DNA from: Lepidodermella squamata
Taxonomy: Eukaryota; Animalia; Gastrotricha
Direction of reading: 5' to 3'
NCBI GenBank assembly: GCA_047495785.1
Contig: JBLDXI010000009.1
Location: 3,038,001 to 3,102,000, forward strand
Length of the DNA stretch: 64,000 bases
The stretch's first letter is position 1; each line of letters opens with the position of its first letter. Below are positions 1-64,000 of this stretch, in pieces. The notes under the pieces are model-generated. The model had not been told where the DNA came from, made no database searches, and saw only the letters and a list, made by a program, of their open reading frames with translations. A program made the position numbers and the translations under genes.

Positions 1-2019
1 CAAGCGGCGAATGGGAAGGCATTAGGCGAATTGCCGGGTTTGGTCAAAAACGCGGCCATACTGGCTCGAATTGCGCGGTCATCGCTGCCGAAGCGTGAGA
101 ACGATGACGATGAATCATCGCTGTCATTCAATCGGTGGAACGAAACGGCTGATAATAGGGCGAAATATTGCGCGACTGGGTTGTCATCGGCGTTGCAAAT
201 CGGTAGGATAAGCTTGTCGATTGCGTTGGCTTGGCTGATGATTTGCTGGTGATGAGCGCCTGATTGAAGAAGAGTGGCTAACGTTGCGACAGAAGCGGAC
301 AGGGTTGACTGGATCTGATTCAGCTCGGTTGAGGGCGATGAGGACAGGACGCTGGGTAGAATTCGCAGACCCAGGGAAACTGCATCCAAAACTCCGTTGT
401 CAAGGGCCTATTGCACAAAAATTTACAGTTCAGCGCTAGATTTCGATTTTTTTATTTTATTTGAAAAATAACTAATTAATTTAAAATTAAAATTAAAATT
501 AAAATGTTTAGAATTTGTATTCGATTTATTTTCTATTTTTTATTCTAATTATTAATAAACGCTTAATTTAATTTGAAATAATTTTAATTATTTATCCAAC
601 ATTTTAAATTTCCTCAATTTTTTACTGAATTTAAAATTGAAATTTCTAGAGTAATTTTTAACTCACAGTGCAACAGCTGTCGTTTGAATGGGCCATCAAG
701 CTGCGAACGATTCCGAACCCAGCCAGGCATAACTCGGCGTCAAAGTCACTGTTCGACGATGCCGTTCGAAGCGCAGCCGCGGCATGGCCGAATAATTGGG
801 TCAAATCGCCGACCTCCTTCGTCGTCTGCGTTTTGCCATTTTTTTGACCTAATTGCAGCTTCCCAGCCTCTTTCACCTGACTTACAAACCAAATTCGATT
901 TTCACTGGAAAATGACGAGACCAGTAGTCGGAAAGTGTCTATAGAAAAATTATAAAAAAAATTATAAAAAAAATATTCGAATATTGTTGACTTACTCAGT
1001 CGAAGATCTCGAAGGCTGGTTGTGTTTGACGAAGCTAGGGAGAATGCAAGGGCCAGGGCGCCTTCCTGGCGCACATCACGGCACATCGCCTCAGCGACCT
1101 CAACACCCCTCTGGCCACCTCGATTCCACGCCTGCTCCAAAATCGCCGACATTTTGCCAGCTAAATCCGCCTGTTGAACTTCAGTATTACTCGCCATGAA
1201 GTGAATAATCAACTGCTTCATCAACGGCGGCATCGCGTCGAGGTCGGGCAGGGATTGCCGGGTCTGTTGAGCGGGCGAGGACGGCTGGGGTTGCGGAACA
1301 GGCTGCTGAACGGCCGGCGAGTCACTCCTGGTCTGCCGGCTCGTTTGCACCACTGATTTTTCAACTACAACAATAGGTTTGCTCGCTTCAGTGGTCGGCG
1401 ACTGGGTTGATTCGGTCCCAGTTAAGGAAGATTGGCGCTTGTGTTGATACGCGACTTTGATCTCCTTGCCCTCTCCATCTGTAACAGACGAGGCGAAAGA
1501 GACGGTTTTAACAACGGAAGGAGTTGTTGACGTGATTGACGTCGTAGTCGAGGTTCCGCCTGCTTCGGTTGCTGACGACATGCTCCGGGTCAATATCATG
1601 CCCGGGGTCGCTGAACCACGACGGAGAACCGTCACGCGAGGCTGGCCACCCGCGGCTAGAACGGCCTCGTTCAACGCTGCCTGAGCCTGTGACGTCCCCT
1701 TCAAAATTTCAGCCTTCAACTTCTCGAAAATCGCCTCGTTGCTAGGCTGCTTCGCCGCAGCAGCAGCGGTAGGGTGTTCAATAACTGTGGCCTGCGACGT
1801 AGCCGAGTCTTGCGAATCAGTTCGGCCTGATTCGCGGAAAGTGACGCGCAACTTTTTGCCCGATTCAGTTCGGGTGAAGAACGTCTTCGATCTCGATGAT
1901 GACGATGACTCAAATGCCGCGTCACCAGCCGCTAGTTCGGCGGCTTCGGAGGCCGAAATCGAGCCTTGCCGTAGGGCAGGCGCCAATTCTTGCTGTCGAT
2001 TGCTATTATTTGCAGACAT
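1..2019 (-). CDS. SARM1: SARM1-like (sterile alpha and TIR motif-containing 1): N-terminal disordered region plus ARM domain; partial, continues off the left edge
   Basis: Exons ~2019-996, 938-667 and 407-<1; introns 939-995 and 408-666 are both GT-AG. The spliced protein reads ILEQAWNRGGQRGVEVAEAMCRDVRQEGALAL ... RLLVSSFSSENR ... GIVRSLMAHSNDSCCT/ALDNGVLDAV ... KLILPICNADDNPVAQYFALLSAV. This follows the order of SARM1 ARM motifs (AW..[61 protein letters not shown]). SAM and TIR domains are not in the window. Confidence 0.75.
481..505. repeat. (TTAAAA)n simple repeat in an AT-rich SARM1 intron
   Basis: ttaaaattaaaattaaaattaaaat is read directly within intron 408-666. Confidence 0.8.
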
Positions 2020-3243
2020 TATTTTTTCGTGTAACAAAAACTATGATATATAAAAATCTGCGACTTGAAAAGCCGGGTCGGCCGGGCTAAATACCGTGGC
2101 TTTTATACAATACGTTTAGGAATGACATATAAGGCGGTGCTTTTTGCGTTCTCTACGCCTCAAGTGGCCTACCGTCGGTTTTTTCTACCTCTCTCGCCCG
2201 AACAATGAAGTATAGTTTGTGCGCTGATAATACAAGGATGATGCGTATGGACTATTGTTTTATTTGGCTTGTATTAGCGTTATATTCGCAATTTTTTCCG
2301 TCCGGCTCCGCTGTTTGCATTCAACGCTTCCTTATTATAGAAAAATAACCCGTCGACGGCCTGGTTGTAACCATAAACATTCTTTTCCGGTGAGTAAAGG
2401 AACTGCAAAAAACGGTGGTTTTTTCGTGTTTTGTAGGCAACAGGGGGCAGCTGTATTCATCAGACTGTAATGAATGAATCACTTAGCTAAATGAACTATA
2501 ACACCCGGCATAACCATCTGGAAAGTAGTAGTCCGATTGTCCGACAGCCATTGAAGCCTCTCCTCTTCACATGAAGGTGCCGCTCAAGAGGGTTTGATAG
2601 GCTTGAAGGATGAGTAATAGTAGTTTTTCAATTACATCATTACTTGGGTGCAATTGCATAGTACCCGGCGAGCTAGGGGCGGGCTGATTCATCCGATGAA
2701 TCAGTGCTTGGAGTTTTTCCAGCTAGTTGTGCTTTGGGAGGGCAGTGATCAATGATACTTTTAGTTAGCTTTTTTCAAATTTCATGCTATAATTTATAAT
2801 TTATGCATGCTTTTAACTTCGGAAATATTGTTTGTTATACAATATTTTTTACGATCAGTATTTCTCTCTTCAAGAAACAAGAAACTACAAGCTCAACATT
2901 TTGACCAAATAATAATGTAAAACTTGGGTTCAAAAAATTATCAAATTTAATTTTTACCGAAAATCGATGGGAAATATTTTTTAAAAGGAATAAAATTGAA
3001 GTTACAGCATCAAATTATTGAGCGGGTTGGCGCCGGATTCTTTGCGATATATTTCGGCCTTATCATTTCTGGGTCGATAATGGTGCCTTTGGCGGCCCAG
3101 TGATTTTTTTATTTAAGCTACATGGTATATGGTGCCATTAGCTACCTTGCCTATGCGATGCCGGCGAAACTTGCGCTGATTCGTGCCAAATTTTCGGACT
3201 ACTTTAAACTAAAGTGGCACTTCTCTTTAAGATTCTTTCGGTA

Positions 3244-3423
3244 AGCTGTTGTCACCCAAGGTTGTCACCCATCGCCAAGAAGTCGCAATTTTACCTGAAC
3301 TACAACAACGAGACCGGCGCATCTTACGAGCAGAAATGTCCCGATCTTGACTTCTCCGTTAATTCATGCCGCTGCGAGTATTCCGAAGCCGCGTCTCTAG
3401 ATGTTCCAATCCCTGGAACCTAG
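3244..3423 (+). other. Possible degenerate chitin-binding type-2 (CBM14/peritrophin-like) exon fragment
   Basis: The translation FYLNYNNETGASYEQKCPDLDFSVNSCRCEY resembles the CP-x-L-x-F-x4-C-x-C-x-Y ending of CBM14-like repeats. No complete gene model could be built. Confidence 0.2.
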
Positions 3424-4868
3424 CGTCAGTGCCAAGTCTAACTGCCATCCGACCAAGATATCACCGATGAGTCGGCCAATAATTACGCGAATTTTGCATA
3501 TGGTTCATGAAAGAGAGATCGTAGGCAAAGGCAGGTTGAAAACGGCTGGAATCGATTTTGAAGTCACCTATTCTGCAGTGCCGGAATTTTCCCTCGGGCC
3601 ACCCAGGGCCATTGCTTAGAATGGAACAAAAACGGACGTTCGTGTTCAATTCGCGAGGAAAATGAGTGCGATGATGATGAACAAAATATTGTTTATTGTA
3701 AAAATAAAATTGCATCGCGAAAAATCGCGAATCAATCGATATTCAACGCATGGCTGATCGGCAACCGTGTTTTCTCTCGAATTGCTTGCTGATCGAAAGA
3801 TAGACGCCGAGTGTGTCTACTCGAAAGTATCTTCGAACTATTCTACACTTCGTATTATTGGAAAAGCAATCGTCATTGTCTAATTGATAGGCTTAGAGAT
3901 TTGTTTGAATCTCTTTTGATATCATTATCACCTTCGTTTTCTTATCTATTAGTGATGATAAGACAACTGACAACTGCCAGCAGAGTTATCGCTCGCTGGG
4001 TTCACGGTGTCCAGTTGTAGTGCGTTCTCGGTGGCGTGATCGTTGCGCCACTGATAGCGCCGTTAAAGATTCAAGTAGCCACTCATTTCAACACTGCGAT
4101 CATTTGGCACTTTCATTTCAATTTAGGAAGGTCGCTTGGAATTGCAGTGACACCAGTAAACCGCTCATTTTTTTTATTAACAATATAATAAATACTCATA
4201 ATAATGAAAATCCGAGGGCCAATAGCCATGCACTCTCCTCGTCATCAGGAGCCATCTATCGACTCGGAACTCGGTCGCATTAGCCATGTGCTACCTTGAA
4301 TCGGGCTTCCTGTTATATTTATCTTCATTTTTTAACTATTCTGTTACCATCCTCAACATTGGCTTTAAACACTTTTTCTGGCCTAGATGACACGGTTTAA
4401 TCTTTTGACCTACATACAACATACCAGAAACTTTGAAATCATTTCAGTGGTCGATGTCACGACTGGAGAGGTACATTTGAGAACGTCATGAGAAAGCGAA
4501 ACAGCGGTTTTATCATGGGTTCACTGTTAAAATGATATCATTCTCGAAGAAGCCTTGCCGCGTCTTTGACCGACAATTTACATGCCGACTCGACTGGGAC
4601 GATTCGGCGAGACTGAGGATGCGCACCCCGTGACAGTTCTTGTGAAAACATGTCGCTATCAGTTGGTTTCTCCGACGGGATGCACTGTCGCGAATACACC
4701 GAATTTTCACTGCGACATCGTATATCTGCCACGCGGGTGTGGCAAGTATTCAAGTGCAACTTGATATCGAGTGTTATATAACGACGCCGGCGGTGTGTTC
4801 TCGGCTAAAGATAAAGCTATCTCTATATATTTGGCAACCAACAATTTCGTGTATATTCATCTTGAATT

Positions 4869-6536
4869 ATGGAACCGATGACCAGCCAATCGATTTTCGT
4901 TGCGATCGTCACTTCGACGATTTCAGTCGTAATCGCGAGTTTGGTCATTTCTTTCTATCTCTACCGGAAATATCGGCAAACCTATTTTCAACGAATCGGT
5001 ATTCCGGGCCCTTCTCCTCATTGGCTGTTCGGAAATTTGCTGAGCTTGGCCGATGAAACCAGACGACATCGTCAGATTATGGAATGGGCCCAACAGTACG
5101 GGAATATCTACGGCTACTACGAAGGCCCGACGCCAATTCTAGTCGTTAGTGATGCTGAAGCGGTGAAACAAGTTTGCATCAAACAATTCGATTGTTTCAA
5201 CGCCAGGAAAGATTTCCCATTCACACCGGACCCCGACACTGATTCCGTTCATACAAACCTTTTCCTGGCACGGGGTGGCAAGTGGCGTCGGATGAGACAC
5301 TCGCTGAACCCAGCTTTCACCACTGGGAACCTGCGTCGAATGGCACCTGTCATGTACAAAACAATCAAGCGCATCAACTCGGAAATTAACAGCAAAGTTC
5401 TTCGAAGCGGAGCTTGTGATATCGAGATTTACGAACCGTTCAAAGAAATGGCTGGCGAGGTTATCCTCGAATCAGCCTTCGGAGTTGATATGGACGAGCG
5501 CCGTTCTGTTGGCAAAGCAACTGAACTTTTCAAACACATGGAGCAGGCAATTCATGAGGAAGTCAACCCAAGTGTCCTCTTCATGATTCTATCATTCATG
5601 CCGGAACTAGCGCCCGTTCTTGAGCTGATGCACAAGATTCAGGAACTTCTTTTTGGAGCGCGTGAATCAGCTAGATTCGTTGAAAATGTAGCACTGTCGA
5701 TGATGAACCTTCGTAAAAAAGACCCTAGCTCGCGTCGACCTGATTTGCTGCAGATGATGCTGGAGCTCGAAGTCCCTGAAATGGAAGAGGACTTGCGTGT
5801 TGATGCTAAACCAAGGAAGAGCGTCGAAGACGATGATGATTTTATTCCTTATCAAGCAAACGAAAGCTTCAGCGATCAGAAAAAGGCGTTGACAACTCTT
5901 GAGATTCAGTCTGCATCAGTTTTATTTATGGTGGCTGGGTTCGAGACGACATCGACCACCCTGACATTTGCGACGTATCTACTTGCGCTTAATCCAGATG
6001 TTCAGGAAAGGCTGTACAGGAAAATTCTTGATGTGGTGAAATTCGACGAAAACGGTTATCCTGATCCTACATCACTCAGCGAATGCCAGTATCTTGATTG
6101 GGTCGTGAAGGAAACGCTAAGGATGTACCCAGTTGCCCCTCTCGTCATTAATCGAATGGCTCGATACAAAACTAGCGTTTGCGGAATTGACATCCCTCAA
6201 GGACAAGTAATTCATATCGATCAACTGGGTTTGAATAACAAACCTGAGCTGTGGGGGCCTGTGGATCCTGATACTTTTTATCCGGAAAGATTCGCTCCTG
6301 AGTACGGCAGCAACTCAGATCCTGATGGCGCCCCAGTAATGATCTCGTTCGGCTACGGCAACCGCCGTTGCATCGGGGCGAGATTTGGAGAACTTGAGGT
6401 TAAAATCGGTCTGGCTTGTACTCTTCGAGACTTTAAAGTCGAGCGCTGTGAAGCGACCGCTGTACCTCTAGAGCTGCGTGTTGGCATGACCATGTCTCCG
6501 GCTAAAGGCGTCACGCTGCGATTCAAACGTCGCTAG
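4869..6536 (+). CDS. Cytochrome P450, clan 3 (CYP3A/5/6/9-like), intronless, 555 aa
   Basis: N-terminal anchor plus proline-rich GIPGP, WRRMR C-helix, AGFETT I-helix, KETLR (ExxR), PERF and heme motif FGYGNRRCIG. Single uninterrupted ORF; AATAAA at ~6608. Confidence 0.95.
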   Translation: MEPMTSQSIFVAIVTSTISVVIASLVISFYLYRKYRQTYFQRIGIPGPSPHWLFGNLLSLADETRRHRQIMEWAQQYGNIYGYYEGPTPILVVSDAEAVKQVCIKQFDCFNARKDFPFTPDPDTDSVHTNLFLARGGKWRRMRHSLNPAFTTGNLRRMAPVMYKTIKRINSEINSKVLRSGACDIEIYEPFKEMAGEVILESAFGVDMDERRSVGKATELFKHMEQAIHEEVNPSVLFMILSFMPELAPVLELMHKIQELLFGARESARFVENVALSMMNLRKKDPSSRRPDLLQMMLELEVPEMEEDLRVDAKPRKSVEDDDDFIPYQANESFSDQKKALTTLEIQSASVLFMVAGFETTSTTLTFATYLLALNPDVQERLYRKILDVVKFDENGYPDPTSLSECQYLDWVVKETLRMYPVAPLVINRMARYKTSVCGIDIPQGQVIHIDQLGLNNKPELWGPVDPDTFYPERFAPEYGSNSDPDGAPVMISFGYGNRRCIGARFGELEVKIGLACTLRDFKVERCEATAVPLELRVGMTMSPAKGVTLRFKRR

Positions 6537-7003
6537 TGAAAACTCTTTAAACGTTAACCTGTGCCTCTGATTAACAATCAGACTATTTCTTATTCAAATC
6601 ACACTTGAAATAAAAAGTTCGAAATCTTGAACAGTTTTACTTTCGCTCATTTCGCATCATTTCGCTATTCAGCATTCATAATTTTCTCCACCTACTGTCT
6701 CGCATTTTATGATAGAAACTGGCAGGTTGGACCTTGTTTACACTGCTGCGCAATGTACTCCACTGATATCCTATCTCTGAGGAAGAGCAAAAATTATCTA
6801 ACATTGCTAAGCTGCGTCGCAGAAATAGCCCGAAAGCCAAGAAACCCGAATGTAAACACGAAAATGGCGAAGGGTGTGACTGATTAGGTACTCTCAAGGT
6901 CGGATACAAAAAGATAGGATTCCTCCACATAAATAGGCCATTCCCGGTGTGTCCCCTTTCATTTTTTCAAACCTTTCAAGCCGGGCAAAAACAGAGAAGA
7001 AAG

Positions 7004-8717
7004 ATGAACGCACAAGTCACGGATAATTCGTTGTTCTACACAATATTGACATCAGCCATAACTGTGACTGTTGTTTCTGCTATAGTGTGCTTCTATATCT
7101 ACCGCAAATTCAAGCTAAGCTATTTCAAACGACTTGGGATACCAGGCCCTACCCCAAACTGGCTTTTTGGCAATCTGCTCGGGTTGGTGGACGAATCGCG
7201 GCGCCATCTTCAACTTATGGAATGGTCGCAACAATACGGCAAAATGTACGGCTATTTTGAGGGTTCAACCCCGATTCTCGTCATCAGTGATTTGGAAATG
7301 GTCAAACAAGTTTGCATCAAGCAATTCGATTTGTTCAACTCTAGAAAGGACTACCCCTTCATCGCTGATCCTGATGAGGATACTACCGACGTCAACCTGT
7401 TGCTGTCTCGAGGGAGCAAATGGCGTCGTATGCGGCATTCGATGAACTCAGCCTTTACTACTGGCAATCTTCGCAGGATGGCCCCGTTCTTGAACAAATC
7501 AATCTTTCGGGTCCTAGGCGAAATCGAAAACAAAGCGAAGCAAAATGGAGGTAGTGTTTCCATGGAGACCTACCAATATTATAAGGAAATAGCTTCAGAG
7601 GCTATGCTTGAATCTGCTTTCGGTATCGACATGGACGAGCGTCGAAAGGTTGGCAAAGCTGCTGAGCTGACGCGCCATATGGAGAGCTGCTTCAATGAGG
7701 AGTCTCATCCATCAACTCTTGTCATCCTCACCACTATTTTTCCCGAATTTGACCCTATACTCCGGGTTGTTTACAAAATTCAAGGCTTGCTCTTCGGCAA
7801 CCGCGTTTCTGGGACTTTCCTTAACAACCTAGCCGGTATCATCATGGAGAATCGTCGGAAAGACCCAAGTTCACGGCGACCTGACCTGATGCAACTCATG
7901 ATAGACTTGGAAAACGATGATTTGACCGATGAAGAGCGGGCCGGCGTTAAAGTCATTGATCACGACGACGATGAAGGACTAAAGCGTATTAGTACCGGCA
8001 AAAAGGCTCTCACCTCTAATGAAATAACTGCGGCGGCTGTGATGTTTATGATAGCTGGTTTTGAAACGACTTCAACGTCGATGGCTTTCTTGTCTTACTT
8101 ACTGGCCACCAATCCTGATGTTCAGGAAAAGCTGTACCAAAACATTGTAGATCATGTCAAGTTCGATCCAGAAACCGGATTCCCACACCCAGATTCCTTA
8201 AACGAGTGCAAGTACCTCGACTGGTGTCTCAAGGAGACATTACGGCTGTACCCGGTAGCGGTAATGTTTCTGCATAGAAAAGCTTTGGAAAGTACGGTTG
8301 TGTGTGGCATCGAAATTCCGAAGGGATTGACATTACACATCGATCAGATGTCAATGCACATGAATCAGGAACTCTGGGGTCCCGTCGATGCTCACAAGTT
8401 CTACCCAGAACGGTTCTCACCTGAATACGGCCAAAATTCGAATCCTGAGGGGTCTCCTGAGATGATTGCTTTTGGCTATGGAAACAGACGCTGCATTGGC
8501 GCGAGATTTGCTGAACTGTAATATATCTTTTGACCGTTGATTTACTTACCATACATGTTTCTTTGTTTTTAGGGAGGATAAAATGATGATATCTACTATG
8601 CTCCGTCGTTTCAAAATCAGCGGCGCAGAAGAAATGAAGCTACCACTCAGCCTTCGAGTTGGTTTTACCATGGTGCCACGGGATGGTCTCCATTTGAAGT
8701 TCGCACTGCGAAATTGA
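7004..8717 (+). CDS. Cytochrome P450, clan 3, tandem paralogue, 2 exons
   Basis: Exons 7004-8517 and 8573-8717 (55-bp GT-AG intron). Motifs match the neighbour (AGFETT, KETLR, PERF, FGYGNRRCIG). The spliced C-terminus ELEDKMMISTMLRRFKI...LRVGFTMVPRDGLHLKFALRN* aligns with the paralogue. Confidence 0.93.
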
Positions 8718-9366
8718 AGACAACATCCATGGCTTGAACCCGCTTTTTTGAAACAGAAAGTTATGCATTGAACGATTTCTTCGAATAATTCAAGTGGTAT
8801 TGCATTGCAAATATCTTACAGTTTAGATGATTTGCAGAAAGAGTTTATATCAGCAGTTACTTTGGATATATTTGTCGTTGGGTTTTACATCTTGTTTTCA
8901 TCAAAAGCCAGGACATCATTTGCTAGTAAAAAGGAATTTACTCATCACTGCAAAGTAGAACTGCTTTCCCGCACCTGATCGACAAAGAATTGTGCTGTTT
9001 TCTATAAATAAGTCATAGCTCAAAGCCCAATAATCCATATTACCAAGGGCGCACTGTGGTAAAATCTTCCGATAGATACCTTCATTGTAAATCCGCTTTT
9101 AGAGCCCAGCCCAACAGGCGAGAAATCGACCACGTGCTGTCTAGCAACGCCGTTTTCTTCATTGTCCTCGGGCATGAGTGGATGCGTGATCGACTCGTAT
9201 CAAATCGGATAGTTATACACTAATCTAACTGCTTTCTTCATGTTGATTTACTTCTGCTAAACTTAATGCATTGGTAATTCCTTCAGCATGAGTTGTTTTT
9301 GCATTGTGGTTTCGTGAATAAGACACTCGTGATCAGTATATCCATATTTGAAACACCCTCGGGACG

Positions 9367-12300
9367 ATGGCATTGGAACCGTTGCCGTCGTCATCGCGGA
9401 ACTTTCTTCACCCTCAACTGCTGCCAAGCACTATACGCCTGTCGCTATCGCCGCAGAACGCAAAAGCTGATAAAGTCAGCGATGGCAGCATAAGAACACA
9501 CACCTATCTTTCGATAGCCACGGCTAATGTCATTAGCGACAGTATCGAACTGCCGCCCGTAGGCGCTACGACTCTTAGCGACAGAATTCGTGCGTCGTTT
9601 TATAGATGCGGAAGGCTTAGTCGAGTTCACAAGTCAAAAGAGGCCAGCAGAGTTAGTTATCCCGTTGATGAAAAACCTTCGTCCGTTGTCCTGTCATCTG
9701 CTTTTATCGGAACCCAGCCGCCTATACTCAAATTTTTCAATCGAACAGTCGGCTATCGATCACCTTCCCCAGACCGCGCGTCCCCCGTAGGCCACAAAAC
9801 CGTCAGTCTAGCTCAGGCCTCGTTGCAGGAATACTATCTCCGATACTCGCAGGCTACAAAGCCCCTAGAGCCGCAAAATCAAGGCGAGCTTTACTGTAGG
9901 GGCGAAAGCGCTATTCCTTGGGAGCAGCATCAAGTTAAAGCCAGCAGGGTGCCTCAACATCTGACACCACGAGTGCTGGGCAAAATCGAAAGCATGCTCA
10001 CCCCAAACTTGATAATCCAGCAGCAGCAAATTATTCAAGGCCAGAGCTCTCATTCGCCGAGACCTTCAATCACCGGAACAAGGCCGCCTCTAAAGAAACC
10101 AGCTGAGCAGTCCGAGAAAGCGAGAAAGCGGTTACTACGGCAACTGAAACGACGGGAAAATGCGCGAAAGTTCATTACGAGCCAGTTTGAGCTTGATCGC
10201 GAAATAACAAGCGTTCAGGGTTCAGCCCTTGTCGTAGCTGATTTCAAGCAAAGCAGCGCAAGGGGAAGAGCAAGCAAGTCCTCAACGCCCTTGCCAATGA
10301 AAGAGACTAAGGACGAAGAAGAGGAATCGCAGTCAGCCATTGAGGTAGACATAGCTGCGGTTTTCGTGCAAGCCGACGAGGATCCATCGAATGACATGCA
10401 AGCAGTCAAAATGGAGAGCTCTTCTGATGAAATAAACGTAGCGGAAATTCTTCCAATCGGCGTAATATCGAGTGACGAATCTTCTTCGGAAGTTACTACA
10501 CAAGTCAACCTAGATGGCTCGAAAATCGAAGGCGACGCGAAAGAAACTGAAGTGAACGAATCTACGGCACCTCAGCCCGAAGCGGTCTCTTCGATCGATA
10601 CAAAAGAAGAACTGTCAATCAATACATCATCAGATGATCAACTGGCTGCTAAGAAACACATCAAAAGGTACTACATTAAGACCGTCTTTTTGTTGGCTTA
10701 TTATTGCTATGCAGCCCCATTTTCATGAACAGCGTCCCAAATTACAACACTGATAATCAACAAGTGTTGAATGGCCTGGCTATAGAGAATGTTCACGAGT
10801 AAGGAAATCAGGCGCTGCTAGGCAACATTTTTTAGTCCCATAGCTTAGCGCTCTTGTAGGATGTCCGATAGCAATACCATTCATGGCGGCGCTATAACTT
10901 TTCCTTCTAAAAAAAGTATTGCGCTGTTCGCTATTATATCCTGCGACTTTGCTCTCAACATTGCGTCGTCAACTTCCGGGCTGATGAAGTACTTTCGTTT
11001 TGTTCAGTTTTTGCAGTAATCAGCTATTTGATGGCTGTTTTCAATAATTAATTCGCAGCGCGAAAAAAACTGAACTTGCAAATCTGGATTCAGTTATTCG
11101 ACGTTAACTACCTGAGAAATAATCGTTGAACTTGTAATTGCCTCTTCGATTTTTTTTCGCTAAAAAAGCTGTCTTCGATTCTGACGTACAAAGGCGCTCG
11201 CTCGCTGCGGACGTATCGTACGATTTTCCGCCAAATAGCCGCTTTCATCGCATTTGACACTCATGTGCCTCACTTAGACGTAATTCTGTTAGTGCAATGT
11301 AATTCCGGTTGCTTTTTGTAGTAATTGCCTATTAAAAAAATAACCTGTCCGACTTGCTTTAATACATACCTTTTTTACTACTACAGCCCCGATGAATGCG
11401 ATAAAAACGAGGATGCCAGCAAATCTGACACTTTAATCACTTCCGAAAATGCCAGCCAACAGATTGTAGTCAGCCTTATCCCTTCTGACGCCTGCCAGGT
11501 CTGTGGTGCTCCCTTGAGCCCCGCTAGCGATTCTAATCGGGACGCGAATAAACGCAACAATCTCAACGCAAACAAACGCCTCAGTAAAGGCAGTAATTAC
11601 TACGGCTCCGGAACGGGTATCAGCACGAAGTCAGCTTTGGTTAATTGGTTCGCAACACGGTAATGATCTCAAAAATAATAGACCAACTCTCGATTAATTT
11701 TGTTAATTTATCAGCATGACATGCGACCAGATGCTCATGGTCGCTAGTTTCGAAGATGAAACAGTCAACTTCATGTTTACATCTCCACCGCGGCATTCTA
11801 TTATCGGAATATCGCAAAACCCTCCAGCTACTCCATGTGGGTGGCTGCCGAATCAGGTTAGGAATTTAGGTTACACGTTTTGTCCTGTCTATTTGATTTC
11901 TTTTCCAGAAACTAGCCGGCCATAGCTCAGCCCCAGTAAACAAGAGGCGTGGTACCAGTCAGCAAGCCAACGCGAATGCCCCACCCTTGCGAAGCAATTA
12001 CTTTGGTTATCACGACAGTCGACGAAAATTGCCTACTACAGGAGTTTTCAAGCATTATGAGACCCCGGAGGAGCACGCCCGATTCTACCGGTTGCAATTT
12101 ACGGTGGGCGACGCCGGCCGATTCGCTGAGATGTGGCGGCAATCAATCGACCCGACCCGTGTGTTAAACGATCCTACGAGACCGGTAGATGAAATGCTCC
12201 TGTACCAAACAGCTCAAGCCAAGTCATTTTCTATAAATCAGAGCTTTCACCAAGGTGGCGATAATGGGGCGGAAGATGGTGGGCGGCGTCATCGCAAAAA

Positions 12301-14317
12301 GCATCAAGGCAATGGGCAGTCTGATAAGATGTCTGCAACTGCGAGTGAAAACAGTGGCGAAGGAAGCAACTCAGCCGGTGACATGAACTCTAGACAGTCT
12401 GGGAGCGGGGGTAATGGAGGGCTTAGTAAATTACGCCAAACGACAAGTGACGCTATGGCTGTTGGATCCGGACCTGTGCTGATCTGGCCGCCCCACCAAC
12501 AGCCAGCTCCCGTTGTCACAATTGCGAATGCAAATTCTCAGGCTGTAACTTCCCCGCCTGGACCTTGGCCCATTCGACCGTGGACTCTGGCTCAACTTGA
12601 GGGCAAAAAAGTGATGAACGCAAAGGTGATTGCAAATAGAGATTTAAACTTAGCAAAAATGTGTTTTAGCCGGACCAGGCTCTTCCAGTGGTAAGCATTG
12701 GGAACCTGCTTTGCTAAATCTCTCAGCAAATACCTTTCCTAAAATATATTTTATGGTCTTATTTTAATTTAAACTTTGTACTTTACTTTCAACAGCGATC
12801 ATTTCAATTTGTAAGCCCAATGCAACCGACCGTTCGTACCACACCAAAGAAGCATTAGAAATCGTAGCAATTTTTCTTAGCGAGATTGATGTGTGGATCG
12901 TGGCGATTATTTTATAAAAATGCTGACAAGCGTACTTTTACTTTAATGTTATTGCCCCTGTCCAAGTGTTTCTGGACCGTTACTTTGCGCTATTGTGACC
13001 TTTATTTTGACATCTTGCATGGCTATTTAATAGATGCTTGTAGGGATCCCCGATAATTTGAAATGCATGTTTTGATTAGGAGTATGGGCTTTAGGCCCTT
13101 TCCCTTAGCTCATTATTACGGACTTGCGTTTTAAAGCGATTTTCCTCTGTTCCAAACAGGTATCCATTTTAACAAATTCAATCAAACCGGATGATTCCCC
13201 AACTGGCACGAATAATGCGATGCCTTTGGCCCTTCAACCGATGCAATCAAGCAGCAATAGCAACAGCAGCGGATCTCAGCCGAGCTCAGGAAACAGCGTG
13301 GAACACAAGCAGCAAATTAATCCGGTTTCTATCCCCCAAGCTAAGCCGCTTAAGGGTGGGCAGCCAAGGTACTCCCAGTCGACTCTAACCGCCCCGCTGG
13401 AAGTTCAGTCGTTGCTTCGCGACGAGTCGAAACTCGATGCGGAAATGCTAAATTCGGGCAGTAACCGAAAGGGAGGCACCAAGCAACATAACATGCTCAC
13501 TAAGAGTAGGATAGAGAAGACGCATCGGAAATCGAAGTTATCTCTACCGGTACCAATGCCTGCTACCTCTGCCTCTGATGTCTCCTCTGTCGTGAAAACA
13601 TTATTCTCGAATAACAAGGCTGATGACCGGCTATTCGGCAGTAACGGCGATTTGAGCACCTTACTTCAAGGAGCCGCGAGACGGAAAAACTCGAAAATCA
13701 AGCTACTTCCCATCGAGCAATCTGACAATAGCACCAACGCCAGTTCGAATAATTTGACGGAAATGGATCTCGTTGAATCTCGAAGGTCATCATTCCTCTC
13801 GCTCTCAGTTCGGCCGCGAACGTCCAACATGCCTCGGCCGAGCGGTACTACGGCAGTTAGCAGTCAAGCCATGGTTTTATCCTCACTCCACTTAGCAAAT
13901 TTAGTCCCCTTCAGCCAGCCTTCCCCATCTAAGTTGTCAGCTCATCAGAATTTCTCACCCAGCGATTCGCAGCCGGTGTCCTCAATGAAGCATTCGTCTT
14001 CGGTATCTTCTGTCCTCGGCGGCCACGTAGGAAGCAATAACGGCCTGCCAATGATCTCGCGAGCCGGTGAAGGAACCAGGAATTTTCTTCTGCCCAAGAA
14101 CTGGTCCTCGTCCGATATGATTGCTCAGTTGGACGAGGAGAACAATAAGGGAACGAATGCAAGCTCCAAGTATCTGTCCCTCAATGTTCAAATCAATACT
14201 GGCAATGGAGACTCTGCCATTCCAGTTACAGGCTTGAAACCAGAAGGTTCCCCAAGGCCTAAACTTCTCGTTAACCATGCGAACAGCAACTACGGAGAAT
14301 CTTCGAGGATAACTTAA
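9367..14317 (+). CDS. Large multi-exon hypothetical protein, mostly low-complexity/disordered (Ser/Pro/Gln-rich); probably one gene
   Basis: Phase-compatible GT-AG chain: 9367-10667, 10715-10798, 11387-11659, 11715-11856, 11910-12625, 12670-12690, (12796-12810), 13160-14317. AATAAA at ~14438. No recognisable domain. The join across 10799-11386 is inferred; the first part could instead stop at TAA 10800-10802. Confidence 0.5.
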
Positions 14318-14514
14318 GTTTAGGCATCTGCCCAATGTTTGTCGTCCTGATCTCCAACATTTTAGAACACGGCGTACGGTGCTCTCCAGCTTGCATCTTT
14401 ATTATAAGAATATTTTTTTCATTTAACGAAAGATATTAATAAAATCAATGGAAATTCTCTAATAAAATGATTATCTCAAAGGCGTGATTTGCTTTGCGTA
14501 AAAATAGCCAAGTT

Positions 14515-16316
14515 TCATACGCTAGACTGGCTTGACGACAGCCTAGGCGCTAATCTTGTTGCTCTTTCGGACTTCTCCGGCCGAACGCCGCGACCTCTTC
14601 CACCGGAGAATAGAAATCGCCTCAAGCCAGATGCTTGACCAACAGTTATTGGACCAGATACGCTGCCTGATGAAGGACCTGGCGAAGAGGCTTCACCATG
14701 TCCCAAACTGTCGCCCATGGAGTGTCCGTGATGCCGCACATTCTTATTTCGGCCTTGCTGCACATGTTCTCTCAATCTATTAAAACATTTTTTTAAATTA
14801 TCGGTTAAAGCAATGAAATTATGAAGCGAAAAAAGATCGAACTTAAAATGGGTATAGCCATGCTAATTTCAATTCATTGCAACAATCAAAAGGGTCAATT
14901 GAAATTGAAGTGAAGTCTACAATGAGAAGAATTCCTGCACATATACGTCGAGAGAGTAGTGAATCATTTTAGGATTTACAGTGTAACTAAAAACAAATTC
15001 GAAATCTTAATAGGACTATCACGTGACTCTTCAACTAAATACATAGAGTTATTTTACGTTTAGGTTTGAATCCGTTTTACCAATAGAGTCATCATCTACA
15101 TCGATGTTAGATCGATTGGCGTCATCGGCTTGATCTTCAGGTGAGCTGCTGTTGGGAAATCTTTAGGTTTAATATCTATTGCTGAATGAAAATTTTCTGG
15201 GCCGTAAAACTTCCCGATTTACATCCCAAATAATTAATAATGTAAGGATTGCTTCGAAAACGTTAGTGTTAATTACAATTTGGATAAAATCAATTTTAAG
15301 CCGAGCTTGTTAAATGCAAAACATACTGTTCACTATACGTTGCGGCTAACTTTTGAAGGCGCTCGTTTGTAGGATCAGCTTTTTGAAGTTTCATCGCTGA
15401 AATATCGGAATTAATCACATTTCAATCCTTTTCGCGCCTTCAAACCTTTGACTGAACGGTAGAAGTCCTGCAAGACTGAATTAATCCGTTTTTGAGAAGG
15501 GCTATTGCCTGAAAGAGTAGAGGGAGGTATTGACAGCATAGTTGAAGAAGGACTCGCGGGCCATTGTCCTGTTACTGCAGATTCAGGAGACATTGGCGTT
15601 TTCGGATAAAATAATTCGTCCTCCATTGTCGGTGATAAGAATTCGTCTTCATCAATTTCGCAAGTGGCGAGCTCCGGCTCGCCCTCCTGCCTTGGCCTGG
15701 GAATTCTCACACTGCTGGACCTTCGCCGATGCGACTCAGCAGCAGTAACCGGGAGCGAGAAGAATCGCGGAACCTTACTATTTCCATCGCCACTACTGTC
15801 AGTGAATACACTTGACGTGAGAGGCTGAAACTCGTCGAGACGACCTTGACTACCAGCGACTTCGTCCTCAAAGGAGACAACAGGCCGACTCTTCATATCA
15901 GCCAAGGCCAGTCGATTTCGAAAGGCTGGGCTCGGACTCGGGCTGCTTTCCGCGTCTGTGCCACCGTCTGCACCGGATTCGTTGGCTTGACGCGCTATAA
16001 TTTTCGCGAAGTCATCCGCCATATTTGAGATTGGTACGGTTAATGACCCCTCTGACGCTCTGCTTGTCGATGACGCTCGTGCGGCGTCTGAGCCACAGGC
16101 CATGAGGGGTGACTGCTGATAACTGTATATATAATTCCTATGCTGAACTTCGCAGAAACCGGGAGCTTCCAGCCAAATGGATTTGTAGCTGTGTTTCAAG
16201 AAGCGAATTCTTATCGAATCTGCATTCCGAATGTGAGCACAAAGAGATACAATGAGACAAAGAACGACCGCGGACAGGCAGACGGCACCTATTAGGGGAA
16301 TGTAGAGTAGGTCCAT
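14515..16316 (-). CDS. Hypothetical single-pass membrane protein with a long Ser/Pro-rich cytoplasmic tail
   Basis: ATG 16316 is followed by hydrophobic MDLLYIPLIGAVCLSAVVLCLIVSLC. Long exon to 15446, then phase-compatible exons 15396-15339 and 15160-15081. The link to an exon-like segment 14776-14515 is unresolved. Confidence 0.45.
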
Positions 16317-18211
16317 GTCAAAAGCCGTCCCACGCTGTGAGGAGCTGCTGGTCGTGTTTTTCACGCGCGAGACCACTTGCTGTCGGATGCATGCGATCGA
16401 TGACGCGGTATAATTATTCTGATGCACCTGATGCGGTATCTTTGACTGGAGCGCTAATGCATGGCGAACACCATGGTCAAATTAGCGCACGGTATGAGAG
16501 GCGGGCTGGTATAATAAAACTGTTAAGGTACCCACAAATAGTGGTCAATCTTCTTTCAGCAGCTATTTTTCATATTAGTCAGATTTCTAACATATTATAC
16601 AGACTCTATACATGTGAGATACAGAAAAAAACCTCAATGCAAACAAATGAGGCAGTTTTTGCGCTGATTTCGCGCAGTAATTTCTTGGCTATACTGACGA
16701 TCAAGCGCGCGGCACGAGTTATTACTCCTCAATAAGCATGCGCGGAAGGTACGGCAGTTGTATACCTTGCTCTATTCAGGTTAACAAAAAGACCAATACA
16801 CTTTGCTTACATTATGGTAGCGTTGAAATGTAAGCAAACATATTAGCGGAGTCTACGGACCTTTTAAACGCTTTCCACCTCGCGCTCTATTGTGTTCACC
16901 CAACCAAGACGTTGTCTTGTAGCGAGGTGGGCTACAGCGTAAAAAATGCGCCGCCGCAGGCATTCTTTTTGTCGAAAAAAATGAAAAAGAAAATAAATAA
17001 AAGGTGTAACTGAGGGGGCGCTCCTGCGTAGTTTGGCGCGCATTCCTACAGATAGGCGCGAACGCTGCCTCTGTCAAGTTGTAATTACAACGCCTTCGGA
17101 TGTAGAGAATTTATCATGGGAACAGGTAATGACTCAGGTGGCATTCGGCGGAGGGATTTGAATTGACAATATTACCGAACACTGAGTTGATAATGAGATT
17201 GAGGCAAAAGCGAAAGTACTAGTTTACATGATTGATTATTTTCAGATTAAATAACATTAACCCCACTGTAATGGCTAGACTTCATCCCTTTTGCTGCTGT
17301 ACTGAAAGCAGCGGTGGCGAGCTATGGGAATTCTGTGCATCAACTACGCGTGAAATAGATATGGGCGCGACGAGAGTACATCGTCGCGATAATGATTTGT
17401 ATTATGGAGTGACATTTGTAATACATCGGAACCATATTAGCCAGGCCGCATTACCGATATTTCGATTGGGATAGCATAAAGCACTTGTTGATGCTTAGAT
17501 ATAATTTACCGCTCCCGTATGTAAAAATAAAAATTCATTAAATTATTTCTCGCACCAGCGCGTTTAGCATATTGTTGAAAATCGACAAGCTGAAATAAGT
17601 ATTGCTTAAATGGCTTGAAATAGCAGGAGAAAATATCGGGTCTTTGCGCGCGCAGCAAACAACACAGCAATTCGATGTCCAAACCAGGAAATTAAACAAA
17701 AGAACTATTGCTACAACCAAAATTTCTGCCGCAAAATTTATAATGAAGCAATCTGCTCGTTGCATGTGTCGGAAATTATATTTACTCATTGATGTGGCGA
17801 CTACAAAAGGCGTGCGGCATTCTAATTTAGCCAATTCTGGAGTTGCTAACATAAGGGAGACATGTTAACATGGTTGTTTCCTTGTCCTTTATGCTGTAAA
17901 TGGGTTAAATCCGACATGGAGTTGTACTGCATTGCCTTGGCGCGGATTTTTCGCGCTAGCATTCTAATTAATCGCTGGAAATCAGCTGATACCTATTCCA
18001 ATGTAGGTGTTACTGGCATCGGTGGGGTGGAATTCATGTGATGGTTTCGACGTGGGAAGATCAAAATGTTAAAACCTCACGTAAACCACTGGCAATAATA
18101 TCACAGAACGGACAGCGGACAATAACGCTCTTCGCATCGAAACACGGAACACTAATTATGATGAGATGCATATCCGAAAAATGAGGCATTTTTGTGGGTG
18201 AACCAAACCCT

Positions 18212-18244
18212 TGCTTTATGCTTTATGCTTTATGCTTTTATGCT
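18212..18244. repeat. (TGCTTTA)n heptamer tandem repeat, ~4.5 copies
   Basis: Read directly: tgctttatgctttatgctttatgcttttatgct. Confidence 0.8.
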
Positions 18245-18315
18245 AAGCCTGAGCTGTGGATATGATACATTGCGAGTGGGGAAGCGTTGAAAGTGAACTC
18301 GCAATGCGCCTATTT

Positions 18316-18564
18316 TTATTGAAAGTGAACTCTCCCCATGATATCACTTATTGAACGTGAAGTCTCCACGCTAAATACGCTCGACCCTTCCATGGAGAGT
18401 ATACTTTCGGTGTAAAATACGTCAATAGCGTCGTAGCCAAAAACACGTTTGGTGATCGCCCGCAAATATCGCTGTCTCGACCCTGTATCAGCGATTTTAT
18501 GAGGGAAATCGCTCAATATTTCGCATTTAACGTATTCCGTGGCTTTTTTCGATTGTGCAGTCAT
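18316..18564 (-). CDS. Small hypothetical protein with weak Rpp14/Pop5-like resemblance
   Basis: ATG-initiated 82-aa ORF. EYVKCEI...LRAITKRVFG...IL loosely resembles RNase P Rpp14/Pop5 N-terminal spacing. The C-terminus is not resolved. Confidence 0.2.
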   Translation of the reverse strand: MTAQSKKATEYVKCEILSDFPHKIADTGSRQRYLRAITKRVFGYDAIDVFYTESILSMEGSSVFSVETSRSISDIMGRVHFQ

Positions 18565-19939
18565 ATATTTGCAGATTTGAAAATTTCAGATACCTACGTC
18601 AAAATTCAAATTGCAAATTACACTTTTCCCGGAAACGTTTTGCCGTGGCACTGTAACGATTGGTGTTACGGCGGCTTCCCGTTCATGACTAATCTTGGTG
18701 ATCACAGCTATGGTTATTCATCTTATTAATCATGACCGGGAAGCCGCCGTAACACCAATCGTTACAGGCACAGTAATAATTTGCCGCAATTTCTTTTCAA
18801 CTGCTGTTATCCAATTCACCAAAGATGCAAAGAAAGAGCTCCGGAATTTATTAAACCGATTTGTCGATGGATGGTTTACTGCTCCAGTTTCATTTCGATC
18901 GGAAATGAATCGTGACCGCTGTCTTAATGTCGAGGCGTTAGCCTAAAAGCTAAAACCTTGGCTATTTTTGACTTCCGTTTACTTTTTGGCGCTTGAAGGA
19001 CACAGCGATCGCAAACTTCACGGCATAAATTCTCCAGTTGATAGGCTCTTGTAATTAGTGATTAGTGTCAGTCTCGGTAAATAAATTGCGAGATGAAATC
19101 ATTTTTCGCAGAAAAGGTCATATTTTTCAAATATTAAATAGATTTTGGACAAAAATGTGAGCTTTACGAGTTGTCCTGTTGGCCCCTTGGAAATAGCATC
19201 ATAAAAATTGTTCAAAGAAGTTTGGCTTCGTGCAACTACCGGTACTGAAACATGAACGAACCTTCATTTTGCAAGGTTCAAGCATGAATCACAGTCTCAA
19301 AATAGCTATACCATAGCGCTATTCCCAGCTTTATTTCCTGGAACAGACGTTACTTCGGGCGCCTCGAAACTGAAAGCTGATCTCGCAGCTTTTACAGGGG
19401 TAGTTTCTGAATATTCTCCAATGAAGATTTGTCTAGCCAAAATATAGGCGATAACTTTATATACAGGTGAAAATCCCGGAAAATAAATTTCATCCGGCGA
19501 ATTTCCGAAATGATCCTCCTGCATGCAGAATTCACAGGGCTCATATGCAGTTAGCGGATGCGTAAATCGGCGATTAGTGAGCTTTTAACTTGTCCTAGGC
19601 TCCGCGCTGCATATAATCAACGTGCGAAAGGTGCGGTTTAAGTAGACTCATAGGCGCAAATTGCTGAGATTAATATCGATTTTTTATATATAGATAGCGA
19701 CGCGCATCTTATATTAGCGCGTCATTTAACACGTTGCGCACGTTCGGCTCATAATAATGTCAGTAATAATAACGCATTTCACGGATCTGTTCGATATTTT
19801 CAACAAACTTCACCTCTAGACCACAACAAAATTAATAAAACGTCTCTCCCACATAGATCCACAGTATAAGAACACTGTTTTTTGTGGCTGCAAGAGACAT
19901 TTTTCAATTAGCTTTAATAGACGCAAACTGCATCTGTTC

Positions 19940-22548
19940 ATGAAATTACTGGAAGGCCCTAAGAAGGGCTTCGTCATCGTCGACTATTTCCTACTCCTCG
20001 CGGCAGTGACTGGCAACTGCCTGGTATTGGATAGTATCTCAAAATTACGCTTTGGCCTAACTGGTTATCGCCATTTTCTCATCTCCCTTCTCGGTTCTGA
20101 TCTCTTCATTTGCGGGGTAAAATTTATAAAAAATTATCTCAAATTTGAATTTTAAACGATAACCAAAATACAGGTGAATTTGATATCTTTCGTCTATCAA
20201 GCAGCTTCAATGTACACTGCTAAAAATGACTTCGCGAAACTTGGCGCTGATATCATCCGAAGTCTTCAACTAACCGGTTTTGTAGGTAAGGAATACATGA
20301 GTAACGCTTATTTCTCTATCATTAATCGCTTCGATTTCGTAGCTAATCTGCTTAATCTTAGCGGCATGAGCCTGGATCACTACATCGGCATAGTAAGCGA
20401 TTCAAAAATATTGAATTTTAAATGTAATTCAATGTTGAAATTGCTTGCAGATCAATCCTCTGCGATACAATCAACTGTTGTCGAAGAAAGCCGTTCGCAT
20501 CGGGGTTGCAATGATTTGGATAGTTTCTTTCACGCTCGGCTTCGCTGACTTCACGATATCGATAGTTCAAGACATCCTAGCGACTAAATGGCGGCATAGG
20601 ATGATTTCAGACACCCTATCATTGGACTCTTTCAATGGATCAGGCGGCACCAATGAAACAATCAGTTCAATACTCGCGTTGATCAAGCTGTTCACGGACA
20701 AAAGTGGAATGGTTGGCAGCACAGAGCCGCCTCTTGATTATGACGAGGCGTATTCGTTCAACTCAAGTGAGTTCATTGCGTAGTACAACTATTTGGCACA
20801 AACATGCGTCTGCTAATTAGGTTCGTCACATGAAGAGCCGTTCGACCTGCAAATGCCTGACAGCAGCCAAGAAGATATGGCAGGCGATCAAAGTAAAGAA
20901 ATGCTCGCAATGCTGCTCGCTCTACTTGAGGAGCTGCTAAAGTCATCGAATAGGTATCGTTAGTTAATTTATCGAGAAACATACCTAATTGATTGAGTGA
21001 AGCAGCTCATCCACGCCGGACGGTGGCGAGATTCTTGATTACCTACTCCCGCCAGATGGAAACGAAACTACGGTTCTCGACCAGCAGGCCATCCTTGAAC
21101 AAATAATTGCTATGTTAGCCGCTAGAAAAGACGGCAAAAGTAAGGCAAGTTATGCAAAAGGAGCAAACAAAGTAAATTTATATATACTATAACTTGACAT
21201 TTTGTTCACTGAGTCACGTGTTTTTCCAGGTCTGGCTTGAATTTGCCGTCATGTCACTCACCCTGAGTTGCGCCATCTTCCTCAGCTTTTGCTACGGCAG
21301 AATATTCCGAGAAGTAGGTCAAATTGTCAATATTCCAATTTGCTTACATCCTGTTTCATTCAGGTTTCAATCAGAATGGGAGGATCCCCTGGGACAAACA
21401 CGAGGCGTGTCGTGATTACAACTTTCCTAATGCTTGGATCTTTCACAATTTGGTGAGAATTTGTAGTAATCCTTTATGACATTTATCGTGGATTTTGTAG
21501 CTGGCTTCCATTTATGAGCTTTGAGCTCATTATGATCTACGAAATTCGTACACAAGCCATGGATTTAATACAATCAACCAGCTTTTTCGCTATTCATAAT
21601 GCGGTATGTTTTAGCGAGATTATCGTTCTCGTCATCGATTAATTGAGACGTTTTTCTTTTTACAGTTCAACACTTTGCTGATGTGCTCGCCACTTTTAGA
21701 TCCGATCATTTACGCGTGGCGCATGCGTGTTGTTCGCAGGTTTGTCAAACTTCCGATATAGCTCTGGCGTTCAGATTGCGAGCTAATCACGGGTTATATT
21801 TAGATACATCCTTGTGCGATATTTTCGGTGCTTTCCTTGCACTCGTGATATCGCGGACCGCGTTCGAAGCCGAAGCAGCTTTATTTCCTTCGTAATGACC
21901 GGCAGTCAAACGGCGCGCAGTTCGAGCTCCCGAAGCAGCTTTTACATCCAGGCAAGAAACGTGCTGAGCGGTGTCTATTTCGAGCGTGGTTCTTCGTTAA
22001 AACGCAGTAACTATGAATCATGTCTACGCAGATCTCGTTTTTTACGCGAAGGCATTGCCACTACAGGTAGAACAGCCAGCGCCGGAAATGGATGCCTACG
22101 CCCGATAAACGATGCTCCGGTTTTCCACAGTTTCGACCTGAGTTCAGTGTGCCGATTCATAGATGACCCTGATAGCGACGTTGAAGAGCCGCAGAAAAGC
22201 AGAATTGTCGGACGGACAATTTTAGCGAATCAACAGCTGCATAACAACCAGAAGCCGCACTTCGGCAATTTCCTGTCGGTGCCAGGTCGGGGCAGAGAAG
22301 ATGAGGAGCTGCTTCTACCCCCAGCTTCAGTACAGCGATGCCTGACTCCTCCGCCGAGGAACGTCGGAAGCTTCCTACCGACATCCCCCTTGACCCCGAT
22401 GTATTCGTCCCGCCGATCATTACAACCGAAATTTCCTGACAGCGATTCTGTCCTGGCGCATTTTCGAGTTAATTCTTTCCGCCTGTTGGGTGCGGGGGCC
22501 TACGGGCAGAGTTCGGTGACGCTGAATTGTCCGACAATAAACCATTAA
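19940..22548 (+). CDS. Orphan class A (rhodopsin-like) GPCR, array member G1
   Basis: Multi-exon: LEGPKKGFVIVDY, GNCLVL (TM1), GYRHFLISLLGSDL (TM2), NLSGMSLDHYIGI/INPLRY (TM3), IWIVS (TM4), WLEFAV..CYGRIFREV (TM5), CWLPF (TM6), SPLLDPIIYAWRM (TM7), long C-tail. Confidence 0.88.
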
Positions 22549-22829
22549 CTGTTTTTCTTGCTTGAATACGCAAAATAAAAACATATTTATTTATCCTGTA
22601 ATAATCCAAATTGAAACGGGATTTGAATTATGGCTCACGATGTCCACTAATCCCGTGTGATCTGCAAGTCCAGTAGTTCTTAGTAATCAGATACGGAGGT
22701 GTAAATAATCACCGCGATGATCAATCATACGCAGCGTTGTTGCCTAATACCGTGGGGGCGCTATATCGTGAGCTTATGGCTCAGTGCCCGCCGTTGCCGT
22801 GACTAAGCACCTTGGAGATCGCAGCACCT

Positions 22830-22836
22830 TATAAAA
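22830..22836 (+). promoter_or_regulatory. TATA box candidate for secreted-protein gene P1
   Basis: TATAAAA starts 66 bp upstream of ATG 22896. Confidence 0.4.
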
Positions 22837-22895
22837 CACGATGGTTTTAGACCTACCTCACCGCTATTCGTAGTAGCTCTAGGAAAATTTGCAAC

Positions 22896-23374
22896 ATGCC
22901 GAAGCAAGCTCAATATTTGATCGTCTTTGTTAGTCTGTGCTTTACATCAGCTAGCTCAAACCTTTTTAGCTCAAGTTATCCATCTCAGCCCCTCGGCTTG
23001 ACGTCCTCTTTGACTAAGAATGCGATCAATGCTAACAGCCGTCCATTAACGATTATGGAGAGACAAATGACCAACTTAGTTAAAGCCCTAGCGACTAGGA
23101 ACGCTGCTTCATCGTCAGCAGAAAAATTCGCCAACAAGCTTGCCGAGGTATCCAGCCGGTTGTGTGTAGCATGCTTCTCTGTAAGTTTTTTCAAGCAAAT
23201 CAACGATCGCATCACTTTCAAATGTGTTATCCACAGGGAAATACTGCAAAGCTTCTTCATTGCCTGAGTCAACCACCTATGGGAGGCAGGGTCAGAATAA
23301 TAAAATTACGCTGCCCCGTGAAATCCAGACAACTTGCTGATAAAGTCTCCAATTGGCTTACTCAAGTGAATTAA
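22896..23374 (+). CDS. Secreted 4-Cys precursor P1 (140 aa), unrecognised family
   Basis: Exons 22896-23180 and 23237-23374 (intron GTAAGT...CACAG). Signal-peptide-like MPKQAQYLIVFVSLCFTSASS. C-terminal KLAEVSSRLCVACFS/GNTAKLLHCLSQPPMGGRVRIIKLRCPVKSRQLADKVSNWLTQVN*. AATAAA at the stop. Homologous to P2. Confidence 0.8.
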
Positions 23375-23731
23375 ATAAAAAATCATACTAGTTAATGATA
23401 AATTCTTCCAACTTTTATATCGCGGTGAATCAAGTACCTTGACTGAATTTACGGTTGCGCACCGCGAGCTGAATGATGAAAGCTCTTTGTGCGGGAAAAA
23501 CACTCAAAGGGCGCGATTTTGAGCCTAATTAAACGTGATAATCGATAAAAGCATCCGAATAAATCAAGTGATTGTTGCGGAGAAATAGTGAGCCGCCGCT
23601 TTCCTAAAAAGCTCACATTCACACACATCAGTGCTTCTTTTTTCAAAAGCTACATATCCCATATTGACTCTACAGGTTAAGTGTGAAATGCTCGATTAGA
23701 GAAAGTTTTCATTTCTACATGTCCGCTTACG

Positions 23732-25864
23732 ATGTTTCTGAGTTCTTTCAAATTCGTCTACGATGTGGTTGTTTCTGCTGCCTCGATACTTCTGAATGGC
23801 CTCGTGGTCGCCAGTGTGTGGAGCTCAAACTTTGAGCCGAAAGGATACAGAAAATTCCTGATCTGCCTCGCCTTCTCGGATCTTTACATTGCCAGTGTGA
23901 ACCTCGGCTATTTGGTACATCAAAACTACCTGCTAGAAATGTACATTGCCGGCGAAATTCGAACTTGGGATTTGCAGTATATTTTTCGAAATCTCCAGCT
24001 TACTGGATTCTTGGTTTGAATCACGATTGGGGATCAACTAAGATTTTTGTGATATTATTTTGATTAGGCCAACCTCCTGTCCCTTGTGGCAATGTCGACT
24101 GATCACTTCATTGGAATAGTAAGCAATTATCAGAGAACAGCCTCCTTTAACTCAGGTCTCGTTTTTTTAGATGTATCCCCTTCACTACAACACGGTAGGA
24201 TTCTTAAAATCCCTGCCAAAATATATGAGAAAGATCTATTTTACAGTACCTTCGTGGTCGGACTTGTAAAATCGTTATTGCCATGATCTGGGTCTCAGCA
24301 TTCGTCATCGGTTTGTTTATTAGAGATGACAGCTAATTTGCGAAAAATGTGACATTTTCAGGTTTCTGCGACGTTTTCATTCACGCCGTATCGGGTGGTT
24401 TGCAACTTAATTGTTTTCCTGATATCTCCTCGGAATACGTCGCTAAATTCGGAGAGGATGATTGGGAAGTGTTCTTTCGCGAATCTGAAGCTGAAACCAC
24501 TCCTGGTCTTTCGAAGAAAGAAAATACCAGCTTCATTTCCTTGCTCAATACTTCACTATCAAGCTTCAGCCGAACAGTTTCAACTCCAAGGTCACGGAAC
24601 GCAACCTCAACGCCGAGGAGGTTTGACTTGAATTTGAGTGAATTAATTCAGTCTTTAGTCGATGGAAACTTATCCAACACCGAGAGGGTTGATGTCAATG
24701 GGAGCATCATGCCCGCTGAATTGAAAAACCGCATAAACAAAGTTATGCAGATTTTCAAGCCGAAACCTGCCGAGAATGTGACATGCGCAGATAACAGGAA
24801 GGAGCAGCAACCGTATACCCTTGAATTCGCGGTAATTGCGATGACAGTGATGTGTCTAGCCTTCCTCATCGTTTGCTACGGTCGAGTGTTTAAAGAGGTG
24901 ATTTATGAAATTCGCGCTTGCATACTTGCATAAAATTTGATTTGATTATAGGTATTTCGAAACCATCCTTCAATCAGGAGTTTGAGGAAGCTAGTACTCA
25001 CAACGTGCCTCCTACTCGGTGCTTTCAGCATATGGTTTGTTTGACCATCAGTTTTGAGATATATTGATCACCTTTTTTATTCAGTTGGTTGCCTTTCATG
25101 AGCTTTGAGTTCTTCATGTTCCTAAGCCTGGTTAATCAAGTGGGTTCTCAGAACGAGCCGTCAACATCTCAGTTTGTTGAAGCTTGATGTCATTTCATGT
25201 TAAATAAGAATGATTTATTATGGCAGTTTTCTCTCTGTCCACGGCATTTTCCACAGTTTATTGATGTCAGCACCGTTACTTGACCCACTAATATACTCGG
25301 CAAGGTTGCGCACCATACAAAGGTGAGACTTTCATAGAAATTCTCCAATTCTGAGACATTTTTGAGATTTTTAGACAAATACTGCTGCGATTGGCTTGTA
25401 TACTGCCTTGCTGGGAAAAAATGATCCGGCTCGGAGCTATGACTCGTACTTCTCTCCATATGACTTTCTCAGTCACGTCGATCAAAAACCTAGTAGCCCG
25501 CGATAACCTTCCGAATTCAAAGTCATTTGACGTTGATATTGACGATGGCTTCATCGATGATGGTGATGCATTGGAAGTCAGTGCGGTCGATGCTCCATCA
25601 ACTCAGCGTAACTCAAGCTTAGCTAATAGCCCGCGTGGTTTCTACGAAGTAGCTGTTGTCGAGCCTCACATTCCTGACCACGAATTACCGCCGGCTATTT
25701 ACCGAAAGTGTAGCCGTTTCATGCTGATGTTTGACGGCGTGCACTCACTTGAATCTTTCACAAGCGCGCTTAGCCACCGAGATGCAGTTTACAAGCCGCC
25801 TCCTACCAGACGGGGATTCCATTTCGGTGATAATCACAGAAGAAGAGAATCGTTTTGTCATTAA
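23732..25864 (+). CDS. Orphan class A GPCR, G2
   Basis: The spliced model stays in frame: NGLVV, GYRKFLICLAFSDL, SLVAMSTDHFIGI/MYPLHY, LEFAV..CYGRVFKE, CWLPF, APLLDPLIYSARL. Confidence 0.86.
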
Positions 25865-26923
25865 ATTTCGAAATAAATAAACATGTTGAAATAGCGCTGG
25901 TTTAAAGGTCATGAACTTCGCCTATTAATGTTTACAGGTGTTCCGCTGCTCATTAGATGGCTGGGTCAGATCCCTTCTATCAGATGTTAGCCTCGACATA
26001 CAGAATCCAAATTTAAATGGAAAAGCTGCTTATAGATTATCCCATGTACCAAGAACGAAATAATTTTTATTTAGCCTTTGAAATATTCTTTAAGCAAACT
26101 GCATTTTGTATTATTATAGCCCTTTTTCGTTGGAATTCAATCATTACTCCTATTTACTTACAAATCGGAATCGGGAATTACTGAATCTAGATTGCCAAAT
26201 CTGAGCGCTGAAGCTAAGAACCTGAGTTCAATATTGTCTTCTCTTTCCAATGCCGAAATTGGCAAAGCAACATTCTCACTCAATTAACTATAGTTCGCAT
26301 TGAAATTCAGGGTAAATAGTATAAACATTTATTGTATGTCTTTGAAATTTGGCTACGACTCTATCCGTGTCACACCAACACCCCACGAAGTGTATGTGGG
26401 CGAAGTAGACAATGTGCGAGTGACGTCAGTTCAGGTGAGATCTAATCGCTGAGTGACGTTCGATATTGAATGCCGCTTTTGTCCCCCAATAAAGTGCTAA
26501 CTTAAAATCGATTCTTTTCCTAAAAGTTTATTGCCATCTAAGTGTTTCGGATCACTGAGAGAAGTGCGGAAGCAAATCGCGAGGGAGGGAGGAAGGAAAG
26601 AATATATAAGTCATTCTCGTTCTGCCCCTCGAGCACGAATGTCATTCACATGTTTCGAATTCGTTCCCCGAATTGGATCATGATAATACTGCTAACTTGG
26701 GAGATCGTGTTTGCGCTTCATATGACAATCCTATAGCCGGCCCCAGGGCTGAAAGGTAAAGCAACGACGTGTTGTCATGATTAATCTCGCTGACATCATC
26801 AACACTGTAACTGAATTACGGAACCGACAGGTAAATTAAAGTGCATGCCCCGAATCAGAGACCGGGTATATTTCGATGGTTACCCATTTTCTTTAGTTTC
26901 ACCCACCTTCCAAATATAGAGAA

Positions 26924-28528
26924 ATGATTTTACTGAATGATACTGGCGAATTCTTCCTCTACCTGAACTGCATTGTTACGATCATTGCCATCGTGGGCAA
27001 TTTCCTCGTCTTGGATTGCATTGTGAGAAAACGCTTCGGCCTACCTGGTTATCGGCGATTTCTCATCAATTTGATTGCGAGCGAACTTTTCCTCTGTGCG
27101 ATAAATGGCTGCACATTTGTCTACCAATTTGCTACTGATAACTCACCAAGTGCAGTATCAGTCACATGTGGAGGACATCTGCTGCGGAATTTTCAACTGG
27201 CCGGCTTTCTCGCAAATTTGCTGTCACTTGTGGCGATGTCAGGTGACCACTTCATAGGGATTTTATATCCCCATCATTATATGAAGGTAATTATATTTTT
27301 GCTCTCATAATTGCGCCAAAAATCGATTTTTCAGATTCTGAATCATCACTCTGTGACTACAATGATCGCGGCGATTTGGCTGTGCTCACTTGCCGCTGGG
27401 TTGATTGATATACCAATAGCATACGCGTTTTTCTTGCGATTTAAGGAAAAATTGGGAGAGGAATCGCGACATCCCACTTTTGGATTTGATGAGACTGATG
27501 ATGTCCCAAGTGATCAGCCACCAGTCTCGGGTTGCAAATCTGGGGCGCCGGGGCCTGTCGGTCTCATGGCCTCCTCTCTTGCGACCTCATATGAAGATCC
27601 GTTCTCGGCAATGGTTTCCGATTCCGATGTTACTGAGGCTGATATTATGTCTATGGTAGAAGATTCCGTTCGCTGCGAACGCCAAAACTCAGAGAACGGT
27701 TCAGATGCCGATGCTTTCATGAAAGCTTTTTTGATGCTGGTCAACGACCAGGAAGAACTTCATTTCTGCACCTACTATAGTTCGCGGAAAGTATGGGTTG
27801 AGCTTATCGTTTGCACTCTGACCATTTTGTGTCTAATCTTTCTTATCGTGTGTTATGGCCGAATTTTTCGTGAGGCATTTGCAAAACTTAATCTGAGCGA
27901 GCGTGGCTTTCGCAAACTCTTTCTCACCACTTTCAGCTTCAGTGGAGCATTCGCGGTCTGCTTTCTGCCGTTCATGATATTTGAAATAGCTCAACTAGCT
28001 GTGGCGTACGTGGCGAAACTGACCGGACGTGATGTGCACTACGTCGATTCGCCTCAGAAGTACTTGATTGCTCAGAATGCTATGTACTCCTTACTACTTT
28101 TATACCCTGTTTTCGCTCCGATGATCTACGCCGTTCGCATGCGGATGTTTCGACGATTTGTCATCCGGAAATATGGCCGCATTCTTTGCTGCAGATCAGA
28201 TGACAGGCCTGAAGAAGTTGTCGGTCCGGAACAGGGGGAACAGGCCCTCGTGAGGTCGGTTACGGCCCCAGATCGAGGCGAAGTGGATTATAGGTCGACT
28301 CAGAACAACTATGACGCATGTGATTCTCTGGAAATTCTGTCATTTGATGACGAGGAGCATTACGCGCTGAGGCTGCAGCAAAGCAGGCAATATTCGGCGA
28401 CGATTGACGACCGTGACTTGGACAACATAGCAAACAGGGCAAGCACCGCCTCTGCACCTGGTGCTTTCAAAAGCCACTTGGTTGTCAAGCATCAGGATCA
28501 ACCCATGGGCAGACTTTCAGATGTCTGA
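26924..28528 (+). CDS. Orphan class A GPCR, G3 (single coding intron 27287-27334)
   Basis: GNFLVL, GYRRFLINLIASEL, MSGDHFIGILYPHHY, FCTYYSSRKVWVEL..CYGRIFRE, CFLPF, YPVFAPMIYAVRM. Confidence 0.9.
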
Positions 28529-28740
28529 AACTAACCCAAATTTAACTCAATTAAACTGATTGTGTCAAAAGCAATTTGTCTCAATTAACTAGGGTCTCGA
28601 GAATCCTATTAAAACATGTTGTAGCGCAATAATTGACTTTGTCCGATTATATAAGACATTAATATCCGACAATTTTTTAATCGGGCGATGAAAATATTTT
28701 GCACGCAGAATTAGTTCGAAGAAGTGTTTCATCTTGAACA

Positions 28741-30426
28741 ATGGCTAGCGAAATTTTTGACGGCCCCAAGGGTGGGTTTGTCATTTTTGACTACGTAATA
28801 TCAGTGTTGTCAGCCATCACAAATCTGCTGCTGTTGCAAGCTGCAAAGGGTGCCCGATTTGACTTGAGGGGCTACAAAGTATTCTTCACGAGTTTGCTGG
28901 CGTCAAATCTGTACCTGAGCTTTACGAATATCGGAATTTTCCTTCTTGAAGCGGCGTTGTTACTAATTCCAAACAGGGAAAATATTTTCATCCACTGCAT
29001 GTCGAATATCACCCGCAGCCTTCAGCTGGTCGGATATTTCGCGAATATGTTCAATTTGGCCGGAATGTCCGTCGATCACTTCATAGGAGTGGTAAAAACT
29101 ATATCCCTCTACCTTAATACAAATAATTAATCATTATTTCTTAGCTCCATCCATTGAAATATGGCAGGCTGGTAAAATCGAGCAGGCCTTTAGTTTATGC
29201 ACTATGGACACTAGCTATAGCTATGGGCTTTTTGGACTACCCTGCTTCGTTAATCGCCTACTTCAACTCTGCGAGGTCTATCGTGAAACCTAATATTACA
29301 GCTTTGGAATCAGTAGACAATGATTGGAACGACTTGCAGAATCTGACCAGGGACGAATTGGAGGACGTGCTACGGTTTTTCAAAAACGCCTCGCAGTCTC
29401 ACATGAGGTAAAAGTTATTGCTGTACGTAATAACTTCTCTAAATGAAGGTCGATATTTCAATAGGCGGTCGAATGGGAGTGAGTTCCCTGCCATGCTAAT
29501 GACGCTCATGCAACAGGAAGACGGCGACTTCTGCAGCTACCATACTTCAGTCAAGATTTATTTGGAATGTGTGGTCATTGCTGTTACTTTCGTTTGCTTC
29601 TTCTTCCTCACGATTTGTTACGGCAAGGTTTTCCGAGAGGTGCGCCAAATCGCCCACGTTTCTGGCAAAACGCTTCGAAAACTAGTCGCTACAACGTTCC
29701 TACTTCTCGCCACTTTCACGGTAAAATTTTATAGCTAACAACTTGACCCGTGCTCACATTGGATTCGCTCAGATTTGCTGGATTCCTTTTATGGCGATTG
29801 AACTTCACGGGCTGTTATACGTCACTTTGTGGCCTGAAGTTACAACAGCTAGCAGGTTTGATTTTCACCTCACTTGATCGAAATTCTCCGATTGGTTTTT
29901 TCAGCTACGTTTACTTGGTAAACAATCTGTCAAACTGCATGATCGTCTCCTCTCCGTTTTTCCAATCGATCATCTACGTCGCTCGTATGCGTGTCATCCG
30001 GAGGTGAGAGAATTTGAAACTTGAGTCATCAGATGATAGCTGATTTTCTATATCAACAGGCGGATTCTGCAAAAATATGGTCACTTATTTCCGTGCTTGT
30101 CAGAATTGATTACAAAACTGACTACTAACACAACAGGATTAACAGCGTACCTCCGAGCTGATCACCGAAGCTCGATCGATTACAGAGACGGCAGTTCAGG
30201 GGAGCGGCGGTCGGCTCTACGTCAAGAGATGTTACCTTTCGTCTACCGAAGTTCCCCAAACAACGCGTTACCCGCCTCGAAGCGGAGTAGCTCAGCTAAA
30301 GACGGTGAAGATGGCGTGAAAATGAGCATTTTAGAGAGCGCTAAAAAATGGACTGTTGACAATGCTCAACGCCTCCCTTTACCAGCTGATGTAATTCCAG
30401 CTCGTAATGTCCCATCAAATCCGTGA
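28741..30426 (+). CDS. Orphan class A GPCR, G4
   Basis: FDGPKGGFVIFDY, GYKVFFTSLLASNL, MSVDHFIGV/LHPLKY, FCSY..YLECVV..CYGKVFREV, CWIPF, SPFFQSIIYVARM. Confidence 0.86.
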
Positions 30427-30453
30427 AAAACTTTATTATTCATAATAAATTAG

Positions 30454-33179
30454 TTAAGAGTTGGTAACATTTTCTTCCTTCAATGACAGACGATCCGGTG
30501 TTTCAAAACTCCGGCTTGAAGGGAAGCTGCCCATGGTCATTGATTTGGCCAGCATGTCACGCTGCTGTATTTTGAGATAAGACGCCATTTTCTCCATGGC
30601 TATGGGCACCACATTGCTGTCATCATTACGAGTTAAATGTTGTCTTGGAATTACTGTCACACTTGGGAAGTTGAATGGCATGACAAAGAATTCATCGTCC
30701 CCTAGATAATTATCGCTATCATTCGCAACAATATCGCTAGGACTGCTCGGACTCTCGCAGGCAGTGTCGATGTATTCAGGTATGTAGACATCATTGACAC
30801 GGCCGAATAGTCGAGCAGAATTCGCGTAAAATTTGTCCACAACTTCTTGAGTGCTTTCAAATGGGAGAAAGTATCTCCTGTGGTACTGAGAGATGCTGTC
30901 GAAATTTCGCAGCTCTGACAGCGAAAATTCATCGCCAAAGTCTGTTAGACCAGCTTTGCCGTAGTAAACCATTCGATCGGAAACTGACACTGACGACGGC
31001 AGGACGCTGTCCACGTCTGAGTTCATAAACGCCTCATCTACGAATTTTTGGCCGTGCTCATGAACTTCGACCGTGTTACACGGTTGAGTTACCGAGATCT
31101 GGCAAGTAGACCTCGCAGGGGTGCTCATTGTCCTCTCGCGATCTAATAGGCGCTCTTTCAGCCTCTCGAGCCTCAACTTGAGCGTTTGATTACCGTCGGT
31201 ATTCATGCGTCTATTGAAGCTAGTTCTCGCTCCGTTGCTAGTGAAGGACGAGGAACTTTGAACCCGGCTGAAAACTGAGCCAGCGGACCTTTCTTTGAAT
31301 GGTTGTCGCCCTGAGATGCTAGTCATCGTTGTGCCGGCTACGTATTCAGAGAGCGGTACCATACTGCAGCTTTTTACTGATGGGCCGCGACCGTTATTGC
31401 TTTCGTGAAGTGAATTGCGGGAGCTGTAAGGCATAATACTGCTCCGATGACTTCTTTCCCGCAATTTTTCAACGTAATCGCGGCAGCATGGGAAGAGCCG
31501 GCCGTAGCGATAGAACACATTGCGTCGAATAATCTTCATTCTTGCTGCGTAAATGATAGGATCGAAAAGTGGCGAGCTGTGAGAACAAAACGACTTTCCT
31601 ATTTCCAAATTAATGAGTCGGGAAACTTACCACAAAAGCAGCGTATTGAACTGTAAATAATCGGCAAAATTTGCACTTTGAACTTACAAACAAGAACTTC
31701 TACTTACCACATTGTGAAGGGCGAAAAATGTTGCGGACGATGTAAGGGTGTTCTTATCATTGACGTTGAAGTTTGTATGAAGGACAATTATCATCGTAAA
31801 CTCGAAAGTCTGACAAAAGAATGTTCATTAAAGTCTTAATATGGGACTAAAACAAACCATGAAAGGTATCCAGCAGAGAAGGAAAGACCCAAGAAGTAGG
31901 ATGGTGGTCAAAACAAGTCTTCTTACATTTCGCTCTTGTTGATTTGAGAACACCTCTTTGAATATACGGCCATAGCAAACAATCAGGAAGAGGAAGCAAA
32001 CAATAGTCAACCTATTGAGCCATGAAAAGGGTATCAGATATAATGCCATAAGCTATGAACTTACGTCATCACGCAGAATTCCAACCAAACGTTTTCATTC
32101 CTGGCAGCGCACCAACTAGGAGCGGAGGCACTCTCGTCGAAAATTCCCAGAATACTCGTCTCGTCCTCCAAAGACCCGGTATCCATATTATTTGAAGAAC
32201 TAAAAATCAATAACTTATTATTGTCAATTCTTATGAGGTCTAGGCTTCCTTACTCATTAGAGTTGAGAAAGGAATGAAGGAAAGCATCAATGTCAGGTGA
32301 CAATTTATCGAAAAGGTCAGAGTGACCGTCATCTGTCGAATCAGATAATTGTATCGGCGTGGTCGATGGCATCCAAGTTGCTGGCTCGCTCGCCTCCATC
32401 TGCTGCGCGGCCATAACTCGGGCATATGGAGCTTGAAAGCCGATGAAAGAATCCGCATCTGCCGCCGGATTCGAAATCGAAGTTTTAACAGGGCGCATGT
32501 TCGGCTTGATGTCCCGGTTGTTGCTGAATATGTTGAGCAGCGTAGTTAAAATATGCTCGGAGACAGTAACATTCTTCTGCCCAAGCAATGGATTTGGCAT
32601 TAGAGACTCGCTCTGACTTGGAGAGGAGGAAATATCTGTGCTGTTCGTTGCTTGATTGATGTCAGGCCAGATTAAACTGAGCACGTGCAGCCCAGCTGCT
32701 AGGAAGATGTCAACAAATCCAAGAATAAATGCTATCACCCATATCAAAACCAATATGGTGCAGTTAACCCGTTTGCTCATAAACTCGCGATATCTGAGCG
32801 GATGAAGCTAAACAAGGAGATTTTAAACTAATGAATTCGACGGATTAAAAACCCAACTTACGATGCCCAAATAGTGGTCAACACTCATGCCGCAAAGGTT
32901 TAATAGATTCGCGATGAAACCAACAATTTGCAGTATCCTAACAATATCCGCCGTGCACTTGTCCAGTAAAGTGCTGGCGGTGAAGTTGAGGACGTTGATG
33001 AAGCAAATGTATAGATCCGAGCAGATCAGGCTGATTAAAAACCGCCTGTATCCTGTAAGGGCGAACTGGACCCGTAGGACACTGTCAAGGGCTATCAAAT
33101 TGCCAATGATAGCCAGTAGTGAAACAACGTAGTCGATCAGAACATATGGCCCCTTTGGCCCTTCTAAAAGATTATTCAT
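30454..33179 (-). CDS. Orphan class A GPCR, G5
   Basis: LEGPKGPYVLIDY, GNLIAL, GYRRFLISLICSDL, LCGMSVDHYLGI/LHPLRY, WLEFCV, CYGRIFKEV, CWIPF, SPLFDPIIYAARM; C-tail of more than 300 aa. Confidence 0.88.
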
Positions 33180-33914
33180 GGTATCCAGTGCAGACTAAAA
33201 CTGTGTAATAAATACTCTATCTGAAATAGGAATTGACTGAAGTGGCTGAAATTCGATTTACTGCCCAACTTAAGCTTCAGACAGTTTACTATGAAAATTG
33301 AATCAAGGTATGGACGAGTGAGCTGAAGTGAGAAGAAACCGCAGGCTTCGCCTCCTTTATTTGCTAACACCACTTTCCGGAGACAAAAGCGAATGCAACG
33401 AGTCCAATTGTTTTCGTGACTCTTAATTGTTTGCGTGGTGTGTTATGAATATGAGCCATTTTTGGCATCTGGTATCTTTAATAAACGGAGAGTTGCACTG
33501 TATTTGAACTACTAATCATGGTAAACGATAATTTAACCCTGGATAATGCCTTTTCCATGTTCGCTTCACTTTTCTTAATATTCTTTCTCAAGAAATGATG
33601 ATAATCACTTTTCAGTAATCCGCAGAAGTCTCTGTTCGCTGCGGATTTACCTCGAGATTGAAAGGCCCGTGTTTACTAAAGGATCCGTGGGAGTGATTCG
33701 TTTTTTATAGCCGGCGACTCATTCAACCTCACACCTGAGTTGATCCTCGTTAGAAGGAGAAAAAATAAAACCGGAAATTGATGAAATAAAAATACGCGTG
33801 GTCAATGAAGGATTAATGTTAATTTTACTACACTTAGTACCCTCGGAAAACAGCTGCTGAGTTGCCAATTTGCTGAGGTTGCCAAACAGCTCTCTGAAAA
33901 GTCGAGAAACCGCC

Positions 33915-36183
33915 ATGGACTACAGCAGTGTAGCTTTCCCAGACAGTCCTAAAGGATCTTTCGTATTCATCGACTACATCGTGGTAGCTCTGGCCATCAT
34001 CGGCAACATCATCGTGCTGGACAGTGCCCTCCGTGTTAAATTCGACCTGTCGGGCTACCGGCGTTTTCTTATCAGCCTTATTTGCTCAGATTTATACATT
34101 TCCCTTGTTCATGGCATCACTTTTTGCCTGCCATTCGCCAGCCGCTTTATTGGGCCATGCAATGGAGATTTGATTCGCATCCTGCAAATTGTTGGCTTCA
34201 TCGCTAATCTATTAAATTTATGCGGGATGAGTGTTGATCATTACATAGGAATCGTAAGTTGACCGCATACCCCTTTGTATCAGGCTTAATAAGCACTTTC
34301 AGTTGCATCCACTCCGATATCGCCAAATCATGTCTAGACGGAAAACAATCATTACTTTGGCATTAATTTGGATAGTCTCTTTCAGTTTAGGTGAGGAAGT
34401 CGCGGGTTTTAATCATTCAATACACACCCAATTGTTTATCAAAAATAGGTTTCATCGAAGTTTTGCTGGCTTTTGCTTTCCAAGCCGTCGATATGATAAT
34501 ACCTCTAGAGAAGCAAAGCAGCGATGAAATGACAACGCTGGGTCCTGAAATTACCATGAAAGAAGACATTTCAGAATACGATTTTATTAGCCAAGCTTCG
34601 GGGAGCACGAAACTACCTCTAGTTAGCGACAACTTTGATTCAACTCTGCTAGCATTCTTCAACTGGCCCCCATCAATTGACGAAGCTCTCAAATCGATAG
34701 CCAGTGGAAATGAGTTAGCGTCGCGATGCCGTTATAAGTTAATAGAATTTATTTTACTAGTTCTTCGCTTAGCATGTCACTGGAAGAAATCATTGCCAAT
34801 CATACCGGAATGCTAACGATTCTCCCGAACGACATCGGCCCATCAGGATGGTGCGCTATTGCAAAGCACAACGACAACATTTGGCTTGAGTTCTGCGTTA
34901 TGACGTAAAATGCATTTTTTCATCAAACTTTACTCAATGTTATACCTAGATTGACGGTGATCTGCTTTGTATTTCTGATTTTCTGCTATGGCCGGATTTT
35001 CAAAGAGGTAGTTTCTTACAAAAGCAGGAATGACACTAACAAATCGGACCGAAAAATGAAACGCCTCATCATCACCACATTTTTACTACTGGGATCTTTC
35101 ACTCTATGGTAATTTATCGAATTCGATTTCCCAAGAAATTCTATTTCGTTTTTAAAAGTTGGGTACCTTTTGTTACCATCGAGTTCACGATGATAATAAT
35201 CCTCAATAACAACTTCAATGTAACTGATGCATCAACTCTCAGCGAATCAGCAAGGTATGACTTCAGTTTCTCAATACGACCGAATTAAACACTTCTTTTC
35301 CAGCTATTTCGCTTTACATAATGGGGTAAGTGATGTTTCTGCTATCTGAAAGATGAATGCTGATTTTTACTATTACTATTGACAGCTACACACCCTCTTC
35401 CTTTTCGCTCCTCTGCTCGACCCCATCATCTATGCAGCTCGAATTCGAGTTATTCGTCGCAATGCCATTTACAGGTACGGCCGAATGGTCATCTGTTGCC
35501 GAGGATACATCCAACGGCAGGAAGAAAGATACCGCAGGCGGAACAGCTTTATCGGCGCCCAACTCACTATAGGATCAACCACCCCCGGAATCTCGTCAGC
35601 TCGCATGAGCGAAGACCACGACGCTAATGACGGCTTAATACCGCTTTTGTATCGAGTGACTGGAAATCAGGAAACCAACTACGGATCGATAAAAGAGTCT
35701 CTATCGACCAATGTTAGCCGGCCGATTGGACTACACCGCAAACTGACTTGGCTACCATCTGTAAAGAAGAAGAGTCAGATTCCTGATTCAGATGTTCAAG
35801 ATGTAGCTGGTGATAGTAACATTATTGTCCCAAGTGCTACAGCGGAAAGCGGAAAAGTTATTTCGAGGGATTTATCGGCTGGCGATGATGATGTTTTCGA
35901 TTCTACGGATTCAGATTCCGGCTCAACCCCGCAATCGCTCTACCATCTCTCGATAATCGGAGGTGTCTCCGACTTGTTTGAAACCAGTGATGCTTGCCTT
36001 AAACGATTTTTTGCTAACAGCCATAAGCTCTTTAAGGGTCCTGACCTTGATATGATTGAGTCACCAAAGCTAGACATTCTTTCGACTCCATTAATTCCTA
36101 GTCATTTACACAAGTCCAAAACGATTTCTTTATTCCCGTCATATCGCGTAGGTTGTATCTCACCGTCAGCTAAGGAATCTTGA
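33915..36183 (+). CDS. Orphan class A GPCR, G6
   Basis: DSPKGSFVFIDY, GNIIVL, GYRRFLISLICSDL, LCGMSVDHYIGI/LHPLRY, WC..WLEFCV, CYGRIFKEV, CWVPF, APLLDPIIYAARI. Confidence 0.88.
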
Positions 36184-36377
36184 AACTCCTAATGAAGCAT
36201 GTAGGAGGTTTACAAATAAATGTTCATACGTAATGCAAGGTGGACGTTGGTTGCGAATGTGACTCAGAAACTGTATCGAGTTACCAGCGTAAGGCACGTT
36301 TATGCGGAGTAAAGCAGTGCCATCCCCCAATAATTGAAATATCGCTGAGAAATATTAAAAAGTCATTTCGTTAACAC

Positions 36378-36862
36378 ATGTCTCCGTATGTTTTCGGACT
36401 GCTGATTCTTATATGGGCTATGCCAGGATCAGAGCAGCGGAAAGCAACAAAGCTCATACCTACTAGGAGTACCCCTCGTAATGGAACTCGCCCAACACAG
36501 CCAACAATAAACCGAACTGCAACAATACGCAAATCGTCGAAATTATCGCTCCGCCGATATAAAACAACGACCGTTTCTAAGATTCGTGATCATCCCATAA
36601 AGGACTTCAAAAAGACAAACCTTGTATTGGGGCGAATAGCTGATATAACGAGTGGTTTATGCGTGAAATGCTTTCGAGTAATCATTTTAAAATTGATCGA
36701 GCATATATAAGCTGATTTGCTTTTTCTTACTCTCAGGGAACGGACACTCGAAAACTTCTGCGATGCCTGGGAGAGCCGCCCCTTCCCTTTCGCGTCACTC
36801 TGCTAAAAAACCATTGTCCTGATACGATAATGAGAAGTGACTTTTTCTTATTAAACTTCTAG
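36378..36862 (+). CDS. Secreted 4-Cys precursor P2 (141 aa), paralogue of P1
   Basis: Exons 36378-36677 and 36737-36862 (intron GTAATC...CTCAG). Signal-peptide-like MSPYVFGLLILIWAMPGSEQ, then a basic Thr/Arg-rich pro-region with RK, RR and KK. C-terminal RIADITSGLCVKCFR/GTDTRKLLRCLGEPPLPFRVTLLKNHCPDTIMRSDFFLLNF*. AATAAA at ~36898. Confidence 0.8.
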
Positions 36863-37708
36863 CAGTTGTTCAACCGAGTTCAGTGCTTATTTATGGTAAT
36901 AAAAGGATGATATATGCTGTTATAAAACACTGACAATTAATTTGCTATAATAAGTTGCTGATCAGTTTGCTCGAGAATTAGAGCCTCAGGTGACACGATA
37001 AGCCCTTACGAATTTTCACCCGTGTAATTAAATTGTAGTCATTATAAGCCCGGGGCACTTCTCCGATCGCATTGAAGTCCTTATGACCTGATTGTCTTAA
37101 TAATCAGAACAAGCTCTGACAAAATTTAAGAATAAAGCTGCTTTTCAGGGTTAAATTCACAGCCGTGTTCCAGAATACCTAAGTTTCGTATGAAGGCATT
37201 TCACTCTAACGAATTATGCAAGTGACGCCCTTCCGTTGATGAGAAACTTCATGGCTTCCGAAAAGCTCAAAGTAGTAGCAAGTATCGCGCAATTTTTAGC
37301 GAGAAAAATTCGGTTTAGATCGATGTCTAACATCGGAAACCTATATCCACCGGGAACATCGGTTCACGCTTTTGTGCTGCTACCCGGGCCCATCAATCAA
37401 ATTATCCGCAGCGCAGCCTGCGTCCGTCACTTATCGATTTTAATTTTGTAAATATTATTTTTTCGGATGACGCGCTTATATCGAGCCTGGAGTATTCATA
37501 AAATAATTTAACGCACTATTTGGATTGCTTTTTCACTCTATATCTTTTCAATTGATTGCAGCGCTAAGTAACCAATATTTATGATTAAATAGCAACTGTA
37601 TGCTCATATCATTAGAAAAAACTTTTATTCATTTAGACAAATTACTCCCCGAATCTTTGCGCAATGTCTTGATGTAACGCGATATTTCTTGTTTTCAATT
37701 TCGACGAA

Positions 37709-39727
37709 ATGTCGGTCTCTCAGGCATTGCTTGGCGGTCCGAAGGGTTTTTTCGTCCTCTTCGACTACGCCTTCTCTTCTGTTGCCATAGTCGCTATTTC
37801 CCTGGTCCTCAAAGCCGCGTTGAAATGTCGCTTCGATTTGGTCGGCTATCGTTACTACCTGATTTCGCACCTAATAAGTGGACTATGGCTTTCCGTGGTC
37901 AACTGGGCTGCATTTCTATATCAGGGCATTTTCATGCCGCTGTACCTCGGCGGGACTGGGAAGAATTCTGATGCTGTAAAATGTACGGCTGACTTCCTGA
38001 GAAGTCTTCAACTAGTCGGCTATTTCGCAACTCTTCTCAATCTAGGCGCAATGTCATTGGATCACTACATTGGCATTGTAAGTCCGCATTAACTTCGTTA
38101 TACGCGATGTTTATTTTCGTTGTCTCATAGCTCGACCCACTATGTTACGCTAGAGTGAGTTTCTAATCCGTCTTTATCTCGTTAATGAAGAACATGTTTT
38201 TAATCATTTTTCAGTTCGCTAAAGCTAGTAGAAAAATAGCAATTTCCATTTGGATCGCCTCTTCTGTGATAGGATTCTCTGACTATGTTGCAACTACCGG
38301 CATTTACTTGTTTGCGGGCAAAGGAAGTGCTGAATTTGATCCTGTTACCATCAATACGAGCCTATCTAACTTGTCTACGGCCAGCCCTCTCCACATTACT
38401 TTCCGCTATGGTGGACAAACGAAATTCGATAGCCTGAAATGGATCGCAAAGCAAAGCAAGCTGGCCAAAGAAGGAAAGCCAGCTGCAGTTGCCAAGTATA
38501 GCAATTTTTCCAACTATGACCTAGAAAATATGGTCAAAGTCATGTCAAACAAAAGCAGTAGCGATAGGTAGATCTCGTCCGCTGGAAGATTTTGTTTATT
38601 AACTTGTTGTCCCTTTCAGCGAAATGGCTTCAAATGCTGAGTCTATTCTGCTGGATATTCTTTGGGATTCTTTGAATATGTCGATGTCTTCCGTCGTCAT
38701 ATGGCTTCCTGGTAGTCAAACGAGTTGGTGCGGGATACATTCTCGTGGAAAGCCAGTCCTCGAAGTCCTTGTCATGGCGATGACCTTAATTTGCTTGGCT
38801 TTCCTCATCATTTGTTACGCCAGGATTTTTCACGAGGTAATCAAATGTCTGATTATCAGTCAAGCCTTTCTATTTTAGAATTAGGTTCGTGGAGTGGTTA
38901 ATATTTCAAGCAAAACTGTTCGAAAATTGACAGCTACAACATTCCTACTCCTGACAACTTTTGTTCTGTGCTGGACACCATTTATGGTACATCTGAATTC
39001 TTCGAAGCATTGATAACCTAATTTTGACACAGGTAACGGAACTGGTCATGTTAATTTGGATAACATACGTGTGCCATTCGTCTTCCGACACGACATGCAT
39101 GACCAGGTTCACTGATGGAACTGGGCACCAGTAAGCTTCGCCTAATGCATTTTGCTCGATTATCAAATAACTTCATTTTTTTACTACAGAATCTTTTACA
39201 CCCTGAACAATTTCTTCAATAGTGCGATCATTTTTTATCCGCTTTTGAATGCCATAACGTACACAGCTCGAGTTCGCGTTATCCGAAAGTAAGTCTTTAG
39301 TATCATCAGCAACAATTGTTCGTCATTTGTAATCTCCCACAGGCGGATAATTCGCGACTTTGGCCGGTGCTTCCCCTGCGTCAAAACGTATGTCGACAAA
39401 ATGATGAGCGCGCAGAGATCAAACTTATATAATACCTACAAAATTCGGCGAAGAAGTTCCTTAGATAATGCTGCGATGAGCATGGACGAAAAACAGCAAG
39501 CAATCCGGCAAGAACTGCTTCCGTTTCTCTACAGAACCCACCATAGCAGAGCAAGTCTCGCTAGAAAATCGAGTAGCCTCCATCCAGACGGGTCGAACAG
39601 TTTTTACAGTAATATTGTGAAAGCACAGACCAGCCTCGACACGAGGCGGTTAATGGTTGTTGCTTGTGAGGAAGCTTGCATCAAGGAATCGCCTTTCGAA
39701 GATGCGAAAACCAATCCTGTAATCTGA
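37709..39727 (+). CDS. Orphan class A GPCR, G7
   Basis: LGGPKGFFVLFDY, GYRYYLISHLISGL, LGAMSLDHYIGI/LDPLCY, WC..LEVLV..CYARIFHEV, CWTPF, YPLLNAITYTARV. Confidence 0.86.
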
Positions 39728-42021
39728 CTGGAACAGATTTTTCTATGAGTAAAGGAAATAAAATGAATACATTTTTTAAGCTCATTCATACACATAATGT
39801 ATTAAATGAGATTTTTTGCTTGCGTGGAATGGGTTAGAGAGACCACTTATGCCGGCTTGTCGAATGAGATTACAAAAAGCGTGTAATCTGACGCATTGTC
39901 AGATCTGCGTTACCTATTTTGCTGACATTTGATTTAATAATATGTTGTTATTTACGCTCAACATATTTGGATGAACCGTAGTATATGAGCCTCAGAAGAA
40001 CAATTGCTGGAGATCGTTTGCTGCAGCCGGACATTAGCGCACAAAGGGGTGCGATAATGATTGGAATGATGCGTTTTTAAGGATTCGTTTCTGCTATGTA
40101 TCAGCCACACCTCTGATAACTACTTTCCTTGCATTCTACCATGCGTGGTCTTTTATCCCTGATCCAGTATACATTGATCGCAACTTTAACCTAGTATTTC
40201 GTAGAGCAAAATATACGGCTCTCCTTCAGCTACCGACTCTTGACTTACATTTTTAGCATCTCAAAATAATCGTGAGACCTAGAAGGCATACTATACTTCA
40301 CGCACTATAAAATTCAATTTATTTTATAGGCAGGAATGGATTTAAGTTTAAGGTAGCCACTTCCCTTTTATCAGCTTAAAGAGTTTGCTAAATTATTTAC
40401 TGGCGGTTTCCAGTCAATAATTTATCGATCATTCGGTATTCAGCATTATTAGGCCTCGGATTTAAGAAATCGATTGGTTACATAGCTTTTTTGCTGAACA
40501 AATATTATCGTTCAATATATCTTTATCATTACTTCAAAGGTATCATTAAGTATATATTTCTCTCGCTGTGGTGCAATTATCGCAATCATCAGAACAATAA
40601 ATTAAGATACGATTCGCATCTTCCACGGAGCGTCTTTCTTAGCCAAATGCTGACCATAATGCAGGCTCCTTGCCTTGGGCCTAGAATCGGTCAGCGTTAA
40701 TTTGAAAGACTTACTCACAGCCTTGGGCGTTCGTCACGAAACCTTATTTTCATGAATTTTTAATGCTCAAATTTTGCGGCATGCTTCTTAGTTGATAAAA
40801 AAACACAATCTGTCTGCGAATTTATCGATCCAGCTTCCTTCACAGGCCGCATGTTCTTAATTTCAAATCACAGTGGTGTTGCTGTGCCGTATCGCAAAAT
40901 TGCGTGATTTCGTCACCTGATGAAGGGACACCCCTGCATCGCCGCTCAAAGAAACAAATTATATTATACCATTGCGATCGTGCAATATTGAATTAATAGC
41001 CGCACTTGTGTCTTGCTGGGTTCGCGCACGTAAACAAGTTAGCACGGTATGCCCGTACCTGGTGCTGCAGTCGGCACGCGTGAGTGGCTTTCTCTATTAC
41101 CGGTGTTGCCAAGCGGCGCGCACGCAGCAATTTTGCGCCTTTTTTTCTTACCAGCCAGCGCGATGCAAAATAGATTTTTTTACAATTCATCGTCATCAGC
41201 GGCAGCAGTAATAAATTTACATCTTCTAGAAGGGTCGGAGTTGAACTTCTTTACCGGTAGCTTATTACGGCAGCAACTGCTGCCATTTCAAGAAATAAAT
41301 AGCCGTTCAACAATCGTGATTGCTTTATTGTAGATTTTTGCATCATTGCCAGGCCAGGCCAGTACATAGTAAAACATCAGCAAAAAAATCAGTCTATTAT
41401 CGTTTTTTTCACTTCACCCCGCGCCGTAATAAATTTACTGTATATGTCCACATGGCTAAACACGACAAAAGTGATTAGCCGGCAATATATATATCGCATA
41501 CACTACAAATTTATATATCGATGAGCAGCGATAAAAAAAATTTGAAGTTTTTTTGTGTCCAAATTCGTCCCGCGAGATCTGCCGTTTTATTCGCATCGAC
41601 TGAGCTCGGGACTGCTGCGACCCGGTTCTCAATATATGCGCGAGCCCCGATTTGATAAGCAGATGATTCGCTTCACTGGATTATGCGCGTGAGAACAAAA
41701 CAAGCTATCAACACTAGTTCTATACTTCCTCTTATACTCTATTTCACCCACCTTTCTTATTACAAACGTCCTGAATTCGCTTGTGCCAAAGGGACAACCC
41801 TTCTATACCGAATAGGATGAAAAGACTCCATTGATAAACCCGTCTGGCCCTTTTGTATAATGATCGTATTTTTCGAGTGCATTGCAGGTCGATGAATCTG
41901 TCGCTGTATTTACGTATTCTAGGTACTTACATGCCAGATCAGTGTATCATGTCTTGATCTCCATGATAATCCTCGCGTCGATAAATTTGTGAGAGCCTAG
42001 CGCTCGGCTGTCGACACAGCG

Positions 42022-44838
42022 ATGGAAGACGACGAATCGGCGACAGATGCCGTGGGGCCTATGTTCCTGCAGGGTCCCAAAGGCTACTTCATACTATTCG
42101 ACTATTTCGTATCTATACTGGCAATTTTAGGCAACGCCCTAATCCTGCAATGCGTGCTCAAAGTGCAGTTCGAGTTGACTGGTATATTACCTTGTAAATG
42201 ATGAAATCATCTTTCAGCCATGTTATTTCTGTCTAGGTTATCGACAGTTTCTGATCTCACTCGCAATAAGCGATCTGTACATCGTGAGTCCATGATTATA
42301 CTTCTAAGATTTCGGCAATTAACGATTGTTATTATTTGCTTTAGTGTTTTGTCAACATATTAACGTTTATTTACTCCGCCTTAATGATGTATTACCCGAA
42401 TCCGGAATTTCAAAAATGCGGTGCCGATATTCTCAGATCGATGCAATTTTGCGGTTTCTTTGCAAATCTTCTCAATCTATGCGGTAAGTTTTTCTCAATT
42501 TTCCCCTCCCTTAAAAGTTATAACTCTTAATCTAGGAATGAGTGTTGATCATTTCATCGGCATAGTCTACCCTCTGCGCTACTGTGATGTAAGTAAGCTA
42601 CCGACTGAAATGGCCCTAATTGTATTCATTCTTTTTCAGTTTATGAGTCCGAAAATTGCTCGAATGGCTGTTGTGTCAATATGGATCGTCTCAATAATAA
42701 TTGGTGAATATCGATAATTGTTAACTCCCATTGTCGGAAAAACCTCGTTTTCGATAGGTTTTGCTGATTTCCCGATTTCGTTGGGAATGTATTTAGTTCA
42801 GCAAAATCAAGCAACCTCAGTTACGGCAAGCATGATGCAGACCACTCCTATGCAAACACTCGAGCCTATTGCATTCACTTCGTCGAGTAACAAATCGCCT
42901 ATTGCGCCTCTTCGATTCGGTTTTCCCAATGCAGATGCCAACAGTCCAGATGGAAATTACTCCGATTTTGCTGGGGAAGAATCACGAGACAATCTTGATA
43001 ATTACATCATGTCAGCTGACTTGGGAGACATTTTAACGTCACTTGTGGGAGGGTTAGCTCAGTCGAACCAAATGCCTTCATGTAATTACTTTTTATCTCA
43101 GGAATTTGCAGAGAGAGTTTGGGATCGAAGTTAACGATACAACGAAAGATAAGCTGAAAAACATCATTAGAGTTATCGAACAACCAAAAGCTGAGCAGAC
43201 TAGCTTCTGCACTACTTCTCATCCCAACCGAGGCTGGCTGGAGTTTTCCGTCATGGTAAGGCATTTCTTCTGAGATTGCTCTCACGACTATATTTTCGAT
43301 TGGTTTAGACATTGACAGTCATCTGCTTTTTCTTCCTGTCGATATGTTACGGCCGAATCTTTAAGGAAGTATTCGGCAGTGTCGACCAGGCTGAAAGAAA
43401 TATTCGAAAGTTGATTATTACTACGTTCATTCTCCTCGGTGCTTTCACAATGTAAGAACTTTGAAATTCACGTCATCGAAAAATATAACTAACGTTTTTC
43501 AGATGTTGGATGCCTTGTAAGTTCATTTTCTCTGAGAGGGATTTTTTGTAATTTTTTAATACTGTAGTTATGATTTTTGAGTTCATCATGGTTATCACTT
43601 TGTACATAAATGCTGGCACAGCAATGTCATCATCGGCTAGTCTCTTTATAGTTAACAATGTGGTAAGTGATAATTTGAATATTCATAAAAATATTATTGC
43701 AATTCATCTTCTTTGATAGTTTAATTCTATGCTTATCTGTGCCCCTTTACTCGATCCTTTGATCTATTCTGTTCGGATGCGAATAATCAGAAGGTGAGTC
43801 ACTTCCTAATATCAAACTATGATTTGAATTTCGATGTAATTTAGATACTTCTTGATGAGATATAAACGATTTATGCCGTGTTGTAAAGCTTACATCGATA
43901 AGGCGGTAACACGCCGGCCGACCTTCGCAATGACCTCAGGACCTAGCCATTCATCGATGGCGAATCGGAAAGCGAACAGCGTGATGACTCAGCAACGTGT
44001 CGCTGAAGCAAATGGCCTGGGCAGTCCGGCGAGCCTGAAAATAGACCACAACTACGTGCAGCATGAGAAGAAGAAGAGTTACGAAGCTACGTCGCCACTT
44101 CTCGAGTCTGGGAAGCATTCGAGCGCGGTAAGTCGACCTCCGGCTATCTACACCGCTGGCAATAGATACCGGCAGAAGATGAAGGAGTTGGACATGAAAG
44201 AACAGGCTCGAATCAACATGATGAAAGGAAGTCCTCAGGCCAAGTACGAGGCCAGGCGGCACTCCAGTATCCATGCTTGCGACTCATCGCCCTCCCTGAA
44301 GGTGAGGATGCTCTACGACAAAAGGCCCAGTCTCAAGTCATCGAAGAGCAACAGTGATTTGATTGAGGAAGGGAATGAAGAGCCACCGCCAACGAATAAC
44401 GTTGATCAGGAGGACAAAGGATTGACCTGTTTGATTCATTCTAGGAACGAAACTCCGTCAAAATCTCCTCGCCCGCGACCTCCTAATCAGTTGTTGATAG
44501 ACCAATCAGTAATGACTGATTATGTGCCTATATGTTCCTGCCAGTCTCCGCCGTCTGTTGCCAGCCCTAAGTCAATTGAATTCGGTAGTTCGGATGAAGT
44601 CATTCAAAAGTTCCGCGGCAATGCGAGTAGGCTGATGGATTTCGAAGAGCCGCAGAATAACGCAATTTTGTTGACGCGACTTGCCCGAGCTGGTTACCCT
44701 GGTACAGATCGCCTACCCCGCAAGCAATTGAAGGCACTCGGCCATTTGAATAATCGCGTTTTGATGGGCAAGTCGCCAACAATGGGCGATCTATCAACGC
44801 CGGCTGATGACTTGTATGTGGTCACGACTAATTGCTGA
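42022..44838 (+). CDS. Orphan class A GPCR, G8 (about 11 short introns)
   Basis: MEDDES..FLQGPKGYFILFDY, GNALIL, GYRQFLISLAISDL, LCGMSVDHFIGIVYPLRY, FC..GWLEFSV, CYGRIFKEV, CWMPF (14-nt microexon), APLLDPLIYSVRM. Confidence 0.87.
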
Positions 44839-45425
44839 CTATTCAGATAAGACTATGCTTTTCGGTACCTTATGATCTCGGTATTACAACCTTGCGTAGT
44901 GATTTTCGAACCGGTGATTCAGGTATTATATAAATTATTTCCTAAAGAAATCATGCGCTTCCAGTTGCGACTGACCATTTGAGTTATTATGCTTTATACT
45001 TACTTGTTTCTCAGCTCTATACCCTCACTCAATTTCCTAATAAATGTTATAAATCCTGGACTGCCTATCTTAATAACTAATGTTGGTTTTTCACAGAGAA
45101 ATGATAAATAATAAAGTCAGCTAATGTGCGCCAAATATTTTGAGAATTAGTACCATATCCTGGCCTGCCGCATGTTTTAATTATATTTCACGTCGATAAC
45201 AGGCACTGTAAAAGACGTGAAGAGCCGGCGAGGCAAAATGAAGCATTAGCATGCATGATTTGCCGCGCATCAGCTCTTTGCATTGACTCTCTGAATGATT
45301 CAATTAGTATTAATGTATCGGCGCGTCGGATGACGCGAAAGACTACCCACCGCGCTACTTGGTTTCGTGGTTTCCGCCACTGAATACAAAAAAATATTAA
45401 CACAATGACATTTTTATGATGCAAA

Positions 45426-47828
45426 ATGACCAAGTTCCTCGAAGGCCCTAAAGGACATTTTATAATCATTGATTACGTCGTATCGCTTCTGGCGATTCCA
45501 TGCAATTGTCTGGTTCTGGAGAGCCTCCTTAAATCGCACTTCAGTCTCACAGGCTACCGGCGGCTTCTCATCAGCTTGACGATTTCGGACCTGTACATTT
45601 GCATCGTTAATTTGATCACATTCCTATTTCAAGCAATGTCGAGTTTCAACTCAAACGCTCGGCTGGAAAAGTGCAGCGCAGATCTGCTCCGAGGTCTGAT
45701 GTTCGTCGGGTTTTTCGGTATTTTTCCCATAATTTACATCCAAATTACCCCTTTCAATCTTTTCCAGCAAATTTATTTAATTTATGCGGTATGAGCATTG
45801 ATCACTTGGTTGGGATCGTAAGTTAACGATAATCGTTGTAAATTTCGATTTTAATTTTTCACAATTTAGCTGTACCCGCTCCGATACAGATACGTAAGAT
45901 TTGACTCCTATTTCCAAAAACATAAATCGTAACTTCTTTACCATCAAGTTGATAAGTAAACGAGTTGCTAGGACAGCGGTTGCTTCGATTTGGGCGGTCT
46001 CGATAATGTTGGGGTTCGCTGATTTCCCCATAATAACCCTGGTCTATATGCAACGCAAATATGAACATAATTATGTCGATCCACTGCCGCTCGAAGATTT
46101 CGAACCAGCAATTGCGTCAAATTCATCCGAGGAAACAAAGGTCATAGAATCAGCGATTTTGCATCTCCTAGGCTTCCAGACCACTCCATCTTCCCTGGAA
46201 GCAAGTGGAGAGGCTAACATATCTGATCAGGGTTACCTAAGTCTGCCGCTGGACATAACGATCAACTTGAAAGACTTCAATGAATCAGTTGATATTGCAA
46301 CTGTTGAGGAGGCCAACATGAGATGCATACTCCCAACCGATCTCGAAAATATCTGGCCGCACTTGGTTACACAGAACGGGTAAAACTTGATAACGGTAAC
46401 CAATTTTCATCTAATTTCTAAATTCACAGATCATTCCTATTTGATAACTTCACCATGGCCACGAATGGTTACGATTTTTTCAAAGGAATCAAATGCAACA
46501 CTGAGCATTTGGATTGGTGCACGTTTTACCTGGTAACTTGATAAAGATGAATGACACCGCTTATGATTTGTTGTCTGATAGGTTAACAATTACTGGCAAG
46601 AAATAGGAGTAATTTCTTTGACACTCGTTGGCACGATTTTTCTCGCAGTCTGCTACGGAAGAATATTCAAGGAAGTATTTGTTAACATTGACGCATCTAG
46701 AAGGAATCTCAGAAAACTAGTGATGACAACATTTTTGCTGCTCGGCAGCTTCACCATCTGGTATGTTTTGGTTCTAGATGTTGATAATGAAAAACTCAAT
46801 TTTCTTCAAGCTGGTTGCCCTTTATGACTTTCGAGTTTGGAATGCTGCTGTTCCTGTAAGTTTTCTCGTTTTAGCGGTCAGTTGACTTGAAGTTTTGTAT
46901 TAGAAGTCAGTCCAATTACGATTTGGGGAAAAACCAAGGATTTCCCTACTCAGCCAGGTTGTAAGTGTTTCTGTCGTTGATCCACCTTAATAATCTGTCT
47001 TTCAGCTTATTTGTCGTTCATAACTGCTTGAATACGATTTTAATCTGCTATCCGTTGGTCGATCCGCTCATCTACTGCACAAGAGTTCCATTGGTGCAAA
47101 GGTTCGTCTCAGCCTTTAATTTCAACTTTCATCGTACTGATCTCTACTTTAGGTACCTTCTTTGCAAATACTGTCATAGAATACCATGGGTGAGAAGTTA
47201 CCTGGAGAGATCGAGCTCGAACATTCGTCGATCTACAAAGTCCTCCTTAATAAGAACTTTATATAACCGCGACGCCACGGCGGACAAGAGACAGCTCCCT
47301 GCTGATATAATCGATGCGATTGACACCCTCCACCTTAACCTACCTGGGGTTGTCTTGGATAATCTAGAAAACATTGATAGCGACGCTCCCGAGGAAGTTG
47401 AAGCACCTGCCCCCGAGGCTGTTTGTACTCTACGGAGGGACAGCGTTCATTTTGAGGCTCAATCTTTCGACGCGAAAGCAGCTAGACGGCGGAGTGAGAG
47501 CATTGCTGGTATCACCATTGAAATTACCAGGGCGAGTGTATTGCCGGAGAGTTACGACGAACTCGTCACTATGAACTCAGAGATCCTTCCATTTTCCATA
47601 TTTCCTACCTTCTCCCCGAAAAAGTCGGCAGCAGATGTAAGACGATCGACTAGCTACCTGAAGAACTTCAAGCGGAAGTCGTCGCTGACCCCCGGAATGC
47701 CAGTCAGGCCTTCGGATTCTGCTGAGCGCGCTCTACTGCGGGCTGCGGAAGCCAACGCCGCTTCTTCATCTCCAAATCTGTTTTTCCACCGCAGCAAATC
47801 GCCTAGCCTTGCTGAAGTGCCCGAGTAG
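45426..47828 (+). CDS. Orphan class A GPCR, G9
   Basis: FLEGPKGHFIIIDY, GYRRLLISLTISDL, LCGMSIDHLVGI/LYPLRY, CYGRIFKEV, CWLPF, YPLVDPLIYCTRV. Confidence 0.87.
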
Positions 47829-48152
47829 CAGAGGGTGTAATGCACTTGCAGATTATTATTTTTGTGTCGATATTTTTTCCACACACACGCCATTGCCAGG
47901 ACGTCATGTGGCATATTCGCGCATATGACTCGACGGACGAAGCCATTTGCTATTTTGTATATTAATCCGCCTGAAAAAATCGTGAAAAATAAACGCGTGG
48001 TTTGGCTTACCTGCGTCATGTTGTTTTCTGTAAAAGCCAATTCGGTGTGTCCCGAATCCTTATACCCTGATACGATCAGTTAAATGCGATTTGTGATTTT
48101 TTGCAATTAAATCCGACTTCATTATGCTTGAGCTAAATAGTAGAATTTCTGG

Positions 48153-48424
48153 GCGCGCGCTGATTGGTCAATCGATCGTTGCTATGACTCCCGGATGAAA
48201 CATGTAGGTTGGGCGATCCATTGAATTTTTTGCAACAGGTGTTTTTTGCCGCAGTAAATTGCTACGATTATTATGGGGTTTACGCTCGTGGTCAATGGAA
48301 ACCGTGCAGAGGGTGTGGCAAGGTCATTTTTTGCATAAATAGAAAATAATTTATTAGTGGATTGCACGACTAAATTGTTTCATCCCGGAGTCATAGCAAC
48401 AATAAATTGACCAATCAGCGCGCG
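48153..48424. mobile_element. MITE-like/foldback element (degenerate inverted repeat)
   Basis: The left arm GCGCGCGCTGATTGGTCAATCGATCGTTGCTATGACTCCCGGATGAAACA...CGATCCA (48153-48220) matches the reverse complement of 48358-48424. Weaker symmetry continues inward and outward (~48121-48458). No coding capacity; no target-site duplication identified. Confidence 0.65.
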
Positions 48425-48549
48425 GCTCAAAGTGCTACTTACTACTTGAAACACAATGTTATTTCTTTCCATCGAAACGAGATCATGCACCTAACTAATC
48501 GCAGTGAATAATTTTTCTGACTGTCATCATTTCAAGAGGATTCGAAGAC

Positions 48550-50279
48550 ATGAGTTTTACGAACAATTTTGACGTTGCCATTGCGTTAGTGGGGCTAATC
48601 ACTAACATCCTCGCCCTGGAAGCTGTCGTGACTGGGAAGTTCAGCCTTGCAGGATACAAACGATTTCTAATAAGGTAGCTCCTTATAATTCTGCAAGATT
48701 CCCCCTTTTAGCTGATTTTACAGCCTCTTAGTAAGTGATCTATGCATATGCACCGTCACTATCCTGCTCTTCGCCTTACAAACCATGTCTGAGTTCGACG
48801 ATATCAGCGATGGGGGATACAAGTGCCTCGCTGAGGTTGGCCGAAGCCTCGAAATCATTTCCTTAACGGCCAACTTACTCAATCTTTGCGGAATGAGCGT
48901 CGATCATTTCATTGGAATCGTGAGTTTGAAGGCTAAAATCCCGAAATTGTTAACTCTCAATTTCAAGGTCTATCCGTTGCGATACAATTACATCTCGAAT
49001 CTGGGCGTGGCACGAGCTGCAGTATATATCATTTGGATTCTTTCTCTCGTTATTGGCTTCGCTGACTACCCGGTTCGGCTTCTGGCATATGCAACCTCAG
49101 GACCTCAGGCACTGAGTGAAATTCCAGGTGACTACTACAACAACTGCAAAAGTGCCGATAGTAAGCCCTATCTTGAAAACATCACTCGAGCTCTCGGCCT
49201 TGAATCCACCGAAAATGTCTCGGGATCTAGTGAGGACTTCAAATTCGAAATGTTCGACATAGCTGAGTTGAAGGAGATTTTCAACTCGGTACTTAATAGC
49301 ACTGCCGTAAACGACACTTGCTTAAACAAAACACGTCTTTACGAACTGCAAAGGCAGCAAGATCAAGCTCTTGATGCAATGTACATCCCCACCAGCTGGT
49401 GTTCCTACTTCGACGGAAGTTACAAAGTTTGGCTGGAAATCATTGTCATGACGTTGTCAGTTCTATCGTTGATATTTCTCGGAATATGCTACGGTCTGGT
49501 TTTCCGGGCAGCTATCGACCACAGCGACTCATCGCGCCGTAGCTTGAAGAAATTAGTCTTTACGACTATCCTTCTTCTCGGGACATTCACGATTTGGTAA
49601 GTAATCATTTTAATGGTTTGGAAAATAATGATTTTTGGATCATTAGCTGGGTGCCTTTTGTTGCCTATGAATGCATCATGGTGCTAATTTTGAGGCTAAG
49701 TCAATCTCCGATGAAGAGCTCATCTGCCGAGACTTATTTCATGATTCATACCATTCTTCACTCTCTTTGCATAACCTGCTCGCCCCTTTTTGTCCCAATC
49801 ATTTACGCTGCTCGAGTTAAAGCCGTTCAACGGTAATTATTTGACTGATGCTTTTATATAATTTGATTATCTTTCTAAATAGCCGTGTCTTGGAGCAATT
49901 CGGATGCATCATGCCGATATGCTTGAGGAGCTATTTAATGAGGAATTTAGGCGAACGTCGTTCTGATCAATTAACCGCCGATAATTGGCTTTACCGTCCT
50001 CGCAGCTCATCTTATGTCGGATCGCATGAAGAGCTAGTTCGAGGACATAGTGGTGGCGAACGGAAACTACTAAAATGCCCCAATGCGAGACATCTCCATC
50101 AACTCAGCTGTAGTCAGAACTGTTCCCGAGACAACTTGGCCTCGGCTACTAGATCGACCAGCTGCCGCGAGTTGGCTTGCTCCGAAAGCTTTATGAACGT
50201 GTTCCCGCTGAACAGCCGAACGCCTGAACCTCACAGGCCGGAAATGAAGCGTAACAAGTTCAGTTTCATCGACGAGTGA
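48550..50279 (+). CDS. Orphan class A GPCR, G10
   Basis: MSFTNNFDVAIALVGLITNILAL, GYKRFLISLLVSDL, LCGMSVDHFIGI/VYPLRY, WCSYFDGSYKVWLEII, CWVPF, SPLFVPIIYAARV; 4 introns. Confidence 0.87.
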
Positions 50280-50381
50280 ATCGATAGCCTAAACTCGACC
50301 TAAACTTAGTTCACTTTATAGAATCGTGAAGGCGTGTCACTTATGTTTATTTCCTTCCGTCATATAAAAATTGATTTGTTT

Positions 50382-52273
50382 TCACACGTCAGAAGTACTA
50401 GTAGCATTCGGTATTTGTTGCTGTTGGATCAGACAAGGCGGTGAGGCTGAGTTGCTTTCTGAGGTCGTGAAAAAACTCTCCCCCTTGGACGCTGTCGGAT
50501 GCTGTTGGATCAGACTGGGCGGTGGAGATGGGGTGTTTTCTGTGGCTGTGAAAAAACTCTCCCCCTTGGACGCGGAATCTTTTACGCTGTTGCATTTCTG
50601 AAGGATTTCCGCGTTAACTGTGCTACAGCGATTTCGCGGCCCATACAACTCCCCAGCAAAGTCTGTGACCGACATTTTCCTCGTACTCAGTCGCGTGACT
50701 AGTTTTGATAAGAACAATCTAAAAAGTCCTTCTTAAAAAAGAAGCATTTCTTTGAAAACGAAAAACTCACCTCCTTATTGCCGGAACTCGAACGCCGTAA
50801 ATGACAGAATCGCACAGTGGGTAGCACATGAGCAAGCTCATGAAAATTTCGTGGAAGTGATAAAAACTAAAGCAAGGTAGTTATTAGCTGTGAGCACGTA
50901 ATCTGAGAGTCTCATACCTTCCCCACGTTCCAGCGGATAGATTTGCGAATTGAGTCAGTACAATGAGTAAGATTTCAAAGCATACAAAAGGCAGCCAACA
51001 CACTACAAAACTGCCGACAAACATGCACGTCGTAGCGATGAGCTTGCCAATCTGCTGCTGTCGCTTACTTTTGAAAAGCTAGTGAAAATGTAACTATAAA
51101 ATTAGACAATTTAAAGAATTCGAGATGTACCTTTCTGAATATAACTCCGTAGCACCCGATTAGGAAGAGAAAGCACAGAAAGCAGACAATTATGACGACA
51201 TACTCGAGCCAAGGGTCGTTATTAAACCGTTCAAGCTCGAGCTGCCTCTTATTGCTGAATGCCCGATCGAAGACCTCCTTCGTCCGCGATTCGTTACCCG
51301 TGAAGCACGGCTTCGCTGTAGTCACAACAACAGGAAGGACTGTTGGGAATTGTGTTGTTCGCCGAGATCGCACCGAAACTACGGTCGTCATTTGAGCTGT
51401 TGTTGTCAGAGCACGGTGGCGCATTCTCCTCTTAGACCCCGTCCTCGCAGCCAATGTAGAAACCGATGTTGGTAAAGGGCTAGGCATAACGGTTTCCCCA
51501 TCTTCTCCGCCCCGTTCTGTTAGATATGTATTAATAAGCTCGTACAGTTCCATGAACCGATCTGCGTCGATTCCAGACACTGCTTTCGCGAAAACTTCTA
51601 TCGCCTCGGCACATTCCGTGTCGTCTTCGGAAGACTTCTCTGCAGCTAGTCCTGAGTCAAACGGCTGCGTTATCACCGCTGCCTCCCCGCCCCCGTTTAA
51701 GTACCGAAAAACTGCTTTTGGCACATCGCTAAGGCCGAGAAGGATTGCAAACATCCACATGTAATAGGTAATGAACTTTGCTAGATGAGTTTTGGACAGC
51801 TAGAAAGCGAGAGAACCTTAAAACTCAGAAACCGGAAATTAAGATGGACTTACATATCTGTACTTGTGGGGGAACATGATCCCGATGAAATGATCGACAG
51901 ATATGCCACACAAGTTGAAGAGGTTAGCTGGAAAGACCGCATTTTAAGACTGAGATTCAGGTGAAAATGAGGTCAACTCACCGAAAAATCCTATCAGTTG
52001 CATTCCTCTGAAAAAGTGGAACAAAAAGTCGTTTTTCGACTGGTAATTTGTTGCCGTGTCGTAGGTTAGGATAGTGAAGTTGACACAGCACATGTATAGG
52101 TCTCCGACGCATAGACTAAAGAGGAAGCGCTTGTAACCAGCAAGCTTGAACGTTCCGCGGACGATGCCGGCCAGAACACAGCAATTTGTACATGTGGCTA
52201 GGAAGACAATTGCGAAATCGATCAGCACAAAGCTGCCTTTCGGGCTGTACGCGAACGATTCTAACAAGTCCAT
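50382..52273 (-). CDS. Orphan class A GPCR, G11
   Basis: YSPKGSFVLIDF, GYKRFLFSLCVGDL, LCGISVDHFIGIMFPHKY, WLEYVV..CYGVIFRK, CWLPF, YPLCDSVIYGVRV. Confidence 0.86.
50419..50573. repeat. 81-bp tandem duplication (2 copies) in the G11 C-tail
   Basis: Encodes ASKGESFFTATENTPSPPPSLIQQH and ASKGESFFTTSESNSASPPCLIQQQ. Confidence 0.9.
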
Positions 52274-55200
52274 ACAGCGCTGCGTTTGAACTGCTGATGA
52301 TTCGCTCGAGAGGTGAAATTGTATAGTAACATAAGTAATTCTATTTTCCTAATGTAAGTCAGTTGATAAGTGTTGAGAATACGTATACGCCTGATGCTTA
52401 CAGCGGATTCTAGCTACGGAAATTCACGGCAGGAAGGCGGTGGAAGTTGGTCGATAGATGGGTATATAGATAAAATTCCAGCGATTTTGAACATCAGGAC
52501 ATTGAAAACAGGCAGAATATGCAAATTAGGAGGAATTATTAGTGTTAGAATATATCCTGATCAACCTCATTTAAGTCTTATTAGAGTAAGCTTATACAGG
52601 GCGGTTTAAAGGAGGCCTAATGATTGATCGATTTCAGCGTGTCTTTTTTAATTAGAATTTTCTCAGAATTCAAGAGTTTTAAGAATTGCGCGACATCGAT
52701 GTTTTCTTAGCAAAAGTCAAGGATCACGTGTCTGCTAACTGCTAATGATCAGATGGTAATTTAAACCAACTTAAAGATCGATCTAGAATAAGCATCGGAC
52801 TGTTATGTCGAAGTGCAGGGTTCATCAACTCTGCCAGTTGAGATGTCATAACATAGTTCCTCATAATAAAAACGACGGTATATTCAATGGACCGTTTCAA
52901 TGAGTTTAAAAAATGTGACAATAGTATAAAAAATATATGATGGACGTACACTGAAATGCATTATTTTGCGCAAACAAAATATTTGTGACTATCGCAATAA
53001 ATCTGCTACATAATATATGTCTGCGGCGGTAATAATGACAGGTGACATTATTAAAAAAGATGATGAGGTCTGCTGTTCGAATTCTCTTTTAGGCCATCTA
53101 TAATTATATTAGATTCACAACCTTGTCTAAAGGTTGAATTTCAGTGATGCGCCCTATTTTCTACATTTTCTGGCGCGAATCTAACATCATCAGGCCCCTC
53201 GAAGTGAGAGTAATCCACAGATGAAATTTGAAAATTTGTGAGCTTAATATTTAATAAGCTACTAATCTTCAAACCAGCGATTCGACTCGGTTCAGCGCTC
53301 AGCGGGTATAAAATCGAGCCAAGTTGAAGTTGAGCCTAAAGTGGGCAGATCTTAAAGAGGGCCCTTTTGTTTTTTCGGAAAATTCGAGGGCCAGTGGGTT
53401 GTTATTTTCGCTTATTTCTGTCCAGAACTGGGACAGCAGTTCTCATTATGTCAAAGTCTCATTTCATCGAGACTGCGTCTTAAGACGAAATCTAACAATA
53501 AAGCAACCTGGTAAATAAAGATTTCAGACCTAATTTTATAAACTGGGCCAGTAGAGGAGAAAAAATGACAAAAAAATATATAACGCTAATTTTTCTTATT
53601 TCCGACGCCCAAATTTTGCGTCACTATAAGCTTAGATTCACAATTTTAAAATATGAAATTTAATAGCTGTAAATGACCCATTGCAATTCTCCATGGCGAG
53701 TTTTCCATATGAAATAATGTTGAAAAACACCTTTTTAAAATTAACCTACTAATCAGAGTTCACTAAAAATTTGGCTGTCGTTAAACTGGCCATTATAAAT
53801 TGGGTTTACTATTGTAGTCTAGAAGTTTGGAGACAATAGTCTGGTGAGACGATGAGATTCGTAACATTACAAGAGTTTTTTCCCTGAAGATACAGCCTCA
53901 AATCTCTATAGACACTAATCAGAACTCGCCAATTGGGCGGCACATTATTGGTTAATTATTAAATTATGCCAGCCATTGTGCACTTGAGAGTCCCGCGTGA
54001 TGGCACCGAGCGCTATCTATCTAGCCCATCGCAGGATATAGCTGTCCCTAAGGGCCGTGTGGCCTTAGATGTCCGGATAATAACGTCTGTTTAGCCACAT
54101 AAGCAGTCAAAAATAAGCTGATTTTTCAGCTAAAATTCCGCAATTTTGTCGGTGCGATCGAGCATAACAGATTACCTGTGAAAAACGCTCAGATTATAGA
54201 TTAATAGATTAAGGTTAACAACATCAGCCAAATGGATTCAGCATCCAAATTCTAGATAGGGAATAAATTGTTCCGTTATTTCAATTGATGGTTCTAGCTA
54301 TCTGATGTATTCCATCATATTATAATAGGAATTTTAGCATAAACACAAACTGCCGATCGTAAAAATTGTTGATTTTCCTAATCAAAAGGCGTTATATGGA
54401 TTATACTGGGTATCGCTGACTAGCGGTTATTTAAATAACATCGATAAAATAAAATACCGATAAATCTTAGATGTGTTATTTCGGGGGTAAGTGGTGGTAA
54501 TAGATTGATCAATTTCTTCATGTCAAAAAATCGGGATTTTTTCCCCAGCCGAGCGAAAAAAATCGGATTTCTGAATTTACAAGCAATAAATGATGGAAGG
54601 GACCCTACAGTGTCCATAATTTGGGGATTCAGATTCTTGAAGGGAACATCTGAGAGTCGCTTTCAAGCTCCCAGCAGCAACGGTTCCGTGAATTTTTCGA
54701 CGTTTATCCCCGACGAGACAGTTACGTCTTCAATTGAAAACAGTTCCCAGACTAATTTTTTAAGCCATTTTCATCACTCGATATTCCGGTGCTTTCACCT
54801 TTATCTAATCGGATGAAGAATATTGTCGAGAATTTCGGCTGATATTTGAACTCTGGAAACGCACTTTTCAGATTTACGGACCTTTCTCGAGCTTCATGAT
54901 CAATGCGCGACTGCTCAACTCTCTGTTTCCGCTGAGCTGTGATGAAATAAAAAACGGACGTGATGATCGGCGAATCCTGCGACGTGATCGTAAAAACTAT
55001 AATCTTCATAAAATGAGTAACTTTCTAGATTACCCATCGCTGCTCTTGTGTTTCAATATACGAGGGCATAAAGGAGAGAGATCTGCGGATAATAAATAAT
55101 ATTCAACAGCCCTTCACATTCTATTTTACCGAAATAATACTTTTCACTGTGTAAAAGCTGATAAAGTTTGTATAGCTGGACGCATCGCAGCGCGTGCCAT

Positions 55201-56628
55201 TGAACGAATCCTCCGCTCTTCGCCCGCGTTGTAATTCTGTCAGTTTTTTGGCTTCCGCGTCGGTGCTATTAATATTTTTTGTTCCTTTTTCTGCATTAAC
55301 AAATAAAACCAAGCACATTTTTCATTATCCATAGAAATGGATGATTGGTCTGCCGAAATCCTATATAAAGTCGTAGTAAATTTCAGTTTTTAGTCGTTAT
55401 TAGGTAATATTTTCATTAAATAAATAAATTTTAAATTGTATGAAACAAATTTAAATTTTATTCTATTTTTCTTAACAAATTTGATTGAGGCGTTCTGAAA
55501 TATTAACTATTTATAGTATTTTAGCCTGTTCGTAACCAGTAATAGCTGTTGCTAGGATAGGATTATTAAGATTAAATTAATAGATAATTAGTTCGGCTTC
55601 ATGTCCAAATTAGCCATGCTACCTCGTCAGTCGATAATCTCAATTATGACATCTTCCGTGCATATCAAGTCGAGATATGACGTGCGCGTATGGATGGGTG
55701 ATTTTTTTGTTAGTCTTATTCGCTTCCGGAATTTGTTGTAAAAAATGTGTTCCATAATGAGTAATATCAGTACTTCAGTGCTATGCCTATAATTGATGTT
55801 AATTGTTGGTTGGCCCACATCTGTTTTTTATTAGCAATTTCCCAATATTCTCGTGGGATGTTCCCACGTCACCTTTAACCGGAAAACAGACGTCTAATAT
55901 ACAGACGGATCTCTACCCATAGAAATGATCTCTTTCTTTTTGTTTTGACAGATTATGCAGGGTTTACCCTCATTTTAAATTGCATTGGCGCACTTTTAAA
56001 AGGTTATCAAAGTACTAAATTTGCATGACGGTTTGGCTTCATTGGCTCCGCAGACGGTGAATTTTGTTTTCTAGAAACTATCAGCCATCTACTTTTCAAT
56101 AAGTATTCTTTTTATTAATTTATAGGATGTATTCTTTTTCCGTTATCCAACCAAACATAAAGATAAATCAAATTTATTTCAGCGATGCGGCTAATTTACG
56201 CTTGGCTTAACGCGAGTAGTATATAGCTTCAAAACCGGAATGCAAAAAATCACCCGCAATTAAATTGCTGTTCACTGTCGCGTATATTGAATCGCAATTC
56301 TCTTACCTTGGAAAGGGACATTTTTTTCTTTACTTACCTGTCCAAAATTCAGTAAGTTTTTTGCTGAAACGCACACTAGCCCTAGGGTGGGCTTGGCCAT
56401 CTAATTATAAGTCCCGATTAGCCTGAAAATAAAGCGTGGGAATTACTTTTAATAATAGACTTATACGTCTTCACTAGATGAAAGGCATTTCTATAAGCCG
56501 TAAAATCAATTGTTTAATCAAAGGTCAAATCACAATTTTGAAGACGTAGCATAAAAGGTACGTTATTCTCTAAGCTTTAGGTATTATTCAAGGTTAATAA
56601 GTACAGCTGATTTCAGCTTTCAGCCAAA

Positions 56629-59600
56629 ATGCCGTGGTTCCTTTTCGAGGGACCCAAGGGCCCATTTGTCGTTATCGATTGGGTGATTCAGGTGCTGGCC
56701 ATTGTCATCAACAGCGTTCTCCTGCGAGCTATTTTTCATACAAAGTACAATCTAGCCGGATATCGCCAATTCCTGATCTCGCTCAGCTTTTCCGAACTTT
56801 ACGTATGCGGTGTCAATGTCGCCCTGTTTGTCTTCGATGCTTTGAGCTGGCATCGCCCATTCAACGCTGGCCTAGCTTGTGAGCGGCAAATGCTTAAATC
56901 CTTACAATTAACAGGATTTTTTGGTATTTTTTCTTCAATTTCCAAGTCAACTTTAATTTATTGAATTTCAGTGAATTTGCTCAACTTGTTGGGCCTTTCA
57001 ACGGATCATTTCATCGGAACGGTTCATCCAATGAAGTACCAATTTGTAAGTTACTCATTTCCACCATAGAATAACCGCACTTTTGACGTCATCGTGCCAA
57101 TTAATTTTTGTATTGGACTTCGCGCGCGCACTTAAGTCGCACACTAATGCCGAATTTCAGTAGGAGGTCTACAACAAGCGATCAAAAATATCAAAAAATC
57201 TCAGTTCATGATTTAAAGTCTGCGTATATTTCCAGTTAGAACCTACCTAATCAAGTTTTTGAAGAAATCGAATTTCTATGACATTTTTTTAATTATTTTG
57301 CCCAGTTTCATTAATTACTGCAGTTTTTACAGCGCTTCATCTGTCACATACTATAAAAAAAATCACATTTTTGCGATCATGCGATTTTTTAGGTGTAATA
57401 ACATGACCCAATAAGCGAGGATATAGTCACCATATAATAAGGCGGGGGAGTTTATATTTTGAGTGACCTCAATTAGTCACTTAATTTTGATGGAAAGGCG
57501 TTGTAATTATGTGTGCATGTTCCGAGGGTATGCGCATTTGCAGGTCGGACAACACTTAATTGATGAAAACAAATATGTTGTAGCTTACGAATGAACGTTG
57601 GTGTTTCCGGGGCATTTGCGTCATTTTTAGCTCCTAATATTAGTAATTGGTACAGATTTCCAATAAAGCAATGGATTTCACGTAAATTTAGGATTTAATG
57701 ACACTGCCACTATATAGACTATCTATAGGCGAGGTTACAGGGACATTTCAGACAGAATCAAATGACTAATAAACCGTGGTATTTTAAATTCAATAATTCA
57801 GTTATATCGAAATAAATGTTTTGATTGAAAATTGTCTTTTAGCTAATGAATAAATCAACCGCAAAATTGGCCGTGACATTCATTTGGACGGCGTCCTTTA
57901 CAATCGGTTTCGCCGACTGGCCAGTTTCAGCCGCTCGATATGTTGTTCAATCGCGCATGTACCCGGCCAATGCTTCATCGATCACAGCTGATTCGCTGTT
58001 CAGAAGCAATATTTCGTGCTCATTGAATGACGGAGCGGCGACCACCGAAGAGTGGTTCACAAATGTTGACAAATTTCTCACCGAACGCGAATGGGAATTA
58101 AGCTCGCCGGCCGACTTGGTTAGCCCAGCTATTTCAAGGCCGAATAGGATTCAGCAAAATACGTCCACTATTCGAACGCTGCTTAGAGGGTATAAATATC
58201 AATCATTTTAATTTTCAAATTTTTTTTCAAAATTATTTCATGCAGCTCTTCTCCGAAATTATCGACCAAACGCTTGCAGGCTAAAAATTCACGAAATCAA
58301 AAAGCAAAAAATGTAACAAAAATTTCACTTGAATAATTTTCAAATTTAATTTATTCGGAAATTTAGGATCGAAAGCCAGTGGGTAAAAGTCAGATGGAGG
58401 CTGGAATCACTAAATACAGACTGGTTAGGAGAGAAATTGTGAAATCAATCGACAAAGCCTTCAATACGACTACGCCATTTTTTGACGGCTCTAATTTGGC
58501 GACTAAAGCGATACTATGCAAGGCTATGGCTGAGGCCGAGTTGGACGAAGAACGTGAGAAAAGCTGGTGCCCTCGTTTACAATTCCTAGATGCGTCTTCA
58601 TGGCTGGAAATTTGCATGTAAGACATCACATTTTCCACCTCAATAAATTTTTTTGGTAATTTCATGATTTATACAGAATTTCGCTAACGTTTATTTGCTT
58701 CGTAATTGTGTCAATTTTTTACGCGGCAATTTTTCGCACGCTCCACGGCCGAGGTTTGACGAACAGTACAAAAATCGTTACGACGTTCCTTCAGTTAGGA
58801 ATTTTCGTAATATGGTATGCTATTTTTTTAAATTGAGAAAAAATCAAATTAACCTGTTTTTTATTCAATCTCGACCCACCTCAGCTACATGCCTTTGTAA
58901 GTCACCTTTTTCCAGCCTTGAAAATGTGATCATTTTTGCTCATTTTTTTAGTATGACCTTTGACCTTGTTTTAATGGTCTATCCTAATGTCTCGCGCTTC
59001 GGAAGTTCAACTGCGTAAGTTTTGAATCTTCCTCATTTATAAAAAAAATTAAACTTTTTATTATAGCTTCATGAAAACGCAGAACATATTGAATTCACTC
59101 TTACTTGCTTATCCTTTCCTTGACCCACTTCTTTTCGCTATGCGATCGCCGTCTATTTTAAAGTAATTTGAATGCAAAACCTTAGAAAAATCCTCCTTAA
59201 TTTTTTTTTCAGAAACGCTCGTTGTAAGAACTATCAGTCTTGCTATCGGCGGAAATCGGCGGAACAGCGGCGTCAAGAGCTGAATCAGCTTCATCAGTTG
59301 TACGATGCCGGCCAATTGTCGGGTATCGGCCGGCAACAATGGTCCGTCCTGAGCGTGGAAGGAACCCCGACAGGAATGCCGCTGAATCGACGGCTTTGCT
59401 CTAGCAACCCACAGCTCGGTCTGCTGTTGCGGCAGGAACCGCGCCAGGTGTCTGCTAGGAAAATGAATTCTGCTATTAATAAAGAGTTGATTTCGCGCCG
59501 GCAAAGTGCGAAGGTGATGCGGTCGGAGCAGTTGATTCGGTCGCCTGCTGTAACGCGGGCGTCAGACGGCGGCTTATTGAAGAAGCCTTCGAGGGTAAAT

Positions 59601-59684
59601 AGCCTCGCCCCAACAGCTCCGACGATAGTAACTCCGGCAGCTTGGCGGACTTCGCCTAGTGTCAACTTTTTGGATGCTCCTTGA
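56629..59684 (+). CDS. Orphan class A GPCR, G12
   Basis: FEGPKGPFVVIDW, GYRQFLISLSFSEL, LLGLSTDHFIGTVHPMKY, ~800-bp intron 57046-57842, WC..WLEIC, CYMPF (12-nt microexon 58885-58896), YPFLDPLLFAMRS. Confidence 0.83.
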
Positions 59685-59951
59685 GAAAAAATTGAAAAGC
59701 CTAGTTCCTTGTGCAATAAATTGAGATTTGCTGGATGGAGTTGTCGTTATTTAAGCTATCACATGCGAATAAAATACATTATTATTTATTATTATTAATT
59801 TATTTAAAACTGAGTAAGAATAATAATATCTCATCGGGAAAGCTGAGATAACTGGGCCTTGTCAAATCTGCCTGAAAAAACATGAATTTAGGGTTGGAAA
59901 GCTCGGGAATCCTAAAAGGTCCCGAACCTTAGATCGAACTGTATGAAAGCA

Positions 59952-60343
59952 GGGAAAGACTACGGCGAGTTCTTGACGAAAATATTGCTGATAACGCTGG
60001 GCTAAAAAATGCACATTGGATGTTCAAGAAAGTGTTTAGCGATGCTTTAACGAAGTATGAAACGCCCGAAATTCCGCGCTAAACAACAACGAGATGATTT
60101 TCGTGAGTGTTGCCCAGTCTTATTGTGAAATCAGCAACCCGCCCGGCGAGGCGTATTCTCTGAAAGATACCCATGCAGTTTACCCAGAGAGGTCTAACAT
60201 GATGTACATTTATATCTAAATATCATTGAATCCCTTGTTTTTGTAGGGTGAACGAGCAGATGAAGAATTCCGAGGGTTGTGCCCAGGCATTCAACTGTTC
60301 TGTCGGTTCGCCGATGAGCCTTGTCAAAAAGTGCGAAATGTGA
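59952..60343 (+). pseudogene. Neprilysin (M13) pseudogene fragment, last two exons only
   Basis: ENIADNAGLKNAHWMFKKVF..PEIP [frameshift ~60077] LNNNEMIFVSVAQSYC..DTHAVYPER / VNEQMKNSEGCAQAFNCSVGSPMSLVKKCEM*. Intron 60192-60246 is at the same phase-2 position as in the intact neighbour, and the terminal Trp codon is TGA. No upstream exons fit before the end of G12. Confidence 0.85.
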
Positions 60344-61166
60344 AATCCTGAGCATTTTGCTAACTTCGTTGAAGAGAGCGAAGTACCGCTAGGAATGGTT
60401 GGGATCATCCCTACCAGTTCCATCGGTGAACTCAGTCGAAGACAAAAGGGAAGACCCTTATTTTCCTTATCCTTACCAGTTCCGCTGTCCTACTTCGCTC
60501 TCTGGAAGAGGTGTTACATAATCCCAACTTTTTGATTATTTCAAAAAATACTTCCTTCTGGTAACTGACGCAGTTATGATCTGAAGAGACACATTTGATA
60601 GCCCCAGTACCTCAAAAACTAGATATGCCATATTCCAAACCATTTACATACTAAAATGTGAATTCTTATCACCACAAACAAATCCAATCATGCTGTCATA
60701 TTATCTCAGCGCTTGCTCTTTGAGCTTTTTCTCCGTTATTCAACTGACCTGATTTTTTTTCGTGTAGCTATTGTAATTACTAAGTTGTCATGAACTAACC
60801 ATGGACGTGTGGTAAACACATGTGCATTTTATTTAGATTTTAGATGTTAGATGTTAGATTTCCACCGACATCAATTGTTTTGAGACATATAATTAAAAGT
60901 TCTGTGGTGGAGAATTGAAAGCTGGTTGCAGAAGGAGTTTATGATGTGTGAGCTCCAATCAACACCTTGACAAAAAAGCCACCCACATGTACATAATTCC
61001 AGGCTCTTAGCAGCGGCTTGGCCCAATTTTAAGCCTGAGAACATGCGAGAAGGTGGATGACGGTGTAATTCAAGCAAAGATCACCCAATTTTTTTCACAC
61101 CTCTATACATAGTAACCCGGCTAATATAAACCACCGTAAGAGGCGAAAATTGCATTGCCGAAGACG

Positions 61167-63643
61167 ATGATTTTCTCAACACTAGCTGTTACTGCTTTGC
61201 TGAGCTGTATTTCAGCAAAGCCGATTGATCCATCAGTTGGCGTTGGATCTTGCACAACTCGAGGTTGCGTCGTGGCAGCTGATTTCATTCTAAGCAATCT
61301 GGACTTGACTGCAGACCCATGTGAAGACTTCTATCAGTTCGCCTGTGGTGGATATGCTGCTAATGCGGTTGTTAAAAGCGGCCGTATTTTTCAGACTGCG
61401 ATGGATGACATTTTCGATAATATGGCCAAGAAGGCTTTGGCAGACTTCAACAGCGAAAATGCATCAAGCCTAACCTCGGCTGAGAAAAAGTTTATGCAGA
61501 TAATACAGTCATGCAAGACTGACGGTTTGGATCGCTTCGATGACGTCGAATCATCTATCGCGTTTCTTCGCAATCTTGCTCGAGATGTCGGTGGGCTGTA
61601 CGTTAGCGAGGATGAGGTCAAAGCGCGATTGGAGCACGTCCTTCCGGCGACATTTTTCTTTAAAAAAACTGCTTTCTTCTCTATTGACATCGATGTAAAT
61701 CCGTCGAATGCTTCCGAGTATCAGCTGTTTCTTGGCCCGAGAATGACGCCATTTTTCGGTGACCAAACCAAAGCTCGAGCTTTGATTGATAGTGATCAAG
61801 ATAACGAAACAATCAGCGATGTCAAAGAAATGTACGTCACCGAGGTTACCAGGCTGTTCAAGGCGATCATACCTAGAAGGGACCGTTACTCAGTTTCTGA
61901 CACCTACTTCAAGGATTTGGTTGAGTTTGAGTTCGCGTTAGCCTTGGTAAGGAAAACTAGCTTAATAGACTCTTTCTAAAAGTTTATTCTGCAGATCACA
62001 CCAAAGAAGACAGAACCAGGTGTTAAGAGTAATAACGACGTGGAAAATGCTAACTTTGTCGAAAACAAAGAAGACAGATTTGATGAGCGCTTGGAAGAAC
62101 TGCAGAAAGTTAGTCCGAACATCGACTGGGAAGAATCTTTTCGTGCGTTGGGAGGCATGGCGGACGTCCCATCACTCGGCTCAAAGGATCTTCGGGTTTC
62201 CTTCCGCAGCAAAACCTATTTCGAAAAGCTATCTGAGCTAATCGGCCAGACCAAGGCTAAACTCGGCGCCGATCGTAGCAAACGTGTGTTTCAAAACTAT
62301 GCTGTCCTAACAGCAATCGATGCATTCAACGATGAAATTGCCTGCGATATATCTGCACCCTGGTACCAGCTTCAGGCCGTCGCGCGGTCTACCGCTGAGT
62401 CTGAGCGCCTTGATGACGAGGCGTACTGCAAGAATCTTAAATCTGTCCATCCAGCGTGCGATGACTTGGTCCAGCTGTACCTCGACGATCACTTCGTCGC
62501 CCGTCGTTTCTTGAAACGATACTTCTCGAATGAAAACGTTGACTACCTATCGAACATGACTAATCTAGTTCTGGCAGAAATTCACGACGCTTTAGATAAG
62601 GTGACGTGGTTGGACGACAAGTCAAAGGCCGCCGTCAAGCTCAAGATCGAACAGATGAAATTTTCGATAGGCTTCCCGCCAGGCTTGATGAGCGAAGCTT
62701 ACGATAAGAAGTATGATGCTCTTACAGCCATGGGGCCAGATTTCGTGCACAATATTAAGGCTATTAGTAAATTCGTGAGCGTTCGCAGTTTGAGACAATT
62801 TAATGGTCCTGTTAATCGACTCGAGGAATTGTAATTGTTTTTTAATGCTAAAAAGCTCTGGTAAAATTACATTTTTCTTTCAGCTGGCAAGGCAGCAAGG
62901 TTGTGTTTCAAAATTCGCAATACAAGCGGACCCTAAATACGTTCGGCCTACTCGCCGGCCACTACGTTGCACCTTCTTTCCGCTTCGACTTTCCTGGTGC
63001 TTGGAATTGGGGGTTCCCCAGCCAAACTATTGGACATGGTTCGATTCATACTTTCAATTCTGAGTAACTTCAATTTATTTTCAAACAGAAATCATCCATG
63101 GCTTCGATAGCAGCGGAGTCGACTTCAATGCCTACGGTGAGGCTAAGCCGATTTTGGATGGGGCGGCGCTTGCTAAGTTCAAGGAGCAGCTGAAGTGCCT
63201 CGTCGATCAGTTCGAAGTACTGCGTCCGGAACCGCCCAAGTACGGTGAAGCCACTCTGGCTGAAAATGCTGCTGACAACGCCGGGCTGAAGTTCGCATAT
63301 GCAGCCTTCAAAAAAGCTTTCGGCGATGATGGACTCAAGAAGTTCGAAGTTCCAGGCGTTCCGCTGAACAACGACCAGATATATTTCGTCAGCAATGCGC
63401 AAAGTTACTGCCTAGTAGATAGTGAATCGGGGAAGTATAAGCTGACGCACGATGAGCATGCCTACCCTCCTTGGCGGTGAGTTTTCTCTACGGAAACAGT
63501 GATCAATTCATAACCTACTTGTTTACAGAGTTAATGAAGGCATGAAGAATTTTGAGCCATTCGCTACGGCTTTTAGCTGCCCAGTTGGTTCAAAGATGAA
63601 CCCAGAAGGATGGAAACGCTGCGATATCTGGGCACCCCAGTAA
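61167..63643 (+). CDS. Neprilysin/ECE-family (M13) zinc metallopeptidase, probably secreted
   Basis: Exons 61167-61946, 61995-62830, 62884-63038, 63089-63476 and 63528-63643. Motifs: CTTRGCV, DPCEDFYQFACG, WLD, IGHEIIHGFD (HExxH split by intron 63039-63088), ENAADNAG, DEH, FSCPVGSKMNP..CDIW. The N-terminus MIFSTLAVTALLSCISA looks like a cleavable signal peptide. Confidence 0.92.
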
Positions 63644-63776
63644 AACACTGCTATAAAGTTCTACCAACGGCAACATTCCATTGCTAACAAATTAGGACAA
63701 TATTATTAAGAAATCACTTATTTATTTCCTTTCAAGAATAGGAGCTTAGGTAATAATGGCAATTTTTTAGAATAAT

Positions 63777-64000
63777 TTAGGTTCTGGTTTCGATTTTGAT
63801 TTTCGGAAATGACATGTAGGGCGTAATAAAGGGAAGGCCCCATTTCTTCTTTTCCGTTCTCCATCGGCGGTATGTAGCTTCTTTCTCGTCGCCATGAATT
63901 TCGATATCGTATTTTGTTACAATATGCCAAATCACCAGTTTAATCACAGCGAGAGCATATCGAAAACCAAGGCACTGCCTCCTAGGATTGAGACCGAATC
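63777..64000 (-). CDS. Cytochrome P450, 3' end only (continues off the right edge)
   Basis: A frame absent from the ORF track reads FGLNPRRQCLGFRYALAVIKLVIWHIVTKYDIE...KKKWGLPFITPYMSFPKIKIETRT*. This is a heme-binding loop, L-helix and typical C-terminal beta region. Confidence 0.75.
   Translation of the reverse strand, partial: FGLNPRRQCLGFRYALAVIKLVIWHIVTKYDIEIHGDEKEATYRRWRTEKKKWGLPFITPYMSFPKIKIETRT

Follow-up and report, generated by a model that had tools for sequence, protein, structure and literature searches.

Two small genes, P1 and P2, situated within a 64,000-nucleotide window of the genome of the gastrotrich Lepidodermella squamata, are best explained, at a probability of roughly 0.55 for the explanation as a whole, as functional members of an undescribed family of small exported helical proteins that came by hitchhiking to lie among orphan class A GPCR genes, which form a large tandem array. 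This location is most likely a by-product of the growth of the array in a GPCR-rich genome rather than an arrangement of matched ligand-receptor pairs. An initial annotation, made from the sequence, had interpreted P1 and P2 as a pair of secreted precursors, co-duplicated with the receptors around them and candidate ligands of these. That both genes exist, are paralogues and had gone unrecognised is borne out; the pair, the co-duplication and the peptide precursor are not supported, and neither is a consistent linkage to the receptors.

At present, these genes represent a well-documented orphan family rather than a demonstrated signalling system. The family is new, is expressed in the case of P1, and has no detectable Pfam, PDB or ESM Atlas relatives, and it occurs in a genome with an extraordinary wealth of orphan receptors. 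If a member were to activate a neighbouring receptor, a lineage-specific GPCR expansion would be deorphanised, and linked ligand and receptor genes would constitute a rare case among animals. With the proteins as agonists, the arrangement would be analogous to the pheromone/receptor loci of fungi, except that the ligands would be folded helical proteins. If they are not ligands, the family would still provide a helical scaffold, compact and with two disulfides, that may be of structural interest.

Structure of the P1 and P2 Genes and Expression of P1

Both small genes were confirmed at their proposed positions, each with a signal-peptide-like start, and they encode products of 140 (P1) and 141 (P2) amino acids from two exons on the forward strand (Table 1). 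In P1, the first exon encodes the signal-peptide-like start (MPKQAQYLIVFVSLCFTSASS), a variable linker rich in S, T, and N, and the predicted first helix of the domain with the motif CxxCFS; in P2, it encodes the corresponding start (MSPYVFGLLILIWAMPGS) with a linker rich in T, R, and K, then helix 1 with CxxCFR. The motifs quoted as shared are correct, reading LCVACFS/GNTAKLLHCLSQPPMGGRVRIIKLRCP in P1 and LCVKCFR/GTDTRKLLRCLGEPPLPFRVTLLKNHCP in P2, and a phase-0 intron follows CxxCFx directly in both genes, its position in P2 being identical in P1, P3, P4, and P5.

P1 is transcribed and spliced. The joint 23180>23237 is present in RNA-derived contigs of X1 (depth 42.9) and X3, that is, in two studies, which supplies the spliced transcript that the initial annotation had named as a check, and the DNA run X2 is contiguous across the intron. 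RNA-contig mapping covered P1 and G2, the receptor gene that follows P1. Two contigs lie over the first exon of P1 (22929-23085 and 23092-23180), and contig ends at 23382 and 23395 fall shortly 3' of an AATAAA (23374-23379) that overlaps the stop codon; an AATAAA is also located 3' of P2, at 36898-36903. In G2, GT..AG joints were identified in X1 at 24193, 24309, 24895, 25033, 25171, and 25320. The RNA contig depth of P1 is 2-4 times that of the adjoining receptor genes and of the same order, contig depth being an unreliable measure. All five coding differences between runs in P1 (23003, 23033, 23135, 23150, and 23350) are synonymous changes at third positions, and P1 is under purifying selection. 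Runs X2 and X3 contain a second strain or species.

Table 1. Features of the P1 and P2 loci and of the receptor array, with positions counted from the first nucleotide of the window.
Feature	Position	Strand	Description
Candidate TATAAAA box	22830..22836	+	About 60 nt 5' of the P1 ATG; read from the sequence, putative promoter role
P1 exon 1	22896..23180	+	285 nt, 95 codons, ATG at 22896; profile match
P1 intron	23181..23236	+	56 nt, GTAAGT..CACAG, phase 0, directly 3' of CxxCF+1
P1 exon 2	23237..23374	+	Predicted helices 2-4, Cys3 and Cys4, TAA stop; RNA contigs
G2	23726..25864 (first exon start about 23732)	+	Orphan class A GPCR directly 3' of P1; multi-exon, spliced in X1
P2 exon 1	36378..36677	+	300 nt; sequence, profile match
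P2 intron	36678..36736	+	59 nt, GTAATC..CTCAG, phase 0; assigned from homology
P2 exon 2	36737..36862	+	TAG stop; exon-level match E 5e-8 genome-wide
G7	37709..39727 (end approximate)	+	Orphan class A GPCR 3' of P2
Share of the orphan class A GPCR mega-array in the window	19943..57992	.	12 genes; weak 7tm_1 match

A Family with a Conserved Four-Cysteine Domain

The homology of P1 and P2 is real, as an independent profile scores both far beyond chance. A family profile built from 15 other members, with P1-P3 left out, gave 69.3 bits for P1, 54.8 for P2, 53.1 for P3, 36.4 for P4, and a weak 13.6 for P5 (Z=1e6), corresponding to E values of 8e-18 for P1 and 3e-13 for P2 in a space of 1e6 sequences. 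The profile alignment is continuous over the splice junction of the two genes, and intronless paralogues are colinear with their spliced products. Rather than the two paralogues initially described, the family consists of at least 18-20 members at six loci in the genome. In the alignment, every member has a signal-like hydrophobic segment at its N-terminus and four cysteines in register, arranged as C-x2-C-x10/11-C-x16-C, within the signature LCxxCF..CL..R..I[RK]..C[P]; a single arginine is retained throughout, as is the basic position of I-[RK]. The net charge of the domain plus tail ranges from +2 to +8, and the C-terminal tails are amphipathic and hydrophobic. Across the five genes P1-P5, both the cysteine positions and the intron phase are conserved.

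Among about 1.8 billion representative proteins, homologues were found only as eight sequences on metagenome contigs, two of them in tandem, and relatives in known families are lacking, in agreement with the description of the genes as previously unrecognised and lineage-specific. Secretion, the disulfides, and an extracellular binding role of the family are each predicted.

Fold and Searches for Known Relatives

The AF2 model of the domain, a confident one (pLDDT 82.5), is a small four-helix bundle, in which helix 1 begins about 16 residues before CxxC. Pfam searches with P1, P2, and 15 domain sequences returned noise only, with no match at E<=10, and the family profile yielded nothing below E 0.5 against PDB sequences. 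Foldseek searches of the PDB with the full-length and domain-only models gave nothing at E<=0.001, and the best hits of VIA-align wide (Z 5.6 and 5.4) were generic three-helix bundles under the noise level stated by the tool for helical models. Additionally, no relevant match was obtained from the ESM Atlas by shape or by features, and a word-index homology search with the family alignment found no match.

The statement that the genes match neither insulin, CHH/ITP, saposin, nor defensin is upheld by the negative Pfam, PDB, and Atlas searches, and several candidate identities were rejected individually. Insulin/relaxin proteins are recognised by a B-chain cysteine pair and an A-chain CC-x3-C-x8-C, a pattern that differs from that of the P family, which also lacks a PF00049 match. 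CHH/ITP/MIH hormones have six conserved cysteines as against four, and no PF01147 match was obtained. Twin CX9C (CHCH) proteins, which form a helical hairpin from two CX9C motifs and reside in the mitochondrial intermembrane space without a signal peptide, were excluded by the spacings of x2, x10-11, and x16 and by the hydrophobic N-terminus. In neuropeptide and prohormone precursors, the bioactive part lies between conserved dibasic or furin sites, often with an amidation signal; the aligned members have no dibasic processing site in common on either side of the domain, and the term peptide precursor is not supported.

Two further families resemble the P proteins in general design. Saposin-like proteins (SAPLIP) are secreted, helical proteins of about 80 residues with 4-5 helices and six cysteines in a fixed pattern, forming three disulfides, and are often cationic and membrane-active. 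The P family is likewise predicted to be secreted, helical, disulfide-stabilised, and cationic, but this identity was rejected on the basis of four cysteines instead of six, the absence of SapB_1/SapB_2 Pfam matches, and the absence of any saposin in the fold searches. Insect chemosensory proteins (OS-D, PF03392) are small secreted helical proteins of about 100 residues and six helices, with four cysteines spaced C-x6-C-x18-C-x2-C; they share with the P family the number of cysteines, a C-x2-C pair, and small helical character, but were discarded because the P domain has only about 60 residues, a different spacing, and no PF03392 match.

Comparison with Known Recognition Systems

The water-borne pheromones of Euplotes (Er/En/Ep) are small secreted proteins, made as precursors with signal, pro, and mature parts and folded into a disulfide-locked helical bundle, in which conservation is mostly confined to the cysteines and the core and the surfaces are highly variable (PMC9542385). 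The P family resembles them as a small secreted, disulfide-locked helical bundle, here a predicted one, with a conserved core and a variable surface, and it differs in having four cysteines and four predicted helices, in belonging to an animal, and in showing no sequence or structural match. The ESP family of the mouse consists of lineage-specific, fast-evolving small secreted proteins that are ligands of V2R, the 7-kDa ESP1 acting via one specific GPCR; its genes occupy their own 2.4-Mb cluster by the CRISP genes, with an intronless mature part thought to derive from alpha-globin (PMC7826187). The P family is similarly lineage-specific, fast-evolving, multigene, small, and putatively secreted. 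In contrast to the ESPs, to which it bears no sequence relation, the neighbouring receptors are of class A and a ligand role is only putative. In the pheromone/receptor mating-type loci of basidiomycetes, genes for small secreted molecules adjoin GPCR genes in a consistent linkage tied to recognition specificity. P1 and P2 likewise adjoin GPCR genes, but most members of their family are unlinked to receptors.

The Receptor Array and the Linkage of Family Members

P1 and P2 lie on the forward strand, each upstream of the first exon of a GPCR gene (G2 and G7, respectively), as had been described. The array itself is much larger than the 40 kb first assigned to it: a mega-array spanning about 222 kb (C9:3057952-3280021), it contains at least 52 genes for orphan class A receptors and extends beyond the window, to about 218 kb past its end. 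It covers about 0.18% of the genome and holds at least five family members, P1-P5, or about five of the 18-20. In the part within the window, a scan for signal-peptide-like ORFs produced no non-receptor candidate besides P1 and P2. The nearest Atlas clusters of the array receptors are all class A GPCRs, no homologue was detected at E<=1e-5, and TM4 and TM5 of the receptors are joined by a large extracellular loop.

Co-duplication of the genes with their receptors is not supported. The first exons of G2 and G7 share 29% identity, whereas the identity of G7 to G5, G6, and G9 is 43-44%, so G2 and G7 are not sisters, and about five P genes face at least 52 receptors. For a single clade of the array members, the AU p values of 0.19 and 0.17 neither support nor reject it, and the P tree does not resolve P1 and P2.

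A consistent linkage to this receptor family was likewise not found, as most members (those at C24, C1, C4, and C20) have no array-type receptor nearby. The 190 kb surrounding the members at C24, C1, and C4 contain no copy of the receptor family, the genome-wide list of its matches contains none on C20, and a class A receptor of this family is absent within 10 kb of the metagenome relatives (contigs L030-L034); around P3-P5 and the C20 copy, the view was limited to 3-kb loci. The C1, C4, and C20 members are situated among two other families of small secreted proteins. Genome-wide, at least 110 receptors belong to the family of the array, and first-look candidates number 503 for 7tm_1, 542 for 7tm_3, and 1192 for ANF_receptor; in total, the GPCR genes number in the order of a thousand. 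No COX1 is present in the assembly. At such a density of GPCR genes, the adjacency of a P gene and a receptor carries little weight.

Proposed Mode of Action and Alternative Explanations

As functional members of a lineage-restricted family of small exported proteins, P1 and P2 would lose an N-terminal signal peptide by cleavage, leaving a variable, probably disordered linker followed by the conserved C-terminal residues, about 60 in number, which are predicted to fold into a compact, mostly cationic four-helix bundle. Two disulfides would hold this bundle, formed among the C-x2-C pair at the end of helix 1, Cys3 at the end of helix 2, and Cys4 after helix 3, the two cysteines of the pair being expected to bond with Cys3 and Cys4. 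The core (L-C-x-x-C-F, C-L, R, I-[RK], C-P) is kept while the surfaces vary, which would fit an extracellular binding or signalling protein that diversifies rapidly. The family probably grew at several loci as its genes were duplicated locally, and one of its branches has probably long resided inside the tandem array and been copied along with it. Two observations count against this explanation. In an array that makes up so small a share of the genome, five or more members persist that are intact, old, and divergent, which is more than a single chance insertion predicts if the copies are unselected; and a receptor gene follows closely on the same strand 3' of P1, of P2, and of P5.

A function as host-defence or other effectors is possible but unlikely; the proteins would then be cationic, amphipathic and helical, stabilised by disulfides, would target the membranes of microbes or prey, and would diversify as rapidly as immune effectors. 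The charge of the proteins, their amphipathic, hydrophobic tails, the multi-copy, fast-diverging, lineage-specific nature of the family, and the islands of other small secreted families around the C1, C4, and C20 members are consistent with it, whereas no likeness to saposin-like or other known antimicrobial folds was found, the retained arginine and I-[RK] position suggest a specific site over bulk charge, and the P1 contig depth, a weak measure, lies below the usual level of a constitutive effector at just 2-4 times that of its receptor neighbours. Somewhat less likely, and possible but unsupported, is the reading of P1-P5 as secreted protein agonists, such as a hormone or pheromone, of the surrounding orphan receptors, with the linkage kept by co-evolution. 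Most family members without an array-family receptor nearby, the contigs of relatives without such linkage, the disparity in gene numbers, the distance between G2 and G7, the equivocal array-member clade (AU p 0.17), and the genome-wide GPCR density argue against it, even though five intact members are interspersed in one array, P1 is under purifying selection with an RNA contig depth of the receptors' order (by the same unreliable measure), and the receptors are orphans whose large TM4-TM5 loop could bind a protein. Less probable still is the more specific proposal that the array branch, P1-P5 and perhaps more, comprises protein agonists co-evolving with the surrounding receptors as a linked, diversifying recognition system, for example of mate, kin, or self.

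A perireceptor or accessory role, in which small secreted helical binders co-expressed with chemosensory receptors would present or buffer small ligands much as insect chemosensory proteins or odorant-binding proteins do, appears improbable. Four cysteines including a C-x2-C pair in a small helical secreted protein, within an array that has the look of a chemoreceptor-style expansion, would suit such a role, but there is no Pfam match to OS-D/CSP or OBP, a ligand cavity would probably not fit into a domain as short as about 60 residues, and most members lie away from receptors. That the genes are chance ORFs or decaying fragments is very improbable in general and refuted for P1, given its splicing in RNA, the exclusively synonymous differences between runs, the cysteine positions and intron phase conserved in five genes, the strong profile scores, and the homologues in other organisms.

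Class C-like genes are located 3.5-4.4 kb from the metagenome homologues, and class C-like receptors also occur near one C1 member. Both were discarded as evidence because they belong to a hugely expanded family, ANF_receptor having 1192 first-look candidates in the genome.

Gene Structure of P1 and P2 and Expression of P1

P1 and P2, which the initial annotation had taken for a pair of paralogous secreted precursors and candidate ligands of the orphan receptors around them, belong to a new family of predicted secreted, disulfide-locked helical mini-proteins, one member of which is shown to be expressed. The observation behind that proposal was confirmed and extended, and its interpretation stood in part: the new secreted family was retained, whereas the two-gene pair and the co-duplication with receptors were not. 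On reading the sequence, the gene models and all their described features were found as claimed. Both products run from a hydrophobic, signal-like N-terminus through an unrelated low-complexity stretch into a common domain with the cysteine spacing C-x2-C-x10/11-C-x16-C. The first exons measure 285 nt (P1) and 300 nt (P2), so both introns are in phase 0, and both lie one codon past CxxCF. A TATA-like element is located 5' of each gene, and AATAAA occurs at the stop codon or just 3' of it.

Three public sequencing runs (X1, X2, and X3) were aligned to window positions 21500-27400, a span that contains P1. X2 covers this span without a break and is thus DNA, while X1 covers exons only, skipping a dozen GT..AG introns in neighbouring receptor genes, and is therefore RNA-derived. 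The joint 23180>23237, from which the P1 intron has been removed, is present in both X1 and X3, which come from separate studies with separate organism labels, so the proposed splicing of P1 is borne out by RNA. Because the RNA contigs over P1 stop at 23382 and 23395, right after AATAAA, and X1 has no coverage on either side (22682-22878 and 23470-23666), P1 looks like a short transcript of its own, which contigs cannot prove. The five coding differences in P1 among the runs (23003, 23033, 23135, 23150, and 23350; as the frame was read here) are all third-position and synonymous, which argues for purifying selection. Over the aligned span, X1, labelled organism A, hardly differs from the window, whereas X2 (DNA) and X3 (RNA), both labelled organism B, diverge from it by ~0.5-1%, locally more; the locus is therefore present in two closely related strains or species.

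Features of the window and of related loci (P1, P2, and P450 positions are those of the window)
Feature	Position	Strand	Remarks
P1	exons 22896-23180 + 23237-23374	+	140 aa
P1 intron	23181-23236	+	56 nt, GTAAGT..CACAG
P2	exons 36378-36677 + 36737-36862	+	141 aa
P2 intron	36678-36736	+	59 nt, GTAATC..CTCAG; predicted by homology
P3	C9:3271486-3271824 (L045/L047)	-	intact
P4	~C9:3267409-3267760 (L048)	-	intact; P3 as query
P5	~C9:3282056-3282430 (L049)	-	intact; P3 as query
Class A receptor array	C9:3057952-3280021; window 19943-57992	mostly +	~222 kb
C20 family copy	C20:1967452-1967616 (L042:1486-1866)	-	TAA stop right before domain
Two divergent intron-bearing family copies	C24:~1252173-1252631 and ~1253189-1253551	-	second exons tentatively defined
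Intronless four-cysteine islands with F2/F3	C1:4590001-4680000 (L017-L025); C4:655001-695000 (L026-L029); C20 locus L042		undescribed small secreted families
Three tandem Cys-loop ligand-gated channel-like genes	C24:1258661-1264412 (L013/L014)	-	Neur_chan_LBD + Neur_chan_memb
Polycystin-2-like cation channel gene	L017:7132-9060 (C1:4597132-4599060)		PKD_channel, Polycystin_dom, EF-hand; one 643-aa open frame
Two tandem cytochrome P450 genes	4869-6536, 6947-8521	+	uninterrupted frames, 555 and 524 aa

A Family of Four-Cysteine Secreted Proteins

The genome (121 Mb, 151 contigs) was searched for relatives. With P1 as query, intronless paralogues were obtained on contigs C24, C1, and C4. Each of them is one open reading frame, 91-117 aa long, that opens with a hydrophobic segment and carries LCVxCFxG..RMLxCLxQ.S...R...I[RK]..C. 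A search with a profile extended the list to a C20 copy that has a stop codon in frame, exon-level matches on C24, and P3, which lies with P4 and P5 on the contig of the window (C9); in these three genes, as in P1 and P2, a phase-0 intron follows CxxC+2. Against a profile of 15 members from which P1-P5 were left out, the spliced products scored 69 (P1), 55 (P2), 53 (P3), 36 (P4), and 14 bits (P5), the alignments continuing without a break over the splice site. Rather than a two-gene pair, P1 and P2 are thus members of a family that counts at least 18-20 genes, spread over six loci. The C20 copy is likely a pseudogene, or possibly a polymorphism, and the Cys2-Cys3 spacing may be lost in one of the two divergent C24 copies.

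The AlphaFold2 model of the domain (15-sequence input, pLDDT 82.5) contains four helices (2-20, 25-32, 37-47, and 49-59), with CxxC ending helix 1, Cys3 ending helix 2, and Cys4 right after helix 3; the full-length model shows a disordered linker. The net charge of domain plus tail is +2 to +8. For the family models, Foldseek against PDB and ESM Atlas searches returned nothing meaningful, nor did VIA-align, whose best scores among 48,161 representatives were Z 5.6 and 5.4, to generic helical bundles; sequence searches of Pfam and PDB came back empty. Membership in the saposin, insulin, CHH/ITP, CHCH, and insect CSP families was ruled out by the cysteine pattern and the lack of a profile match, in agreement with the mismatch to insulin, CHH/ITP, and saposin noted initially. 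Since no dibasic site around the domain is conserved across members, small secreted protein is a better description than peptide precursor. The nearest counterparts in kind are the helical cysteine-rich pheromones of Euplotes (PMC9542385) and, among rodents, the ESP family (PMC7826187), neither of which is homologous to the P family.

Beyond this genome, the family alignment gave no match in a word-index search, and when 1.84 billion representative proteins were searched exhaustively with HMMER, only eight matched (E 1.8e-10 to 3e-6). These eight proteins, 82-134 aa long, are unnamed and stem from ENA metagenome assemblies; all have a signal-like N-terminus and the four cysteines of the family. 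Their contigs are eukaryote-like (37-39% G+C), two of the relatives standing in tandem. The family thus exists in one or two related but unsampled organisms at the least, and is otherwise undescribed.

The Receptor Array

The receptors beside P1 and P2 are divergent class A (rhodopsin-type) GPCRs with DHY in place of DRY, DPxIY in TM7, a TM4-TM5 loop of ~100-150 aa, and tails of 230-390 aa; one of them, used as query, returned no homologue at E<=1e-5. The array, first put at 40 kb, is far larger, with at least 52 genes by first-exon matches, and P1-P5 all lie inside it, P3-P5 towards its far end. More clusters of the same receptors occur on C2, C3, C15, C21, C26, C32, and elsewhere, making at least 110 first-exon matches genome-wide. 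First-look GPCR candidates in the genome number 503 (7tm_1), 542 (7tm_3), and 1192 (ANF_receptor, PF01094). Many ANF_receptor candidates are single open frames of ~790-860 aa; class C GPCR-like genes seem to have expanded very strongly, for the most part as intronless copies.

Possible Roles of the Family

The reading preferred here, at a probability of about 0.55, is a diversifying family of extracellular binding or signalling proteins; one of its branches would be a hitchhiker in the receptor array. That the array-embedded proteins are cognate ligands of the surrounding receptors is unlikely, even though five intact, old, and divergent copies have been kept in a stretch that makes up 0.18% of the genome, P3-P5 group as a clade (support 97/95; P1 and P2 unplaced in the tree, and a single clade of all five neither favoured nor rejected, AU p 0.17), and P1, P2, and P5 (three of the five) lie on the same strand as a receptor and directly upstream of it. 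Local duplication in a growing tandem array would explain the persisting copies, the clade, and the strand position with no need of a functional tie. Consistent linkage was not found: tblastn with the window's receptor exons revealed no copy near other members, over 60 kb on C24, 90 kb on C1, and 40 kb on C4, the genome-wide receptor match list has none on C20, and the metagenome contigs of the relatives carry no class A receptor of the array's family. The members on C1, C4, and C20 are instead interleaved with two other small secreted protein families, F2 and F3, and the C24 cluster lies 7-13 kb from the Cys-loop channel-like genes.

Co-duplication is likewise not supported. The first exons of G2 and G7, the receptors downstream of P1 and P2, are only 29% identical, whereas G7 shares 43-44% with G5, G6, and G9, so P gene and receptor were probably not copied together as paired units. 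The array holds about five P genes against at least 52 receptors, and in a genome so extremely rich in GPCRs a GPCR neighbour is commonplace. Class C-like receptors, which stand 3.5-4.4 kb from the homologues on metagenome contigs and 10 kb from one of the C1 members, were dismissed on account of this abundance. Compared with the binding or signalling family favoured here, a role as defence or effector proteins is distinctly less probable, though slightly ahead of the ligand hypothesis; perireceptor carriers are improbable, and an artefact is very improbable.

Neighbouring Genes

F2 is marked by the motifs ARLSDTIFQALKQCS and LTASQCRKLCKSAVSSC, with at least 15 matches on C1 and two on C4. F3, with at least six matches on C1 and one adjoining the C20 copy, looks prohormone-like, because its C-terminus (RIVVTGSFDV..PK) directly follows a basic R-x-x-R-like site. 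For the P450 genes of the window, the nearest Atlas clusters are CYP3/thromboxane-synthase-like.
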